A DNA stretch of 63,527 bases, filler included, from Licmophora abbreviata (lineage: Eukaryota), in the NCBI GenBank assembly GCA_900291995.1. It is 10 parts of 10 records of this genome, joined end to end, with 100 filler letters (N's around TTAATTAATTAA, not from the genome) between each part and the next. Parts side by side here need not be neighbours in the genome. Positions count along the whole stretch, not along the records: positions 24,065 to 35,623 come from OLMU01004093.1; 9 more parts are not named here. One strand, given 5' to 3'. The notes under the pieces are model-generated. The model had not been told where the DNA came from. It did no database searches and saw nothing but the letters and a program-made list of their open reading frames with translations. The translations under genes were made by a program, and so were the position numbers. Shown piece after piece: positions 1 through 63,527 of this stretch; position 1 is the first letter of the stretch, and each line of letters begins with the position of its first letter.

Positions 1-407
1 ACACTCCTGGTGGATATGGCGGACAACCCTACGGAATGGGAGGCTACGATCACTTTGGCGGTCCTCCTCAACGTAGCGGATACGGCCCAGGCAATATGGA
101 CCCGTACAGCATGCAGCAACAGCAACAAGGTGGCGGCGGTGGTGGAGCAAACTACCATGCGGGTGGAATTCACGCCTTTCAAGACGACGAACATAATCGG
201 GGTGGCGGTAACCGAAAGGGCGATCGCAACGGTGGCTTGCCTCCGCAGCAATCGTACCAGCAGGGCCAGCAGCAACCTCCATTTGGACTGCAGGGTGGTG
301 GTGGAAACCCGTCGTCGGGTTCCAATACGAACAATGGTCGCGGTGGATGGTCGAACCAGGGCGGCGGCGGTTGGGGCGGAGGACCTAGCTGGCAGCATGG
401 AAACTAG
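1..407 (+). CDS. 3' end of a Gly/Gln/Asn/Tyr-rich low-complexity (prion-like) protein, 5'-partial
   Basis: Frame is open from position 3 (TPGGYGGQPYGMGGYDH...) to TAG at 405-407. Contains polyQ, polyG and GGW motifs. Confidence 0.7.
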   Translation, partial: TPGGYGGQPYGMGGYDHFGGPPQRSGYGPGNMDPYSMQQQQQGGGGGGANYHAGGIHAFQDDEHNRGGGNRKGDRNGGLPPQQSYQQGQQQPPFGLQGGGGNPSSGSNTNNGRGGWSNQGGGGWGGGPSWQHGN

Positions 408-736
408 AAACTAGCTATTACTAGAACGACAAGGTCTAATGATCGGACGGGAGTGTTAGCTTAAACTAAAGCATACCATATTAGTCCGAGGAAGCATGCT
501 TTCCGTCGTGCAATATGCTTACACGGTGTTACCTCTCGTAGTCATGTCTGCCTTCGACGCACAGGTCCCAAAGTCTTGCACGCGTGGGAACGGGACACAC
601 TTTTGTTCGGAGAAACAAACAGACGGATTTGTCGGCGAATCTTTTTCGACACCCCGAAAAGGACTGCGTTTGCGTCACAATCGACGACCGACATCAACAA
701 GCCACATCGGTGTGCGGAAGAGCCTCTACTGTTGCC

Positions 737-2617
737 ATGTTTCGTAGTTACAGACTGATTTCCACGGTGCTGCTGCGTCGTGGAAGTCGCAGTAGTAGTA
801 CTAGTGGCGTTCTCGGGGGCATGCGCCTCACAGGTCGGGCGATGTCAACCACAGCGGCTTCTCATTCGAGGGATGACAAGTTTTTCGGTACAACTTCCGT
901 CGCCCTTTTGGTCGCATCTTCGGCGGCGGCAGTTCTCTGCTTGGACAGTTCTTCTAGAAATGAGAAAGTTTCCACCTGTGAGGAGCTTTCGCCCGCCTTG
1001 ATCGCCGAACAAGAGGATCTGGAGGAAATTACGTCTGGAAAACTGAACAAGGTCGAGGAACTGCCTGAATACTCGGCTGACGACGTGGCTCTCAACAACG
1101 GCGACGACGGTCGCCCTATCTGGATGACCTACGGAGGTATAGTTTACGATGTCACAGACTTTATTCCCAATCATCCTGGCGGAGATGAAAAGATTCTCAT
1201 GGCGGCCGGCTCGGTACGTGATGTCGTGTTTCGAAGTGTGTTACCCATTGTGCAGTCACATGGCGGTGAGTATTACTCCGCTCACACACTTTATCACTTA
1301 TGTTGAAACTCGAAGGCTATAGAGCCATACTGGCATTTGTATCGACAGCATTTTGCTTCAGATCTTCCGATGCGACTGATGGAACATATGGTCGTGGGTC
1401 GATTGCGGGAGGAGGACCAGGAAGCGATCGACGATCAAATGACGGAACTTATTGACACGAGCGAGGATCCGTATGCGCTGGAACCGACTCGTCACAAGTC
1501 GCTCTTGGTGCACTCGGATACACCCATGAATGCAGAAGTGCCAGCTGCGCTCCTCACGGCCAGCTACTTGACGCCGCAGGCGTTGTTTTATATTCGTCAC
1601 CATCACCCCGTGCCGTATCTGAGCAAGGAGGACGTCGACAAGTTTCAATTGACGATTGATTTATCGGCCTATGGAAAGGGGCAGCTCAGCTTGAGCCTCG
1701 ACGAGTTGAAAGAGATGGATAAGGTCGAAGTCACTGCGACACTGCAGTGCAGTGGGAACCGACGAGGTGGATTCAATGCTGTCCAACGAACATCAGGTAC
1801 GAGCTGGGGTCAGGGGGCCGTGAGCAATGCCACGTGGGGCGGCGTTCGTCTTTCCACTATACTTAAAAAAGCAGGCCTAGACGATCCCATCAAGGCACAA
1901 GAAGACGATGGCATGGAGCACGTTCGATTTCATAGTCTGGACGGTATGAGTGCCTCGATTGGAATAGAAAAGGCGATGAATCCTTATGGAGACTGTATTG
2001 TATGCTACGAAATGAATGGCGAGCCCTTACCCAGGGACCACGGATTCCCGCTTCGCGTCATTGTGCCCGGCTATGCCGCAGTCCGTAACGTCAAGTGGCT
2101 CAGCAAGATCGAGCTCGCCAAGACGGAGGCGGAAGGTCCCTGGCAGCGGGGACTCAACTACAAGACGCTGCCTCCATCTGTGACGGATGCGGGCGCGATT
2201 GCTCTGGACCGCATGCCTTCCATGACTGAGGCAAGCATCTTTTCCGGAATCACCAAGGCCGAAAGGGTAGAACAAGGGAGGTTGCGTCCAGGAGATACTG
2301 TAATGATGCGAGCTAGCGGGTGGGCATGGGCCGGCGGTGGCCGGAACATTGTTCGTGTAGACGTTACTGGTGACAACGGAAGAAACTGGTCCAGCGGCAT
2401 CGTTACCCAAGGGGGTGACCAGCGATTTGGGCGTGCTTGGGCGTGGGTGTTTTGGGAATGCGAAGTGCCTGCCATTGTCCAGGAAGACGGTGCTGTCCAC
2501 CTCGCATCAAAGGCAGTGGACATGGCTTTCAACGCCCAACCCGAGCGCTGCGATCATGGTTGGAATGTTCGCGGACTAGGAAACAACAGTTGGCATCGCC
2601 TCGCGGTAAAGGTTTGA
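737..2617 (+). CDS. SUOX: Sulfite oxidase (cytochrome b5 + Moco + dimerisation domains), likely mitochondrial
   Basis: Arg/Ser-rich leader; b5 motif VYDVTDFIPNHPGG; GT-AG intron 1214-1315 joins AAGS|AIEPYW; Moco motifs LQCSGNRR, MNGEPLPRDHGFPLRVIVPG, RNVKWL, WNVRGL. Confidence 0.93.
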
Positions 2618-3174
2618 AGGCAGGTGTCGGTTTGCGTTTCCAGAAGGCGAGTAAGCTTTATTGCTTCTTGGTTGGTACGACGTAGTCGCGTAGTCGATTA
2701 GACAAGCGGCTTTTGTCGTGTAGTAGTCAGTTGTTAGTGCCTTGTTTCCAAACACACGAGCAGATTGTCATGTAAATGAAGATGCTCTTCAGCACATCAC
2801 CTGACCGTCGTTCTCCAGAACACTATTATGAAATAATGTGGTATGAGGATGGCCGATTTGTATAATGACCCAAGGCCATCATGATACGAGTAAATTGGGG
2901 GTAATGTTCAACGCATCTGAATATGATCATTGAGAGAATAGTCATAGATCACAAACAGTGGTCATCGTCAAGAGTCATTGTATTCGGATTTTCGTCAAGT
3001 ATTTATCGAAGGGAGACATACGAAGTTGATTATGACCTATTTTGCGTTAAATAAAAGGTCCAAGAGACTTTTTACTCTCGAAGAGAAATGCCCAAGGGCC
3101 AAACGCTCCGTTCTCCTTTCACATACTACAATTCTCGCTCACAAAACTACAAGATCGACAATTGAAACAAGACA

Positions 3175-4236
3175 ATGCTTCGCAACTTGCTGATCCTCTC
3201 CCTCCTGGCTGCCTCGGCCTCGCTCACTCAAGGATCGGAATGCCTATTGGAGGGCATGGAAGCCGTTAACCATTACAAGGTTGCCGTGCACGTTGAAACA
3301 AATGACGACTGCACGTCCGCGCAGCTTATCGAGATGGGCGACATGATTGCACTGGAGTTCTCTCAGACTGACAGTGATCTTCCAATGGTGATTGATGACT
3401 ACACCGACATCTTGGCCGACGGCGAACAAGTTGCAAGCTCTTCCGACATCTGCGCGGCGCCCGTCATGGGGGTATACGACGAAAGGCGCCGCCTTCGATT
3501 CAAATACAAGTACTCGTTCCGAGGAGGGTTCTCCTGCGGGTATGGGTGTGGTAGAAGGCGTCAGCTGGGAAAAGGATCCACGAAGCAGTTCGAATCATAC
3601 CAGAAAGCCGAAATCAAAGTTTTAGAAAACGAAATCGATAAAATCAAGATGCAGATGAAGGAAATGGACAGTAAAATCGAATTTGACAAGACGGCGCTTG
3701 AAGGCCTGATGGATCAAGAGATAGCTGAGATCGAAGAAAAGTACTTTAAGCTTGTTGATACTCAGGAATTCAACTGCCCATTGAGTGGCCGCGCGGCGAA
3801 CAAGTGCGAAAAAGAAGCGAAGGCCTTGGTCGAAAAAGACAAACCGGCCGAGATTGAAGCGGTGGAGGCTCGATATGAAACCTTGATCGACCAAGTCGAG
3901 GAAGATGGCGAAGCAGATATGGACCGTAAGGAGGACGAGATTGACGATTTAGAAGATCACATCAAAGCAATCGAGGAAGGTCACAAACTAACTATTGAGA
4001 CCTTCAAACACCGGGAAGAGACGGAAGCCACTCTCATCAAGTTGATTCTTGAATATGAACAACTCGTTGAAACAAAGATCAACGCGAAACTATATGATGA
4101 TTTCCCCCTATGCTTCCTGAATGAGCAGAAGGCCAAAGCCGACCTGATCTTCCAGCGAGTTGATTCCGTGGCGGACGCCAAGGAAGCTTACGAGAACTGC
4201 CCAGTGAGCCTCATGGATTACTCAGATACCGAATGA
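3175..4236 (+). CDS. Secreted acidic coiled-coil protein with RXL motifs, unknown function
   Basis: Single 353-aa ORF with signal peptide MLRNLLILSLLAASASLTQG, RRRL and RRRQL motifs, and an E/K/D-rich heptad region. Confidence 0.8.
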   Translation: MLRNLLILSLLAASASLTQGSECLLEGMEAVNHYKVAVHVETNDDCTSAQLIEMGDMIALEFSQTDSDLPMVIDDYTDILADGEQVASSSDICAAPVMGVYDERRRLRFKYKYSFRGGFSCGYGCGRRRQLGKGSTKQFESYQKAEIKVLENEIDKIKMQMKEMDSKIEFDKTALEGLMDQEIAEIEEKYFKLVDTQEFNCPLSGRAANKCEKEAKALVEKDKPAEIEAVEARYETLIDQVEEDGEADMDRKEDEIDDLEDHIKAIEEGHKLTIETFKHREETEATLIKLILEYEQLVETKINAKLYDDFPLCFLNEQKAKADLIFQRVDSVADAKEAYENCPVSLMDYSDTE

Positions 4237-4696
4237 ATGTGATGGTTTGAGCCAAGGGTTTAGATATCATTTGGGATGCATATAATATTGAAATAGTCTG
4301 GTTCGAAAGAAAGCTGTAGATGTAAGCCAGCCGTCCCGGTAGAGGATGTGGACCTGTGTCTTGCACATCAGAGTCCAACGCATTGCTAACGGATCACTTG
4401 GGTCAGTGTCAGAGCAATAGCATGGATGGGATCTTGAGCGCTGTGTATCACGCGACGGTACCCGTGATACTCTTGGAATCACACGGCGATTCCGGCGGTC
4501 GAGTTCACCTTTAGTGTCACCAGTCAGAGTTCACAAACGACCGTGACCCCCACTATCATCTTTCCAAGAGACAACAGAGCAATCTGATGAACAGCACAAT
4601 CTAAGTCTGCAGTTGATTGCTATTATAGGAACAACGCTCCTTTTCTACTAGAAAAGTCTCCAAGCGAACCACATTAATCGCGAGAGTGTCCCATAT

Positions 4697-6521
4697 TTAC
4701 TCCAAAGACGGATCTGCGTGAGCACGAGCATGGGTTACATTCGGCCACTTGTCGTCTTCTGGATCATCAGGCGCCTTTTGTCCGTGACTATCGACTTGGA
4801 CGTGTACGCGATCGTCGGGAAACACCGAGGAGGAAACCACTCGCAAGACGAGTTGCGCACAAATGCTGGCAAGCCCAATGAGTGCGAGCTGCTCAGGATC
4901 CGTCTCGTAGCGACTTAGAGTCGCGACAAACACAACAAGTCCGAGACGCAACAGTACCAACATGATACCGATAGTCCTTGTTTGACCAGATTGTTTGCAT
5001 CGGCATCGACCCATGTTATCCTTGAGGCCTTTGTGGGTCAAAATCATGGCGTCGCTACAAAAAAAGACAATCGCCAAACTGCCGCAGAAGAAGTTGGCAA
5101 TACGCTGCTGACGATCTTCCTGCGAATATTGGAGCGAGCTCGTTCCTCCAGCCAGCCAACGGGGCAGATCGAAGAGCATACGTCGCGAATCGCTCTCGTA
5201 CGTGTACTCGTACAGTAACATCTTGTAGTCGACGCCGAGGATAATCAAGGCAGCCGAGTATACTTGCATCAGACAGCTAAATGTGTACCCGGCTTCCTTG
5301 GATCGACGCATGGCATGCTCATCGGCATGATGCGGTTGCGAGCGGAAATGCATGTACTGCAACAAGACGACACTTAGGATTCCTGCATAGAACGTGATGT
5401 AATAGTCTGCATTCTGGCTGATTTCCACAATAAGGAGACTGAGAATGCTCTCGCCAAGCATCAACATGGTCCATTCCCCGTATCGATGAATGGCAAAGTC
5501 AATATTCATCGGAACAGTGATCCTGGTGCGCAAACGCGAGACGAAACAACAAAACAAACGTGAGCTATGGCTTTTTTCTTCCCGAACAGACGCATCGGCG
5601 TACCCAGCACAAAATACTTACGCCTTGTGCTTTCCGTCCTTGGGAAAAGTAAAGATCATAAACGTGAACCAAGCGAGCCACCCCATTATACTCCCGGCCA
5701 AGAGCCAAATGGGCACGTTCGTTGTGGAAACATCGTCGTAGCCATAGGCGTCCCCTTTAGTGGCGTCGGCCAAGAGGCGAGCCTTTCCACTATCGCGATT
5801 GCCATAATGCTCATAGGCAGCCACACTCATCGCTGCCACATGGAACGCCAAAGGAATCAGCTTGCTCAACAAGTCGCGCCGCGCCGCCACCTTGGCCACG
5901 GGCTGTCCCTCACACCCAAAGAGTAGAATCTCCGCGTATCGCAGGGCCGTAAGAGTACTTCCCAAGACTAGAGCAAGACAAAAGGCAAACATGTCGACGT
6001 TGTCTTGCGAGTTTGACAGCACTTCGACCGGCCGAATGTGCAAAATGGCGGTGGCGACGGTCACCACGGCACAGACTTCGTAGACGCGATGAAACAAGTC
6101 GTCGCGCGTGTAGAAACGAGAGTCGTAGTACATTTTGTCCCACCACTGATGCATGACCGGCCAGAAACAGCCACAAAAGTAAAGCAGGCCCTCGGCGGAA
6201 GGGGACAAACGAATGATGTTGCTCAGATTGTAGGCTGCAGCGACGTAAAAGAGGCTGCAAACAGAGCAAATGAAAGAACAAAACAGGTAAGAAATCAGTT
6301 TTTTTCCAAGAAGCACGGTTCTTTCTATACATTCATCCACACAGGACGCACTCGAAAAATAAGTCTCCCCAGTTCACTACCGGGTGAACCTGAGTGTCTC
6401 CCCAGCGCTGGCGCTGAATGGGTCGAGTGTACAAAGGGAAACTGAAAATACGAGGTTCCTTTGTTTCCAAAGCGGCATTTTCCTCGTGCTCCATGGGAGC
6501 AGCTCCACCAGACTCCGTCAT
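4697..6521 (-). CDS. LtrA (low-temperature requirement A)-family multi-pass membrane protein, 3 exons
   Basis: Motifs WGDLFFDLFYVAA (across intron 6255-6351) and HRYGEWTMLMLGESILSL. Second intron 5523-5621. Both junctions are in frame. Confidence 0.82.
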
Positions 6522-7038
6522 GTTGAAAGCGTTCTATCGAATCTACTAAGCAAAGGGCCACTGCCTGAAGCGGACATAGAGCAAGAGACACTTGATGCGG
6601 CTGTTCTTTCAGCAGTGCGTCGAGTGTCGACAGCGCCGGCATCAAGCATCGACGAGAGGCAAGAATTCAAGAATTCGTTCGAAGCAGGTACGAGCTCCAT
6701 CTCAGGCGTTCCTCCAAATGGGCTCGCGGCGTCGAAAGCGAGAAGTACAATCATTGCAATCATCATGATCAGGCCATGAAACGATACCGTTTCGATCACT
6801 GTGTACAGTTCATTTTCATGCCTCATGTCTTTGTGTTGTGATATAACGAGGAGGAAGCTAGACGCGCGTCTACTTACGATCGTAGTGTATGCACGCTAAA
6901 TTACACTTCGTAGTACGCAGTTGCTCGCCACTTATAGCTCGATACTTGCGCTCTTTCCCAACGCGGACCAAGGCATCTGCTTCCTCAACCACAAGCATTG
7001 TTTCTCTTCCATCCCCACCATTGACATGTCTTTCATTC

Positions 7039-7858
7039 TTAGAAGAAACCCCCACTGCCACCACCAAACGAATTCCATGGACCTGGCTGAATCTGGTTAT
7101 CTCCTTTCTCGATCCATCCTGAACGTCCCTTGATACCATATGATCCACAGTTGTACACGGCCGAGTCTTGAATGGTAAAACTGGGATTGGCAAAGATACC
7201 ACGACTTGAACAGCACTCAATATCCGTCTCACGAATGAGCATTTTCGTCTCACTGCCATTAATGAAGAGTCCGTCGGCTCCGCCAACGATTTCACAGCAG
7301 TCCAAGGTGATCTTTCCCCTGTTCGACGCTTCAAAGACATCATCGACTCGGGCAGATGGAGGGAACGTCACTTGAACGCTGGTAAAAGTGATGCTATCAT
7401 AGGCACACTCCTCCACCCGCACCGTTCCTTCCAGCGACAAGCCTTGCACCACCAGAGTGCCTCCGGCCGGAGCATCACGACTCACTATCAAACCACAGTT
7501 CAGTTTGACACGATCCATGCCTTCCCCAATCAGTCGCACTGCCTTGTTCAGTGTCAGTGCGACTGAATCCACGTAGTAGTGTCCAGCGGGAACCTTCACG
7601 ACGCTCCCCTCCGGTGCTGCATCCACGGCCGCTTGAATGGCTGCGACCGTCTTCTCGGTCACGGTAGTCTCGGGCGTGCCGGGCGGCACGCAAGAGAGCT
7701 TGTGAAAGCGCCAAGCCTTCTTCTGACAGGCAGCGTTGCAGTAGCACACTTCCTGGCAGGCAGAACAGCGCATCGCATCGGACGACGGAGGCTGATTGTG
7801 TCGAGGACACGAGGCGCCAGCCACAGCCGGCTGGTGGTGCGTTCGATGCGTGATCCAT
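7039..7858 (-). CDS. MYND zinc finger + right-handed beta-helix protein (apparent 1-nt frameshift near 7815)
   Basis: RCSACQEVCYCNAACQKKAWRFHKLSC is a MYND signature. IQAAVDAAPEGSVVKVPAGHY and C..GI repeats are typical of beta-helices. Start is uncertain. Confidence 0.8.
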
Positions 7859-8498
7859 ACTGCACTACCAATACTACTATAACTTCAAAGCGTTGTTTTT
7901 GCTTGTACTGCGGAAAGAGGTTGAGGGCACTGTTGCTTACACTTGTGCAAGAGCGTTTGCAGTCACATGTGCAAGGAGAATGAGAGACTGTTGACGCGAA
8001 CGAGCCGACGGAGTGTATCTTTGTGAACACTCGACGCCATGGAGCAAGAATGTATCAATCCGGCCGCGAGTATCTTTCTCACTATATATGTCGCATGCGA
8101 CACGGATCCGACATTTTCGGCTCGAGCCCGAAACAACACTCACTGCGATGCCGTGCGATTGCATCCTCATATGATAAAAGGCTTGTCTCCTTGCCACTGT
8201 AGTTATCGTCTCGTTGTTGACGATAGCTTGACTGGGAGTCATGCATTCGTGTGTGACAAGTCATCTTTCCAGAGGAAAAGTCAGCGAACAACATGCTAAT
8301 AGTGATGGTGCGACAAAACTACGTATGATAGTACTTCGATAGGATCACGCTAGAGGTATACATCGTACTATCGTAGGTGCCTGATCTTTTTTGTACATTC
8401 GCGTGGGGATGGAACGAGCACGCTTTGCATGTGCAGTGTTTGATGCTTGGACATTACGGTCTCACACTCTTGCCTCGTCAGCTACAATGACACGCATG

Positions 8499-8984
8499 TC
8501 ACGAGGGGAGTATAGGAACATGGCGCGCAAGCAAAAGAAGAGACGCCATCACCATGGCGACGCGTCCAAGAAGTAGTTCGGCATCCCAGAGGAACAGTGA
8601 CAATGAAGAAGAAGAAGAAGAAGATAGAGAAGAATCTTCGTCGTGGCGCCTCATTGGCAAGTCTTGCCAAGGCGGTGGCAAGTCGTCCGCACAAAAAACA
8701 GTCGCAGTATTTATTGTAGTAGGCTCATTCTGAACAAGATCATCATATGCTGAACTCATCCGTGCGGGCGCTTCTTGATCGAGGAAATAAACGTCGAAGT
8801 CGACATCGTCGGAATTCTTGTAGCGCAGTGGACGGGCAAACAAACAAGAAAAGGAAGTGCGCCTTTGTGCAGTATTGGTGATGCTCCAACAACGCGGCGA
8901 TCTGTTCAAAGTCTGGAATGCAGAGACGCTACCATTACAGCAAGCAAGAAGCGTAAGGAGAATGAACTGTCGTCGCGATGGCAT
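8499..8984 (-). CDS. Small plastid-targeted LHC-like one-helix protein candidate
   Basis: Signal peptide ends VSA-F (ASAFAP-like). C-terminal helix AELLLGRVAMV resembles the LHC motif ExxNGRxAM. Confidence 0.55.
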   Translation of the reverse strand: MPSRRQFILLTLLACCNGSVSAFQTLNRSPRCWSITNTAQRRTSFSCLFARPLRYKNSDDVDFDVYFLDQEAPARMSSAYDDLVQNEPTTINTATVFCADDLPPPWQDLPMRRHDEDSSLSSSSSSSLSLFLWDAELLLGRVAMVMASLLLLARHVPILPS

Positions 8985-9470
8985 GTTGATGAAGTGGTAC
9001 GGAAGTGATAATTGCAAAAATGATGCCGAGGAAATGAATGGATGTTCCTGAACCCGTTTTCCATTTTGTGGGGTGTCAAAAGGGGAAGAGGTGTCATCGC
9101 ACGTAGAATCTGCGTAGATTTTGCTGGTACTGGAGTCTGATTTTGCGCGGGAAAGACATCAGTATGCCCAATGACGGATGACCAATGACAGTATTATTGT
9201 CCCTGGCGACACTGTTGGGAGCAGAATGCACTCTATCCTGACGATCTACTACACGCTTGTCTATTGCGCATCATCATCGACCGCGGTCAAGTGGCTCGCT
9301 CCTTCCGGGAGGCGGGTCTCACTGATACTCTCTCGGAAGCGCAATCCCCATGCGTGCTCCCACCGGGTTTTTGCAAATCAGAAGAGTTCGACAATTAGTC
9401 GAATGAGTCGAGTCTACTCAATCACGACTTCGCCAAAAAAAGAAGGAAAACAAAAAGCAACGCTTGGACC

Positions 9471-12372
9471 ATGAGGATGATGAGAGCCTGTTCGTTGCTG
9501 CTACTGATATTGCTCTTCTCCCCGTCTTCTGGTCTCGTGGGGAGTGACGGGGTGTGCGAAACTCTGGTGTTTCTTCCTTTTACAGTTCTGTGAGTCCATA
9601 TATTCCTCAAATTCTCGACAAGAAACTGCATTGATGCGCGGTATCTTGATTTTGGTGTGGTTCTCGTTCATCTATGCTAATTTTCTTGCTTCTTCCTCTC
9701 ACTCATCAGCGGCAGCTTTGATGGAGGATCCCTGTATGGAGATTTTAGGACATCCTTTGGTTTTTCGCACATGGCCGCTGCACTCTTGGCGGCAGATCAT
9801 TTCAACAGTCGAGATACCGCAGTAGTACCAGAACTTGAGAGTCTAGTATCACCCAGCTGCAACGTCCAACTGAAAATCGACAATACTTCCTTTATAGATA
9901 CGGGCAGTTTCACCAAATTGGCGAGTCAGAGGTTTTTTCAAAGAGGCATCAGTGATCGAACGTGTGGCATTGTCGGTCCCTTCAATGACGCTCCGGCGTT
10001 GGAGCTTGCCGTCATGGCACAAGCGGCCCAGATTCCCATGGTGGCGCACCGAGCGTACAATCTGCGTCTCGTCTCCAATTGGAACAGTCNNNNNNNNNNN
10101 NNNNNNNNNNNNNNNNNNNNNNNNNNNNNNNNNTTAATTAATTAANNNNNNNNNNNNNNNNNNNNNNNNNNNNNNNNNNNNNNNNNNNNAGCGGCCCAGA
10201 TTCCCATGGCGGCGCACCGAGCGTACAATCTGCGTCTCGTCTCCAATTGGAACAGTCAATTTTCGTCGCAAGTGTTCCCAGATATGCTCGAGAGCTCCCG
10301 GGTACTTATTGATTGGCTCCGACACAAGGGACGGACCAATTACATTGCACTCTTGTACGGTTTGACTGACTTGAACTTTCAGCGTCGCGAGGCCCTGAGC
10401 TTTCAACTCGATACGAACAATATGAGTTTCGTTGGGAGTACCTACATTTCTCCGTTTGCCAGAGGAGGATTCGCTTCCGAGGAGCGGGCGCCTCTGGAGG
10501 CCTTGCGTAGGATCCAGCAACGAGGCTATCGAACGATTGTGGTGGCCATGGACAATAGTTTCGGCGAGTTGGGCTCGATCGCGGATGCAGCCGAGGAGCT
10601 TGGAATGAACAACGGAGACTACTTTTGGGTCTTTTATGATACACTAGAGCCGGGTCAAGTGTATTCGGAGCAGGCAAACATTAGAAAATTGAGCTTGGGA
10701 TCGGCGTGGATGCTGCCATTTCCATCCTTCGAGGAAACGTCCCTCTTTCAAGAGGTTTGGGCACGGCAAGACGAGGCCAACATTGACCGACTGAATGCCT
10801 TCAATCCAATACTGCCTGATGCACCAGGATATAGGAATGCATCAAAAGAGTTCTTTAGGGATGTGGAACCCGAGTATGGGTCAAGTGAGTACGATCCGGA
10901 AGCAGGCGAACTATCTGTTACTGTCTTGCAAACGACTCACAGCTTCTGTTCAAATCCGAAACGAACATTGCCTGTCATTTCTAGGCTTCATGTATGATGC
11001 TGTAATGGCACTTGGTATAGGAGCATGTATAGCGCAACAAGAAAGTGTAGATGTGACTGGGCTCGACCATGTATTTGGGATTCGCAATTCAAGCTTCATG
11101 GGCGCATCTGGTCGTGTAGCGTTTGGAAATATGGACAACGACACAGATCGTAGTGGAACTCGACGGGTGGGGACCGTACTGTGGGCGGCACTCAACTTCT
11201 ACCAGTTGCCCAACTCCTCTGAGGTGATGCTTGATGCGAGTGACGTTCTCCCAGCGTCTCCCTACGACGAATGGCTGGAAGTAGCCCCGTTTGTGTACGC
11301 TGATGGAAGCACGGAGCCACCGCCGCTGATCGATGACCTTGAGCAGAACTTTCTGAGTACCGGTCTCCGTGCAGCAGGCTTGACGATGATGTCCATTGCG
11401 CTGGCGGCTGCTGTTGCGTCTGCTGCCTTCGTCTTTCTCCATAAAAAGCATCGCGTACTCAAGGCATCGCAACCCATATTCCTATATTTGCTTTGCTTTG
11501 GATCATTCGTGGAGGCCTTCGCAATATTCACGATCTCATTTGACGAAGGTGCCGGATGGAACGAGGATCAATTAAGTAAGGCCTGCATGGCCACTCCCTG
11601 GCTGATATCACTGGGCCACATCATTGTGTACGCGGCCTTGTTTACAAAAATGTGGCGTGTCGAGGAAGTTCTACAGTTCCGGCGACGAATGATACGAAGG
11701 CGTGATGTGGCATGGCCGATGCTGCTTCTCCTCGTCTCAGCCCTGGTCATTCTTGCGCTGTGGACGGCTCTAGATCCGCTTCAGTGGACTCGATATCAAA
11801 TTGACGACGTCACTCACGAAACCATCGGCGAGTGCAATTCAGATAACTACGGCTCTTTTCTTGCGCCCCTCGTAGTGGTGATGGTCATACCCATGATTGT
11901 GGCGGGATATTTTGCGTGGAAGACAAAGGACGTGGACGAATCCTTTACGGAAAGCTGGTGGATCTACGCTTTGATTCTTGTCCAGATGGAAGTGATACTT
12001 GTCGCTACCCCAATTGTTATTGTGCTGCAGGATGTTTCAGCCGAAGGGAGATACTTTGGTCTGACGCTCATGTTCTGGATCTTCCCAATGTCGACACTTG
12101 GACTGATCATGTTGCCAAAGTATATAGCATACCGACGGGACGTGCAAGGTGTCGATGGCGAAAAGAAGATCAAGCGAGGGGAGGCGATCGGGGCAACAAG
12201 AGTGACCGGCGTCTCAGGTGCCGCTTCTGTGAGTCACCCGGGGAACGGAGCTTCGAGCACATCCGACTCGGCAGACGCGAGAGCTGATCACGACGCGAGG
12301 CCGTCTGCAACAAATTCATCTGGTACATCTATGGAAACTGAGGACAAACAGAATCAGAGCAACGGCTCGTGA
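9471..12372 (+). CDS. Class C (GABA-B-like) GPCR: extracellular ligand-binding domain + 7TM
   Basis: Signal peptide; introns 9590-9709 and 10885-10984 join in frame; motifs GIVGP, F.GASG.V.F, VLKASQP.FL, ALFTKMWRV, AWKTK, PKY. Interrupted by gap 10090-10189. Confidence 0.88.
10090..10189. other. Assembly gap with artificial six-frame stop linker (also at 13149, 18139, 21462, 23965, 35624, 50557, 55112, 61244)
   Basis: Identical 100-bp N-TTAATTAATTAA-N blocks at nine positions. Confidence 0.97.
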
Positions 12373-12428
12373 ATCTACTGGTTTATAGTAGAGACACTCG
12401 CGTAGTCTCGAATAAACGCGAAGTATCC

Positions 12429-13148
12429 TTAGTCGGCAACTTTACTAGATTCACGTATTTTTACCTTCTTTCCTTGCACAAACACTTGCTTGACATTCCG
12501 ATCATCTCCCAGCGTACATAGTTTCTGAAAGACATCAGCTCTCGAATCGGTACCAAACACGAGAACAGGCGAGTCCTTCACGGTTGCAGACAAAACGACG
12601 GCATCAAACTCCATTCCGATAGCCAACGTCCCTATTCGATGCTGCAAACCCAGAGCCTCGGCTCCTCCCAGCGTTGCCAAGTAAAAGGCATGTCGATAGT
12701 CAATGACGGGATCTTCACTTTCGTGAGCAGTAGGTCCAATCTTTTCCATCGGACTAGCATTCTTATCCCCCGCATTGAGTTCGTGACGATGATGTTCCAA
12801 TGACCGGGACGCCACGACTGCCATACGAGCCGCCACCATCATGGACGGACTGTACCCACCCGCCACATCCGTCCCCAATCCGACCTTATTGCCACGCCGC
12901 AGCAAATGTCGACATGGCATGCATCCACCGGCAAAGAAAAAGTTGGACAATGGACAATGCGCGGCCGCGGCACCCTTCTCTTTCATCAAGTCCATGTCCG
13001 AGGTCGTGAGATGAACGGCATGCGCCATAATACAGCGATTGGTCAAAAGTCCATGTGCATTGAAAATGACAGCGTCGGTCCTGGGTGGTCCATCGCCACT
13101 ACTGTTGTCCAATACATCGAGCTGACGACTGAATTCAACTTCATCGAG
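12429..13148 (-). CDS. GDA: Guanine deaminase (amidohydrolase), 5'-partial at gap
   Basis: MAHAVHL, AHCPLSN, VGLGTDVAGGYS, LATLGGAEALGL, GDDRNV..VFVQG. Confidence 0.85.
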   Translation of the reverse strand, partial: LDEVEFSRQLDVLDNSSGDGPPRTDAVIFNAHGLLTNRCIMAHAVHLTTSDMDLMKEKGAAAAHCPLSNFFFAGGCMPCRHLLRRGNKVGLGTDVAGGYSPSMMVAARMAVVASRSLEHHRHELNAGDKNASPMEKIGPTAHESEDPVIDYRHAFYLATLGGAEALGLQHRIGTLAIGMEFDAVVLSATVKDSPVLVFGTDSRADVFQKLCTLGDDRNVKQVFVQGKKVKIRESSKVAD

Positions 13149-13248
13149 NNNNNNNNNNNNNNNNNNNNNNNNNNNNNNNNNNNNNNNNNNNNTTAATTAA
13201 TTAANNNNNNNNNNNNNNNNNNNNNNNNNNNNNNNNNNNNNNNNNNNN

Positions 13249-15473
13249 CTGAGTCCATGTCCATGGATGCAGTCATTGTTACACCAAGAAACAACAATTC
13301 GAAGGAAAGAAAGAAACTTGCCAACGGTCCGGCAATGGCAAAGTCGAATAACGAATTGTAGTTCTTGGGTGGCGTCTTGAGTGGTGTGATGGCACCCGTG
13401 ACGCCAAGCTGTAAGGATGGGACCAAATTTGGAATCCCTATCTCAAACTGATGGAAATGACGTGAAATGAGTGTGCAGATATCAGATTTTGTTTCTGTCT
13501 AAAGAATCACGGGACGATCTCTGACCATGGACAAGTCAGCGACCACTTACCCCATCTTTCATTGCGACTAGGCGATGAGCCAATTCATGTACCAACTGAA
13601 TGCCCAGCAGCGTCCCCAGTGTCGGCACGAACATGTCTGTCAGCAACGAGACATCCACGTCAGTGCCCGTCTCTGCAGCAGCCTGTAGTCGGTCAAGAAC
13701 AGCTGTGTTCATGCCACATGCACCAAGCGCATACACAGCTGAGCTGAGCAAGCCGCCAAGGGAAACAAGCGCCTTGGTCTGTGGTCGACTCAGCTGGTAA
13801 AATTCAGCAGCCTCCACGGACGTCACTGCTAGAATAGGCGCCTCGTCCTGTCCCAGCTCCATGTCTTCCTCTGTCTGAGGGGTTGGGTCTGGCAAGAAGA
13901 AAAACTGCAACTGGCCACCCAGAGACGACTCGGCAAGTCGCTCTTGAAGACGTTCGACCAACAGATCGTTGGCACCGTCTCCTTCTATGCAACTCTCTCC
14001 TCGTAGGTAATATCCTCCCATGACACGTTCTGGCTTGCTTGTCATGACGAATGTGGTCTTGTCCAGAACCTCCGAACAAAAAGATTCGATCTCCTCTGGT
14101 GTTGGTCTGATTGCCTCCATCCTGGCAAAAGCGGGAATAAGTTCTTCGACATGTCTTGACCGATCAAGAAACTCAACATCACTGTATTCGGGTAGGTCTG
14201 GGATGCTGCTCACCTCCATTACAGGCTGAAACGGGATCGCAGGCCCCCATACTTCGTTACCATTTGTAAGTTCCTTTACCACCGTCTCCGCATCAGAGCC
14301 CGTCTTGAGTCCCAATTGCTGAGCGAAATGATCCCTTACATCCGGTGGGAGCGCGTTGTATCCTCGGACGGCGTCTTTGCGATACTCCTCCGTGATGGGC
14401 TTGATAGAGCGCACTTGATCCAACAGCTGCAGTTGCGTCTCGTAATGCTCAATCTGAATAGCGAGTCGGAGGCTGCCAGGTTCCTCTACTTCCTGACGTT
14501 TCTTGTACAACGACTGTAGCACGTTCGGTAGTTTTTGAATGGCCTCCACTCTCTTTTCGATATCTTCTTCTGTCATTTCTGGAATCTCCACATACACACT
14601 GTCACTGTACATGAACGGTCCGTCGTTGTCCAACGCCTTCTCCAATTGATCAATTTCCCGCTTCAACTGATCCTTCTCTTTCGAACTATTCGAGTCTAAA
14701 TATTGTGATTTCAAAGAAGCAACCCGCTGCAAGTCTGCCATGGGCTCGACAAGCAGACTTTGAATCTTGTCGCGAAAATGATCTTGCAGCTCGGGTGCCG
14801 TGCGAAAGGCTTCCAGCTTTTCCGACGGAGTCGCAGTCGTGAGCACTCGTTCGATCTTCTCAGCGACAGGTATGTAGAGTTCGAGATCCTCTGGCGAGAA
14901 TCCCTCCAAGTATTCCTTGTCCTTGTCCATGCGTTCGGAGTCCACCGACGAGGAACGCGCCGATGAAATAGTACTGCTTGCCGGCGACAAGCTGGACAAA
15001 GCAGTGGTGGTGGCGGACGCCGGGGTATCGCTCTTCGTACTTTGTGTCGTATCGCCCGACACCACCCTGCGCGGTGGTTTCCCCTGCAGTCGATTGTTTA
15101 AATCGCTTAACTGTTGACGGAGCTTAGCTTCTTCGTCGGGATGTCGCTCGAGCCACTGCGGATCTGTCAGTTTGCGCTCGATGTTTTGAATTTTGTCGAG
15201 CGACAGGGAAACGTCCATTTTTTCGGCTTCCAATCGCATTTGTTCAGCCTGAGCTCGTAACGAAGCAGCCTCTTGCTGAGGCGATGTAGTTGACGACGAC
15301 GCAGTAGATGTCGTACTCTCGGTTGTGCTGCCGCTCGTTTCTTGCCATACACGTAACTTTGATGGTGTCATCGCCGGGCGCGACCGGATCAAGGAGGGGG
15401 GAGCGAACGCCGTGCTTGTTGAGCCCTCCCAAGCAAGCAGCGACACGGTGTAGCACGAGATTGTTCGCTTCAT
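13249..15473 (-). CDS. EGY-like M50 intramembrane metalloprotease, plastid-targeted, 3'-partial
   Basis: TAFAPP leader, GGYYLRG, HELAH, intron 13448-13550, then LFDFAIAGPLA. Confidence 0.85.
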
Positions 15474-15795
15474 CGTGGTCCGAGCTGTTCAATGAATCGG
15501 AGCAATCCAATGAATGAGATGGATCGTCCACAGGCCGACAATGCCAGCAACAGCAGCATTTGCATCACCACACACAAAGTTGAAGTCGAATGTCGAATTT
15601 TGAATTTTGAGATTGGAAAGATCGGGCGAATCTCGGGAGTTTTCGGAGCTCGAAGCTCGGAGTCACACACCGATCAACCCAAAACAGAAAAAAACAGGGC
15701 AATTGCCCACAATCCCACACTACGGAGTACATGATACCGTAACATGCGATAGCTCTATCCACCCCCTACTACGTTTTAATGACAAAGCTGAAAGG

Positions 15796-17939
15796 CTAGC
15801 TCATGGGAGTGAGTGCCAGGATTGCAACGAACCACAAGCCAAAGGCCGCAACGCTGCGGACCAAGTCGATCGATTCTGTTTCATCTCGGCATGGCACTTC
15901 CATGTCGTTCTGGGCAATATTGTTGACGACCCACGCCCCCAATAAGAGGTCGTGCTGATCCAAAAATAGCGTGCTACACAAGAGCAGGAACCACGTCGCG
16001 CCACCGACCACCGAATGTCCGGGGCGACCAAAGAGTGCCAGCGAGATGCGGCCGCCGTCGGTGCCTGAAAATGAACAAGCAGAAAATGTAGTAGTCAGTT
16101 GAATGGACGAATCAAGTTTTTCGACAACCCACTTTAATATTCATCACCGCACTACTCACTGCCAAGGGGTAGCATTTCCAGAGCACTAATCATAAGACCG
16201 CAAAAGCCAGCAATGGCAAACGGATGAAGTGGAACAGTTGCACTGGCGCTTTGCAGAGTCACCATCCCTGAGCCACCATATGCTGCATCTACAATGGAAC
16301 CACCCAGCGTACTCAACTGCAATACACTGACAGGTAATGAAGGAAAGTACTGAGCGATAGAAGCATCCGCAACGAGTGTTTCTTGTAGCCCAAGCAGCAG
16401 AAAGGCGATCGATGCGAGAAAGCCCAGAAACGGACCCAAAAAGGCGAAATCAAACAAGGAAGTCAGGTTCTTGGGCGAGGTCTTGATCTGTGTTTGGGCC
16501 CCCATGAATGGAAGAATCCAGAAAGGCAGCAGCGTTGGTACTGACATCTTTATCTACGCGACCATGCGTGTAAATGGTGAGTAGCGCTCGTGAGACGAGC
16601 CAGTATTTTTTTTGTCAGCAACTCTGTCCCACACCAGACATACCTGATCTCTTCGTGCAATCAAAAAGTGCCCAAGCTCATGAGCTCCTTGAATAGCGAT
16701 AAAGGGAAGCAGCAATTCCGCCAAGAGCCCATTAAACCACTCCACTCCACCGTATTCTCCAACCGCCGCGGAGTCTTGTAACTGCTGTGCCACGAACTCA
16801 TTGGCGCCAAAACAACCGACTCCAAACAAGAGCGCCGTTGCCATGGCCGACGCCGTGCAAATCGCTAGCAGCGCTTGATTTGTAGTAGGGGAAAAGTCAC
16901 TCTTCAGCAAGACCAATATCGGTTCCGCATTGATGCCTCCCGCACTCTCTTCGGTAAAGTCAGGCATCAAGGACACTTGCGCAGACCATTGCGTGGGGAG
17001 CTTCGAATCGAGCGCCTCGATGAGCTCCTCTCCATTGGGTTTCGCGTTTCGACCCCGCATGATGTACCCGCCTGGAATAGGCTCTGGTTTTCCTTGCAGG
17101 ACAAACGTAGAAGAGTCAAGGGAATCTATTAAAACCTTCAACTCCTCCTCGGTGACTGAGATGTCTTCCTTTCTGGTGACACGGCCAAGGTGCTGTTTGA
17201 CGTAGTTTTCTCGTCGCACTTCGTCTTGCGACTTGCCGTCGAGAAGCTGCGTGACGAGGGCTTGCGCGTCCTCCTGTGGCAACGAGCGAGAATCCGAGGA
17301 CGAAATGACAAAGGAGGTTTGATCTCGATTCTCCAAGCTTGCCTTGACCGCCTTGAGCGAGTCCTGTAGACGCTTTGGCGTCAAAGTGATCCGTTCCTCG
17401 TAGAGCCGACTGACAATTTCAGGCGTACGAGTCCAGTCGCTTACTGCTTCGGGTACCTCCAGTGCCTCACACAACGCTGCTCGCATCGCATACGGCAATC
17501 TCACGAAGAAAATGATTGCTGCTTCATACTCCTCCATGCTAAGTCCCTTGGGAGGCAAGATGAGTTCGGCAGAGAGTCGCTTCACGTTCTCTTCCATGTT
17601 GACAAGTTCAAATGCCACACTGGAGAGGGATGCCTCGTCACTACTTTTGGTTTTGATTGTTTCTTCCAAGACGTCCATACGCTCCAAAGCCGCCAGCGCC
17701 TCATCTCGCTGTGTCTCCAAAGCTTCGCGATTGTTGTGTTGTTTTTGAGAGAACAAGACAGATGCTGGTCGACATGACAAGGACGAAACATCGTCCTGCG
17801 CCTGCGAATTACGACGGTTTGCTTTTATTCCTTTCCGAAGAGGCACTGGAGAAGAAACAATCTGGAACGCCGCATGGATGTCGCTTGGAAGAAGCGTTGC
17901 AAGGATGAATAGCAGCTTTGAAAGTCGTATCTTTGCCAT
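15796..17939 (-). CDS. Second EGY-like M50 metalloprotease, 3 exons
   Basis: AAF leader, GGYIMRG, HELGH, LFDFAFLGP, LHPFAIAG, LPLGSTDGGR. Introns 16554-16643 and 16065-16159. Confidence 0.85.
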
Positions 17940-18004
17940 GGTTAGTACAGCCGCGTGGTGTGTCTTGAGAGTGACGCCGCGAAGAAGACTGCGTGTGTGT
18001 GGAA

Positions 18005-18646
18005 CAGGGGTACATGAATATGGGGTGTCGCACGGTCGTAGCGCGCTGTTACCATCCGTGGCAACTTTTCTCTAAGTAGCCTTGACGAGAGAACACCGAA
18101 GATAAATATACTACAACATTTAAGATTTAAGATCGCCTNNNNNNNNNNNNNNNNNNNNNNNNNNNNNNNNNNNNNNNNNNNNTTAATTAATTAANNNNNN
18201 NNNNNNNNNNNNNNNNNNNNNNNNNNNNNNNNNNNNNNAGCAGGCGTGTCGTGAGGTTTCATCGGTCATCCCTCCTGAAGCACTTCGAAAGAAACAAGAA
18301 ATCGCCCTCTTTAGAAAAAGAAAGAGAATTCCTCAAATAGATTCGTGTTTCTAAGGCTTTCAGACGATGTTGGTGGCGCGGCTTTGGGCAGAGAGGATTG
18401 GAATCGTCGTAGAAGCGACGATAATGGGTGGCAGCAAAGAGGATCACGTGCATGTACGCGTTGTGACCTGAGAGCCTTGTGGTCCGAAATCTCAAAACTC
18501 GATCGTCACGCGTTTTTCCTGTAGAACCTCGTACCTCTCAGTATGTCACAAGCCGGGCCGTGTTGCCACGGATGGTAACAGAACACCGACGTAGCTTAGT
18601 ACTGGGCCGGCTAGCTCGTGCGACACCCCATATTCATGTACCCCTG
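18005..18646. mobile_element. hAT-like class II DNA transposon/MITE (interior partly in an assembly gap)
   Basis: Perfect 30-bp TIRs (18005-18034 / 18617-18646, starting CAGGGG), 20-bp subterminal inverted repeat (18046-18065 / 18562-18581), and 8-bp direct repeat GTGTGGAA at 17997-18004 and 18647-18654. Confidence 0.88.
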
Positions 18647-18892
18647 GTGTGGAAGAAAAGAAGAGGTGCGTGGTGACAGACGGACAGGCGCGGCGGATCC
18701 AAATTTGAGATGCCATCTCACTCGCGGGTACACTCCGCGTTGGGTCACGCCAAAAAAGGGCGGGAAAAAAAGGGAGCGTTTGTGATCCACTCTCTGTTGA
18801 CTCAACACACACTCTCAATCAATCACTCAGCGGCGCATTGTTTTCAACGGAGAACGACAGAGACATCATAACTACAAGACAAATTTCGAATC

Positions 18893-20576
18893 ATGATATC
18901 CAAAGCAGTTGCGACTTTACTACCGTTCCTTCTCGGGACCGTCCGCGCCCAGACTGAATTTTTGGACCTGCCAGAACTGTCTTGGATACAGCCCTTTGCA
19001 GCTTTGGGCCCTGGAAACGCCGTGACCGCTTCGCCCGATGGGGCCTATGTGTATGCGACGTCGGAGGATGGTCAACTTCAAGTATTCGAAGCTTCCCTGG
19101 GCGACCCGTTGCTGGATCCTCCGTACTCTCCACCTGTGAATGGAGGCCTATCGCTCGGGTCGACGAGCGGAGTGGCGTTCGGGAGTGACTTCCTCGTCTA
19201 CGCGGTCACCGATGGAGTAGTAGGCATGGACGCTGTCATGTGGTACGTTTCAAAGAGTACAACGTGGTGCAAAGCCGTGCCTATCAGTCTTGCGTGCCTC
19301 ACCAAAATTTACTTTTCGATTACCCGCTCGCTCGCTAACGCTCATTCACCACAGTCGAGTTGCCGCTCTCAGCTTCTCCGGAGCCGAACTCTTTGTCTCG
19401 GAGGCCATGGTCGGTGCATGCTCTGGCGACCCCATTGTTTCGTCAGACGATGCCTACATCTTTATCAACACGAACACTGGACTCGAAGGAACTTTCAATA
19501 TTCTAAGTGTCGCTGGCGATGGGTCCAGTTTCTATCGCGAATCACCGCTGACCCCCCTGGACGTCATCACCAATACCACCTCCCGCCCATTTGGACCACT
19601 GGGCATTTACCGCTCGCCTACCACGGGCGCGTATGCGAATGGGACTGGAAATACCAACGACATGCTGGTCTGGTCGAACAGTCTGGCTCCAGAAGAAACT
19701 GTCGTCTGCTGCAGTGCCACGTGGGCCTTTCAGTTCCCGATCGACGACGCCACCTCCCCTCAAGTGCAGCTCCTCCTTCCCAACGATGGAGTCGCGGGGG
19801 CGCCTGGATGGCTGTCCAACGCGGCGCCGGTCCTCTACAACAGTGGTCTCAGCGTCGTCCTGACGGTGTCGCGGAGTGACTTTCGAAGTTGGAATGGCAA
19901 TGGACAGGCTAGGTTCTTTTTTGACCATCGTCCGACGAGCCGCAACTCGCTATCATACGAAAAGGGATCCGTGCGGGCATTCGGATCCACGGTCTCTCCT
20001 GGTTTGAGCAGTGACCCAGTCGAGCCTCAGATTTATGGCGCGACTGCCGGCAATCAGTTGATCAGCATGAACTTTGACCTGAGTCCACTGTGGGAGTTTG
20101 CTCTTTCTTCGCCGGTTTCCTCGGTCCCAAAGGTGACACCCGACGATTCTCGTGTCTTCTTTTGCGAAGAGGCGGGCTTCATGTTCTCATTGGCCTCGGA
20201 CGGTACAAGGAACTGGCAAGTTCCTCTTGGAGCCACTTCGTTTTCCGACATTGACCTCAGTGCCGACGGTAGCACCTTGTATTATGGGAATAGCAACGGG
20301 GATGTTGTGGCATGGACGGTTGCCGGAGTACCCCAGACGGAAGTACCAAGCAAAGCACCCACGGCACCGACTGAGGCTCCGTCAGTAACTCCATCGGTGA
20401 TGGGGGCCCCTTCGGCTGCGCCTGTCATTCCTACGGATCCGCCAACCGCGCCGCCGATCACTCCACCGACCGAACCACCGTCGCCTCCTACATCGGGAGC
20501 ATCCTACGGCGTAGTGACGATGTCAGTGGTGACAATCGCTCTGTGTGCTACCATGACCGCATACTTTTCCGTCTAA
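18893..20576 (+). CDS. Surface beta-propeller (PQQ/BamB-like) protein with Pro/Thr stalk and GPI signal, array copy 1
   Basis: Signal peptide, SPDG/SADG blade repeats, intron 19243-19354, PT-rich stalk, PTSGA followed by hydrophobic C-terminus. Confidence 0.8.
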
Positions 20577-21182
20577 GTGTTCTCATGGAACGAAGGGGGC
20601 AAGGGAGAGAAGAGCTATGATCTTTGCTCGGCAGTTTGGATAGAAACTATCGATTGTTTGGACTGTTTCCTGCTCACTTTGAGAGCTAGAGGAGAAATGC
20701 AGCTGACGGGGACAGGGATAGGGGCTTGCGGCGGCGGCTGCTACATGGAAAATTCGTTAATGAATCTAGGCATATTGCGCGTCACCCCCTTTCGCTGGAG
20801 GTGCGAGATGAAATAGCCCACATGCAGCTACTGCCTAGCAAATGCGACAGTTGTCAGAATGTGCTTTTGTACAAATTAGCACCCCCTGCACACCCGCTCT
20901 ATAGCTTTTCAGTATTTGGTATATAGTACAGCATGGCGGACAAATTCAAACGACACCTTTAAAGTATCACGTCAGATGCCGGTCAGCTAGCATATGTGGA
21001 ATATTTCCTAAAGGCTGTATATGTTAACGATGCCTTCCGTTGAGTCGAGTCAGACTCTCGCAACGCTCATGCTCATCACAAAGAAAGAGGGAAGGGAAGA
21101 ACCAACTCAACAAAATTGGAACGGCCCTGTGTGTCGCCTTTGTCAGTGGATACCGCATAGTACCTGCCTGTCCCGCTGAATC

Positions 21183-22034
21183 ATGTTCTCGAAAGCGTTA
21201 CTCATTCTTGCCCTCGCTGGTGCCGCCAAGGCCCAGCCGATGCTTGAATATCTTCCGCAGCCTATCGAGGCATGGACGGTTGTTACTACTACAATGCGAG
21301 AGGGAAATGCTGTGAGGGCATCGCCGGATGGATCCATTCTGTATGCGACGACGGCCGGTGGAACTGTTTTGGTCACTGACGGGGAAGGCGGTTTTGTCAC
21401 TGGACCCGATCCAATGGACGGTCTGGATCGCGGATCGGCCAGCGGCGTTTCGTTTGGAACTNNNNNNNNNNNNNNNNNNNNNNNNNNNNNNNNNNNNNNN
21501 NNNNNTTAATTAATTAANNNNNNNNNNNNNNNNNNNNNNNNNNNNNNNNNNNNNNNNNNNNGCCCTGTTGTGACACAACCCAAGGTGTCCCCCGACGATG
21601 CCTACGTGTTCTTTGCCGAGCGTACAGGCGTCATGTACGCCGTGGACTCGGACGGCAACAATCTCTGGACCGTCCCCGTTGGAACCGAGATCTTGGCCGA
21701 TATCGACCTCAGTCCTGACGGAACCACATTGTACTGCGGAGATATTCTAGGCAGTCTCACGGCGTGGACTGTCGCTACACTTCCTTCGATGATGCCGTCG
21801 ACGCCACCAAGTAAGGTCCCCACTCCACCTACAGAGGCCCCAACCTTTGTCCCCACGACTTCATTTGCGCCTTCTGTTGCCCCAGTGGCGGCGACGCCAG
21901 CTCCTGTCGCACCGGTGACACCTGTCGCGACCCCGACGGATGCGCCTGTCGCACCTCCACCAACGTCAGGAGCCTACGCCATGTCTGTATTTTCCGTCAT
22001 CATTGGTAGTATTGCTGCCGTGTGGTTCATCTAG
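21183..22034 (+). CDS. Array copy 2 (middle lost in gap 21462-21561)
   Basis: Same N-terminus (GNAV.ASPDG) and C-terminus (DIDLSPDG, PT stalk, PTSGA-hydrophobic tail) as copy 1. Confidence 0.78.
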
Positions 22035-22204
22035 ATTGGGCTGCAGATTGAGTTTGAGCTGATTATATGCGTAAGTTGTGGTGGTGGTCGATGAGAGCGG
22101 GCCAACGGCATTACCCCGAGGATGAGCAAGGTTTCTGCACATGGGCAAATAGTTAAGCTGATTGTAGAATCAAGGACAAACGAATGTAGCGCTGTCGTAG
22201 GTGC

Positions 22205-22550
22205 TGACGGGCGGAGTGAGGTTGGAAATGACTTACTCTTCCATGCCGTGACCAATGGAGTAGTAGGTATGAACGACGTCATGTGGCAAGTTTTCAATTT
22301 GTGCCATTTTGGAGCAGTACCAGCCATTTATAATCGTGCGTGCCTTACAATCGTACCGTTCGCTCACTTACTCGCTCTGCTACCTGATCTGCTGACCACG
22401 CTGCTGCCGTCACGTTCTACACGGGGAGCATCCTAAAACGAAATTTTGGTGGCGACAATACATTTGGGTGCTAGCTACTGTGGTTTCATGCTTTTCCGCT
22501 TACTCGTTATCATAGAATGAAGGGATCACGGGATAGGATGTGATCGTTGC
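22205..22550 (+). pseudogene. Decayed, internally deleted relic of array copy 1
   Basis: 22205-22290 aligns to the end of copy-1 exon 1 (19160-19250; donor GT changed to GC). About 22410-22550 aligns to the copy-1 C-terminus/3'UTR (GGGAGCATCCTA). In-frame stop present. Confidence 0.7.
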
Positions 22551-23445
22551 TTGAAAGGGGTTTTTTCAGCTTGAATAGAGACTGTCGGATCTCAGAATTA
22601 TCCCTGGCTGGGACGTTACCTCTTTCGCTCGAGACTATTGTATGGCGAGCTGGAGAAGAAGAGTACCTGTACATAATTTTTACACGCGGCGCGCCCTACT
22701 ACCCCGAACTTAAGAAATTGACTAGCAACCAGCCAAGCGCTCGTAAACAAACAAACAACTAACCTATTGCAACAAACAGCATGACAGTAATAATGACTCA
22801 GTGATTAGTAGCTTCGCTACTGCCTACAGTCTAGAGAATATGCAAGCGAATGGCTGTAGAGATGCTAGTATGGCAGGGCGGACGACTGGAAACTACTGCG
22901 TGCTTCATTTTTTATTCAAGTGAATGGTATGATGCATCATACCTCTCGCCGTTTCTTTGCCGACGCACAAAACATCAGTGCTACTGCGTACTTTAGAAGA
23001 CTTGTAGCTAGCTAGACTCTAAAGTAGTGTAGGAAAAAGATCTTCTAATCTTACATCTTGCAGGTCTAACTGTATTTTCTACTTTTTTGAAAATCTAGGT
23101 CGTGGTAGAGATCGTGTGAAATACCGACGAAGAAGTGTGACGTCGGCCTGTTTGTCCGACGGTTCTCCGGCAGGATCTGATACTTAGTTGGACGTTGGAA
23201 TGAGTGACGGTGATACGGAGAAGCGCTCAACGCATTTAAGACCACGCTCATGGCTTGTTAATAGATAGAAGTATACACATGGTAGCGATTGTACATGCAT
23301 CTATTCAATACTGTCAATACCGTGAAGCTCAACGGTCGAGTCTCCAAACTCTCAAAAAGCAAAAAGTCAAACCCGAATCTATCCTCATCGCCATAAAATC
23401 TTTGGAACGGCCCACAGTCACAGTGAATACCTCTCCTGTTGAACC

Positions 23446-24535
23446 ATGTTGTGGAAAGCGTTGACCCTTCTTGCCTTCGCTGGTGCCTCCAAGGCCCAGC
23501 CGATGTTTGAGTATCTCCCGCAGCCTATGGAGGCATGGTCGGTTCCTTTCTCCCCGATGGGTGACGGTAACGCTGTCACGGCATCGCCGGATGGTTCCAG
23601 TGTGTATGCGACGGCGGCCGATGGCAGTCTTTTGGTCATCAGTTCTGCAGGGGAAGCAGGCGAGATCTACACGCCCCCATCGAATGCGGGCCTGGGTCTC
23701 GGATCGACCAGTGGCGTTTCGTTTGGAACTGACTTTGTCGTGTATGCCGTGACCGACGGACTTTCTACCGTGACTGAATTCTGGTAAGTTTCATTCTACC
23801 AAGAGCACGGAATCTTTTCAACAGCGAGCAACTCAACGACTTTTACAAACTTATATCTTGTTACAGCCGCATTGCTGCTACAACATTGGCCGGTGCCGAA
23901 CTGTGGGTCTCGCCACCTATGGAAGGAGCATGCGTTGGAGACCCCAAGGTTTCTTCTGATGATGNNNNNNNNNNNNNNNNNNNNNNNNNNNNNNNNNNNN
24001 NNNNNNNNTTAATTAATTAANNNNNNNNNNNNNNNNNNNNNNNNNNNNNNNNNNNNNNNNNNNNGCAGGCGTCATGTACGCCGTCAGTTCGGACGGAACC
24101 GAACTCTGGAACGCCCCTCTCGGAACCGAGATCTTGTCTGACATCGACCTCAGTCCTGACGGAACCACATTGTACTACGGTACCTTTGCTGGCAATGTCA
24201 CGGCGTGGACTGTCGCTGCAGTCCCTTCCACGGATGCGCCGTCCGATCTTCCTTCGATGATGCCGTCGATGGCTCCAAGCAAGGTCCCCACTCCAGCCAC
24301 GGAGGCCCCAACCTTTGTCCCCACGACTTCGTTTGCGCCTTCTGTTGCCCCAGTGGCGACGACGCCAGCTCCTGTCGCACCGGTGTCACCTGTCGCGACG
24401 CCGACGGATGCGCCTGCCGCACCTGTCGCGACGCCGACTGATGCGCCTGTAGAGCCTCCTCCAACGTCAGGAGCTTACGCCATGTCGGTCTTTTCCGTCA
24501 TTATTGGGAGTATCGCTGCCGTGTGGTTTGTCTAG
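23446..24535 (+). CDS. Array copy 3 (middle lost in gap 23965-24064), close paralog of copy 2
   Basis: Intron 23784-23866 at the conserved site. C-terminus and 3'UTR nearly identical to copy 2. Confidence 0.8.
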
Positions 24536-25224
24536 ATTGGGTAGCAGACTGGGTTTTGAGTTGATTACATGTTATTTGAGGTGGTTGCTGAGAAGGACAA
24601 AGTGCCAACGGCAGTACCCCGAGGATGGGCAAGGTTTTTACATTTTGGCAAGATGGTTAAGCTGATAGTAGAATCCAAGACTATTCTCTTTTGAATGACC
24701 TTAGATAGGGCGAGTTGCTGCACTAGACGATCGGTGTCGACCGTGTTTTGATGTCGTCTACAACCTATGAAGCGGCCACAAGACAACAAGACATCAATCA
24801 ACGCCGCGCGCAGGCACGGGCGGAAGACGCGCGGTTCAGTTCGATGTTTCTCGCCGCCGTTTCAGACCATGATGACAACATGACGAAACATCGCCGATGA
24901 GGTGAACACGACGACCCTTGTTGCCCACGACGTCTCGATGAGAACGAAGAATTCGAATGCTTCATATCATATGCATCGTCTGAGTATCCCTTCATCGGTG
25001 AACCACGACGAAAAGTTCTGCATCTTCGTATATGCCGCAACGAAGGACTGCTCGACTCACGGAGTAGTCGTCACCGCCGTGTCGATCCACGATGTGCATC
25101 ACCTCGGCTCGACGTTCCTTCTTCATCGTGGGAACCCCCATCGTGACCCACACGCTGAACGTCTTCGACCTCATGCTCATACTTTGGTACAGAGCAAGAT
25201 TTGCTCCGTAGATCCATTCTGACG

Positions 25225-26926
25225 ATGAAGACCGCCCTCTCCTTTTTTGCCTTTTCCTCGGCCGTGTGCACCGCACAGCTGACTTATCTGGACCAGCCTG
25301 GTGTCGCCTGGACGCAAACCTTTGCTCCCCTTGACGATGGAAATGCTGTCAGTGTGTCCCCGGATGGAAGCACTGTCTATGCTACGTCGGCTGATGGTCG
25401 GCTTTGCCTCTTGAGCAGTGCGACGGGAGAAATCGTCGACGTGTACCAGCCTCCGCAGAACCGAGACCTCGTTCCTAGCTCCAACAGCGGCGTCGCCTTT
25501 GGAGAAAGCACTGATCTTGGATCGTTTGTCGTTTACGCCATTACCGATGGCCTGAACACGCTGAGCGAGTTCTGGTGAGTACGAATACTGCTTAAATGTG
25601 TGTTTGGTTTGCCGAAATGTTGCTCATTGTGTTTCCATAATGTACTGCTCGTTCACATGCAGTCGTATTGCTGCCGTCACGCATCCGTCGGGAGATGAAC
25701 TTTGGATCTCCGATCCTCTCGAAGGTGCATGCTCTGGAAGCCCCAAGATTTCATCCGATGGAGCGCATGTGTTCATCAACCACAATTCCCAGGCCCGTAC
25801 GGTTGGACACTTCTCCGTTCTCCAGTGCGATGTCGGCGGAGCAGTTCTGTTTACGAGCGAGGGCGACGCCACTCAGCCATATGGGCCTCTTGGCATCTAC
25901 CACGATCCTGTGCAGGGTGCGTACGAGGGAGGTCTTGGCAACACCAACGACATTCTTCTCTGGGCCTACCAGCCGAACATCGGCGAGACTACGATTGACA
26001 ACGGTGGAACATTTGCGTTTCAATTCCCGTTTCCCGCCTCGGAGCCCATGACGATCAAGACTCTTATCCCCAACGTAGATCGCGGCATTCCAAGCCCGGA
26101 CTGGCAGGTCGTGTCCGCACCAGTTATCACCAACCAAGGACTTACGAGCTACTTCTCTGTCTCGCGGAGTGAGTTCCGCGTGTGGAATGGCGCCGTTGGG
26201 GCCAAGGGCTCATACTTTGATCGGCGCGCAACGGGCAACCAGCGCGACTTTGACGCAGGACTTCCACGCAGCACCCCTGGTCAGACTTCTCTTGTCCTCA
26301 GTAGCGATCCAGTGGAGCCTCAGCTCTTTGGGGGACTTGCAAGCAAGTTCTTTGTGAGCATGGACTTTCAGTTGGCAGAGCTATGGGAGAACCCAACCTT
26401 TTCAGTTGTCATGGCGGAAGGTCGCGTCTCTCCCGACGACTCGCGTGTGTACTATGTCGAGCAGAACGGAATCTTCTACTCCGCTCTCGCTTCGGATGGG
26501 TCTCTGAACTGGGAAGTCTCAATTGGATCTTTCACCATGTCTGACTTCTCTCTGAGCGCTAATGGTGACTTCCTCTACTATGGTGACACGCTCGGAAACA
26601 TCGTCGCGTGGCAGATTGCTTCCCCGCCAGCCACCGAGGCGCCTAGCGTGGACCCTAGCAGTGTTCCATCCGAGAGCCCCAGTGGAGTGCCCGTCGCCCC
26701 CACACCTGCTGCTACGCCATTGCCTACAGTGGCGACGGAAGCTCCGATTCCTGATGTCGGCATGATCGAAACCGATGCTCCCACCGGCGGTTCGTCTCCG
26801 GTGGCTTCCACTCCTACCACGACAGGAACGTCTGCCCCCAGTGCCTTGGAGCCCACCTCGGGAGCCACGAGCGTCGTAGGCTTTACGACTATTGCTTGCG
26901 CTGCTGCTGCTGTCCTATTGATCTAG
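25225..26926 (+). CDS. Array copy 4, complete
   Basis: Signal peptide MKTALSFFAFSSAVCTA, intron 25575-25662, PYGPLGIYH.P..GAY.GG.GNTND motif, PT stalk, GPI-like tail. Confidence 0.82.
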
Positions 26927-27543
26927 CTTGTGTCATCGATAGTGTCCGTCCTGTGTGTGTTTGAAGATGACTCCAGTGATACTATGCATGTGTCGAAAAG
27001 ATGATTGATAGCGATTATTACTGGTATAGAACATGGCCAATCACGAGTTTGCTGGGAATATCACCATCTTCTGTAGCGTAGACTAACTTAGCAGGTTCTA
27101 TTATCATCTTTTCGCTTTAGACAACGTAAAAGGCATTCCAAACGCGGTTGACTATCAGGTCTGATATGGCAAACTTTACGCACGATTCGCTGACTACAGA
27201 TAATATATATTCACACTTGAAGGTGACATACATTACTCGCGCGCAGAATTTTGGTCCCCCGACCCCACATTTTGCTTACCCAACGCACTGAACGCACTAC
27301 TTTATCAGGCATGCACCTTGTTGCCATCGTTCTACTCTCTTGCTCGTGGGAAAGTACTCCGCGTCGGGTTTGCTATCATAATAAGTAGTGGACGACTGGA
27401 TGCGACGAGTCGTCGAGATTGAAAGACAGTGACTCGACTGCTGCGGAACAAGAGTTTTGCGAGCCGCCGACGCGACAAACGCTCTGTGTACCGTTGCATT
27501 ACCCACTACGAAGATGACCACGAGCCCGAGCACCCGATATTTC

Positions 27544-30155
27544 ATGAGAAGAAACGCGTGTTTCCTTATTCTTCTTGTCATTCTACATCTCGAGAGCACA
27601 TTGGTAGCTGAGCCACTTGACAGTATTGGAGAATGCGGAGATGATCTCATTTGCGGAAACTGTGAAGGTGCGGTCACGCCGATGGACGAGAATTCCCTAA
27701 TTATGGTCGGCAAGCAGATGGATTGTCCTCACACTGTCATTTTCTTCCAAACATAGGTGACTGTGACAGCACAGATCACTGTGCAGACGGGCTGTGGTGT
27801 TTTGAGCGAGTAGGCTTCACACCCGTGCCTGGGTGCGAGGGCGAAGGTGACGAGAGCAAGGATTATTGCACAGGTCCTGCGGGGCCGCCTCTGCGAAACC
27901 CAGGATGCTACTAGGAATCAGTGCGGGGAGTGTCAAGGTACAGCGACGACTGTGAAGAAATCTCTGGTATGTTTGAATTGTACTCTTGCTCGGAGAGGCT
28001 CATCAATTCATCGCTTTTTTCGCCTGATGTAGGAGCGTGCAGCAACGATCAAGAGTGCCAAGGGAGTTTGAAGTGTTTCGTACGAGACGATTTCCTTGCT
28101 ATCCCCGGATGTACTGGGCGAGGCGTGGGGGGCGCGAATTACTGCTATGACGATGGGAGCGCTCCGCCGCCTACAACACCAGAGCCAACTGTACCACCTC
28201 CGACGCCCATGCCGACACCACAGGCGACACCACAGCCGACACCGGCCCCAACGACCGCAGAACCCACTCCCGAGCCAACAGACCGACCTTCGCCGCCACC
28301 GACAATATCACTGTCCCCGACTGCGGCTCCATCTTTCTCTCCCACTTCTGTTCCAAGCTATGTGCCATCTGCAGGTCCGACGGTATCTCAGGCTCCTTCT
28401 TATGCGCCGTCGACTAGCAGTCCAACGTTTAGCTTTGTCAATACCAATGTACCAGACCGTTTGTGGTTCAACCAGCTTGGCAGTACTACGCAAAAGGGGA
28501 ATGCTGTAACATTCAGTCCGGATGGTGAGTCGCTATATATTACGACAGCCGATGGCGGCGTAAGAGTTTTGAACACAAGCAATGGGCTCGAGCGCTGGTC
28601 GTTTACAACCGATGCTGGAAGCAATGGGTGGAATGTCAAGTGCACGAGTGGTGTCGCATTCGGGGAAATGGATGGAATCGGCGAATTTGCTGTGTATAGC
28701 GTCACTGACGAGGCGCCGGTAGGCAGCGGCAGTGAATCAGAAAGGTGAGTGTGCTGTTATTTTGGATGAGTGCTCCAAGAAGCGGGACGATTTCGCAAGA
28801 CTAAACAACTAATGTTCACACCTCTGGACAGTCGCATTGTTGCGGTTTCGCATCCAGTCAACAGCCTTTTGTGGGTATCAGAACCTTTGAGAGGAGAAGC
28901 GTCCGGGACGCCGTTCGTGACGCAGAGCACGGGTACAGCTGGAAAGTATATCTTTGTGACGCACAATGTAGTCGGACCCTTTGGACCAGGTGGGTTCTTT
29001 TCGGTCGTCACCGCAGAGGATGGGGCTATTCTCTTTACAGAAAGTAGCGGGGAGGCTAGTGCTGCCGCAGATTTCTACACATATGCCCCGCCCGGAGGAT
29101 CTCATTTCCCACTACGGGGCATGTATGCAGGCGGCGAGTCCAATACGAATGACATTGTCGCGTGGGCGACTAGCGACAACAACGGCAACAACAATGGCCT
29201 CGGCAGCGCTGGGTTTATGCGTGCATTTCAGCTTCCCATGAACTTTGATCCGGCAACCTTTGACGAGGTGCTCACGACGACTGACCTGGGGATATCCGAT
29301 TGGAGTGCTTTGACACGACCGACGCTAAGCAACAACGGAACAAATATGTTCGTTACGGCTAGACAAAGTAGGATCTATGCTTGGGTCGATGGCGCATTGT
29401 TTTCCGACGTGACAACTTGGAGTGCCGATCTGACACGGGACGATACCAACGGGGCTTTGCGTAAGTCGATTGAAAAGTTTTGTTACTCCTCTTGAGGTGG
29501 ACACCATGAGGCATGTGTGCTAACACAGGCTTACTTGCCCCTCCTGCTTTTAGCCATACGAAACGATGGCGTCTTGTCAGCGAGTGAAACACGATTCTTT
29601 ACATCGTCCAGTGCTACAACATTCGCGGGCATTGATACCCGGACCGGGAATGTGCTGTGGGAAGAGGCAAGCTTGTCCGTCTTCCTCGGCGCGCCAAAGG
29701 TGTCCCGTGACGACGAACGAGTGTACGCCATCCAGTCCACCGATGGTCGGATCTACGGGTGGGATCAAATATCGGGTGACGTCTTGTGGTCCGTGAGCTG
29801 CGACAATTACGAGGAGGACTGCGCCAATAGTGTCGAGGCTGAATTCGATTTGAGCGACGATAGTTTGGTTCTTGTCTATGTGGATGTCGTGGGCAGAGTG
29901 ACAGCCTTGCAGGTTGGCACTTCGCTCGTCCCCACCGCGCCTCCCGCCGCGGGACCATCGCCACCCGTGTCCACGATGCCCGGCGTGTCACCCACACCGC
30001 CCCCCTCATCCACACCGGGCAATCCTACCAATCCAGGTAGTGGCGAACCCGCCAATGGCGAGCCTGATACTACAAGTGCAGCGGGTACCTTGGGAAGATC
30101 GAAAACAGCGTCGCTTGTGGTTTTGTGTGTAATCGTTGTCTTGGCCGTCTCGTGA
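27544..30155 (+). CDS. Array copy 5: two frustulin-type ACR repeats + PT linker + beta-propeller + GPI-like tail (apparent frameshift near 27909)
   Basis: CGNCEG|DCD..DHC..GL.CFER...VPGC.G.G...DYC and CGECQG|AC...EC...LKCF.R...IPGC.G.G...NYC. Introns 27668-27756, 27938-28032, 28745-28831, 29461-29553. Confidence 0.78.
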
Positions 30156-30261
30156 ATATAAGTCACCATGTTTAGCATATCGAATGCGTTCTATTCGTCG
30201 TTAGCTGGCAGCATGAATTCTCCCCGATCGTTTCATGGATGCGAATCAAAACAGTCCATCC

Positions 30262-31194
30262 TCATTGTCTCCCTTTTTCTCTCATGAGCAGTGACGCTTG
30301 TCGATAGTCGTCAAGCTGTTCCTGATAGACCCGCATCAGTCGATCTCTATAGGACTTCATACAAAAGACTCCGAGTATCATGTAAATATGCCCGACTACA
30401 AAGACCGGCCAGGAGGACAGTTCGGTAAAAATAGCAATCCATGGAATGTGCTGCAGAGAGGCCTGATGCTGCATCATGTCTTGCACTTGCACCGAAAAGG
30501 CTTCGTTGAGGGAGGCGAGTGCGAGGAAGGAATAGAGCAATCCTCGCGTGAGAAAGTTTTGGAGCAATGCGCTGGAGCGAATCAGGGGAATGGGAAGTTC
30601 CAATTCAATGAGAGAGACTCCCACACAAAAGAGAGCAATGTACAATCGCAAGACGAGTATGACTGGAGAAATGGTACGGAGCGGCACTACGAACAGTGGC
30701 ATCACCTGTGTGCCTGCCAGACGGAGACTTGCGACGATCGCAAGGAATTTCACAAAGCGAAAGAAGCGGAGCGGCAAGGGTTTATGCGGGGGACTGAGGA
30801 AACTTGATTCGGTAGTGGTGGACGGGGTCGTGCTGTACGCTTCCCCGTCGTCATTGTCCTCCTCCAAAGTAGCTGCCGATGGATACCCATTACGGATGCC
30901 CTCTTCCTCGGTGTGCCAGTTCGGTATTTCCGCCGCAGCATTCTCTTGAACACGAGCTTCTCTGGTCTGTTGGGCTGGCTTGGTTCCAAAAGGAGATGGA
31001 TCTGTAGCTTTGCTGTGCAACAAACAAGGTAGAGAAGCAAGATTGCAGGCGGGTCAGAGCGAGTGTGTTGACTGACTGCCTACGTATATTGAATATATAT
31101 AATATTTGACACGCAGTATAAGTTTATCACGAACGTACTATTCGTATTGAGTCCATGCTGCCGCTATATCTGCATTCGTCCCTCTCAACGCCAT
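30262..31194 (-). CDS. COPI-associated/TVP15-like 4-TM Golgi membrane protein
   Basis: RLY.ALF...LIE.E and LLQNFLTRGLLYSFL. Short first exon from ATG 31194 splices in frame via a GTACGT donor. Confidence 0.62.
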
Positions 31195-32035
31195 GCTAGC
31201 AACGCTTCAGTCTGTAGGACTTGACGAGGAGGAATAGAATCGTCGTCCAGGGGTCCTTGATGCTGAGACGCGACTTTTTCTCGACATCGCCATGGTCGCG
31301 CTCGTCAAAATCGCGCCGCTGAGATGATTCGTCGACTCCTTCGACTACACACGGACGACGAACGAGACTTCCTCGTCCGGGATGCAGAGAAAGTACGAGA
31401 AGGTTGTAACCCACTCTGGCTAGCTAGTACCTGTACTACTTCGTTGGGGGACTATTACTGCTAGACTTAGTGTCACTAGTACGGAGGCAAGTACCTTGCA
31501 GTCATTGATTGAGCTGTCGTTGACGACTGTGTGAATCGAATCGAATCCAATCCAATTTGAAACTATGCTGCGACAAGGAGCACGTGCGGCACACATGGTC
31601 CAATGGCACTCGTACGATACCATAGAAACCACTTCCAAGACTAATAATGATACATTTATGAGCATACGTTTTTAGCTGGAAAATGAGATAAAGTCCAGAA
31701 GCTCCATAAATATGGATCCCGTTTAGAAGCAGTATGTAAAATCAACGCTTGATGTTATCATTCACTACAGACGAGCAGAGAAGGTCTACAGGCTCATACA
31801 GCGTCTCAGAGTAGATTTAAGGCGCCGCCCCCCGAGGTCTTGGATGATCGCAATCACAAATTGCTGGAAGGTAGATCCATATCTTTTCAAAAGAAGGAAG
31901 CTGTAACGGTAAGAGAGTGTTCGTATCATCAGCAAAAGAACCGTCCGTGCTTTGTTTGTTAGAAAGATATCTCTAACCACCCCGGACTTCATTGTCGCTC
32001 CATTGTGTTTCACCACCAAGAAGAACAAGTCAATC

Positions 32036-32584
32036 ATGAAGCTCTCTAACCCCCGTATCATCATCGCCATCTTTGGTGTCTTCGCTATTGCCATCAAGGC
32101 CCAGGCTTCGGACCCCGAGCGCCAGCTCCGATACCGTTTGGAGCCTCTCGACGAAGGCGAGGATTTCGAGGATGGCCTCGTCCAAGAAGAAAGCGAGGGC
32201 CGCGACCTTGCTTCGAATGGCCCGACCCTCAAGTGCAAGGCCTGGCCCGATTCCGACGTCGTCACGAATGGACAGACAATTGGTGTCACGTGGAAAGTGC
32301 AGAACGAAGGAGACGTTCCTGTCCTGCTTCGTCGGCTCACAATCGTAGGCGCCACAAAGTACATTGGAGCCGCGAAGAAGATCTTGCCAGGCATCTGCGG
32401 CACGAAGACGACAGTTGCTTCCGGTCAAGAATATATGTGCGAGAGTGACATCACCTTTGCGAATCTCGTGGATGGCCAGCGCTTGAGGGTTGCTATGGAG
32501 GCCAAGGCGTTGAAGAATGGCAAGAATGTCAAATGCCGCTCCTCCTGGAAGGTTGTGGCGGATGATGATTGTGGTAGAGTGTGA
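32036..32584 (+). CDS. Small secreted protein with RXL motifs and Ig-like beta-sandwich
   Basis: Signal peptide; RQL and RDL motifs bracket an acidic segment; GQTIGVTWKVQNEGDV resembles DUF11/CARDB-type strands; several Cys. Confidence 0.72.
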   Translation: MKLSNPRIIIAIFGVFAIAIKAQASDPERQLRYRLEPLDEGEDFEDGLVQEESEGRDLASNGPTLKCKAWPDSDVVTNGQTIGVTWKVQNEGDVPVLLRRLTIVGATKYIGAAKKILPGICGTKTTVASGQEYMCESDITFANLVDGQRLRVAMEAKALKNGKNVKCRSSWKVVADDDCGRV

Positions 32585-32955
32585 TCACTACCGTCAACAC
32601 GCCCTGGGACAATGAAGTTCACAAAGTTGCGACCACGCCAAAAGATCCAGAGGAAACTTCCATCGCAAGATACGAGTAGTTTTATTCTTTACAGTTTGCC
32701 TTTAGCCGTTTACTGAAACATTGACGGAATCGATCATCGTCTAGAATCAAGGGAGAGAAAGATCCGTGGCTCTGCTGCGTACAGATAAAGAGCGATCATG
32801 GCATGGTATCCAAACGTGATCCGAGCAACTTCACTGCATTTCGCATGTCCCACGCATCTGGCTTTCTGCCCGATTAATCTCTCAACAGACAGCGATATTG
32901 TATGTGTGTGTGTCTATTTGCCCTACTTGTCTAGCGTTTTATTACCGACGGCCCC

Positions 32956-34128
32956 TCAAAACAAGTAATCTGTCACCAGCAATCGTTCCTGCCCGTCTTG
33001 ACCTCGTACTCGCAACTGCCCATCGTCTTCCAACAGTACCGGTTGTACGACCTCCCCCGTTTCTCGTATTGTTTGGGAAATCCCAAAATCAGCACTCGCC
33101 CTCCAAGTATCGAGAACCAGCTGCCCCGAGTCCGCATTCGTCTCTCGCCACCACTCGACCAACGACACGGCCAAATCGTCTCCCAAGTCCTGCGCCATCA
33201 CGGCCTTTGCAGAAGAGTCGTCTGTACAATGCTCCAAAACAGCCGCAGCCGGACGCCCTCGATTCGTCCCCTCCAATGGTACCTCGGGCGCTTGGACCAG
33301 GTTCACTCCAATGCCGACTAGAAAGTACTGATCCTTGCCAACCAGTTCGCTCTCCATCAAGACACCCGCCACCTTGTTCCCATCCACCAAGACGTCGTTG
33401 GGCCATTTTAAGGACAGGTTGGGAGGTTTTAACTTTGTTGTACTGCTGCAGCACTCTTTGAGAACACGCTTCAGTCGATCCGCCAGGAGATTCCCAATTT
33501 GCAGCGGCAAGAGCGTCAAAGAAAAGTCGGAATGCAATTTGGAACGCGGCAAAGCGACCGTGAGAAAGAGGTTCCCAGGCTGACCCATCCATGTACGTCC
33601 CGATGTGCCTCGTCCTCTGACCTGTTCCTTGGCGGAAACTGTCAAGTAGGGAGAAGCAGTAGTAGTAGTACACGTTGTATCATCACGGTTGTCGTCGAAA
33701 TTGACATGAAGCAGGCGTCGCGCTTCGTCTTGGGTCGACTCTACTGAATCCAAGCGGTGCATCGTTAAGTCAGAGGATAAGACCACAGGCCCCAAGGACG
33801 AGGACATGTTTCGGCCGCCTCCAGGCATGACCGATAGCAGGGACGAGGATGCAGAGGACGACAAGGCCGATGATGTAGTAGGAGTAAGAGCCCAGCACCG
33901 GCAGCGCGGGGACACAAAGAAGGAAAGAAATGTCGTCGTCAGGACCATTCGTCGACCGAACAAGCACCAGCCGTGCATCCTCTCTAGAGGCAAGAAGAAA
34001 CTGCGGGTAGTGAGAAGCAGGACAGCTGTAGAGGGAGAGAGACCAAGGATTGCGATCGGTGCGGCGTCGTAATCAACATGGTCGGTCGTCGCGGTCTGTC
34101 GCGCGGCGGGCGTCGCAGTCGCTTCCAA
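32956..34128 (-). CDS. birA: Biotin-protein ligase (BirA/BPL catalytic domain), start uncertain
   Basis: VESTQ, Q..GRGTSGRTW, LKWPNDVLVDGNKVAGVL, GIGVNL, DDGQLRV. Confidence 0.9.
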   Translation of the reverse strand: MEATATPAARQTATTDHVDYDAAPIAILGLSPSTAVLLLTTRSFFLPLERMHGWCLFGRRMVLTTTFLSFFVSPRCRCWALTPTTSSALSSSASSSLLSVMPGGGRNMSSSLGPVVLSSDLTMHRLDSVESTQDEARRLLHVNFDDNRDDTTCTTTTASPYLTVSAKEQVRGRGTSGRTWMGQPGNLFLTVALPRSKLHSDFSLTLLPLQIGNLLADRLKRVLKECCSSTTKLKPPNLSLKWPNDVLVDGNKVAGVLMESELVGKDQYFLVGIGVNLVQAPEVPLEGTNRGRPAAAVLEHCTDDSSAKAVMAQDLGDDLAVSLVEWWRETNADSGQLVLDTWRASADFGISQTIRETGEVVQPVLLEDDGQLRVRGQDGQERLLVTDYLF

Positions 34129-34345
34129 AACGGAACGAATGAATCAAATCAATCGCGCGTGCTGAGTTCCTCTGAAAACCCGGAGTGTGGACTTTGCGAC
34201 CCGCTCGAAGTCTGTTTCTCAACAATTCGAAACGTGGCATTCTTATTTCCACTGATGAAGACAGGCAGCCCTCTCACACATCACACTCCACAGTACCGCG
34301 GAGATCACGGCCGCGAACAACACGTCCACAAACTTGGAAGCAAAG

Positions 34346-35254
34346 ATGACATCCATGGTTTCACATCGAAAGAAAAGCGTCGCATCGATGCAGAGAGTTC
34401 CAGAGGCTGTTCTTCAAGAGTTCGTCATGCCATTCCTCGGCCCTCGCGATCTTCTTCCCACACTTGGGTCGTGCAGCAAGACGCTTCGACGAATCGCCAC
34501 GTCGGATATGGTCTGGCAAGAGTTTTGTCGCTGGAGAGGAACTACGAAATCACTTGTTTGCCAAAGAATAACCAGGCAACTGAAGAAAGCTCTTGAGAAC
34601 ATACAAGACGAAAACGACGAAAACTACGAAAACTTTCATGTTCAAGTGACAAGATCGCGGGAGCTGCGGGCTGTCTTTGTAGCCTTTGAAGACGCGTCAA
34701 CGCTGCCTGGATCGTATGCAAGATACAAGGCCCTACATCTCCAAGGTTGGCCAGAAAGAGATGTCGAGTGCGCTGTGAATTCAGAAGACTTTCTTTATTG
34801 GATTCTCGATTGGCCTCCACAGTGCCATCGACCGGCAGAATTCGCATGTCAGCTTCCGAGCTGCCATAGCTCTGCCTATTGCAAAGACCATATGTTTTAC
34901 AGCAATCACGGCGCCTCTTGCAGCTGGTGCAAGGCTCAGTATTGTACCTTTGATCTCTTGACATCGTTATGCACGAGATGCAAAAGGGCAGCGTGTAAGG
35001 ACTGCGAAGAAATTGTTGGCTTGGGCAGCACGTCGCGCTGCGATTCGGACGACCTTTGCGTGCACAGGACCTGTTGGAAATGCTCCTGGTGGGTGAAGGG
35101 TGAAGATCCACAGGCGGGGGGAAGACCATTCTGCTCTCCACAGCAATTTGAGACGCACGTGAGAGCGGTATCCGCATCGACCTTTTGTGGCGAACAGCAT
35201 GCTGGACAGGAGGCCAACTATCGCTTGAATCTCGACGAAGATAGAGTCGTCTAG
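34346..35254 (+). CDS. F-box protein with Cys-rich C-terminus
   Basis: VPEAVLQEFVMPFLGPRDL...SCSK.LR.IA.SD.VW is F-box-like; many CxxC pairs downstream. Confidence 0.72.
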   Translation: MTSMVSHRKKSVASMQRVPEAVLQEFVMPFLGPRDLLPTLGSCSKTLRRIATSDMVWQEFCRWRGTTKSLVCQRITRQLKKALENIQDENDENYENFHVQVTRSRELRAVFVAFEDASTLPGSYARYKALHLQGWPERDVECAVNSEDFLYWILDWPPQCHRPAEFACQLPSCHSSAYCKDHMFYSNHGASCSWCKAQYCTFDLLTSLCTRCKRAACKDCEEIVGLGSTSRCDSDDLCVHRTCWKCSWWVKGEDPQAGGRPFCSPQQFETHVRAVSASTFCGEQHAGQEANYRLNLDEDRVV

Positions 35255-35723
35255 CTAGCTGTACCTTGTGTTGTATACGAAATACTCAAAAGTCACATAC
35301 CAATCCCCCACTTACTCGTGAGCACACTGTACCAGTTGCAATACAAGAATATAAATGCAGCTCTCAGAGAATCGTTACGCATAATGTGGTGCCACCACAA
35401 GAGCCGATTGAGAAGACAAATCTCTGAGAAAAACCTTCCTCTCAGTCATCCATTCCCACCGTATGCTCGTCCTCTCTACTACTCGTAAGTGAGGGACACG
35501 CTGCACATAGGTATAGTAGGACCTCGTCAACGAAGCCATGCATACCACGGTTTCAAGTTGCCACAGCTATTCGAAGTAATCAATATCTGCGGCACTGGAT
35601 ACATGTGCTATGAATACTTCTTTNNNNNNNNNNNNNNNNNNNNNNNNNNNNNNNNNNNNNNNNNNNNTTAATTAATTAANNNNNNNNNNNNNNNNNNNNN
35701 NNNNNNNNNNNNNNNNNNNNNNN

Positions 35724-36390
35724 GACTATGCCGAGTGTGGACAGTTTGACTTGGGAAATAATGAACGACGTCTCAACGACGGCGGTGTTCAGTACTATGT
35801 CGGACCCTACTGTGCCCAACAGGGCGGGGAGATTCATCTTGGACTGTTCACCGACGACACATGTACAACCTTCGCCAGCAGTGGAGAATCGACCTTTTAC
35901 GATACGATGGGATACGAACTTCCCTACAGCGACGACTCCTTGGTCAGTTCACGATGCATGTCCTGTGCGCAGTACGATGACGACAGCGCATCCTATGTCA
36001 AGGATGTTTGTAGTACACTCTATGGATTGTCGGGCAAGTGTGAAACAAAAATGAGTGTCGATTATCCCAATGAGAGTGCGTGTACGTACATTGAAGGAAT
36101 CAAGATTATTCGTGCCGATGGCGTCATTCGGACATCGGCAATTCGAAAGAGCAAAGCAGCAGCGGTCGTGATTGGACTCTTGTTGACATTCTCGGTACTT
36201 TTAGGAGCCTACGTGTACTACTTGCGAACCAGTACGTCTTTGTTTGTCATTGTATCATGGTGTAATTTGGACACACCGACATTCTTCCCTTACCCATTGC
36301 TTTACTCGTGACTTTATGCTCTTCTGTGCAGAACTTGCGCGTGCCCGAATCAATCTTGTCTCGGCGACCAACGTGAGCGGTCTCACGTAA
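35724..36390 (+). CDS. Silicanin-1-family (silicalemma) membrane protein, 5'-partial at gap
   Basis: RRL, YYVGPYCAQQGGEIHLGLFTDDTCT, LY..SGKCE, ACTYIEGIKIIR.DG, single TM and short cytosolic tail. Intron 36232-36331. Family recognised from memory. Confidence 0.75.
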
Positions 36391-36565
36391 GCATTGCAAG
36401 GGGCATTTGATACGTTGTATTTCCAATCTTGGGCCCACTCTTGAACTAAGCACAATGTCAACGGACACAATCAAGAAAGAACATATGTATAAGGACTAAA
36501 TGAGTAGTGACTGTGATAAAGGTTATCTTGGGCTTGCCTCCCTGTCGTATCTACTACTACTACTA

Positions 36566-39361
36566 CTAGAGCAGCCATGACGGTGTCGATCCGTCCAGCG
36601 ATCGGAACGAGCCTTCCAAAGACCGCAGTTCATCTTCATCACTGTCACCATCGTCAAGCGCATCAATTTCCTGGGACGGGCGACGAAGCAGTAGGTTCAA
36701 CAAGACGTTCGACTCCTCTTCGCTACTCGTGTTCAAGATAAACTTGCGTTTCGCATTCTTCGATAGCACTTCGGTGGCTAGCTCAACATGCCTGGGCTCA
36801 CTTGTGCTCTTGGTGACCTCGGCGTTTACCAGATTCACTGACTCAGACGGTATGAGCGACTCCAGTAGCTTCTCTCGTCGTACCTTGAACTCGTCACCCT
36901 GAACTGATGGAATTTCGTAGGACGGCAGCAACTTGTCGTAGGCATCTTCTGGCATGGAGTCCATATCCAGATCTGGAAATGCCGAAAGGTCGAAGAAATG
37001 AAGATAGTAGTCGGCTGTAAGCACGGCCAACGAAAGTCGCCAAGCTCCACCAGGCATGGCACCAGATCTTCGCTGAATCACCAGGGCATGTCGCAACAAC
37101 ATACTATGGAACGCTTCGCCGGCAAGCCCTTGTGCGTTCAAGTCATCAACAGCCTTCATGCGCGATCGATTGAGAATCGATGATCGATGGTTATGGTCCT
37201 GCTTAAGGACTAGTCGAGACCGAATGGTAATGGAATCTTCAATCGTTTGCTCCATTGCATTACGGTCGACCCGCAGAGCAATTAAATCATCCAGCACGCC
37301 CTGTGGTGTGGCGGGGAGACCCAAGAACATGCGACGCTCGCGAGGAAAGTAGTCCATAAGGAGAGAATGCAACTTTACATTGCGCTCCAATTCCATATCC
37401 TTTACGGCCTCGTGCATCTGTGAGAGTAGGCGCAAACACGTCTCCCACACCTTGGCTTCGTGTCGTGCGGCGGCTCGATACAAGAGTTCCAACACCCAGA
37501 CGTCTTTGATTTTATCAATCTTGCGGAGCAGCCCCGCTACGGGTGAAGTGGGCAGCATCGTTGGAGATGGGGAAGCAGAGATAATGGAGGACGATGGTGA
37601 CATCGGTGACAAGGGCATTGTGAGAGAGAGGTGAGCTTTTCGTAAGAAGCCAAGAGGATTCAGACCAGATGTGTCGGAGAGGGGTGACAAGGTAGACTCG
37701 GTAGCACCTTCTTCGCTAGTCTTTGTTTCTGACGAAGGCGAGGCCATGATTTCATCCATCGGCGTTGGCTCAAGCAGTGCATTGAGGCGTTCTTCCGCAG
37801 AGGCTTTCGACTGCAGGATATCTATCGAGACTTGCTCCTCTTTTTTCGGGCTTGTCGGCAGAATGATGCCTTCATCAAACACCTCTGGCTGTTTCGCCTC
37901 AGGACCAGCGTTGGTGTGAAGTGCAGCTGCAAGGTTTGGGAAAGAAGAACATTAGAAAAATGGATAACAAAGGAATGTCAATGTTACGAAGCCACGGAAA
38001 GCAAACATACCCCATGCGATCTGGACGTCACGCTCAGCTTCCTGCATTTCACGAAGCAATGACGCGCCCATTGTATCGATCCCGCGCACTTCTACTCGAA
38101 GATCTTGCCGAAATGTCGTCAGGTCCCGGCCGACTTCTTCTGTTCCATACCGAGCGTTCGTGGCAAACTTGTCGGATAGCTTGGAATGCGCCTGGTTGAT
38201 GGATGTCAGCAACGTCTTCTTCAGATCTCGTTCAATCAAATGATCGGCGGCAGGATTCGGATCAATATCAATGGCATTGTCGAGTCTGCTACGTTCTTGC
38301 AAGAGCCGATTCTGTCGTCGAGGATCCGTGACCTCATCCCCGTTGTCGTCTATGAAACAGTCAAAGTGTGTCGCATACATGGCATCCGAAAAGGCTTGGT
38401 TCGCCAAGGCAGCTCCATTCACAAGTCGTTCCGCACGTGCCACATCCTGAATTCCTTCTTCCAGCATCAGTATCGCCCCTCTCCACTGCTGACTCGTTCG
38501 TTCAAAGACAATGTCAAAGTCATCTCTTCGATCTAATTCGAACGTATGCAGCAACGCATGTTGCTCTGCCCTCACTTCGAGAGCTGCCGGCGGTCTCATC
38601 TTACTCGTGTCCTTGTCTAGCTGAAGTGGCACAATGATCTGCTCCACCTTTTCACCGGCAGCAGCCCGCTTCTTGGCTGCCTTTGCTTCCTTTTTCTTCC
38701 GAATGGCCTTGTCCCAGTCGGCAGCCGACTGTCCCGATGCAGGCATGGCAAACTCAGCGACCATACGCTTGGCCTTGACGAGACGTTTCAGATCCTTCTT
38801 GGCCCGCTTGATGCTATACTGAGGTGCGAAAATGTACTCACCCGTAGGATTACCTTCCTCATCCAGTACCTTATCTTCTTCGGGCAAATTCATTTCCAAA
38901 TGCATCATTTCTTCTTCTGTAATAGTTTTGGGAATCAAATCGCGGGATCGCATGCGCTTGGTCGTCGACAGGTTCGAGGCCGCGCGCAATACCACAGTCG
39001 GATGAAAGTGGTGAAGCGCGATATCGTTGCATCCGAGAATATCCAGTTCGGTGTGCGACTCCCCCGTATCCCGTCTCTTTCGTCGCTGCAAGTGCCGTAT
39101 ATAGGCCGATCGCTGCAAGTTGACTTCCTCTTCTTCCGGCGTTTGAGGGTCCGGCGTGAATTTGGGGAGTTTCGTGTAGCCCCGTCGGGGGTCCTGCAGC
39201 AAATGAAAGGCGGCGGCCACGCCCATGCACAGCTCGCCATTGCCACATAAACATTGCTTCCCGTACTTTTGTTTAGATTTTGGAATAGACGAGGATGACG
39301 TCGATGTCGTGTTGCTGCTGACTGACGACTCATCGGTCGTAGGACCGGTAGTGCTGACCAT
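36566..39361 (-). CDS. BAR-like coiled coil + PH-domain protein (Slm1-like) with N-terminal Cys/His domain
   Basis: Intron 37927-38010; PH-like W...LAVLTADYYLHFF; paralogous to 45981-48098. Confidence 0.65.
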
Positions 39362-39782
39362 TATGCCAAAAACAAGTTTGTACTGATGATTCTGAGATGA
39401 GACTGAAAAAAAACAATCAGTGACAGACGACACGGGCTCTGGAGTCTTTTGCAGTTCAGTGTACGCGAGAAGAGAAGCACAAATATGAATTGTCAAGCCA
39501 ATGAGGTCCGACACACGGCCATATCTTCATCATCATTGCGTCCGACTAAACACAATGGGATAGCCTCTCAAACGTCTTGCATGCGCCTCCCTCCAAATTT
39601 CACGATTTGGATTCCTCCGACTCCGATTCTTAAGAGATATATTTAGACATTAATACCGTTTAATGATCACTATACAGTGACGTCAGTCCGGCAAACTAAA
39701 CATCCGGCTCAAATCCGCGAGCGATATCTTGTCATGAGATGCCCCCTCGATGGGAAGCTGTTTGCCACATTAAAACGTGACC

Positions 39783-41191
39783 ATGACCTTCCGAAACATC
39801 CTGATCGCCGTTGGGATTGGTATCGCCCTGCAGAAGGGAATTCCACTGCCAAATGGACCTGCGGTGCCAGTTCCTGAAGAGCTGCGACCGATGCACAGTG
39901 ACATTGACGAGACCAATGACACTCTCATGCACAAGCGTACGTCATGCACAAAATAAGCCCTGTGGATGAATTCATGAAGGCCGTCCTCTCACTCTTTCTT
40001 CCACAACATCGTACATTCTTCATCCTCAGACGGAAAGCTGTCCAAGATATACGAACGCATTGAGAAAGACCAAGAACCGCTCATGAACGGACCCGAAACG
40101 GTTTTGTTTGACAAAGACGGCCAAATGTACTTCTTGTCGGAAGAGAGCAAGCTTGTGAAATTGGACGACTTTCATCGCGAATCGGAGTATAAAGTCACTG
40201 CCAGAGCCACCGAAGTGCTTCATCTCGGTTTCGGTCGTCCACTAGGCGGAAAATTTGCCCCGGATGGCACCTTGTATATCGCCGATGCCCATCTCGGTCT
40301 TTTGCGTGTGCGTGATGTATCCGATCCACGTACGAAGGTAGAATTAGTTGCGTCGCGTGTCAAGGACACCAACGGCAATTGGTCTCAGATACTCTATTGT
40401 GATGATCTGGCGATCGGTCCAAAGTCGGGTCGCGTCTACTTTTCTGACGCGTCCGATGTGGCTCCGGATCGTGTCGGTACGCGCACGTATGACACATTGT
40501 ATGGGTCCAAAATTGACTTTGTGCGAGGTAGACCCAGCGGACGGCTATTAATGTATGATCCAAAGACAGACGAAGTCAGTATTCTTGTATCAGACTTGTG
40601 GTTTGCCAATGGTGTGGCGGTCGACAAGGACGAGACGTTCGTCATGGTGGCGGAGACATTTCGGACGCGAGCTGTCAAGTATCATTTGAAAGGGGCAAAG
40701 AAGGGCCAACTCGAGGTTATGAATCCGGAGGAACCATTCACGGGATATCCGGATGGCGCTGATTGCTCCTGGACTACAGGACTGTGCTACACGCCGTTGC
40801 CGTCCGCGGGACTGAAGCTCATGAAGATCGTCAGTGGACTGAGTGACCCTATAAGTGTTACCATTCGGAACTTGCTCATGGCTATCCCTCGGTGGATGGC
40901 GCCCAAAGTGGTAAAGTATGGCGGTGTCATGGAAATCTTCCCGGGAAACGATAAGGTTGACCCTCAAGTTATCCGTACGTGTTCAGTGTGTCATGGATTT
41001 GTGCGATGCGCTTCATCGTCGCTGTTATACTCAAACGGATAGAGTCTCTCTCTCTCACTCGGTTGGCAGGCTTGATCCAGGATCCGTACGGAACCGATAT
41101 TGGAATGCTTACAGGAACTACGGTGCACAAAGACAAACTTTACTTGGGTTCGTTGCAGAACGATTTCATTGGAGTCTATGATCTGGCGTAG
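39783..41191 (+). CDS. Strictosidine synthase-like / APMAP-like protein, 3 exons
   Basis: GPE, GRPLG, YIADA..GL, VYFSDAS, GRLL.YDP, LWFANGVAV, GYPDG, LYLGSL; N-terminal hydrophobic anchor. Confidence 0.9.
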
Positions 41192-41274
41192 TTTGGCCAA
41201 TATGATAGAGGAGCAAGCGCATCTTGTTCAACAAACTCGGACTTAAGCTACAGAAAATCATTGGTACTTACTAG

Positions 41275-44200
41275 CTAGGCATCATGCTCAGACTCTATTT
41301 TCTCTGCTGTTTTTCGACTTCTGCGTCCGAGGAGTTGGCTACTCTGCTTCTGCTTTACGGTGGACGATGGTCGATCGACCTCTGACAGCTTCTTTGGGGG
41401 ACTGGCCTTGGTCGGAATAGAACTATCGCCTCCCCCGACTTGCTTGGCAATACGTACAATGTCCACGGCACTGGGTTCCAATACATGTTTGTAACACGCC
41501 ATACTGAGCTTCTCCCAGCGACCGAACCATTCGTAGATAACCTTAACGAGCGCCTTCCAGGCAATTGGAAGAAGCCCACCCTCTTCGGACAAGTGCTTCT
41601 CCATTCGACCGTAGATGATCGTTATCTTCTCTTTCATTACTTCCCTGTTGGACTCTTTCTGCAAAGTCTTCACGAAAGTCGCCCGGGGCACATGAATTGG
41701 AACATCCTTGTCACCTACGTCTCGTCGAACTCGAGAAATCTGTGAGAACAACGCATGCAGAGGCTTGAACTCGCGTTTGATCATCCAACCAAGGTACGCA
41801 TCTGTACTCTGTTTGCAAGAAGAACTGGCTCGCAACAGCTGCCTCTGGAACAGTGCCTGCATCTCGGGACCGCGTTCTTTGATCTTTTGCGTAAAGAAAT
41901 AAGTGTTTTCCATACGCATCACGTTGGCGGCGTACTGTTGATCTGTCGACTCTCGCTCTGAGCACACTCGCAAACTTTCGAGCATGGCGTTGGTCATTTT
42001 CTGGAGGTAGTAGCTCACGACTTGGATCTTAGACAAGTTCGGGGTATAGTGCTCGGATTTGCCTTCCTGACAACACATGAGAATATGATCAAGATATGCG
42101 GGGAAGCGCGAGAAGCTCATGAAGATACCAGCCCGCTTTCCGGTAACGGGAACACCTGGATTTGATTTGATCCAGTCAATCTGTTCTTCCACCCACGCGA
42201 CCCACTGCTTGTCAACTTTCTTTCGCAAGGCGAGTACCGTCGCACGCACGTACGCGAGAGACAGAGACTGATCACCGCCCTTCTTGTCTCGGTCGACATA
42301 TTGGTCCATCGCTTCATTTAGATGAATGGACGCGACAAGCGACAACATTGGATCTCCTCGTAGCGAACGACCCACCAGCTCTGCCTCTCCGTCCAAGATG
42401 CCGCACGTTCGCTGGATATAGTACCGAAAGTACTGCGTCGAATTATCCACAGCCTTCTTGGCGGCCTCGAAATTGCGCTTCTTCTCGCGGCCGTCCACCG
42501 ATTGGCCACTTAAACCAAACAGGGCCGCCGTAAAATAAGCTTCGCGTGCAATCTGCGGGCAAAGCAGCAGATGGGGCAATAGTGAGTCAGAATTTCGTCC
42601 TTGCCATCACAGTCTACTTGCAGTAGTTTTACTCACCACGGGAAGCATCTCATTCAGTGCATTTGAAACATCCGGTGCGTGAACCAGCTTTTCCCCTTCA
42701 ACGTCGCCATGTGGGCTATAATCCTGCAACTCCTTTGACGACAGGTTGAGGTATGCGCTGTTCTTCCCTGGAAGAGCCTGGAAGTAACCCTTCATGCGTT
42801 TCTTCATCATGATACCTTCTGCGACCATCTCAGAGTACGCGTCTCGAATAGCAGGAATCAGTGAAGGCTTCAGCACCGATAGAATTTCAATGAGCTTCAT
42901 GTATCCAAGCAATGCCGATTGAAACTTTCGCTGCGTCTGCGAATATGAACCAGGGTGGGAAATGAGAATGGCGCTCAGAACAAGGTGAAGCAGCGCAAAG
43001 TTTGTCCCATTGATAACTTACATCTCGAATCTTTTTGGCAATCATGCCATGCGTATCGTGCTTTGACACCTTGCCATTGTCCGACGCCACAACAACAACG
43101 GTCTTCATCTGCTCCATGACAGTCACAATAATCTGTGAGAGTGCGGTGCAGAACTGGTCAGCGGTGGTATTGAGCCCCTCCACGCGCTCGCCAACTGCCA
43201 TCAGATGGACCCCGCCGGCTTGTCGGGCGCTGTCGATCGCATCCTTGAGCGTCTCTCCAGCTTCATAGATTTTATCTACTCCCCGCTCACTCTTCTCTAC
43301 GTCAAGTTCTCCCACCGAGCTGTAAACCAAAGCAGACGCGGGGTTTTTGAGAACCTTCTCAGAGCTCCGGTCCACGTCCACTCCCTGGAGCAGACGTCTC
43401 AGTTCGACTCCCAACATGTCGTACGATTTCCACTGCTGCTCAAGTTGGCGATTTTCCTCCTCAATGTCGCGACAGTCATCTGTCAGCGGTTTGATGACAG
43501 CAGCTCGGTCATCAAGCCAATCTTCCATTTCACACAATTCTTTGTCGAGCAAATCCAGCGTGTTGAACAGCGCCGACAGCGACAAGGCGTCCACCGTTGT
43601 GTCCCAGTTGTCACTGGCCGATTGTCCCATCAAACTGTAATGCTTCTCGTCCTCCCATGCAATCAATCGACGACACGTTTCTGCCTCGAGGTCTCGCATG
43701 CGCTGTTGAAGCAATTCCCCGAGCTTTTGGATATTTTCGTCTTGGTCGTCTTGCGGCATTGCCATAGTTATTGCGTTCAGAACTTCTTCTGCGTCCGCCT
43801 TTTGTTCCACCGACGTGAACAAGGCGACCCGTGTTGTGTAGTTGCCCATGAGAAAGTCATAGGCAAGATCCTTGTCCTCGGCTTGTTTCGATTCTTCGTC
43901 TTCGCGTTTGTAAATATCACGCTGGCGATCAAGTAAGGCACACAGAGTCGGACTGTCCCGCAAGAAGCCATGCACCTGAGCAACGTACTGCAACTCGGCA
44001 CGATCCAGATTGCGCACTTGAAGCGGCTGTTGAATCGTAGTGGGCTGACGACTATTCTGCAGCTGCTGCACTGCCTTCATGTTGCGCTCCAATACCGACT
44101 GACACAGCATGGCTTGTATCTGCAACAGGCTCCACAAGAACTGCTCTTGACGCATGCCTGCAGAGCTACCCTTGTCGGGGGGAGCAGCGCTGTCGTCATC

Positions 44201-45424
44201 GTTCCCGACGAATTCATCCGCAAAATCCAACCACACGGAATCACCACCTTGAAAGATCAACTGGACCATATTGTTGGCACTGTTCTGAATAGTCCTCAAT
44301 TTTTCAAGCGAAATGAGCTTTCGAATATCGGGGTTTGTCCCATCTTGCTGCAACACCATGCACACCAAGACTGGAAAAGACGAGACTTCAGACAACTCGG
44401 TCTTGCTGGGACTGTCCGACATGGACATGGCGAGCTCCGCATTGTCTCCTGGCATACCTGAGACGGGTTCATCCTCTGAAGCAGAGTGACTGAACATGTT
44501 ATCGTAGTCATCCATTAAGCCGTCGTCTTCATGTTCGTCGAAACTACCATCGACATCCTGCGAAGATCCTTTCACGTTCTCGCCGTTTCCGATACTTGAC
44601 TTGGACAGAGGACGATTAGTAGATCTGACGACGAAGACGTATCGCAATTTGTGATGGCGACTCATTTTGAGTTTGGAGGTGGCCGTGCCCCACAAACCTA
44701 AAGTGCGCTTATGTTTGGCGTACAGGGATGGATCCTGCAAGGCCGACGATGCCACTGGCTCGGCATTCTTGGTGAGTTCAAAGGACTTGCAACGCATACT
44801 CAGCAAGCACTCTTGCGTCAACTGAGGCACAGATGGGCGTACTTTATCAGGGCTAGCCGTGACGAGATCTCCACCAATGCTCTTCATGTCGACAGCCAGA
44901 GGCGGGACGACGTACTGAGCGACGTACTTGCCAACATGGGGTTCATTCTCCGGCTGTGCCACCGGCGGGATGGAAGCTCCGGCAGCATTACTGTTTCGTC
45001 GAGAGGATGACTCGACACCGCCGGTCTTTCCACCGACATCATCCTCCTCTTCGTCTGCTTGGTCGTGAAGAATGCGATTTAGTCTTGCTGTTCCGTCGGA
45101 AGTGGCAATCTGCTGTGCCTTGACAGTGGACGAAATACGGTTTGGCTTGTTGGTCGACTTTTTTGCGGTAACAGGCTTCTCATTTCCTTTCGCAGTGCCA
45201 CTCGGTTTTGGAGCAGGCGATGCGAATGTATCAGGTTGTGTGGACCGACGTGATTCCTCTTCCTCTTTGCTGCGGCGAGCTTCAATGCTGCCCATGTCCC
45301 AGTGCTCTCCGCCGGTAGTCGGCGAGCTGGACGAACTGGCGAGACGTGAGTCCCTGAGTTCATCTTTCGAAGGCGAACCTTTGTCAGTCTGTTGTTTACT
45401 ACTCTTACGACCTAATCCAAACAT
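41275..45424 (-). CDS. SEC3: Exocyst subunit Sec3/EXOC1, 3 exons
   Basis: Coiled coil LD.ELCEMEDWL...IEEEN..LEQQ...Y..L..EL..LL and C-terminal MENTYFF/MEKHL helical domain. Three long ORFs joined by GT-AG introns. Confidence 0.75.
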
Positions 45425-45980
45425 AATTTAGACTGTATCGAGAGGTCAACGGCAGCAACGGACGAGTCAATGTGACAGCAATGGCTTTGTCTTCACTTCT
45501 TGGCAAGCTTTACTTCGTGCTTCCCAAGATTTGTTCCAAATTTTGGTTTTTACGTAGACGTCAGTAGAAAGTTACGTAAATTGCATTTCGGGAAGGCAGG
45601 ACCCGGAGATTGATGCAGATGTCGAAGTTGTGTGTGCTGTCCCAATGGCAGAGTGGACACCACCGTATCCATCACAGTCCCCGTGCATTTCCTCCGACCC
45701 GATGATGGTCCATTGCAACCGATTGAGAGTTGAGAATGCATGGTTTCTCATAGAGAAGGCATCGATTACTAGTCTGTATAGCTCCCACAGGAAAGCCTTG
45801 CTTGAGAAATTCTCTTCACGAACCAATGCGACTACCTACCAATCCGAAAGAGCATGTAGAGCAGCACTCATTCTTGTCGGGCCATAAGTATCTTTCGGGG
45901 TGATCCACCCAATGTTGCGTAGAGTCCATGATCGCTCAGTGAAAGCTTCTCTCTCTAGTAACGTACTTGCTGTGCTCTTT

Positions 45981-48098
45981 CTAACTATTTTCCGTCTTCG
46001 ACTCGGGCGGTTTTGGATACTTTTGCGACTTGAGTGCGACAATCCAATCCTCTGTCTCCTTGCTCGTCACGGTCCGCAGCATCAAGCGTCGAGTGGTAGT
46101 CTTCTTTCCTAACATCTTCTTCGCCCCACTCGAAAGCGTACGTTCAGTAATCTCAAAGGCCGAGCCATGCGGATCGTTCAACCCCGTCGTAATGGCACAG
46201 TTCGCCAAGGACAACGACTCGCTCGGGACCAACCAATCGCACCACCCCTTGACAAAGTTAATTCTGCCTGACTTTATGGTTTCGGCTGTCGGCACTTGAA
46301 CACTAGGAATCATGGCTTGGAACGCTACTTCTGGGGCACTTCCATTGTGAACACGGGAGGATGGCGGTAGCTCAAACAAGTGCAAGTAGGCGTCTGCGGT
46401 AACGACAGCCAAAGTCGTTCTCCAACCACTCATCATTCCACTACCCTTCTTTTCAATCACCTTGGCCTTGCACAAGAGCTCGCTCATGAGTGGCGATTCC
46501 AGCGTAAAGTTACCCTTCTCTTCTATTTCCTTGGTAACGGTAGTGGGCAAGCCAGACCCCCGTTTCCTGGCAGGCTTCATCTTGGCCTCTTCTCTCTGCA
46601 CCGTTTCAGCTCGTTTCCGAATGGTCGCTTGCACCTTCTCTTCAATCGAGTTCCGATCCATATCACGCCCGACCAAGTCTCGCAACACAGGAGTGTAGAC
46701 TTCCGGTAGAGCATGATAGAGACGTTCCTGACGTTGCACAAAGGCCACAAGATACTCCCGGAGATCCACACGGCGCTTGCATTCCGTATCCTTCATGGTA
46801 GCAAAGAGTGTCGACAGTTCCGTCGATCCTTTATCCCAAGCTGCCGATTGATAGGCCACAGAGACGCGATAGTGCATCTCGACGACCCACACATCTCGAC
46901 ACTGATCGAGATCGGATGCTGACGTGGGCGAGGATAGCTCTGAAGCACCTGCGGGACTGCGGCCAGTTCCTCCGACGACTCGGGAAGCCACGGTGAAATA
47001 GGTTTCTGGTATTGATGGTAGTAGTATGATTCACACTATAAGAGTGAGATTCAACAAATCGCAACACAAACGCGGCAATGCAGAATACTTCGAAAGTCCA
47101 AATAACGATTTCAACTCACCCCACGCCTTGGATACTTCCGTTTCGGTATGTTCCAATTCCGAAAGTATCGCATTGCCCAAATACTGAATTGAATCCACTT
47201 GCGTCGTCAGTTGCGTCTTGAGAGATCCAATTTCGCTGACAATTTCTTGTTCAAGATGTTTGGCATTTTCTCCAAACTTTTCCGAGAGGACCAACTGAGA
47301 GTCAATAAGCGTCGTCAGCATGTGCTGACGTTTGGTATCCTCCAAGGTCATCACGGGAGTAGTGTCGAATGCTGAAGTAGAATTCGAACCGTCTTTTGTT
47401 CCACTATTATTTCTTTGTTCCGTGAGTTTCGCCTGTCGCTTGGCATCCATCACGACATTGCCTTTGTCATCCAAGAATCCATCCTGATAGGACGCTTTCA
47501 TGGCATTGCTGTAGTGCAAGTGCGCTCGCGCCGTCCCCACGACCAACCGTTCCGCCCGTGCCGTTTCTTGCACCGACGCCTGCAAGAGATCCCGAAAGGA
47601 CCTCCAATACAAGCTAGAGGATTCGAGTTTCGCAGTATATGCCGATCGTCGTCGACTTTCAAAGGCACGGAGTCGTGCATGCATGTCGGCTCGCGAATGA
47701 TCGCTGATGGAACGGAAGGGTGGAGGAGGCTCGACAAAGGAAGTACGACGACGAGTCAACGACTGACGATGATTGGTGGAAGACGGGGAAGTGTTGTCGG
47801 ATGACGCTTCGTCGACAGCAGCAGCAGCGTCATCTGTGGTGGTATCTTCTTCGTCTACATCAGTCGTCTCTTCCAGAGGTGGCGCTGATTCCACTACCGC
47901 ATCGTCTTGACCGCTGGCTTGTGGAAATTCAGCGGGTGGAAAGTTGGTTTCAAAGGCAACATCCGTACCCTCCTCCCCGGCAGCATCATTTTCACCCATA
48001 GACGCATCTTTCGTACTGTCCTCCTCCTCTTGTGTGGGCGGTGGTGATGCAGCAGCCTCATCCGTCACTGTTGTCTCTTGTTCGTCGTTTTCACTCAT
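45981..48098 (-). CDS. BAR-like coiled coil + PH-domain protein (Slm1-like), paralog 2
   Basis: Intron 47006-47119 lies at the same AW-G position as in paralog 1; KG.GMMSGW...LAVVTADAYLHLF...EDWIVAL. Confidence 0.68.
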
Positions 48099-48585
48099 AC
48101 TGACGGTTTCACTCTATCAAGAACGGCTCTGTGGCAGCAACAACGACGAGGGACACCGCGGAGGCGAGGCAAAGGGCAATGCGGAGCCTGACACGGGGTC
48201 GCATTATCATTGATGCAGCTTTGGTCTCTCACACGGATGCATTTTTTCCGCGGCGGCGCACCTCTCTCCGTATACACTATCCATATTCGTATAAATATAA
48301 AATGACAATCACGTGTATACTCAACGCACAACCACGCCAGCCTGTCCACGCGGGTAGGATCTCACTTCCAATCACGAGCGAGCGCGTGGGGGCGTAAAAA
48401 GCTTCCACTCTTTTGTTGGCAAAACGCAACGGTCTCCGCTGTGTCTAGTCTTCGTCGTCGTTGGATGACGAACCACATCGTGTCGAAAACAGTCATTCCT
48501 ATCCTACTCCGCCTGTTTCGCTTTCCTTTCGATGCTCTCAGCAGCAGCAGAGCATCCATTAGTCTTCTCCTTGAGCTCGCTTTTC

Positions 48586-50070
48586 ATGAAGACCATGATG
48601 AGACATCGCAGCTATACTCATCAAACTAGTCAAAATCAAAACCAACAAAATCAAGAAGAGTCACTCGACGACGCCGACATGGCTGCTGGACTTTTGAATC
48701 CCACCGCTTCTACAGCTGCTGCTGCTTCTTCTTCTGTAAATACCACTACTTCTAGCAGTCATATGCTCAGTCAGACTATTTCGGCTGCGGTCCATCTCCC
48801 AGCCCCGCCCAAGAGCATGAACAGCATTCGCAGCGACTTGGAGTTCTTTGACGATCTCGTCAGTGAACCCGTCCTGGTCTTGGGCGTCGATATCAGTCAT
48901 CTCAGTCGGAACGGACAATTCCTCGTCTGCGCCAGTGGCGTCTTCATGTTTTCACTCCTCTACGGCTTTTTACAAGAACTCATCAGCGTACAGCTTTGCA
49001 ATCGGCAATTGGGACTGTTCCTTGCCGTGACACAATTCACGGGATACACGCTCTGGAGCTTCCTCTTGCGGACCTATGTCTACGAAAAGCATCAACGGCG
49101 ACGAAAACAGCACCAGTTCAAATCGCTCTTGCCTCACGGCAATAGCAGTCTGAATTCCAAAACGGCGGCGAAAGCGGTCGTGCCCTTTGCCATGTACTTG
49201 GGTCTCTCCTTACTTCGCGCCGTCGATTTGGGCATGACCAACATGGCAATGCAGTATATCAATTATCCCGCCAAGACGCTCATGAAGAGCAGTCGCGTCG
49301 TCTTTACCATGCTCTTTGGAGTTCTCGTGGCGCGGAAACGCTATCAGTGGCTGGATTATGTCGTGGTGTGTCTCATGGTGTCAGGCTTGGGCATATTCAT
49401 GCATGCCGATGCCAATTCCAGTGCTGTCTTTGATGCACTCGGGATTATCATGTTGACCATTTCACTCCTCTGTGATGGTGCCATTTCCAACATGAGTGAA
49501 GCGATTATGAATCAGTATGGAGTCGGACAAGATGAATTCATATTTCGCATGTACTCGATTGCGCTCGTGGCCATTACCGGGGCGGCAGTCATCAAGGGAG
49601 ACATGTACGAAGGAATTGTATTTTTGAGTCAACCCGGACGGTACGATGAGCTGCATCTCCCTCTCTCTGAACGCACGTGGAGCCTGGCATCCAAGATGCT
49701 CGTCATGGCCTTGTTTAGTACCATGGGGTTCTTTGGGAGTAGCTGTTCGGCCGCCATTACCAAGAACTTTGGAGCTCTCACCATGAGTATTACTTCCACG
49801 GCACGGAAAGCGACGACCTTGTTCTTGAGCTTTGCGCTGTTTGACAATGAATGTACAATGGAACATGTCGGTGGTATTGTATTGTTTGTGTCGGCGCTCA
49901 TGCTCAAGAGTTTACGCCGAGGTCTGTGCAACAAGACCAAGAAGCACTCGAGACATCGTACGTCGAGTCGATCTTCCATGTCAAGAGAATCGTCCAAGGG
50001 CGAACTCGAGCTACTGCTCGAGCCGTCACCACATCGGTTGTCCCATGACAAGCATGTGCATGTTGTATGA
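48586..50070 (+). CDS. SLC35B3: PAPS transporter 2 (SLC35B3-like, UAA family)
   Basis: LVLGVDISHL...QF..C..GVF...LLYG.LQELI, YINYP...LMKS, ARKATT..LSF; about 10 TM segments. Confidence 0.82.
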   Translation: MKTMMRHRSYTHQTSQNQNQQNQEESLDDADMAAGLLNPTASTAAAASSSVNTTTSSSHMLSQTISAAVHLPAPPKSMNSIRSDLEFFDDLVSEPVLVLGVDISHLSRNGQFLVCASGVFMFSLLYGFLQELISVQLCNRQLGLFLAVTQFTGYTLWSFLLRTYVYEKHQRRRKQHQFKSLLPHGNSSLNSKTAAKAVVPFAMYLGLSLLRAVDLGMTNMAMQYINYPAKTLMKSSRVVFTMLFGVLVARKRYQWLDYVVVCLMVSGLGIFMHADANSSAVFDALGIIMLTISLLCDGAISNMSEAIMNQYGVGQDEFIFRMYSIALVAITGAAVIKGDMYEGIVFLSQPGRYDELHLPLSERTWSLASKMLVMALFSTMGFFGSSCSAAITKNFGALTMSITSTARKATTLFLSFALFDNECTMEHVGGIVLFVSALMLKSLRRGLCNKTKKHSRHRTSSRSSMSRESSKGELELLLEPSPHRLSHDKHVHVV

Positions 50071-50466
50071 GGGCAAGTTTGATCTCGTAGAAGGAAAGCG
50101 TAGTTCGTGCAGTGACGGACAGATACCACATTGTCTTAAGAAGAAGATGATCCCATGACTCACCGGTAGTCTACTACAGAACTAAAGCAAACACAGTAAT
50201 CTCTAGCTAGGGTGGCGGTGATTGGAACGATATTGTATTTCTACTATCTTAGTCAAATGATTGCGCAATCATGGTGACGACAGACACGATGCTCTACCGC
50301 ACGAACCCACATTTGAAAGTTGGACACATCGTACTTCCATCATCGCTTTGTCCGAATGTATCCATCTTGGTTCCCAGCCAAAAGTTAAGGTTGAACATCG
50401 TGCTCGTGGCAGAGCGGCGTATCTTTTTGTCATCGCAAACAATCACAAAATACATCAAACCGAACC

Positions 50467-51584
50467 ATGAGGATACCGCCGGTCGGCCTTGCCGTGTGCT
50501 TCTGGTCAATCCAGCAGGGGACTGCCTCCCATCCTTTAGGCAAGACTAGAATACATNNNNNNNNNNNNNNNNNNNNNNNNNNNNNNNNNNNNNNNNNNNN
50601 TTAATTAATTAANNNNNNNNNNNNNNNNNNNNNNNNNNNNNNNNNNNNNNNNNNNNGAAGAGTGTCGAGCACTTGAAGGCTCAGTCGCAGCTACTGATGC
50701 AATCGGCGGGACCGACCATGCTTTCGCTCTTATCTCCGAATGAGCAAGGTCTCCTCTCAGCACGTCAAATCTATGCGTTGGCACTCTTGGGGTCATCCTG
50801 TGGTTTCTATCTCTTTCTCTACTTCATTACAGTGGGCTATGCTCTGGGAATCACGCTTCCAATAGCAGTAGCGCTCGTTCTGGGACATGCGCATCACTCT
50901 ATCCCATTCTGGACAAACGTGCAGTCCACCCTCATTGTTGTGTGGGGAATTCGCTCCGCTTGCTATTTCATGTATCGAGAGTATGTCAATTGGCCACAGC
51001 TACACGACAAGGTCGTTCAGGTCGATGCGATGGCTCGACGCAGCTCCAAAGTCTTTTGTTGGTTGGCCTACCCGCTCTTTTACACGACCATGACGACGCC
51101 ATGTCTGGCGCGACTTGAACAGGCTGGAAAAATGGTTGGCTCCACGGAAACTTCCAAACAGTGGGGAGTTGTGGGAAAGTTTGGTATTTTCCTTTCGATG
51201 GTGGGTCTCGCCTTGGAAACGATTGCGGATCAGCAAAAGAGTACCTTCAAGTCATCGTCGACTAAGAACAATCGCAACGAGTGGTGTCACGTCGGACTGT
51301 GGAAGTTCAGCACGCATCCGAATTATCTTGGGGAAAATATGGTGTGGCTGGGTACTTTTGTGAGCGGAATGGGGGCGCTGCATACCAAAATACAGTGGCT
51401 CTCGTCCATTGTTGGACTTCTCTTTATCACCTTTGTGCTGAGCGGCGCAAGGTCATCCTTATCTTCCAAACACTGGCGCAAGTACGGAACCAACGAAGAC
51501 TTTGTTGAGTTTCGAAGAACTCATTGGATATTAGGTCCCATTCCTGGAACCAAACCAAACGAAAAACGAGTGTCGGTTCTATAA
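50467..51584 (+). CDS. DUF1295 (steroid 5-alpha-reductase-like) membrane protein, gap-interrupted
   Basis: WGIR, ETIADQQK..FK, GLWKFSTHPNYLGE. Confidence 0.85.
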
Positions 51585-51632
51585 TAATATTTTTAATAAC
51601 AACACCACAGCTACTCCCGCTGCTGCACGTTC

Positions 51633-53107
51633 TCATAGGAACATGGCTGCATCTTCTATTTCGCGCTGTCTTGCCTGTCGGTTTGCCCAGCTGCGCTCGA
51701 GCTCTTTCATATTGGCTGGCCAGTCGGGATGATAGACGCGTCGACCACAATCGGGTGTCAGACAGGCCGCACCAAAGGGAGGTTCCGTCATGAACTTGTC
51801 CAAGCAGGCATAGTGATACCAACAACCGCAATACGTCCGAATCGGACGTTGCTTTCGCGCCAGTCGACGCTCCTTCGTTTCCTTGTCAGAAGCATCTGTC
51901 GTCTTGCTCTTGTTACAATACAAGGCCTGTAGCGTATCAGGGTGCTCTGGCAGTGTCCTTTTCTGGCACACGGGACACACTTCTTCCGGTAGTCTTTGTA
52001 TTCGATTCTGAAGGAAGGTTACCAGCGACAACAACGATGGCTGTGGTGCAACATCACCTTCTGGCAAATTGTAACCCGTCAAACGATCTCGTTCTTGTTG
52101 CTGCCAATCAGCACCCTCTTCCAAACTATCCTTATCGAGCTGTCGTTCCGTCTTGGTAATTTTGTGAATCGCTCGTCGCGCATCCTTGCGTTCCTTGGCA
52201 GTGTGCGATTTCACAGTGGCGTTTCCCTGCCGCGTCTCCGCATCAATTACCCGCAGCTCCCGTACATGCGCCAACGTTTCAATGTCGTGTTTCAAACCCT
52301 TTAGCGTCTTTTGTGAAATGTGCACCGTCTCTTTGTTGCTGTTGTCATTGTGCTGGTGAGACGGACTTTGGATGGGATTGCTCATGCGAAAAGCATCCTC
52401 CGCCGTCATGCCGTCTTGCATGCGTCGTACCAATTCTTGGGCCTGAGCGGTCAACATGGCTTCCACTTTGGTAGGAAAGTTGGTAGATTTCAACGCGAGC
52501 TTACAAGCCTGACCCCATTCCTCGTGAGTAGTCGTAGATGGATATCCAGGATTGATCCGAATGGAGCAGGCGTAGTAGTAGCAGCAGTCACTATCTCTAC
52601 GGGATGCACTCTGCAGTCTCAGAACAATCAGTCCCTTGGTGTCGTTGAGCTGAATCGTCGAGCCATTCGCCTCTTGTTGATGAATCCGATCCACAACCTG
52701 CCGAAGTTCTCTCCAGCATGGCACAAAGAGATTGGTATCGATGAAGCGTGTCAAAAACTGTGCCACCGCTTCCACCTGTTGATGAGTCTCGGCGACCCGC
52801 ACCAACACTTCTGTCGAGACTTGACGCTCGAGCTTCTTCTTGAGTCCGGGTGGAAGCCAGGATGATGCTAAATCACAAATCAAAGTCTAGTGTGCGGATA
52901 GCCTTCAGGAAAGGTCAAGGTGGTCTTGATGCGAGCGTAGGGAGTTCGTTGGTAGGACCAAGTGACAAAATGAGACGTTGCAGCCGAGTGAACTTGGATG
53001 TTCTTGTTGACAAACTTATCCCTCAAATTGTCCAATTCTTCTTTCAAACTGGAACAAGGAGTGTATTTTATATCATCATTGCTAGAAGTAGAAGTACTAG
53101 GGGACAT
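51633..53107 (-). CDS. RWD-domain + RING-type zinc finger protein (putative E3 ligase); 1-nt frameshift near 52883
   Basis: LTFPEGYP and IRINPGYP RWD-like turns; CPVC...CGCWYHYACL...C..PDC. Confidence 0.68.
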
Positions 53108-53342
53108 GATGAGCAAGAGGTACGAGCGAGAACGTTTTTCGACGATGCTTCCGTCGGAATCCCATGGTCGTGTCGCAGTGAGTGTGATGTCTGCGATCTT
53201 TTTCTCTACATAAGACGGTTGAAGTGGCGCGCGCTAAATTTCTCGCACTGCGCGGAAAAGAAAAAAGTCGGCTTCCTACTTTCGTGATGATGTTGACCAT
53301 GACGGTGCGCCGTACCTCGTCCTTTTTCACACTGGCAAGAGA

Positions 53343-54137
53343 ATGCCACCACCATCCGCAACACTCGCATGTTTGCTCAAGACATTCTGGAATACGGTAA
53401 CTTTCTTAGGCATCATTCGTCCGTCCACACGCTTCCTTCGAAGATTCGTTCCTGCCTACCGAGATACAATGTTCTTTTTCGAACACGCACCGCAGGGCTA
53501 CGTCGCCTTGACCATTGACGACGGTCTTTCCAGGGGAGGTCCTACAACCAGTCTTGTATGGGAAGTGTGCGAGCTACTGCACTCCTACAAAGCGCATGCT
53601 ACCTTTTTCGTTTGCAGTCAGTACACGACTGCCGAGGAAGCACGTCTGGTGCTGGATGCGGGACATGAACTCGGAAATCACATGCCGGAAGCACTGAATG
53701 GATTCTACTACTTTAAACTTGACAAGGACCAGTTTCAACACGAATTTCAGAAAGTTAACGATATCCTCGATGAAATGGATGGTGGTGCAGCATCCACAGG
53801 TCGTCGTCGTCGGTGGTTCCGAGCTCCTCAAGCCAGAATGAATGTTGGGATGCGTGATACTGTGAATGCTGCTGGCATGCGACATGTCCTTGGAGATGTC
53901 TATTGCGATGACTGGGCCTATCCTAATGGTAACAACAACAGACATGTAGCTCCGCTCATGCTGCGTCAACTGCATCGTCATGGCAGCATTGCTGTCTTTC
54001 ACATGCCGGAACGTGGCTACAGTGAGTCATTCATGGATGCCTTGGAAGCCTTCTTGGAGGGTACAACGGCAAGAGGCTTGCAATGCATCACTTTGAGCGA
54101 AATGGAAAATTTGCAAACATCAACGCGACGACGATGA
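53343..54137 (+). CDS. NodB/CE4 polysaccharide (chitin) deacetylase-like protein
   Basis: VALTIDDG, ATFFV, GHELGNH, WFRAP, GSIAVFH. Confidence 0.85.
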   Translation: MPPPSATLACLLKTFWNTVTFLGIIRPSTRFLRRFVPAYRDTMFFFEHAPQGYVALTIDDGLSRGGPTTSLVWEVCELLHSYKAHATFFVCSQYTTAEEARLVLDAGHELGNHMPEALNGFYYFKLDKDQFQHEFQKVNDILDEMDGGAASTGRRRRWFRAPQARMNVGMRDTVNAAGMRHVLGDVYCDDWAYPNGNNNRHVAPLMLRQLHRHGSIAVFHMPERGYSESFMDALEAFLEGTTARGLQCITLSEMENLQTSTRRR

Positions 54138-54201
54138 GGATCAAAACTGTTCATTCCAAAAACTAGGGCGTTTACCCGTCACACATCAATACCAATCAAT
54201 A

Positions 54202-55507
54202 CTATACTGCGGATGACAGGGTCGCCCACGGCAGTTGCGCCTTTGGAAAGGGTTGTGGTCCACAGTAGTGCAAGAGTGCCTTGAGGTCAGGACACGTCAG
54301 TTCGTACGGTGGTGTTCGGTTGAAGGGATTCCGCGATCGCCTCTTCTCCTGCAAGACGGGTGAATGACATCCGTACGGGTCAGTTTCAAACGGCCTCGCC
54401 GCATTCTCCAGTTCCCCCTTGGTCGCCATCTCCAAGTCAAAACCAGTCGATGCGGCGGGGTCTGCTCCAATGTACTGAAATCGATCCGCCGGCCAGTGCA
54501 GTGCCGGAGCATGCAGTGTCTCGAACCGCTTGCGTTTGAAAGAAAAGGAAACCATGGTAATCTTGGCAGGGTAGTTGCCTGTCACTTCCTTGAAACGACA
54601 AATAGAAAAGAGTAGATTCTCAAAGCTGTCCGTCGCAAAGACTTCCGTCACAGTCCTTGCTCGTACTGTCGAAGCTTGCTCCTTTGTACTGTCGGGCCAC
54701 AGTTCCATGGCATCGGCCACTCGAAAGTACGAAGCCCCCTCCGTGAGGGGACCAGTCGAGGCACGCGTCTCTCCACCACTAAAGACCAGCAGGGCGGACG
54801 GATCCGCATGCGCTGCATCAATCCCACCCTGAATGTGAGCTACAATGGCCTGCGGGAGGCCTCTGCCCTTTTGGTAGTCAAATAAGTACCACACGTTCTC
54901 GTCCGTCCCGGCGTCTTCCAAATTCCCGGCAATCGTCACGCTGTGGCCGGCCACGACGATCAAGTGTGTCGCTTTCTCGGCCAGTGAATTCTGATTCTAT
55001 ATGAGAAAGATACAGAGGGTGAGAATTGACACGGCGGGGGTACTAGCAAGACGGGAAAACAGAAAACGCAAGCGACACTCACAAATGGTTGTACATCACG
55101 CGGTATCCAGGNNNNNNNNNNNNNNNNNNNNNNNNNNNNNNNNNNNNNNNNNNNNTTAATTAATTAANNNNNNNNNNNNNNNNNNNNNNNNNNNNNNNNN
55201 NNNNNNNNNNNACGCAAGCGACACTCACAAATGGTTGTACATCACGCGGTATCCAGGCTTGTCTTTGGTGGACCACTGCGCCTCGTACGCTCCCTGAGCC
55301 TGATACCACCTGCTTGACTCCCCCCGGATGAGGCTGCTGCGAGGACGCAAGCTGGTGTTCCCTGACATTGTAACGCGTGTTGTAGAGCAAAAAGACTGCC
55401 AGCATCATCAAGAGAGCACAGCCGGCAATCTTGGTCCTTTGCTGGTCTCGCTTTCGCAATTCTTCCTTCATGTTCATCTTTCGACGTGCCACGGGTGGAA
55501 TCGGCAT
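54202..55507 (-). CDS. DUF218-like protein with N-terminal membrane anchor, gap-interrupted
   Basis: IVVAGHSV, LLVFSGGETR, EGASY, ATDSFENLLFSICRF, FKRKRF. Confidence 0.72.
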
Positions 55508-55903
55508 TGATATTATGAGGCAACAGAGGGGAGGGGGTGTTGTCCTCCAAACACTAGGATCATCTCACAACACCGCGTTTCTATGCAGTCATTTTCAATT
55601 TTGTCATCGCGCTTGAAAGCAAAAAGAGCTTCGGGATCGGCTCGCTCGTCGTCGCGAGAGGCGCGCGATATATTTTGAAAGAGCTCGCAGCTCGAATCGT
55701 GTTTGCAGGACGAAGAGACCACGATGATGTGTGTAAACACGGCGCACTTTCCTAGGGGTTTGGCGGAGACTGTGGATTCATTGATTCCTCTTGGAAAGTC
55801 TCCAGGTGGACCCACTTCAGTACGTGAGCAGTAGAACTTGGTACGCAACATGACAATGATTTCTGTGATGGCCAATACAATATCATCATTCGAAACATCA
55901 CAG

Positions 55904-56932
55904 CTAGCGATGGCTGCCTTTCCCTCGTCTGCAGTCCCTAGCGATATGCCCTGCCGTTTGGCATACGTGACAGTGTATGTGATCGTACGGACAGTCATCA
56001 TTTCGTTTTCTGCAGCCATCGACGTGGTAGTTGTGATACCGACAAATCGCAATCGACTCATCCAGCGGGGACGCTACCATTGGGGCTTTCAGTGGGTGCA
56101 CTATGATCTCATGCTCATTCAGCTTTCGTAACTGGTGATGTCGAAACCATTCATTCGCCTGTTCAATGCTACCATCGTCCCTCAGCACCATCGCTGCAGC
56201 ATTTTTTACTCTTCGCCGTGAATCCAAAACGTTTGCCGCTAGTTCACGACTCTTGATCACAATCAGACGAGGCGAAAAACATTCACGAACCCAGACAATC
56301 ATTCGAATGACACTTGAAAAATCACGATTGCCCCCAATATCAATAAAGACAGCCGATGGCCCACCTAGTTTTGATGATGATGATGATGACGATTGCATCA
56401 ACGATCTCTGAACAAGCTTTTCGGCACCGGTAGGATCCGCCAACGCATCCATCTTGAAAGTCAAAGACTTGCAGTTTGATGATGAAAGCTGCTCGCGACA
56501 CTGCTCCACCATCTCATGAGAGGTATCAAATCCTATCCAGTAGCCTGCGTATCTCGTCAAAATCGCAGATGCTTCCCCAGTCGAACAGCCAATCTCCAGA
56601 ACGCTGTCCGACAGTGTCACCTGAGAGGCTGCCAAATGGCGGTAGTGAATCGTTTCAGGCGTGATGAGGATCGTACAAGCAGAGTCGCTCCAAGAATTAC
56701 TATACACAGGAACAAGACGCTTTCGAGAAACTTCCTTTGGTCCTCTGTCTTGGAAGTTTACCAAAACTCGCCCGTCGGCATGCAACTCCGTAATGATGCC
56801 TCGACGTCCTCGCTCTTTGGCCGATTTGGGACGAAAAAAGACCTCGGTTCCGGGTGTATAGTGCGGCGCCACGGGTGAGGGATACAATCGCCATGACGCG
56901 TTGTCTAAAGACAAGTCATCGGACTGACTCAT
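55904..56932 (-). CDS. Class I SAM methyltransferase with C-terminal CCCH finger and CCHC knuckle
   Basis: VLEIGCSTG, IGFD, C-x9-C-x6-C-x3-H, CHVCQTAGHIARDC. Confidence 0.78.
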   Translation of the reverse strand: MSQSDDLSLDNASWRLYPSPVAPHYTPGTEVFFRPKSAKERGRRGIITELHADGRVLVNFQDRGPKEVSRKRLVPVYSNSWSDSACTILITPETIHYRHLAASQVTLSDSVLEIGCSTGEASAILTRYAGYWIGFDTSHEMVEQCREQLSSSNCKSLTFKMDALADPTGAEKLVQRSLMQSSSSSSSKLGGPSAVFIDIGGNRDFSSVIRMIVWVRECFSPRLIVIKSRELAANVLDSRRRVKNAAAMVLRDDGSIEQANEWFRHHQLRKLNEHEIIVHPLKAPMVASPLDESIAICRYHNYHVDGCRKRNDDCPYDHIHCHVCQTAGHIARDCRRGKGSHR

Positions 56933-57138
56933 GGTGACAGGCTCCGTCCTTTGGTCGTGAATGAATGTCGTGGGTTTTGTGAGTGTCTTTTTTTCATCGA
57001 CAGTGCATCGTCGTCGCGCACCTCCGTCTAGCCGTCGCTTCTGCCTGTCCCTACGCCGCCGGTGTATGTTTTCACCGGCGACGGCAACATGAGTCGCTGT
57101 CGATCCTAGTATAATATCTCGTGCTCCTCGTCACCACC

Positions 57139-57369
57139 ATGACTCCTTCTCTCAGAACCACTCACGGTCGTCGTATACAACAACAGCCAAATCGACTGAC
57201 GCGTTATTTTCAACAAATGAAAGAGGAGTGTCCGGGAGAATTGCAAAAGTACGCAAGATGCGTCATGCAGCAGCAGCAACAAAATCAGGGGTCACTGGAA
57301 AAGAACGCATGTCAACAAGAATTCAGTCAAGTCAAAGCTTGCTTTCGGAGTGTTCGAAGACGGAAATAA
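57139..57369 (+). CDS. Twin CX9C (CHCH) mitochondrial intermembrane-space protein, NDUFAF8-like
   Basis: CPGELQKYARC and CQQEFSQVKAC. Confidence 0.75.
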   Translation: MTPSLRTTHGRRIQQQPNRLTRYFQQMKEECPGELQKYARCVMQQQQQNQGSLEKNACQQEFSQVKACFRSVRRRK

Positions 57370-58436
57370 ACATTACTCTGGGCATTCTAAAGTTGATGTG
57401 ACGACAGCATCTTGCAGAATTGCAACACGCGAACTCATTCTTGAGGACACTGATATATGGAGAGCTCTCGTATCGTGGCGAGCGTCTGGGACGAATGGTA
57501 GACATAACCGACAATTTTACTGAAGTTGCACCTGAAGGATTAACCTTTCATTCCACAAGAATTCAATAGGCCTTCCCAAACTTTATCGAATTGAATCTGT
57601 GATTGTTTACACGAAGTTTGTCAATTGTTCCTCATCGTTGGACGACTCTCCCGGAAGACGGACTCCAAATTGTCCTTGATAGGGACAAGTCATGTAGGAG
57701 CTTGGAGATGCCCTCGGTTATTGCGGTCCCAATAGCTTTGGCGTCGAATGTACCGGTGTAGCGGAGAATCAATCGTTGACGAGTCTGAGTAGGCACGCGA
57801 CTGTAGTTCCCGATAGTGACGTCATTGAGTCGTGGTTCTTGTGGCGCGCCGCGATGTCTGTGATGTCGCGGTCGATCACCTCTCTTGTCACTTGTCATAT
57901 CACCCCTGCCTCTTGGAGCGTCAACAGAAAGGAGCAGCTGTTGCACAAGATCAAGGCAGGAAGAAGCGTCAAGTGGTCGACGTCGATGTAGTCACCGAGC
58001 ACACCGAAGAAGGCAACCGCATGTTGGATTGTTAGAGTCAATGCTAGCTGCGGGGTCTCGCCGTCCCTCGTGAGTGTTCGACGAATGCATAGGAAACGTT
58101 CCCTACGATGTAGTAGAAAGTTTTGATCGAACATGGATTGCGTGTATGCATTCCAGAAGACTTGATCTGACGTGATGATGGCCGAATGTGTACAAGTGAT
58201 GGAAGCTGTGCCTGCTTTGAAACAGCATCATGATGCGTTGAGCTGTGTGGATTTGAAATACGGACGACGAGCAGGTCAGTGCGCGCGGTATCACACAACA
58301 ACCACACACGCGCGGGAACCACACACACACACACCAAAATCAAACTGCGTCTTTTTTTTTCTTCGAAATCCCATCATGATGACGAGGATGGCGTCGACAG
58401 GCTTTTTCCGTTGCGAGCCCATCACTGCACTGTAAA

Positions 58437-59888
58437 ATGAATCACCGAGTCCTTGTAGCTGCGTTGTATATTTTCGGGTCATGGACGTTGTGTTGTTCTT
58501 TCACAGTCTCTTCGACACCGAGAATACGGCATCTTGATGATTTGATGCGTCAACGAAATGGACGAATTCTTGCGTCGACATCATCCTCCGCAGTGCTAGA
58601 AACAGACAACGGGGCGATTAGCTCCCCTCTAGTTTCACCTCTTTCCTTGACGCTGGACGAGCTGTCCCTAGTCCTCGGCGGAAAAGGGAGAGCGCAGGCC
58701 TCTTGGGATTGTTTTCGTCTTGGAGTAGATCCCGCGTGGTACTACAGCGATGGCGACGAATCATTTCAAGCGAGAGAAGTACTCGATGCACCCTTGGCGG
58801 ATCTATTCACTGGATCGACGCGATCGGAACTGGATTCTCTTCTTTTTCCTAGCAATACTAATAGTAACCGTCAGCAAAGACGGATGGGACAAGAGGCTCA
58901 GACACGCCTAGTGCAGCATTTTCGTCGCATCGAACATGATGTGGCCATGTTGCAGCAAGTGCATGTCAGCAGCGATGGCACCGTCAAATTGTTGCTGGAG
59001 CTACAAGATGGGCTTGAAGTTGAGACAGTCGTGATTCCTTGGGACGATCGGCAATCTTCTACGCTGTGTGTCTCATCGCAAGTCGGTTGCCTTCAAGGCT
59101 GTCAATTCTGCGCCACATCCAAAATGGGCAAGTTGCGGAGTCTATCGGCCGATGAAATTCTGGCGCAGCTCTATTATGCCAACAAGCTGATACGACTCAT
59201 GTCTTCAAAGAGCAAGGCACCAACATCTTCTGGATTGTCGTCGTTCTTGTTGTTGTATCCGATTGATAATATCGTCTTTATGGGCATGGGAGAACCCGCC
59301 GACAATGTCGAGTCGGTCGTACGGGCTACCTCCGTGATGACGGATCGTCAAATGTTTGGTCTAGCAAGTCGACGCGTTACCATATCCACAATAGCACCCT
59401 CTCCCGAAACCTTTGGGCAGTTGGGACGAGCGCCGGCGGCACTGGCATGGAGCGTTCACTCGAGTCGAGATGAGGTTCGAAGAAAACTAGTGCCAACGAC
59501 CAAGCATCGCATGGTGGAACTTCGAGAAGGATTGATTCGTACATTACAAGGTCGATCCAGGCGACTGCGCACCATCATGTTGGAAGTGACCTTACTGCAA
59601 CATGTAAATGACAGCGAAGACGATGCTCGTCACCTCGCCGCCTTTTGTCGACCCATCCTGTCGTCCGTCCCGGGCGTCAAGGTTGTGGTGAATTTGATTC
59701 CTTGGAATGACATTACCGTGTCAACAGGCCTGACGTCTCCGTTTTGTTCCCCTTCGATGGATCGCGTGGTGGCATTTCAACGAGTGTTTGTGAATGAAGA
59801 GGGGCTTCGGTGTTTTATCCGAACGACGCGAGGAGACGACACAAGCGCCGCGTGTGGACAGCTTGCGACTGCACGCAAACAACAATAA
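58437..59888 (+). CDS. rlmN: RlmN/Cfr-family radical SAM RNA methyltransferase, organelle-targeted
   Basis: TLCVSSQVGCLQGCQFCAT, VFMGMGEP, VNLIPWN, RGDD..AACGQL; signal peptide followed by F. Confidence 0.92.
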   Translation: MNHRVLVAALYIFGSWTLCCSFTVSSTPRIRHLDDLMRQRNGRILASTSSSAVLETDNGAISSPLVSPLSLTLDELSLVLGGKGRAQASWDCFRLGVDPAWYYSDGDESFQAREVLDAPLADLFTGSTRSELDSLLFPSNTNSNRQQRRMGQEAQTRLVQHFRRIEHDVAMLQQVHVSSDGTVKLLLELQDGLEVETVVIPWDDRQSSTLCVSSQVGCLQGCQFCATSKMGKLRSLSADEILAQLYYANKLIRLMSSKSKAPTSSGLSSFLLLYPIDNIVFMGMGEPADNVESVVRATSVMTDRQMFGLASRRVTISTIAPSPETFGQLGRAPAALAWSVHSSRDEVRRKLVPTTKHRMVELREGLIRTLQGRSRRLRTIMLEVTLLQHVNDSEDDARHLAAFCRPILSSVPGVKVVVNLIPWNDITVSTGLTSPFCSPSMDRVVAFQRVFVNEEGLRCFIRTTRGDDTSAACGQLATARKQQ

Positions 59889-60011
59889 TGACATTGTACT
59901 ATGTCAGAAAGTAAGCAATGTTCGTTCCTGTTCTAGTATATTTCTTACAGAGTGCTGTTGTTGTTGTTTCTTGTTGAGCTCCGACATCGTCGCTTCTCCA
60001 TGTTAGAGGTC

Positions 60012-60809
60012 CTACTGTCCCTCGCCAACTAGTTCTCCTCCGACTACCGGCGCTTCCTCAATTTTCCCTCTTGTAAAGCTAACATAGGCCGTCCAAAAGA
60101 AGCTCACAAAGTGCCGAAATGGTAGCCGCACGTGTACCGGCAATGCAAACTGCACACAGTCCGACGGCCCCCAGAGCTTGATCATGGCCAGGTAGTCTTC
60201 TTTGAAATTGTTGGCATATTTGTTCCCCACACCCTCCTTGACCCAGTCGATGGGATTCCAAGAAGTACCTCCGACAAACTCCTTGACAGTATAGTAGGTA
60301 GGAAAGTAGAGGATGGGCATGTGTACGGCCAGGTCAAAGACCACCATTTTGGCGGCATCCAACAAGCCGGCAGTGTCCTTGAGTTTCTGCGCGAAAGTGA
60401 GCTTGGCGAAGCGATCCATGGTGGGAAACCACTGTCGATACTTGTTCACCATCAGCCAGTATTGAAACCCTCCCAAATAGGAAAAGCCAAAGACTACAAA
60501 GATGCCATTCCGCTTCCAGTCTACCTCCTCCAAGCTCTTTCCTTCTGCTACGACTTGCGTCATGAGATCTGCTGCCATGGTCTTTCCAGTCGCCACCATT
60601 AATTGAAAGGCAAACGGATTGTTCTTGGCAAAGGACCCCATGCTGCTGCTCTTTGCTGCTGCTTCGCCCATGACGTGTTGCTGTTTGGCAGTCGCCCGCG
60701 AAGTTTCGCTGGGTACACTGGCTTTGAGTGATTTGGTCGTCGAATGAAAGACTCTTCGGGCTGCCGGAGCCGCAATGGACATAGACCGACCTGCGTATAC
60801 TGTAAACAT
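60012..60809 (-). CDS. Mpv17/PMP22 family membrane protein
   Basis: AD...Q, DWKR...F..FG..Y.G, K.V.FD, LWGP...VQFALP...RLPF...VSFFWTAY.S. Confidence 0.85.
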   Translation of the reverse strand: MFTVYAGRSMSIAAPAARRVFHSTTKSLKASVPSETSRATAKQQHVMGEAAAKSSSMGSFAKNNPFAFQLMVATGKTMAADLMTQVVAEGKSLEEVDWKRNGIFVVFGFSYLGGFQYWLMVNKYRQWFPTMDRFAKLTFAQKLKDTAGLLDAAKMVVFDLAVHMPILYFPTYYTVKEFVGGTSWNPIDWVKEGVGNKYANNFKEDYLAMIKLWGPSDCVQFALPVHVRLPFRHFVSFFWTAYVSFTRGKIEEAPVVGGELVGEGQ

Positions 60810-61466
60810 GGTAGTGGCTGGTCTTATAGAGTGTATTGGACTACCGAAAGAAAGAGCAAAACCGGCACTGGACTGACACCATGTAGCCTGATGCAAGACT
60901 GTGTGTGTCCAGTGTGAGTGTGAAGTGAGAAAAAATGTAAATTGGTCAGCATAAAATTCAAACTGCGCGAGGTCGCAGTTGAAGTCTGACAGGGCCACGT
61001 ATGGCGATTCCACGTAGAATCTACGTAGAAAATGTTGGCTGACGTTCTGCAACTTGAAGTCTGATTGGCCCACAAAAAAGGAGTTGAGTCGAAGCATTCG
61101 ATACACAGAGGGTGGACGCACAGACTGATAGTAGGCGAACACTCTTTAGAGGTGTGATGATAGCATCCTAGACCCGACGACACAGCACTCTAGGTCGACG
61201 CGTCTCTCTCATTCCACCTTTATTATATATAAGCGATTGCTCCNNNNNNNNNNNNNNNNNNNNNNNNNNNNNNNNNNNNNNNNNNNNTTAATTAATTAAN
61301 NNNNNNNNNNNNNNNNNNNNNNNNNNNNNNNNNNNNNNNNNNNAGGGTGGACGCACAGACTGATGGTAGGCGAACACTGCAAACACTCTTTAGAGGTGTG
61401 ATGATAGCATCCTAGACCCGACGACACAGCACTCTAGGTCGACGCGTCTCTCTCATTCCACCTTTA

Positions 61467-63027
61467 TTATATATAAGCGATTGCTCCATTGAACCGAAAG
61501 TCAACAATCTTCCAATTGAGTTCGCCCTTCTCTTCGTCGTACTCCCGCTGAAAGGCACATACATACGAGTTGGCTCGAATGTCATCCTCTGATCCCTCCA
61601 CGACACTTCCATCCTTTTTCTTTGTGACACAATTGATCTGCTGACACATGAAATGAAGTAGAATAATAGGAGATCCCTTGTTCACTTCGTCGCGCTGTCA
61701 ATGAGGGAAATATATCGATAGAATGACAAAACACAAACACACACACACACATTATGGAGTCCGTGAGCGACCAAGCATTCAAATAGTGATGCATATCATC
61801 ACCACCACACACTTCCATTTTTTTCTGTTTCGCCACATGTACTCACTTCGCATGCCAGTATTTCACTATTCATGATTCCCAATACATGCGTATCAATCTG
61901 CACACCCTCCTTTTGCCTCGCCGTAATTTCCGCCGCAATCCGTGTAAAGACACCTTCTCCCAACCACGGTTTCAATTGATTGATTCGTCCCTCCAGAAAC
62001 CATTGCATAATTTGCGGAAGCGTATGCTCAACAACATCCTGTTTCCACTCTTCCAGTGTAAAAGTCGGATCGAGTGTTCTCAATTCCCGTACGGCCACCG
62101 CGAAATCCGATTCTGCAGTGAGAGTGTCGTAGACGGAGGAGACGCGATAGACCCAGGGATTCTGGGATGTCTCCCAGGCCTCGCGCGCGTCCTCGCCCAA
62201 GTGATCCAGACGTTCCTTGGCATTCTTGGCGCCCGACTTTTCGTACACGACCTCGCCTCGTTCGAGAATATCTTGAGAAAGTGAAGAATCGTTCACAGTG
62301 GAGTGAGTGAGGGGCATGAGGACAAACATGTACACAGCATCACACTTTACAAATATATAATAAAAATCGTACCTTGAATAATGGGGGCTTCCGTCAGTCG
62401 GCGCTGCATCCGTTCCCACGCAGTCAAGTGCTCTGATTCATCAATGACCATGATATCGACCACACCGTCGTAAGGTGTGTCACCTTCCGCCGTCGCGGTG
62501 GGATGCACGACATGCAGTTTCTTGTTGATGTCCTTGGGCTGTCCAGACGTCACCAAGTCTTGCCAGGCTTCTGATACATTGGACCGGAAGGAATCGTAAT
62601 AGTCGAGCAAACTGGAAATGAGCTCATTCTGGGACGTCGTTTGGTTGTCGGTGGAAGTAGTACTGTCGGCATCTTGTTTCATACGACGAACGGTCTCTTC
62701 AAAGGATTCTTCATTTTCTTCTCCTTTCGAATTTGAAGTAGTGGTATTCGTAGTAGTTTCCTTGTCGTTGTGTTTTAATGTTTCTTCTTTGAACGCATCG
62801 CTATTGGAGGAGCTGGTAGAAAAGTTAAGTTTGGTCGTGGATACAGCACCATAGTGCGGAACGTGAGCCTGCAGCCGAACTCGTGATGATGATGATGAGT
62901 TCAGTCGTTGAAGGTCGAAACAAGGGGTCGAATCAGTTCTTCTTGCACTGGAACGAAGGAATCGATGCGTCAATCCTTTCACCGCTGACTTCCGACTTAT
63001 CTGAAGTGCTGCTGATGCAGATAGCAT
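61467..63027 (-). CDS. TIM44: Mitochondrial import inner membrane translocase TIM44, 3 exons
   Basis: Presequence; WETSQNP, LDPTF, FMCQQINCV..KDG.VVEG, WKIVD. Introns 62272-62372 and 61695-61846. Confidence 0.9.
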
Positions 63028-63527
63028 GGTGAGGAGGATGACGATGAACGAACGCGTTGGAGTAAAGCTGCAAGACAACCTTGTGGCGACCTCTCTTGAG
63101 GGTCTGTGTTTTTTGTGAGTTTTCTCTTCACGACGCGCGGCGACGGCGGCCAGAATTGAATCGGTATGTAGGTCGTCCGTCAGTAAAATATTTCGTGGCT
63201 GTGAGAGCATTCGACGTCTGTACGTCGGCATCGAGGTGACGACTGACGTACGAACCACAATCACATTGAAAAGAAAGAAAATTGCAACATGTTAACATGT
63301 TTCGTTGGGTGACAATATGATGACGCTGATGGCTCAAATCAGTTGGTGGCTGTGCAGGATGGATGTTTCACTGGGTACCATAGTCTGTGTTCCATGACTC
63401 GACGGAACGATTGTCAATCTCATTCTTTGCAAGGCGTAACAACGAACTTGAAGTCATCCACGGCTGTAGTCTACTCTAGAGAGAGTAACATCACATGTAC
63501 CTATATTCTAGAACTTCCGGCGGCATC

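Follow-up and report, generated by a model that had tools for sequence, protein, structure and literature searches.

A diatom gene model that joins frustulin-type acidic cysteine-rich units to a putatively GPI-anchored beta-propeller

In the stretch of Licmophora abbreviata DNA analysed here (63,527 nucleotides from assembly GCA_900291995.1, hereafter the window), positions 27514-30155 (+) appear to hold a genuine nuclear gene of diatom type. Its product would be a cell-surface protein in which acidic Cys-rich (ACR) units of the frustulin type precede a beta-propeller. We put the probability of this reading at roughly 0.55. The predicted order is a signal peptide, an ACR cassette of an 8-Cys form, a Pro/Thr-rich stalk that is probably O-glycosylated, the propeller, a second stalk and a GPI-type C-terminal signal. 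The combination of ACR with an anchored propeller is a new architecture made with a known module, and the pairing is unusual but not unique. In the frustulin literature, seen mostly as titles and the beginnings of abstracts, no description was found of ACR fused to a propeller or to a GPI anchor.

Gene layout and the frame break in exon 2

Translation places exon 1 at 27514-27667 (+), with an ATG at 27514 and a second in-frame ATG at 27544. It encodes a signal-peptide-like hydrophobic N-terminus followed by the first three Cys of the first unit (ACR1), and its last residues read ..C-G-N-C-E-G, the Gly codon of CEG being cut after its first base at 27667. Intron 1 (27668-27756, +; 89 nt, GT..AG) is in phase 1 inside this codon (CEG|DCD). 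Exon 2 (27757-27937, +; 181 nt) completes the codon from 27757 and continues with DCD, carrying the body of ACR1 (27757-27869) and the front of the second unit, ACR2 (27892-27937), which runs through ..C-G-E-C-Q-G to the first base of its Gly codon at 27937. Intron 2 (27938-28032, +; 95 nt, GT..AG) is again in phase 1 inside the Gly codon (CQG|ACS), and G-ACS resumes at 28033. In exon 3 (28033-28744, +) a single uninterrupted frame starts with the ACR2 body (28033-28145), passes through a linker (about 28158-28454) and reaches the first propeller blades. This exon is followed by intron 3 (28745-28831, +; 87 nt, donor GTGAGT), exon 4 with the central blades (28832-29460, +), intron 4 (29461-29553, +; 93 nt, donor GTAAGT, phase 1) and exon 5 (29554-30155, +), which encodes the last blades, a second linker rich in Pro, Ser and Thr, the residues SAAG, a polar spacer, a hydrophobic tail and a TGA stop. 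On the Kyte-Doolittle scale, 11-residue windows above 2.0 in the model protein start at residues 13-18 and 682-688, with one more at 602 (2.05). Behind the hydrophobic N-terminus, no RXL motif is present in the first 120 residues. Searches returned no annotated protein for this gene; exon 3 gave 4 distant matches among longer proteins and 1 among proteins of near length.

The sequence-only reading had proposed that the Cys repeats are fused to the propeller. This is supported by exon 3, where the ACR2 body, the Pro/Thr-rich stalk and the first blades lie on one open exon, so the fusion is independent of the gene model. The open translation of this exon is 237 aa long, and its residues 155-225 match the first blades of four paralogues. 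It is very improbable that the ACR exons and the propeller are separate transcripts or genes. As assembled, a stop does divide ACR1 from the rest, but the ACR2 body, with five of its eight Cys, shares the open exon with the linker and the first blades. Exon 3 also lacks a signal-peptide-like start of its own, though the protein needs to enter the ER, and translation of the open frame from 27915 likewise revealed no such start. In addition, a continuous ACR-linker-propeller ORF occurs in another organism (protein P0232).

A continuous ORF through both repeats, as first proposed, is not what the assembly contains, because exon 2 has a frame break and a stop. The ACR1 body is read in the frame of 27759, which ends at a TAG (27912-27914), and one must move to the next frame to read the three N-terminal Cys of ACR2. 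The break lies within 27870-27891, an interval with a GGGG run at 27881-27884. From the arithmetic of the model, an mRNA that includes exon 2 as assembled stops at codon 104. With one base fewer the exon has exactly 60 codons and the product has two ACRs in 758 aa, and with exon 2 skipped the product has one chimeric ACR in 698 aa. As the most likely source of the surplus base we see an assembly error or else a recent lesion at the level of the allele, since the defective exon encodes the better-preserved ACR (53 versus 38 bits), since removal of one base gives 60 codons and a GGGG run falls in the break interval, and since the window, a draft pseudomolecule, contains 9 joints of the form N44-TTAATTAATTAA-N44. 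The intended product would therefore be the 758-aa protein with two ACRs.

It is possible, at rather long odds, that the surplus base is real and exon 2 a dead cassette, with a working mRNA made by joining exon 1 to exon 3. Such a join could occur because both introns are in phase 1 at the same codon, and the chimeric ACR would consist of the three front Cys of unit 1 and the body of unit 2. Skipping yields the only complete ORF obtainable from the assembled sequence with canonical sites, the chimeric unit scores 37.7 bits with a general ACR profile and 39.1 bits with a frustulin-like one, and P0232 indicates that a single ACR suffices for this architecture. However, skipping needs a 365-nt intron where the five local introns have 87-95 nt, and the exon left out is the one with the best-preserved ACR (53 bits), a state that would be surprising in a sequence long out of use. 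An error in exon 2 is also plausible in a draft assembly.

The literal reading of the assembly is that exon 2 is included and the gene inactivated, leaving a secreted single-ACR peptide of at most 103 aa ended by the TAG at 27912, or an mRNA that is degraded; the propeller part would no longer be produced from the locus. Redundancy in the tandem family of five members would tolerate this loss. We nevertheless regard inactivation as improbable, given that exons 3-5 are open throughout, keep conserved residues of the family and show 61% identity with protein P0125, that the splice sites are intact, and that the Cys count of the truncated product, 9, would be odd. A check by hand found no acceptor in exon 2 that carries the phase of exon 1 into the ACR2 frame. 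Use of a donor at 27873|27874 gave an open 737-aa model and was rejected for its poor donor (GTCCTG) and for leaving ACR2 without its three front Cys. In pieces as short as these (50-110 nt), log-odds of codon usage failed to discriminate between the frames.

The cysteine-rich units and their introns

The ACR has been defined as an acidic, Cys-rich unit of about 50 aa with affinity for Ca2+ (accessible part of PMC4557024), and CQGDCD and VPGCSG are given as its frustulin motifs (accessible part of PMC4712521). The assignment of the two Cys repeats to this type stands, as the motifs agree and both of our profiles match. With the general ACR profile, built from 348 units in 112 of 120 proteins, ACR1 scored 53.0 bits and ACR2 38.0 bits, and the best of 400 composition-matched shuffles reached 5.9 bits. 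The frustulin-like profile, an HMM built with 27 units taken from 7 proteins that combine ACR with a ricin-type C-terminus, gave 50.7 bits for ACR1 and 38.2 bits for ACR2 (400 shuffles, at most 7.7). None of these 7 proteins is named 'frustulin' in its source; we infer that they are frustulin-like because the Trp-rich domain of frustulins is a ricin-B domain, according to the accessible part of PMC4712521.

ACR1 has 52 aa with 8 Cys, 14 D+E versus 2 K+R and a pI of 4.05. ACR2 has 53 aa with 8 Cys, 7 D+E versus 4 K+R and a pI of 4.39. In a comparison within the window, the two align over 36 aa with 38.9% identity (E 2.9e-5), and no further ACR copy was found there. ACR1 carries VPGCEG and, only after splicing, CEGDCD. 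ACR2 carries CQGACS and IPGCTG, each agreeing with CQGDCD and VPGCSG at 4 of 6 positions, and from these replacements it appears to be a degenerate copy. Among 483 ACR units from database proteins the commonest hexapeptides were CEGDCD (229) and CQGDCD (137); the 8-Cys form with CGxC[EQ]G, which both ACR1 and ACR2 have, occurred in only 4. There is no Pfam model of the ACR, and ACR1 matched no family at E<=1. As a lead only, a protein atlas placed the ACR with unnamed Bacillariophyta clusters (0.88). An AF2 model of one database 8-Cys unit reached a pLDDT of 66.8, and a Foldseek search with this model gave no match at E<=0.001. We also considered the knottin fold of spider toxins for the ACR and rejected it, the best match (VIA Z 2.2) not being meaningful.

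As first described, the Gly codon of C[EQ]G is interrupted in each repeat by a GT..AG intron of phase 1. No CEGDCD exists in the unspliced DNA, and the hexapeptide of ACR1 arises by removal of intron 1. Retention of intron 1 leads to a stop at the end of the intron, and only its splicing joins the ACR1 body to the putative signal peptide. Splicing of intron 2 supplies the first conserved Cys of ACR2 and raises its profile score from 37.0 to 42.4 bits. The exon 3 frame is also open through intron 2, so that an alternative with a single stop-codon change is possible. Both introns have a lower GC content (0.48 and 0.44) than exon 2 (0.59), and their lengths fit those of introns 3 and 4 and of an intron in paralogue D (87, 93 and 88 nt). 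Compared with introns 3 and 4, introns 1 and 2 have weaker donors (GTGCGG and GTACAG). The junction obtained by splicing intron 3 (..SESE-S-RIV..) matches P0125, and the position of this intron is shared by paralogue D, which has an 88-nt intron there, and by database relatives. At the intron 4 site many database fragments end with the read-through ..RK...

The phase-1 intron in the C[EQ]G codon of each unit means that the middle exon is built as a symmetrical (1-1) module of 60 codons, with the rear part of ACR1 followed by the beginning of ACR2. Duplication of an exon module is a plausible origin for the two ACRs, and it is consistent with the same rare 8-Cys form and the same intron site in both. 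No residual similarity was detected between the introns or between the repeat DNA of the two units (z about 0), which counts against a recent duplication.

The propeller and its relatives

Exon 5 matches Pfam PF13360 (PQQ_2) with 33.1 bits, above the cut-off of 27.6 bits. Four of the five database relatives that were scanned (P0126, P0133, P0134 and P0140) are also above this cut-off, at 38-47 bits; P0232 (24.1), paralogue D (18.2) and paralogue A (24.4) are below it. The fold was modelled on P0126, a relative 47% identical over exon 4, as a stand-in for the ACR-propeller protein. The AF2 model (pLDDT 85.1) is all-beta over residues 25-465, and its best natural PDB matches in Foldseek are BamB chains (E about 1e-14, TMt 0.70-0.76). 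The ACR-propeller protein resembles the BamB/PQQ_2 propellers in its PF13360 match and in the fold of the P0126 model, but sequence identity to BamB is only 12-15%, and unlike BamB the protein is eukaryotic, secreted and putatively anchored by a GPI-type tail, with Pro/Thr stalks. No function is transferable from BamB. In the protein atlas, the propeller lay near PQQ_2-type clusters at 0.89 or less, which we record as a lead only.

The linker behind ACR2 has about 98 aa, of which 65% are P, T or S. At the other end, inspection found ..SAAG, a polar spacer of 7 residues, a hydrophobic tail of 15 residues (30108-30152) and TGA, in agreement with the GPI-like end that the sequence-only reading had claimed; GPI addition itself is predicted. 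A similar hydrophobic tail is present in 31 of 57 near-full-length propeller relatives, and in the relative P0139 a transmembrane helix and a cytoplasmic tail take its place.

Four paralogues lie upstream on the same strand (18893-26926, +). tblastn and ORF translation placed paralogue A at 18893-20576, B at 21183-22034, C at 23446-24535 and D, with its 88-nt intron, at 25225-26926; B and C are each interrupted by an assembly joint. In these paralogues the order is a signal peptide, the propeller, a Pro-rich linker and a hydrophobic tail. The suggestion that the ACR ties the whole array to the wall does not hold, as A-D all pass from the signal peptide straight to the propeller and have no ACR.

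Exon 4 has 181 relatives at E<=1e-3. The nearest, P0125 (61% identity), is a fragment without its N-terminus. A search for other fusions of ACR and propeller, as had been proposed, found one, since 1 of the 151 propeller relatives examined, P0232, carries an ACR (49.9 bits) and belongs to another subfamily. This metagenome-derived protein of 1083 aa bears the source label 'Leucine-rich repeat (LRR) protein'. Its order agrees with that of the ACR-propeller protein, with a putative signal peptide, one ACR, a linker rich in Pro and then a propeller from the same family. It differs in that its ACR is of the 6-Cys form and contiguous in the ORF, and in having a C-terminal LRR domain where the ACR-propeller protein has a GPI-like tail. 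The P0232 propeller shares 48% identity with paralogue A, 43% with D and 27% with the ACR-propeller gene. In a quick tree P0232 grouped with paralogues A and D (support 100 and 99), and the ACR-propeller gene grouped with P0125 (99), both nested among proteins that lack ACR (97). Because of these placements, the present propeller lineage would have gained its ACR separately from P0232, the only other ACR-bearing member of the family found. DNA searches found no second genomic copy and no orthologous locus. With P0125 alone, the search gave 130 pattern matches and no relative; with a two-row alignment it gave one locus (L001), a cDNA-like family member of 614 aa without ACR.

ACR units in diatom proteins and a possible role in the wall

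Frustulins, wall glycoproteins of diatoms with ACR domains (alpha- and epsilon-types in Cylindrotheca and Navicula, and those of Fistulifera), share with the ACR-propeller protein the acidic Cys-rich units of about 50 aa, the motifs C[EQ]GDCD and VPGC.G and Pro-rich linkers; a signal peptide, putative in the ACR-propeller protein, would be common to both. Compared to frustulins, the gene described here has one or two units only, of the 8-Cys subtype and split by introns, and the bulk of its product is a beta-propeller with a GPI-type tail. A rule for whole frustulins asks for at least three of five features, among them a presequence (ER signal and second targeting peptide) and Pro-rich, polyglycine and Trp-rich domains (accessible part of PMC4712521). 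In the ACR-propeller protein a Pro-rich domain is present as the linker behind ACR2. The model protein has no run of 4 or more Gly, and no exon matched PF00652, the ricin-B type to which the Trp-rich domain belongs, at E<=1; a propeller makes up its C-terminal half.

Taken together, the sequences indicate that the ACR is a portable extracellular module of diatoms, found in frustulin-like proteins and in many ectoenzymes. A hand count among the 120 matches listed gave carbonic anhydrase (PF00194, 31), DUF839 (PF05787, 15; proteins that we take to be PhoX-like phosphatases) and ricin (PF00652, 7) as partner domains, and subtilisins, GH16 and fasciclin were also among these 120. The other ACR fusions resemble the present protein in that the same module is attached through a Pro-rich linker to an unrelated extracellular domain, and differ in the partner and in copy number, since ACR proteins usually have several copies with Pro-rich linkers between them. 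In the one carbonic-anhydrase fusion examined (P0042) the ACR is C-terminal to the enzyme domain. A hydrophobic C-terminal tail was found in 6 of the 120 ACR proteins listed, for example in the Cylindrotheca closterium subtilisins P0088 and P0091. The presence of ACR on so many unrelated ectoproteins makes the fusion to a propeller less special.

A role for the ACR-propeller protein as a linker between the plasma membrane and the frustulin coat is plausible. The acidic ACR end would dock in a Ca2+-dependent manner into the organic casing formed by frustulins, which Kroger and colleagues reportedly extracted from walls with EDTA in 1994. The GPI end would stay in the plasma membrane, and the propeller would be presented between membrane and wall. 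We consider it less likely, although by no means far-fetched, that the ACR is not a dock for the frustulin coat but a general disulfide-rich acidic spacer, a module that binds metal or one that resists proteases, added by diatoms to many of their secreted proteins. The anatomy of the protein would then stand, and the C-terminal anchor alone would hold it at the surface. This idea draws on the occurrence of ACR on many kinds of enzymes, usually in multiple copies with Pro-rich linkers in a stalk-like arrangement, on the rarity of a hydrophobic tail among the listed ACR proteins, and on the lack of a fold relative with a functional hint. Against it, frustulins, which are mostly made of ACR units with affinity for Ca2+, occupy the organic casing across the whole wall (accessible part of PMC4557024), and a frustulin-GFP fusion was displayed at the outer wall surface (accessible part of PMC4712521).

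A broader and quite speculative possibility, which we think doubtful, is that the ACR serves diatom ectoproteins in general as an address tag for docking into the Ca2+-bridged organic casing, that together with the GPI anchor it forms a two-point tether between membrane and wall in the present protein, and that it spread as a symmetrical phase-1 exon. This would take in the carbonic anhydrases, the DUF839-type proteins, the proteases and the propeller, and, if true, the spread of the phase-1 exon would be direct evidence for exon shuffling in diatom wall biology.

Soberly viewed, the propeller is one more partner domain for a module already seen on many database proteins, and annotation of the locus must handle a probable one-base error or lesion. 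If the ACR is a portable wall-docking tag, this would explain how exoenzymes and receptors are retained at the frustule, and surface display could make use of the unit as a natural tag of small size. How the protoplast of diatoms is physically connected to the wall is poorly understood. A protein held in the membrane by a GPI anchor and in the casing by its ACR would be one candidate for this connection.

Exon structure and fusion to the propeller

We mapped the exons of the ACR-propeller gene (gene E) from three-frame translation and matches to relatives. The gene spans 27514-30155 on the plus strand, with two Cys repeats, ACR1 and ACR2, at its 5′ end. Exon 1 (27514-27667) holds the start codon, the signal peptide and the front of ACR1, and is followed by exon 2 (27757-27937; 181 nt), exon 3 (28033-28744; ACR2 body, linker and first blades), exon 4 (28832-29460; central blades) and exon 5 (29554-30155; last blades, linker, tail and a TGA stop). 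The introns between them measure 89 nt (27668-27756), 95 nt (27938-28032), 87 nt (28745-28831) and 93 nt (29461-29553). The start at 27544 proposed in the sequence-only reading is an in-frame ATG, but it is the second of two and the first lies at 27514. The model protein has two clusters of strongly hydrophobic 11-residue windows, a signal-peptide-like one with starts at residues 13-18 and another, with starts at 682-688, that corresponds to the last 15 residues; one more window stands isolated at residue 602.

Direct reading confirmed the claim that both repeats are split at the same motif codon by phase-1 GT..AG introns. Exon 1 ends in ..C-x6-C-G-N-C-E-G, where the Gly codon is represented by its first base alone, and exon 2 starts with the remaining two bases, then D-C-D. 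Because intron 1 splits this Gly codon, the hexapeptide CEGDCD is present only once 27668-27756 is removed. Likewise, the front of ACR2 reads ..C-G-E-C-Q-G, with one base of the Gly codon, up to 27937, and A-C-S resumes at 28033. Introns 1 and 2 are similar in length to introns 3 and 4 and to the 88-nt intron of the upstream paralogue D, and both are poorer in GC (0.48 and 0.44) than exons 2 and 3 (0.59 and 0.56). Splicing of intron 1 is required to connect the signal peptide with the ACR1 body. Each unit gains its first conserved Cys through splicing, upon which the profile scores of ACR1 (51.4 bits) and ACR2 (37.0 bits) rise to 53.2 and 42.4 bits, respectively. The frame of exon 3 (27915-28744, plus strand) is also open backwards across all of intron 2, to a TAG at 27912, so a transcript retaining this intron meets no stop inside it.

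ACR2 is physically linked to the propeller, independent of the gene model. Exon 3 is a single open frame of 237 codons containing the ACR2 body (five of the eight Cys of ACR2), a linker of ~98 aa (65% P+T+S) and blades that match the first blades in four paralogues; no signal-peptide-like start was found within this frame. The proposed ACR-propeller fusion therefore stands, since all three elements share one open exon.

A one-base defect in exon 2

A frame break and a TAG within exon 2, which place ACR1 and the front of ACR2 in different frames, had been overlooked. The frame of the ACR1 body (that of 27759) continues into the TAG at 27912-27914, and the front of ACR2 (27892-27937), with three Cys, is encoded in the frame following that of ACR1. 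As assembled, an mRNA containing exon 2 reaches a stop at codon 104.

Three routes to a full ORF were considered. We favor one base less within 27870-27891, a candidate site for an extra base that includes a GGGG run, giving two ACRs. Exon 2 minus one base is exactly 60 codons long and a symmetrical phase 1-1 exon, the better-preserved ACR unit is encoded by the very exon that bears the defect, and the window is a draft pseudomolecule with 18 runs of 44 N. Skipping of exon 2 would also keep the frame because introns 1 and 2 share phase and codon. It would yield 698 aa with one chimeric ACR scoring 37.7 bits on a general ACR HMM, but the implied intron of 365 nt compares poorly with local introns of 87-95 nt and we favor this route less. 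An internal donor between 27873 and 27874 would give 737 aa; it is likewise less favored than the loss of one base, the donor being poor and ACR2 losing three Cys. A search of DNA for an orthologous locus retrieved none. As assembled, the gene carries a one-base defect in exon 2.

ACR units as a reused module

The frustulin literature describes ACR domains as acidic, Cys-rich units of ~50 aa with Ca2+ affinity (PMC4557024) and two hexapeptide motifs, CQGDCD and VPGCSG (PMC4712521). The corresponding motifs are CEGDCD and VPGCEG in ACR1 and CQGACS and IPGCTG in ACR2. The units are 52-53 aa long with eight Cys apiece and have pI values of 4.05 and 4.39, respectively. A search seeded with P0001, a repeat protein reached via exon 3, returned 304 proteins at E<=1e-5; among the 120 of the 304 that were listed, the organisms named by the sources were all diatoms. 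The general ACR HMM, from 353 canonical units (348 unique) in 112 of the 120 listed proteins, scored ACR1 at 53.0 bits and ACR2 at 38.0 bits, and 400 composition-matched shuffles at no more than 5.9 bits. Because the Trp-rich domain of frustulins is a ricin-B domain according to PMC4712521, we rebuilt the profile on 27 units from the seven PF00652-carrying proteins among the 120 matches listed. Scores were 50.7 bits for ACR1 and 38.2 bits for ACR2, with shuffles at or below 7.7 bits. Both units are members of the ACR module. Both hexapeptide motifs, degenerate in ACR2, and HMM scores far above shuffles support the assignment to the frustulin ACR type as that literature describes it. No ACR protein listed has 'frustulin' as its source-given name, so the frustulin link rests on motifs and architecture. 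Across the window, we found no ACR units beyond these two.

Partner domains were counted by hand from precomputed Pfam assignments of the 120 listed proteins. Eukaryotic-type carbonic anhydrase (PF00194) occurs in 31, DUF839 (PF05787) in 15 and ricin-B (PF00652) in seven; further partners include PF14307, subtilase, fasciclin, GH16, FG-GAP and PKD. Attachment to carbonic anhydrase and DUF839 was seen in diatom proteins P0007-P0096 among the matches listed, and no published account of either was found in the literature searched. A hydrophobic tail ends 6 of the 120, including two Cylindrotheca closterium subtilisins, which makes a membrane-anchored ACR protein uncommon but not without precedent.

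ACR1 and ACR2 both belong to a less common 8-Cys subtype, in which two additional Cys precede CGxC[EQ]G. By pattern it occurs in 4 of 483 units, an undercount, as for example the ACR protein P0069 has it in every repeat. That both share the subtype and the intron site fits a duplication within the gene, or acquisition of the two units together from a single donor. There is no residual DNA similarity between the two units or between the two introns (z = 0.1, 0.0 and 0.3), so any duplication would be old.

The propeller family, its genomic setting and a possible role

Exon 5 matched Pfam PQQ_2 (PF13360) at 33.1 bits (cut-off 27.6), and exon 4 has 181 relatives at E<=1e-3 in a representative library, with a top identity of 61%. 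Full-length relatives are laid out alike, with, in this order, a signal peptide, a variable N-terminal part, a Pro-rich linker, the propeller, a Pro/Ser-rich linker and a hydrophobic C-terminus; a hydrophobic tail ends 31 of 57 relatives with an M start and at least 450 aa. The AF2 model of one relative, P0126 (pLDDT 85.1, pTM 0.80), consists of beta structure throughout residues 25-465, followed by a disordered stretch and a terminal helix. Designed propellers ranked first in its structure search, above the best natural PDB matches, which were BamB chains (E ~1e-14, TMt ~0.7, 12-15% identity). The BamB match names the predicted fold of P0126 and no function. In an alignment of database relatives, family fragments often begin ..SR[IV].. 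or end in read-through ..RK.., and these ends correspond to introns 3 (28745) and 4 (29461). These two intron positions thus seem to be conserved family-wide, and many of the 'proteins' in the database are single exons from prokaryote-style gene finders.

The ACR profile matched 1 of 151 propeller-family proteins examined, a lower bound because many are N-terminally truncated fragments. This protein, P0232 (49.9 bits; runner-up 2.4 bits), carries one ACR, a linker and a propeller, so the fusion sought does occur in the database; it differs in its C-terminal LRR domain. The P0232 propeller shares 48% identity with paralogue A and 43% with D, compared with 27% for the ACR-propeller gene. A quick tree was built from 35 sequences, namely 31 relatives chosen from the 150 database matches listed plus A, D, gene E and P0232. 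In it, P0232 clusters with A at a support of 100 and with D at 99; gene E pairs with the relative P0125 (99) within a clade of ACR-less proteins (97). ACR therefore joined the family at least two times, or was lost many times.

In each of the tandem paralogues A-D (18893-26926, plus strand), the signal peptide leads directly to the propeller, and a Pro-rich linker and a hydrophobic tail are also present. None has an ACR, so the array as a whole is untagged and the proposal that all of it is tied to the cell wall is not supported. One contig (24065-35623) carries the end of C together with D and E, and the adjacency of these genes is therefore real. B and C, each interrupted by an assembly joint, have nearly identical C-termini, which could reflect either a recent gene duplication or sequence that was collapsed or duplicated during assembly.

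Nine identical joints (10090-10189, 13149-13248, 18139-18238, 21462-21561, 23965-24064, 35624-35723, 50557-50656, 55112-55211 and 61244-61343) each consist of TTAATTAATTAA with 44 N on either side, and this central 12-mer interrupts every one of the six reading frames with a stop codon. The window is thus a pseudomolecule in which draft contigs were strung together, and the sequence proves no order across joints. Other ORFs with Pfam matches encode a molybdopterin oxidoreductase with a Mo-co dimerisation domain (1307-2614, plus; 2.2e-52), a 7tm_3 class-C GPCR (10795-12369, plus; 1.3e-29), a biotin/lipoate ligase (32959-34143, minus), a Sec3 C-terminal domain (41278-42606, minus), a UAA nucleotide-sugar transporter (48469-50067, plus; 5.9e-50) and a radical SAM protein (58383-59885, plus). 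Long ORFs at 13539-15488 and 42890-45427 (both minus) had no match in the Pfam search.

By analogy with the frustulin literature, the acidic ACR end would associate with the Ca2+-dependent organic casing and the GPI-type end would remain in the plasma membrane. More soberly, ACR may serve generally as a stalk rich in disulfides or as a spacer that binds metal. The AF2 model of a stored 8-Cys ACR unit is of moderate confidence (pLDDT 66.8) and has no meaningful relative among solved structures, so structure is uninformative on the role of ACR. The sequence-only reading was largely right in what it observed and partly right in its interpretation. The ACR-propeller gene is a new architecture, built with a module, ACR, that is itself known and widely reused.
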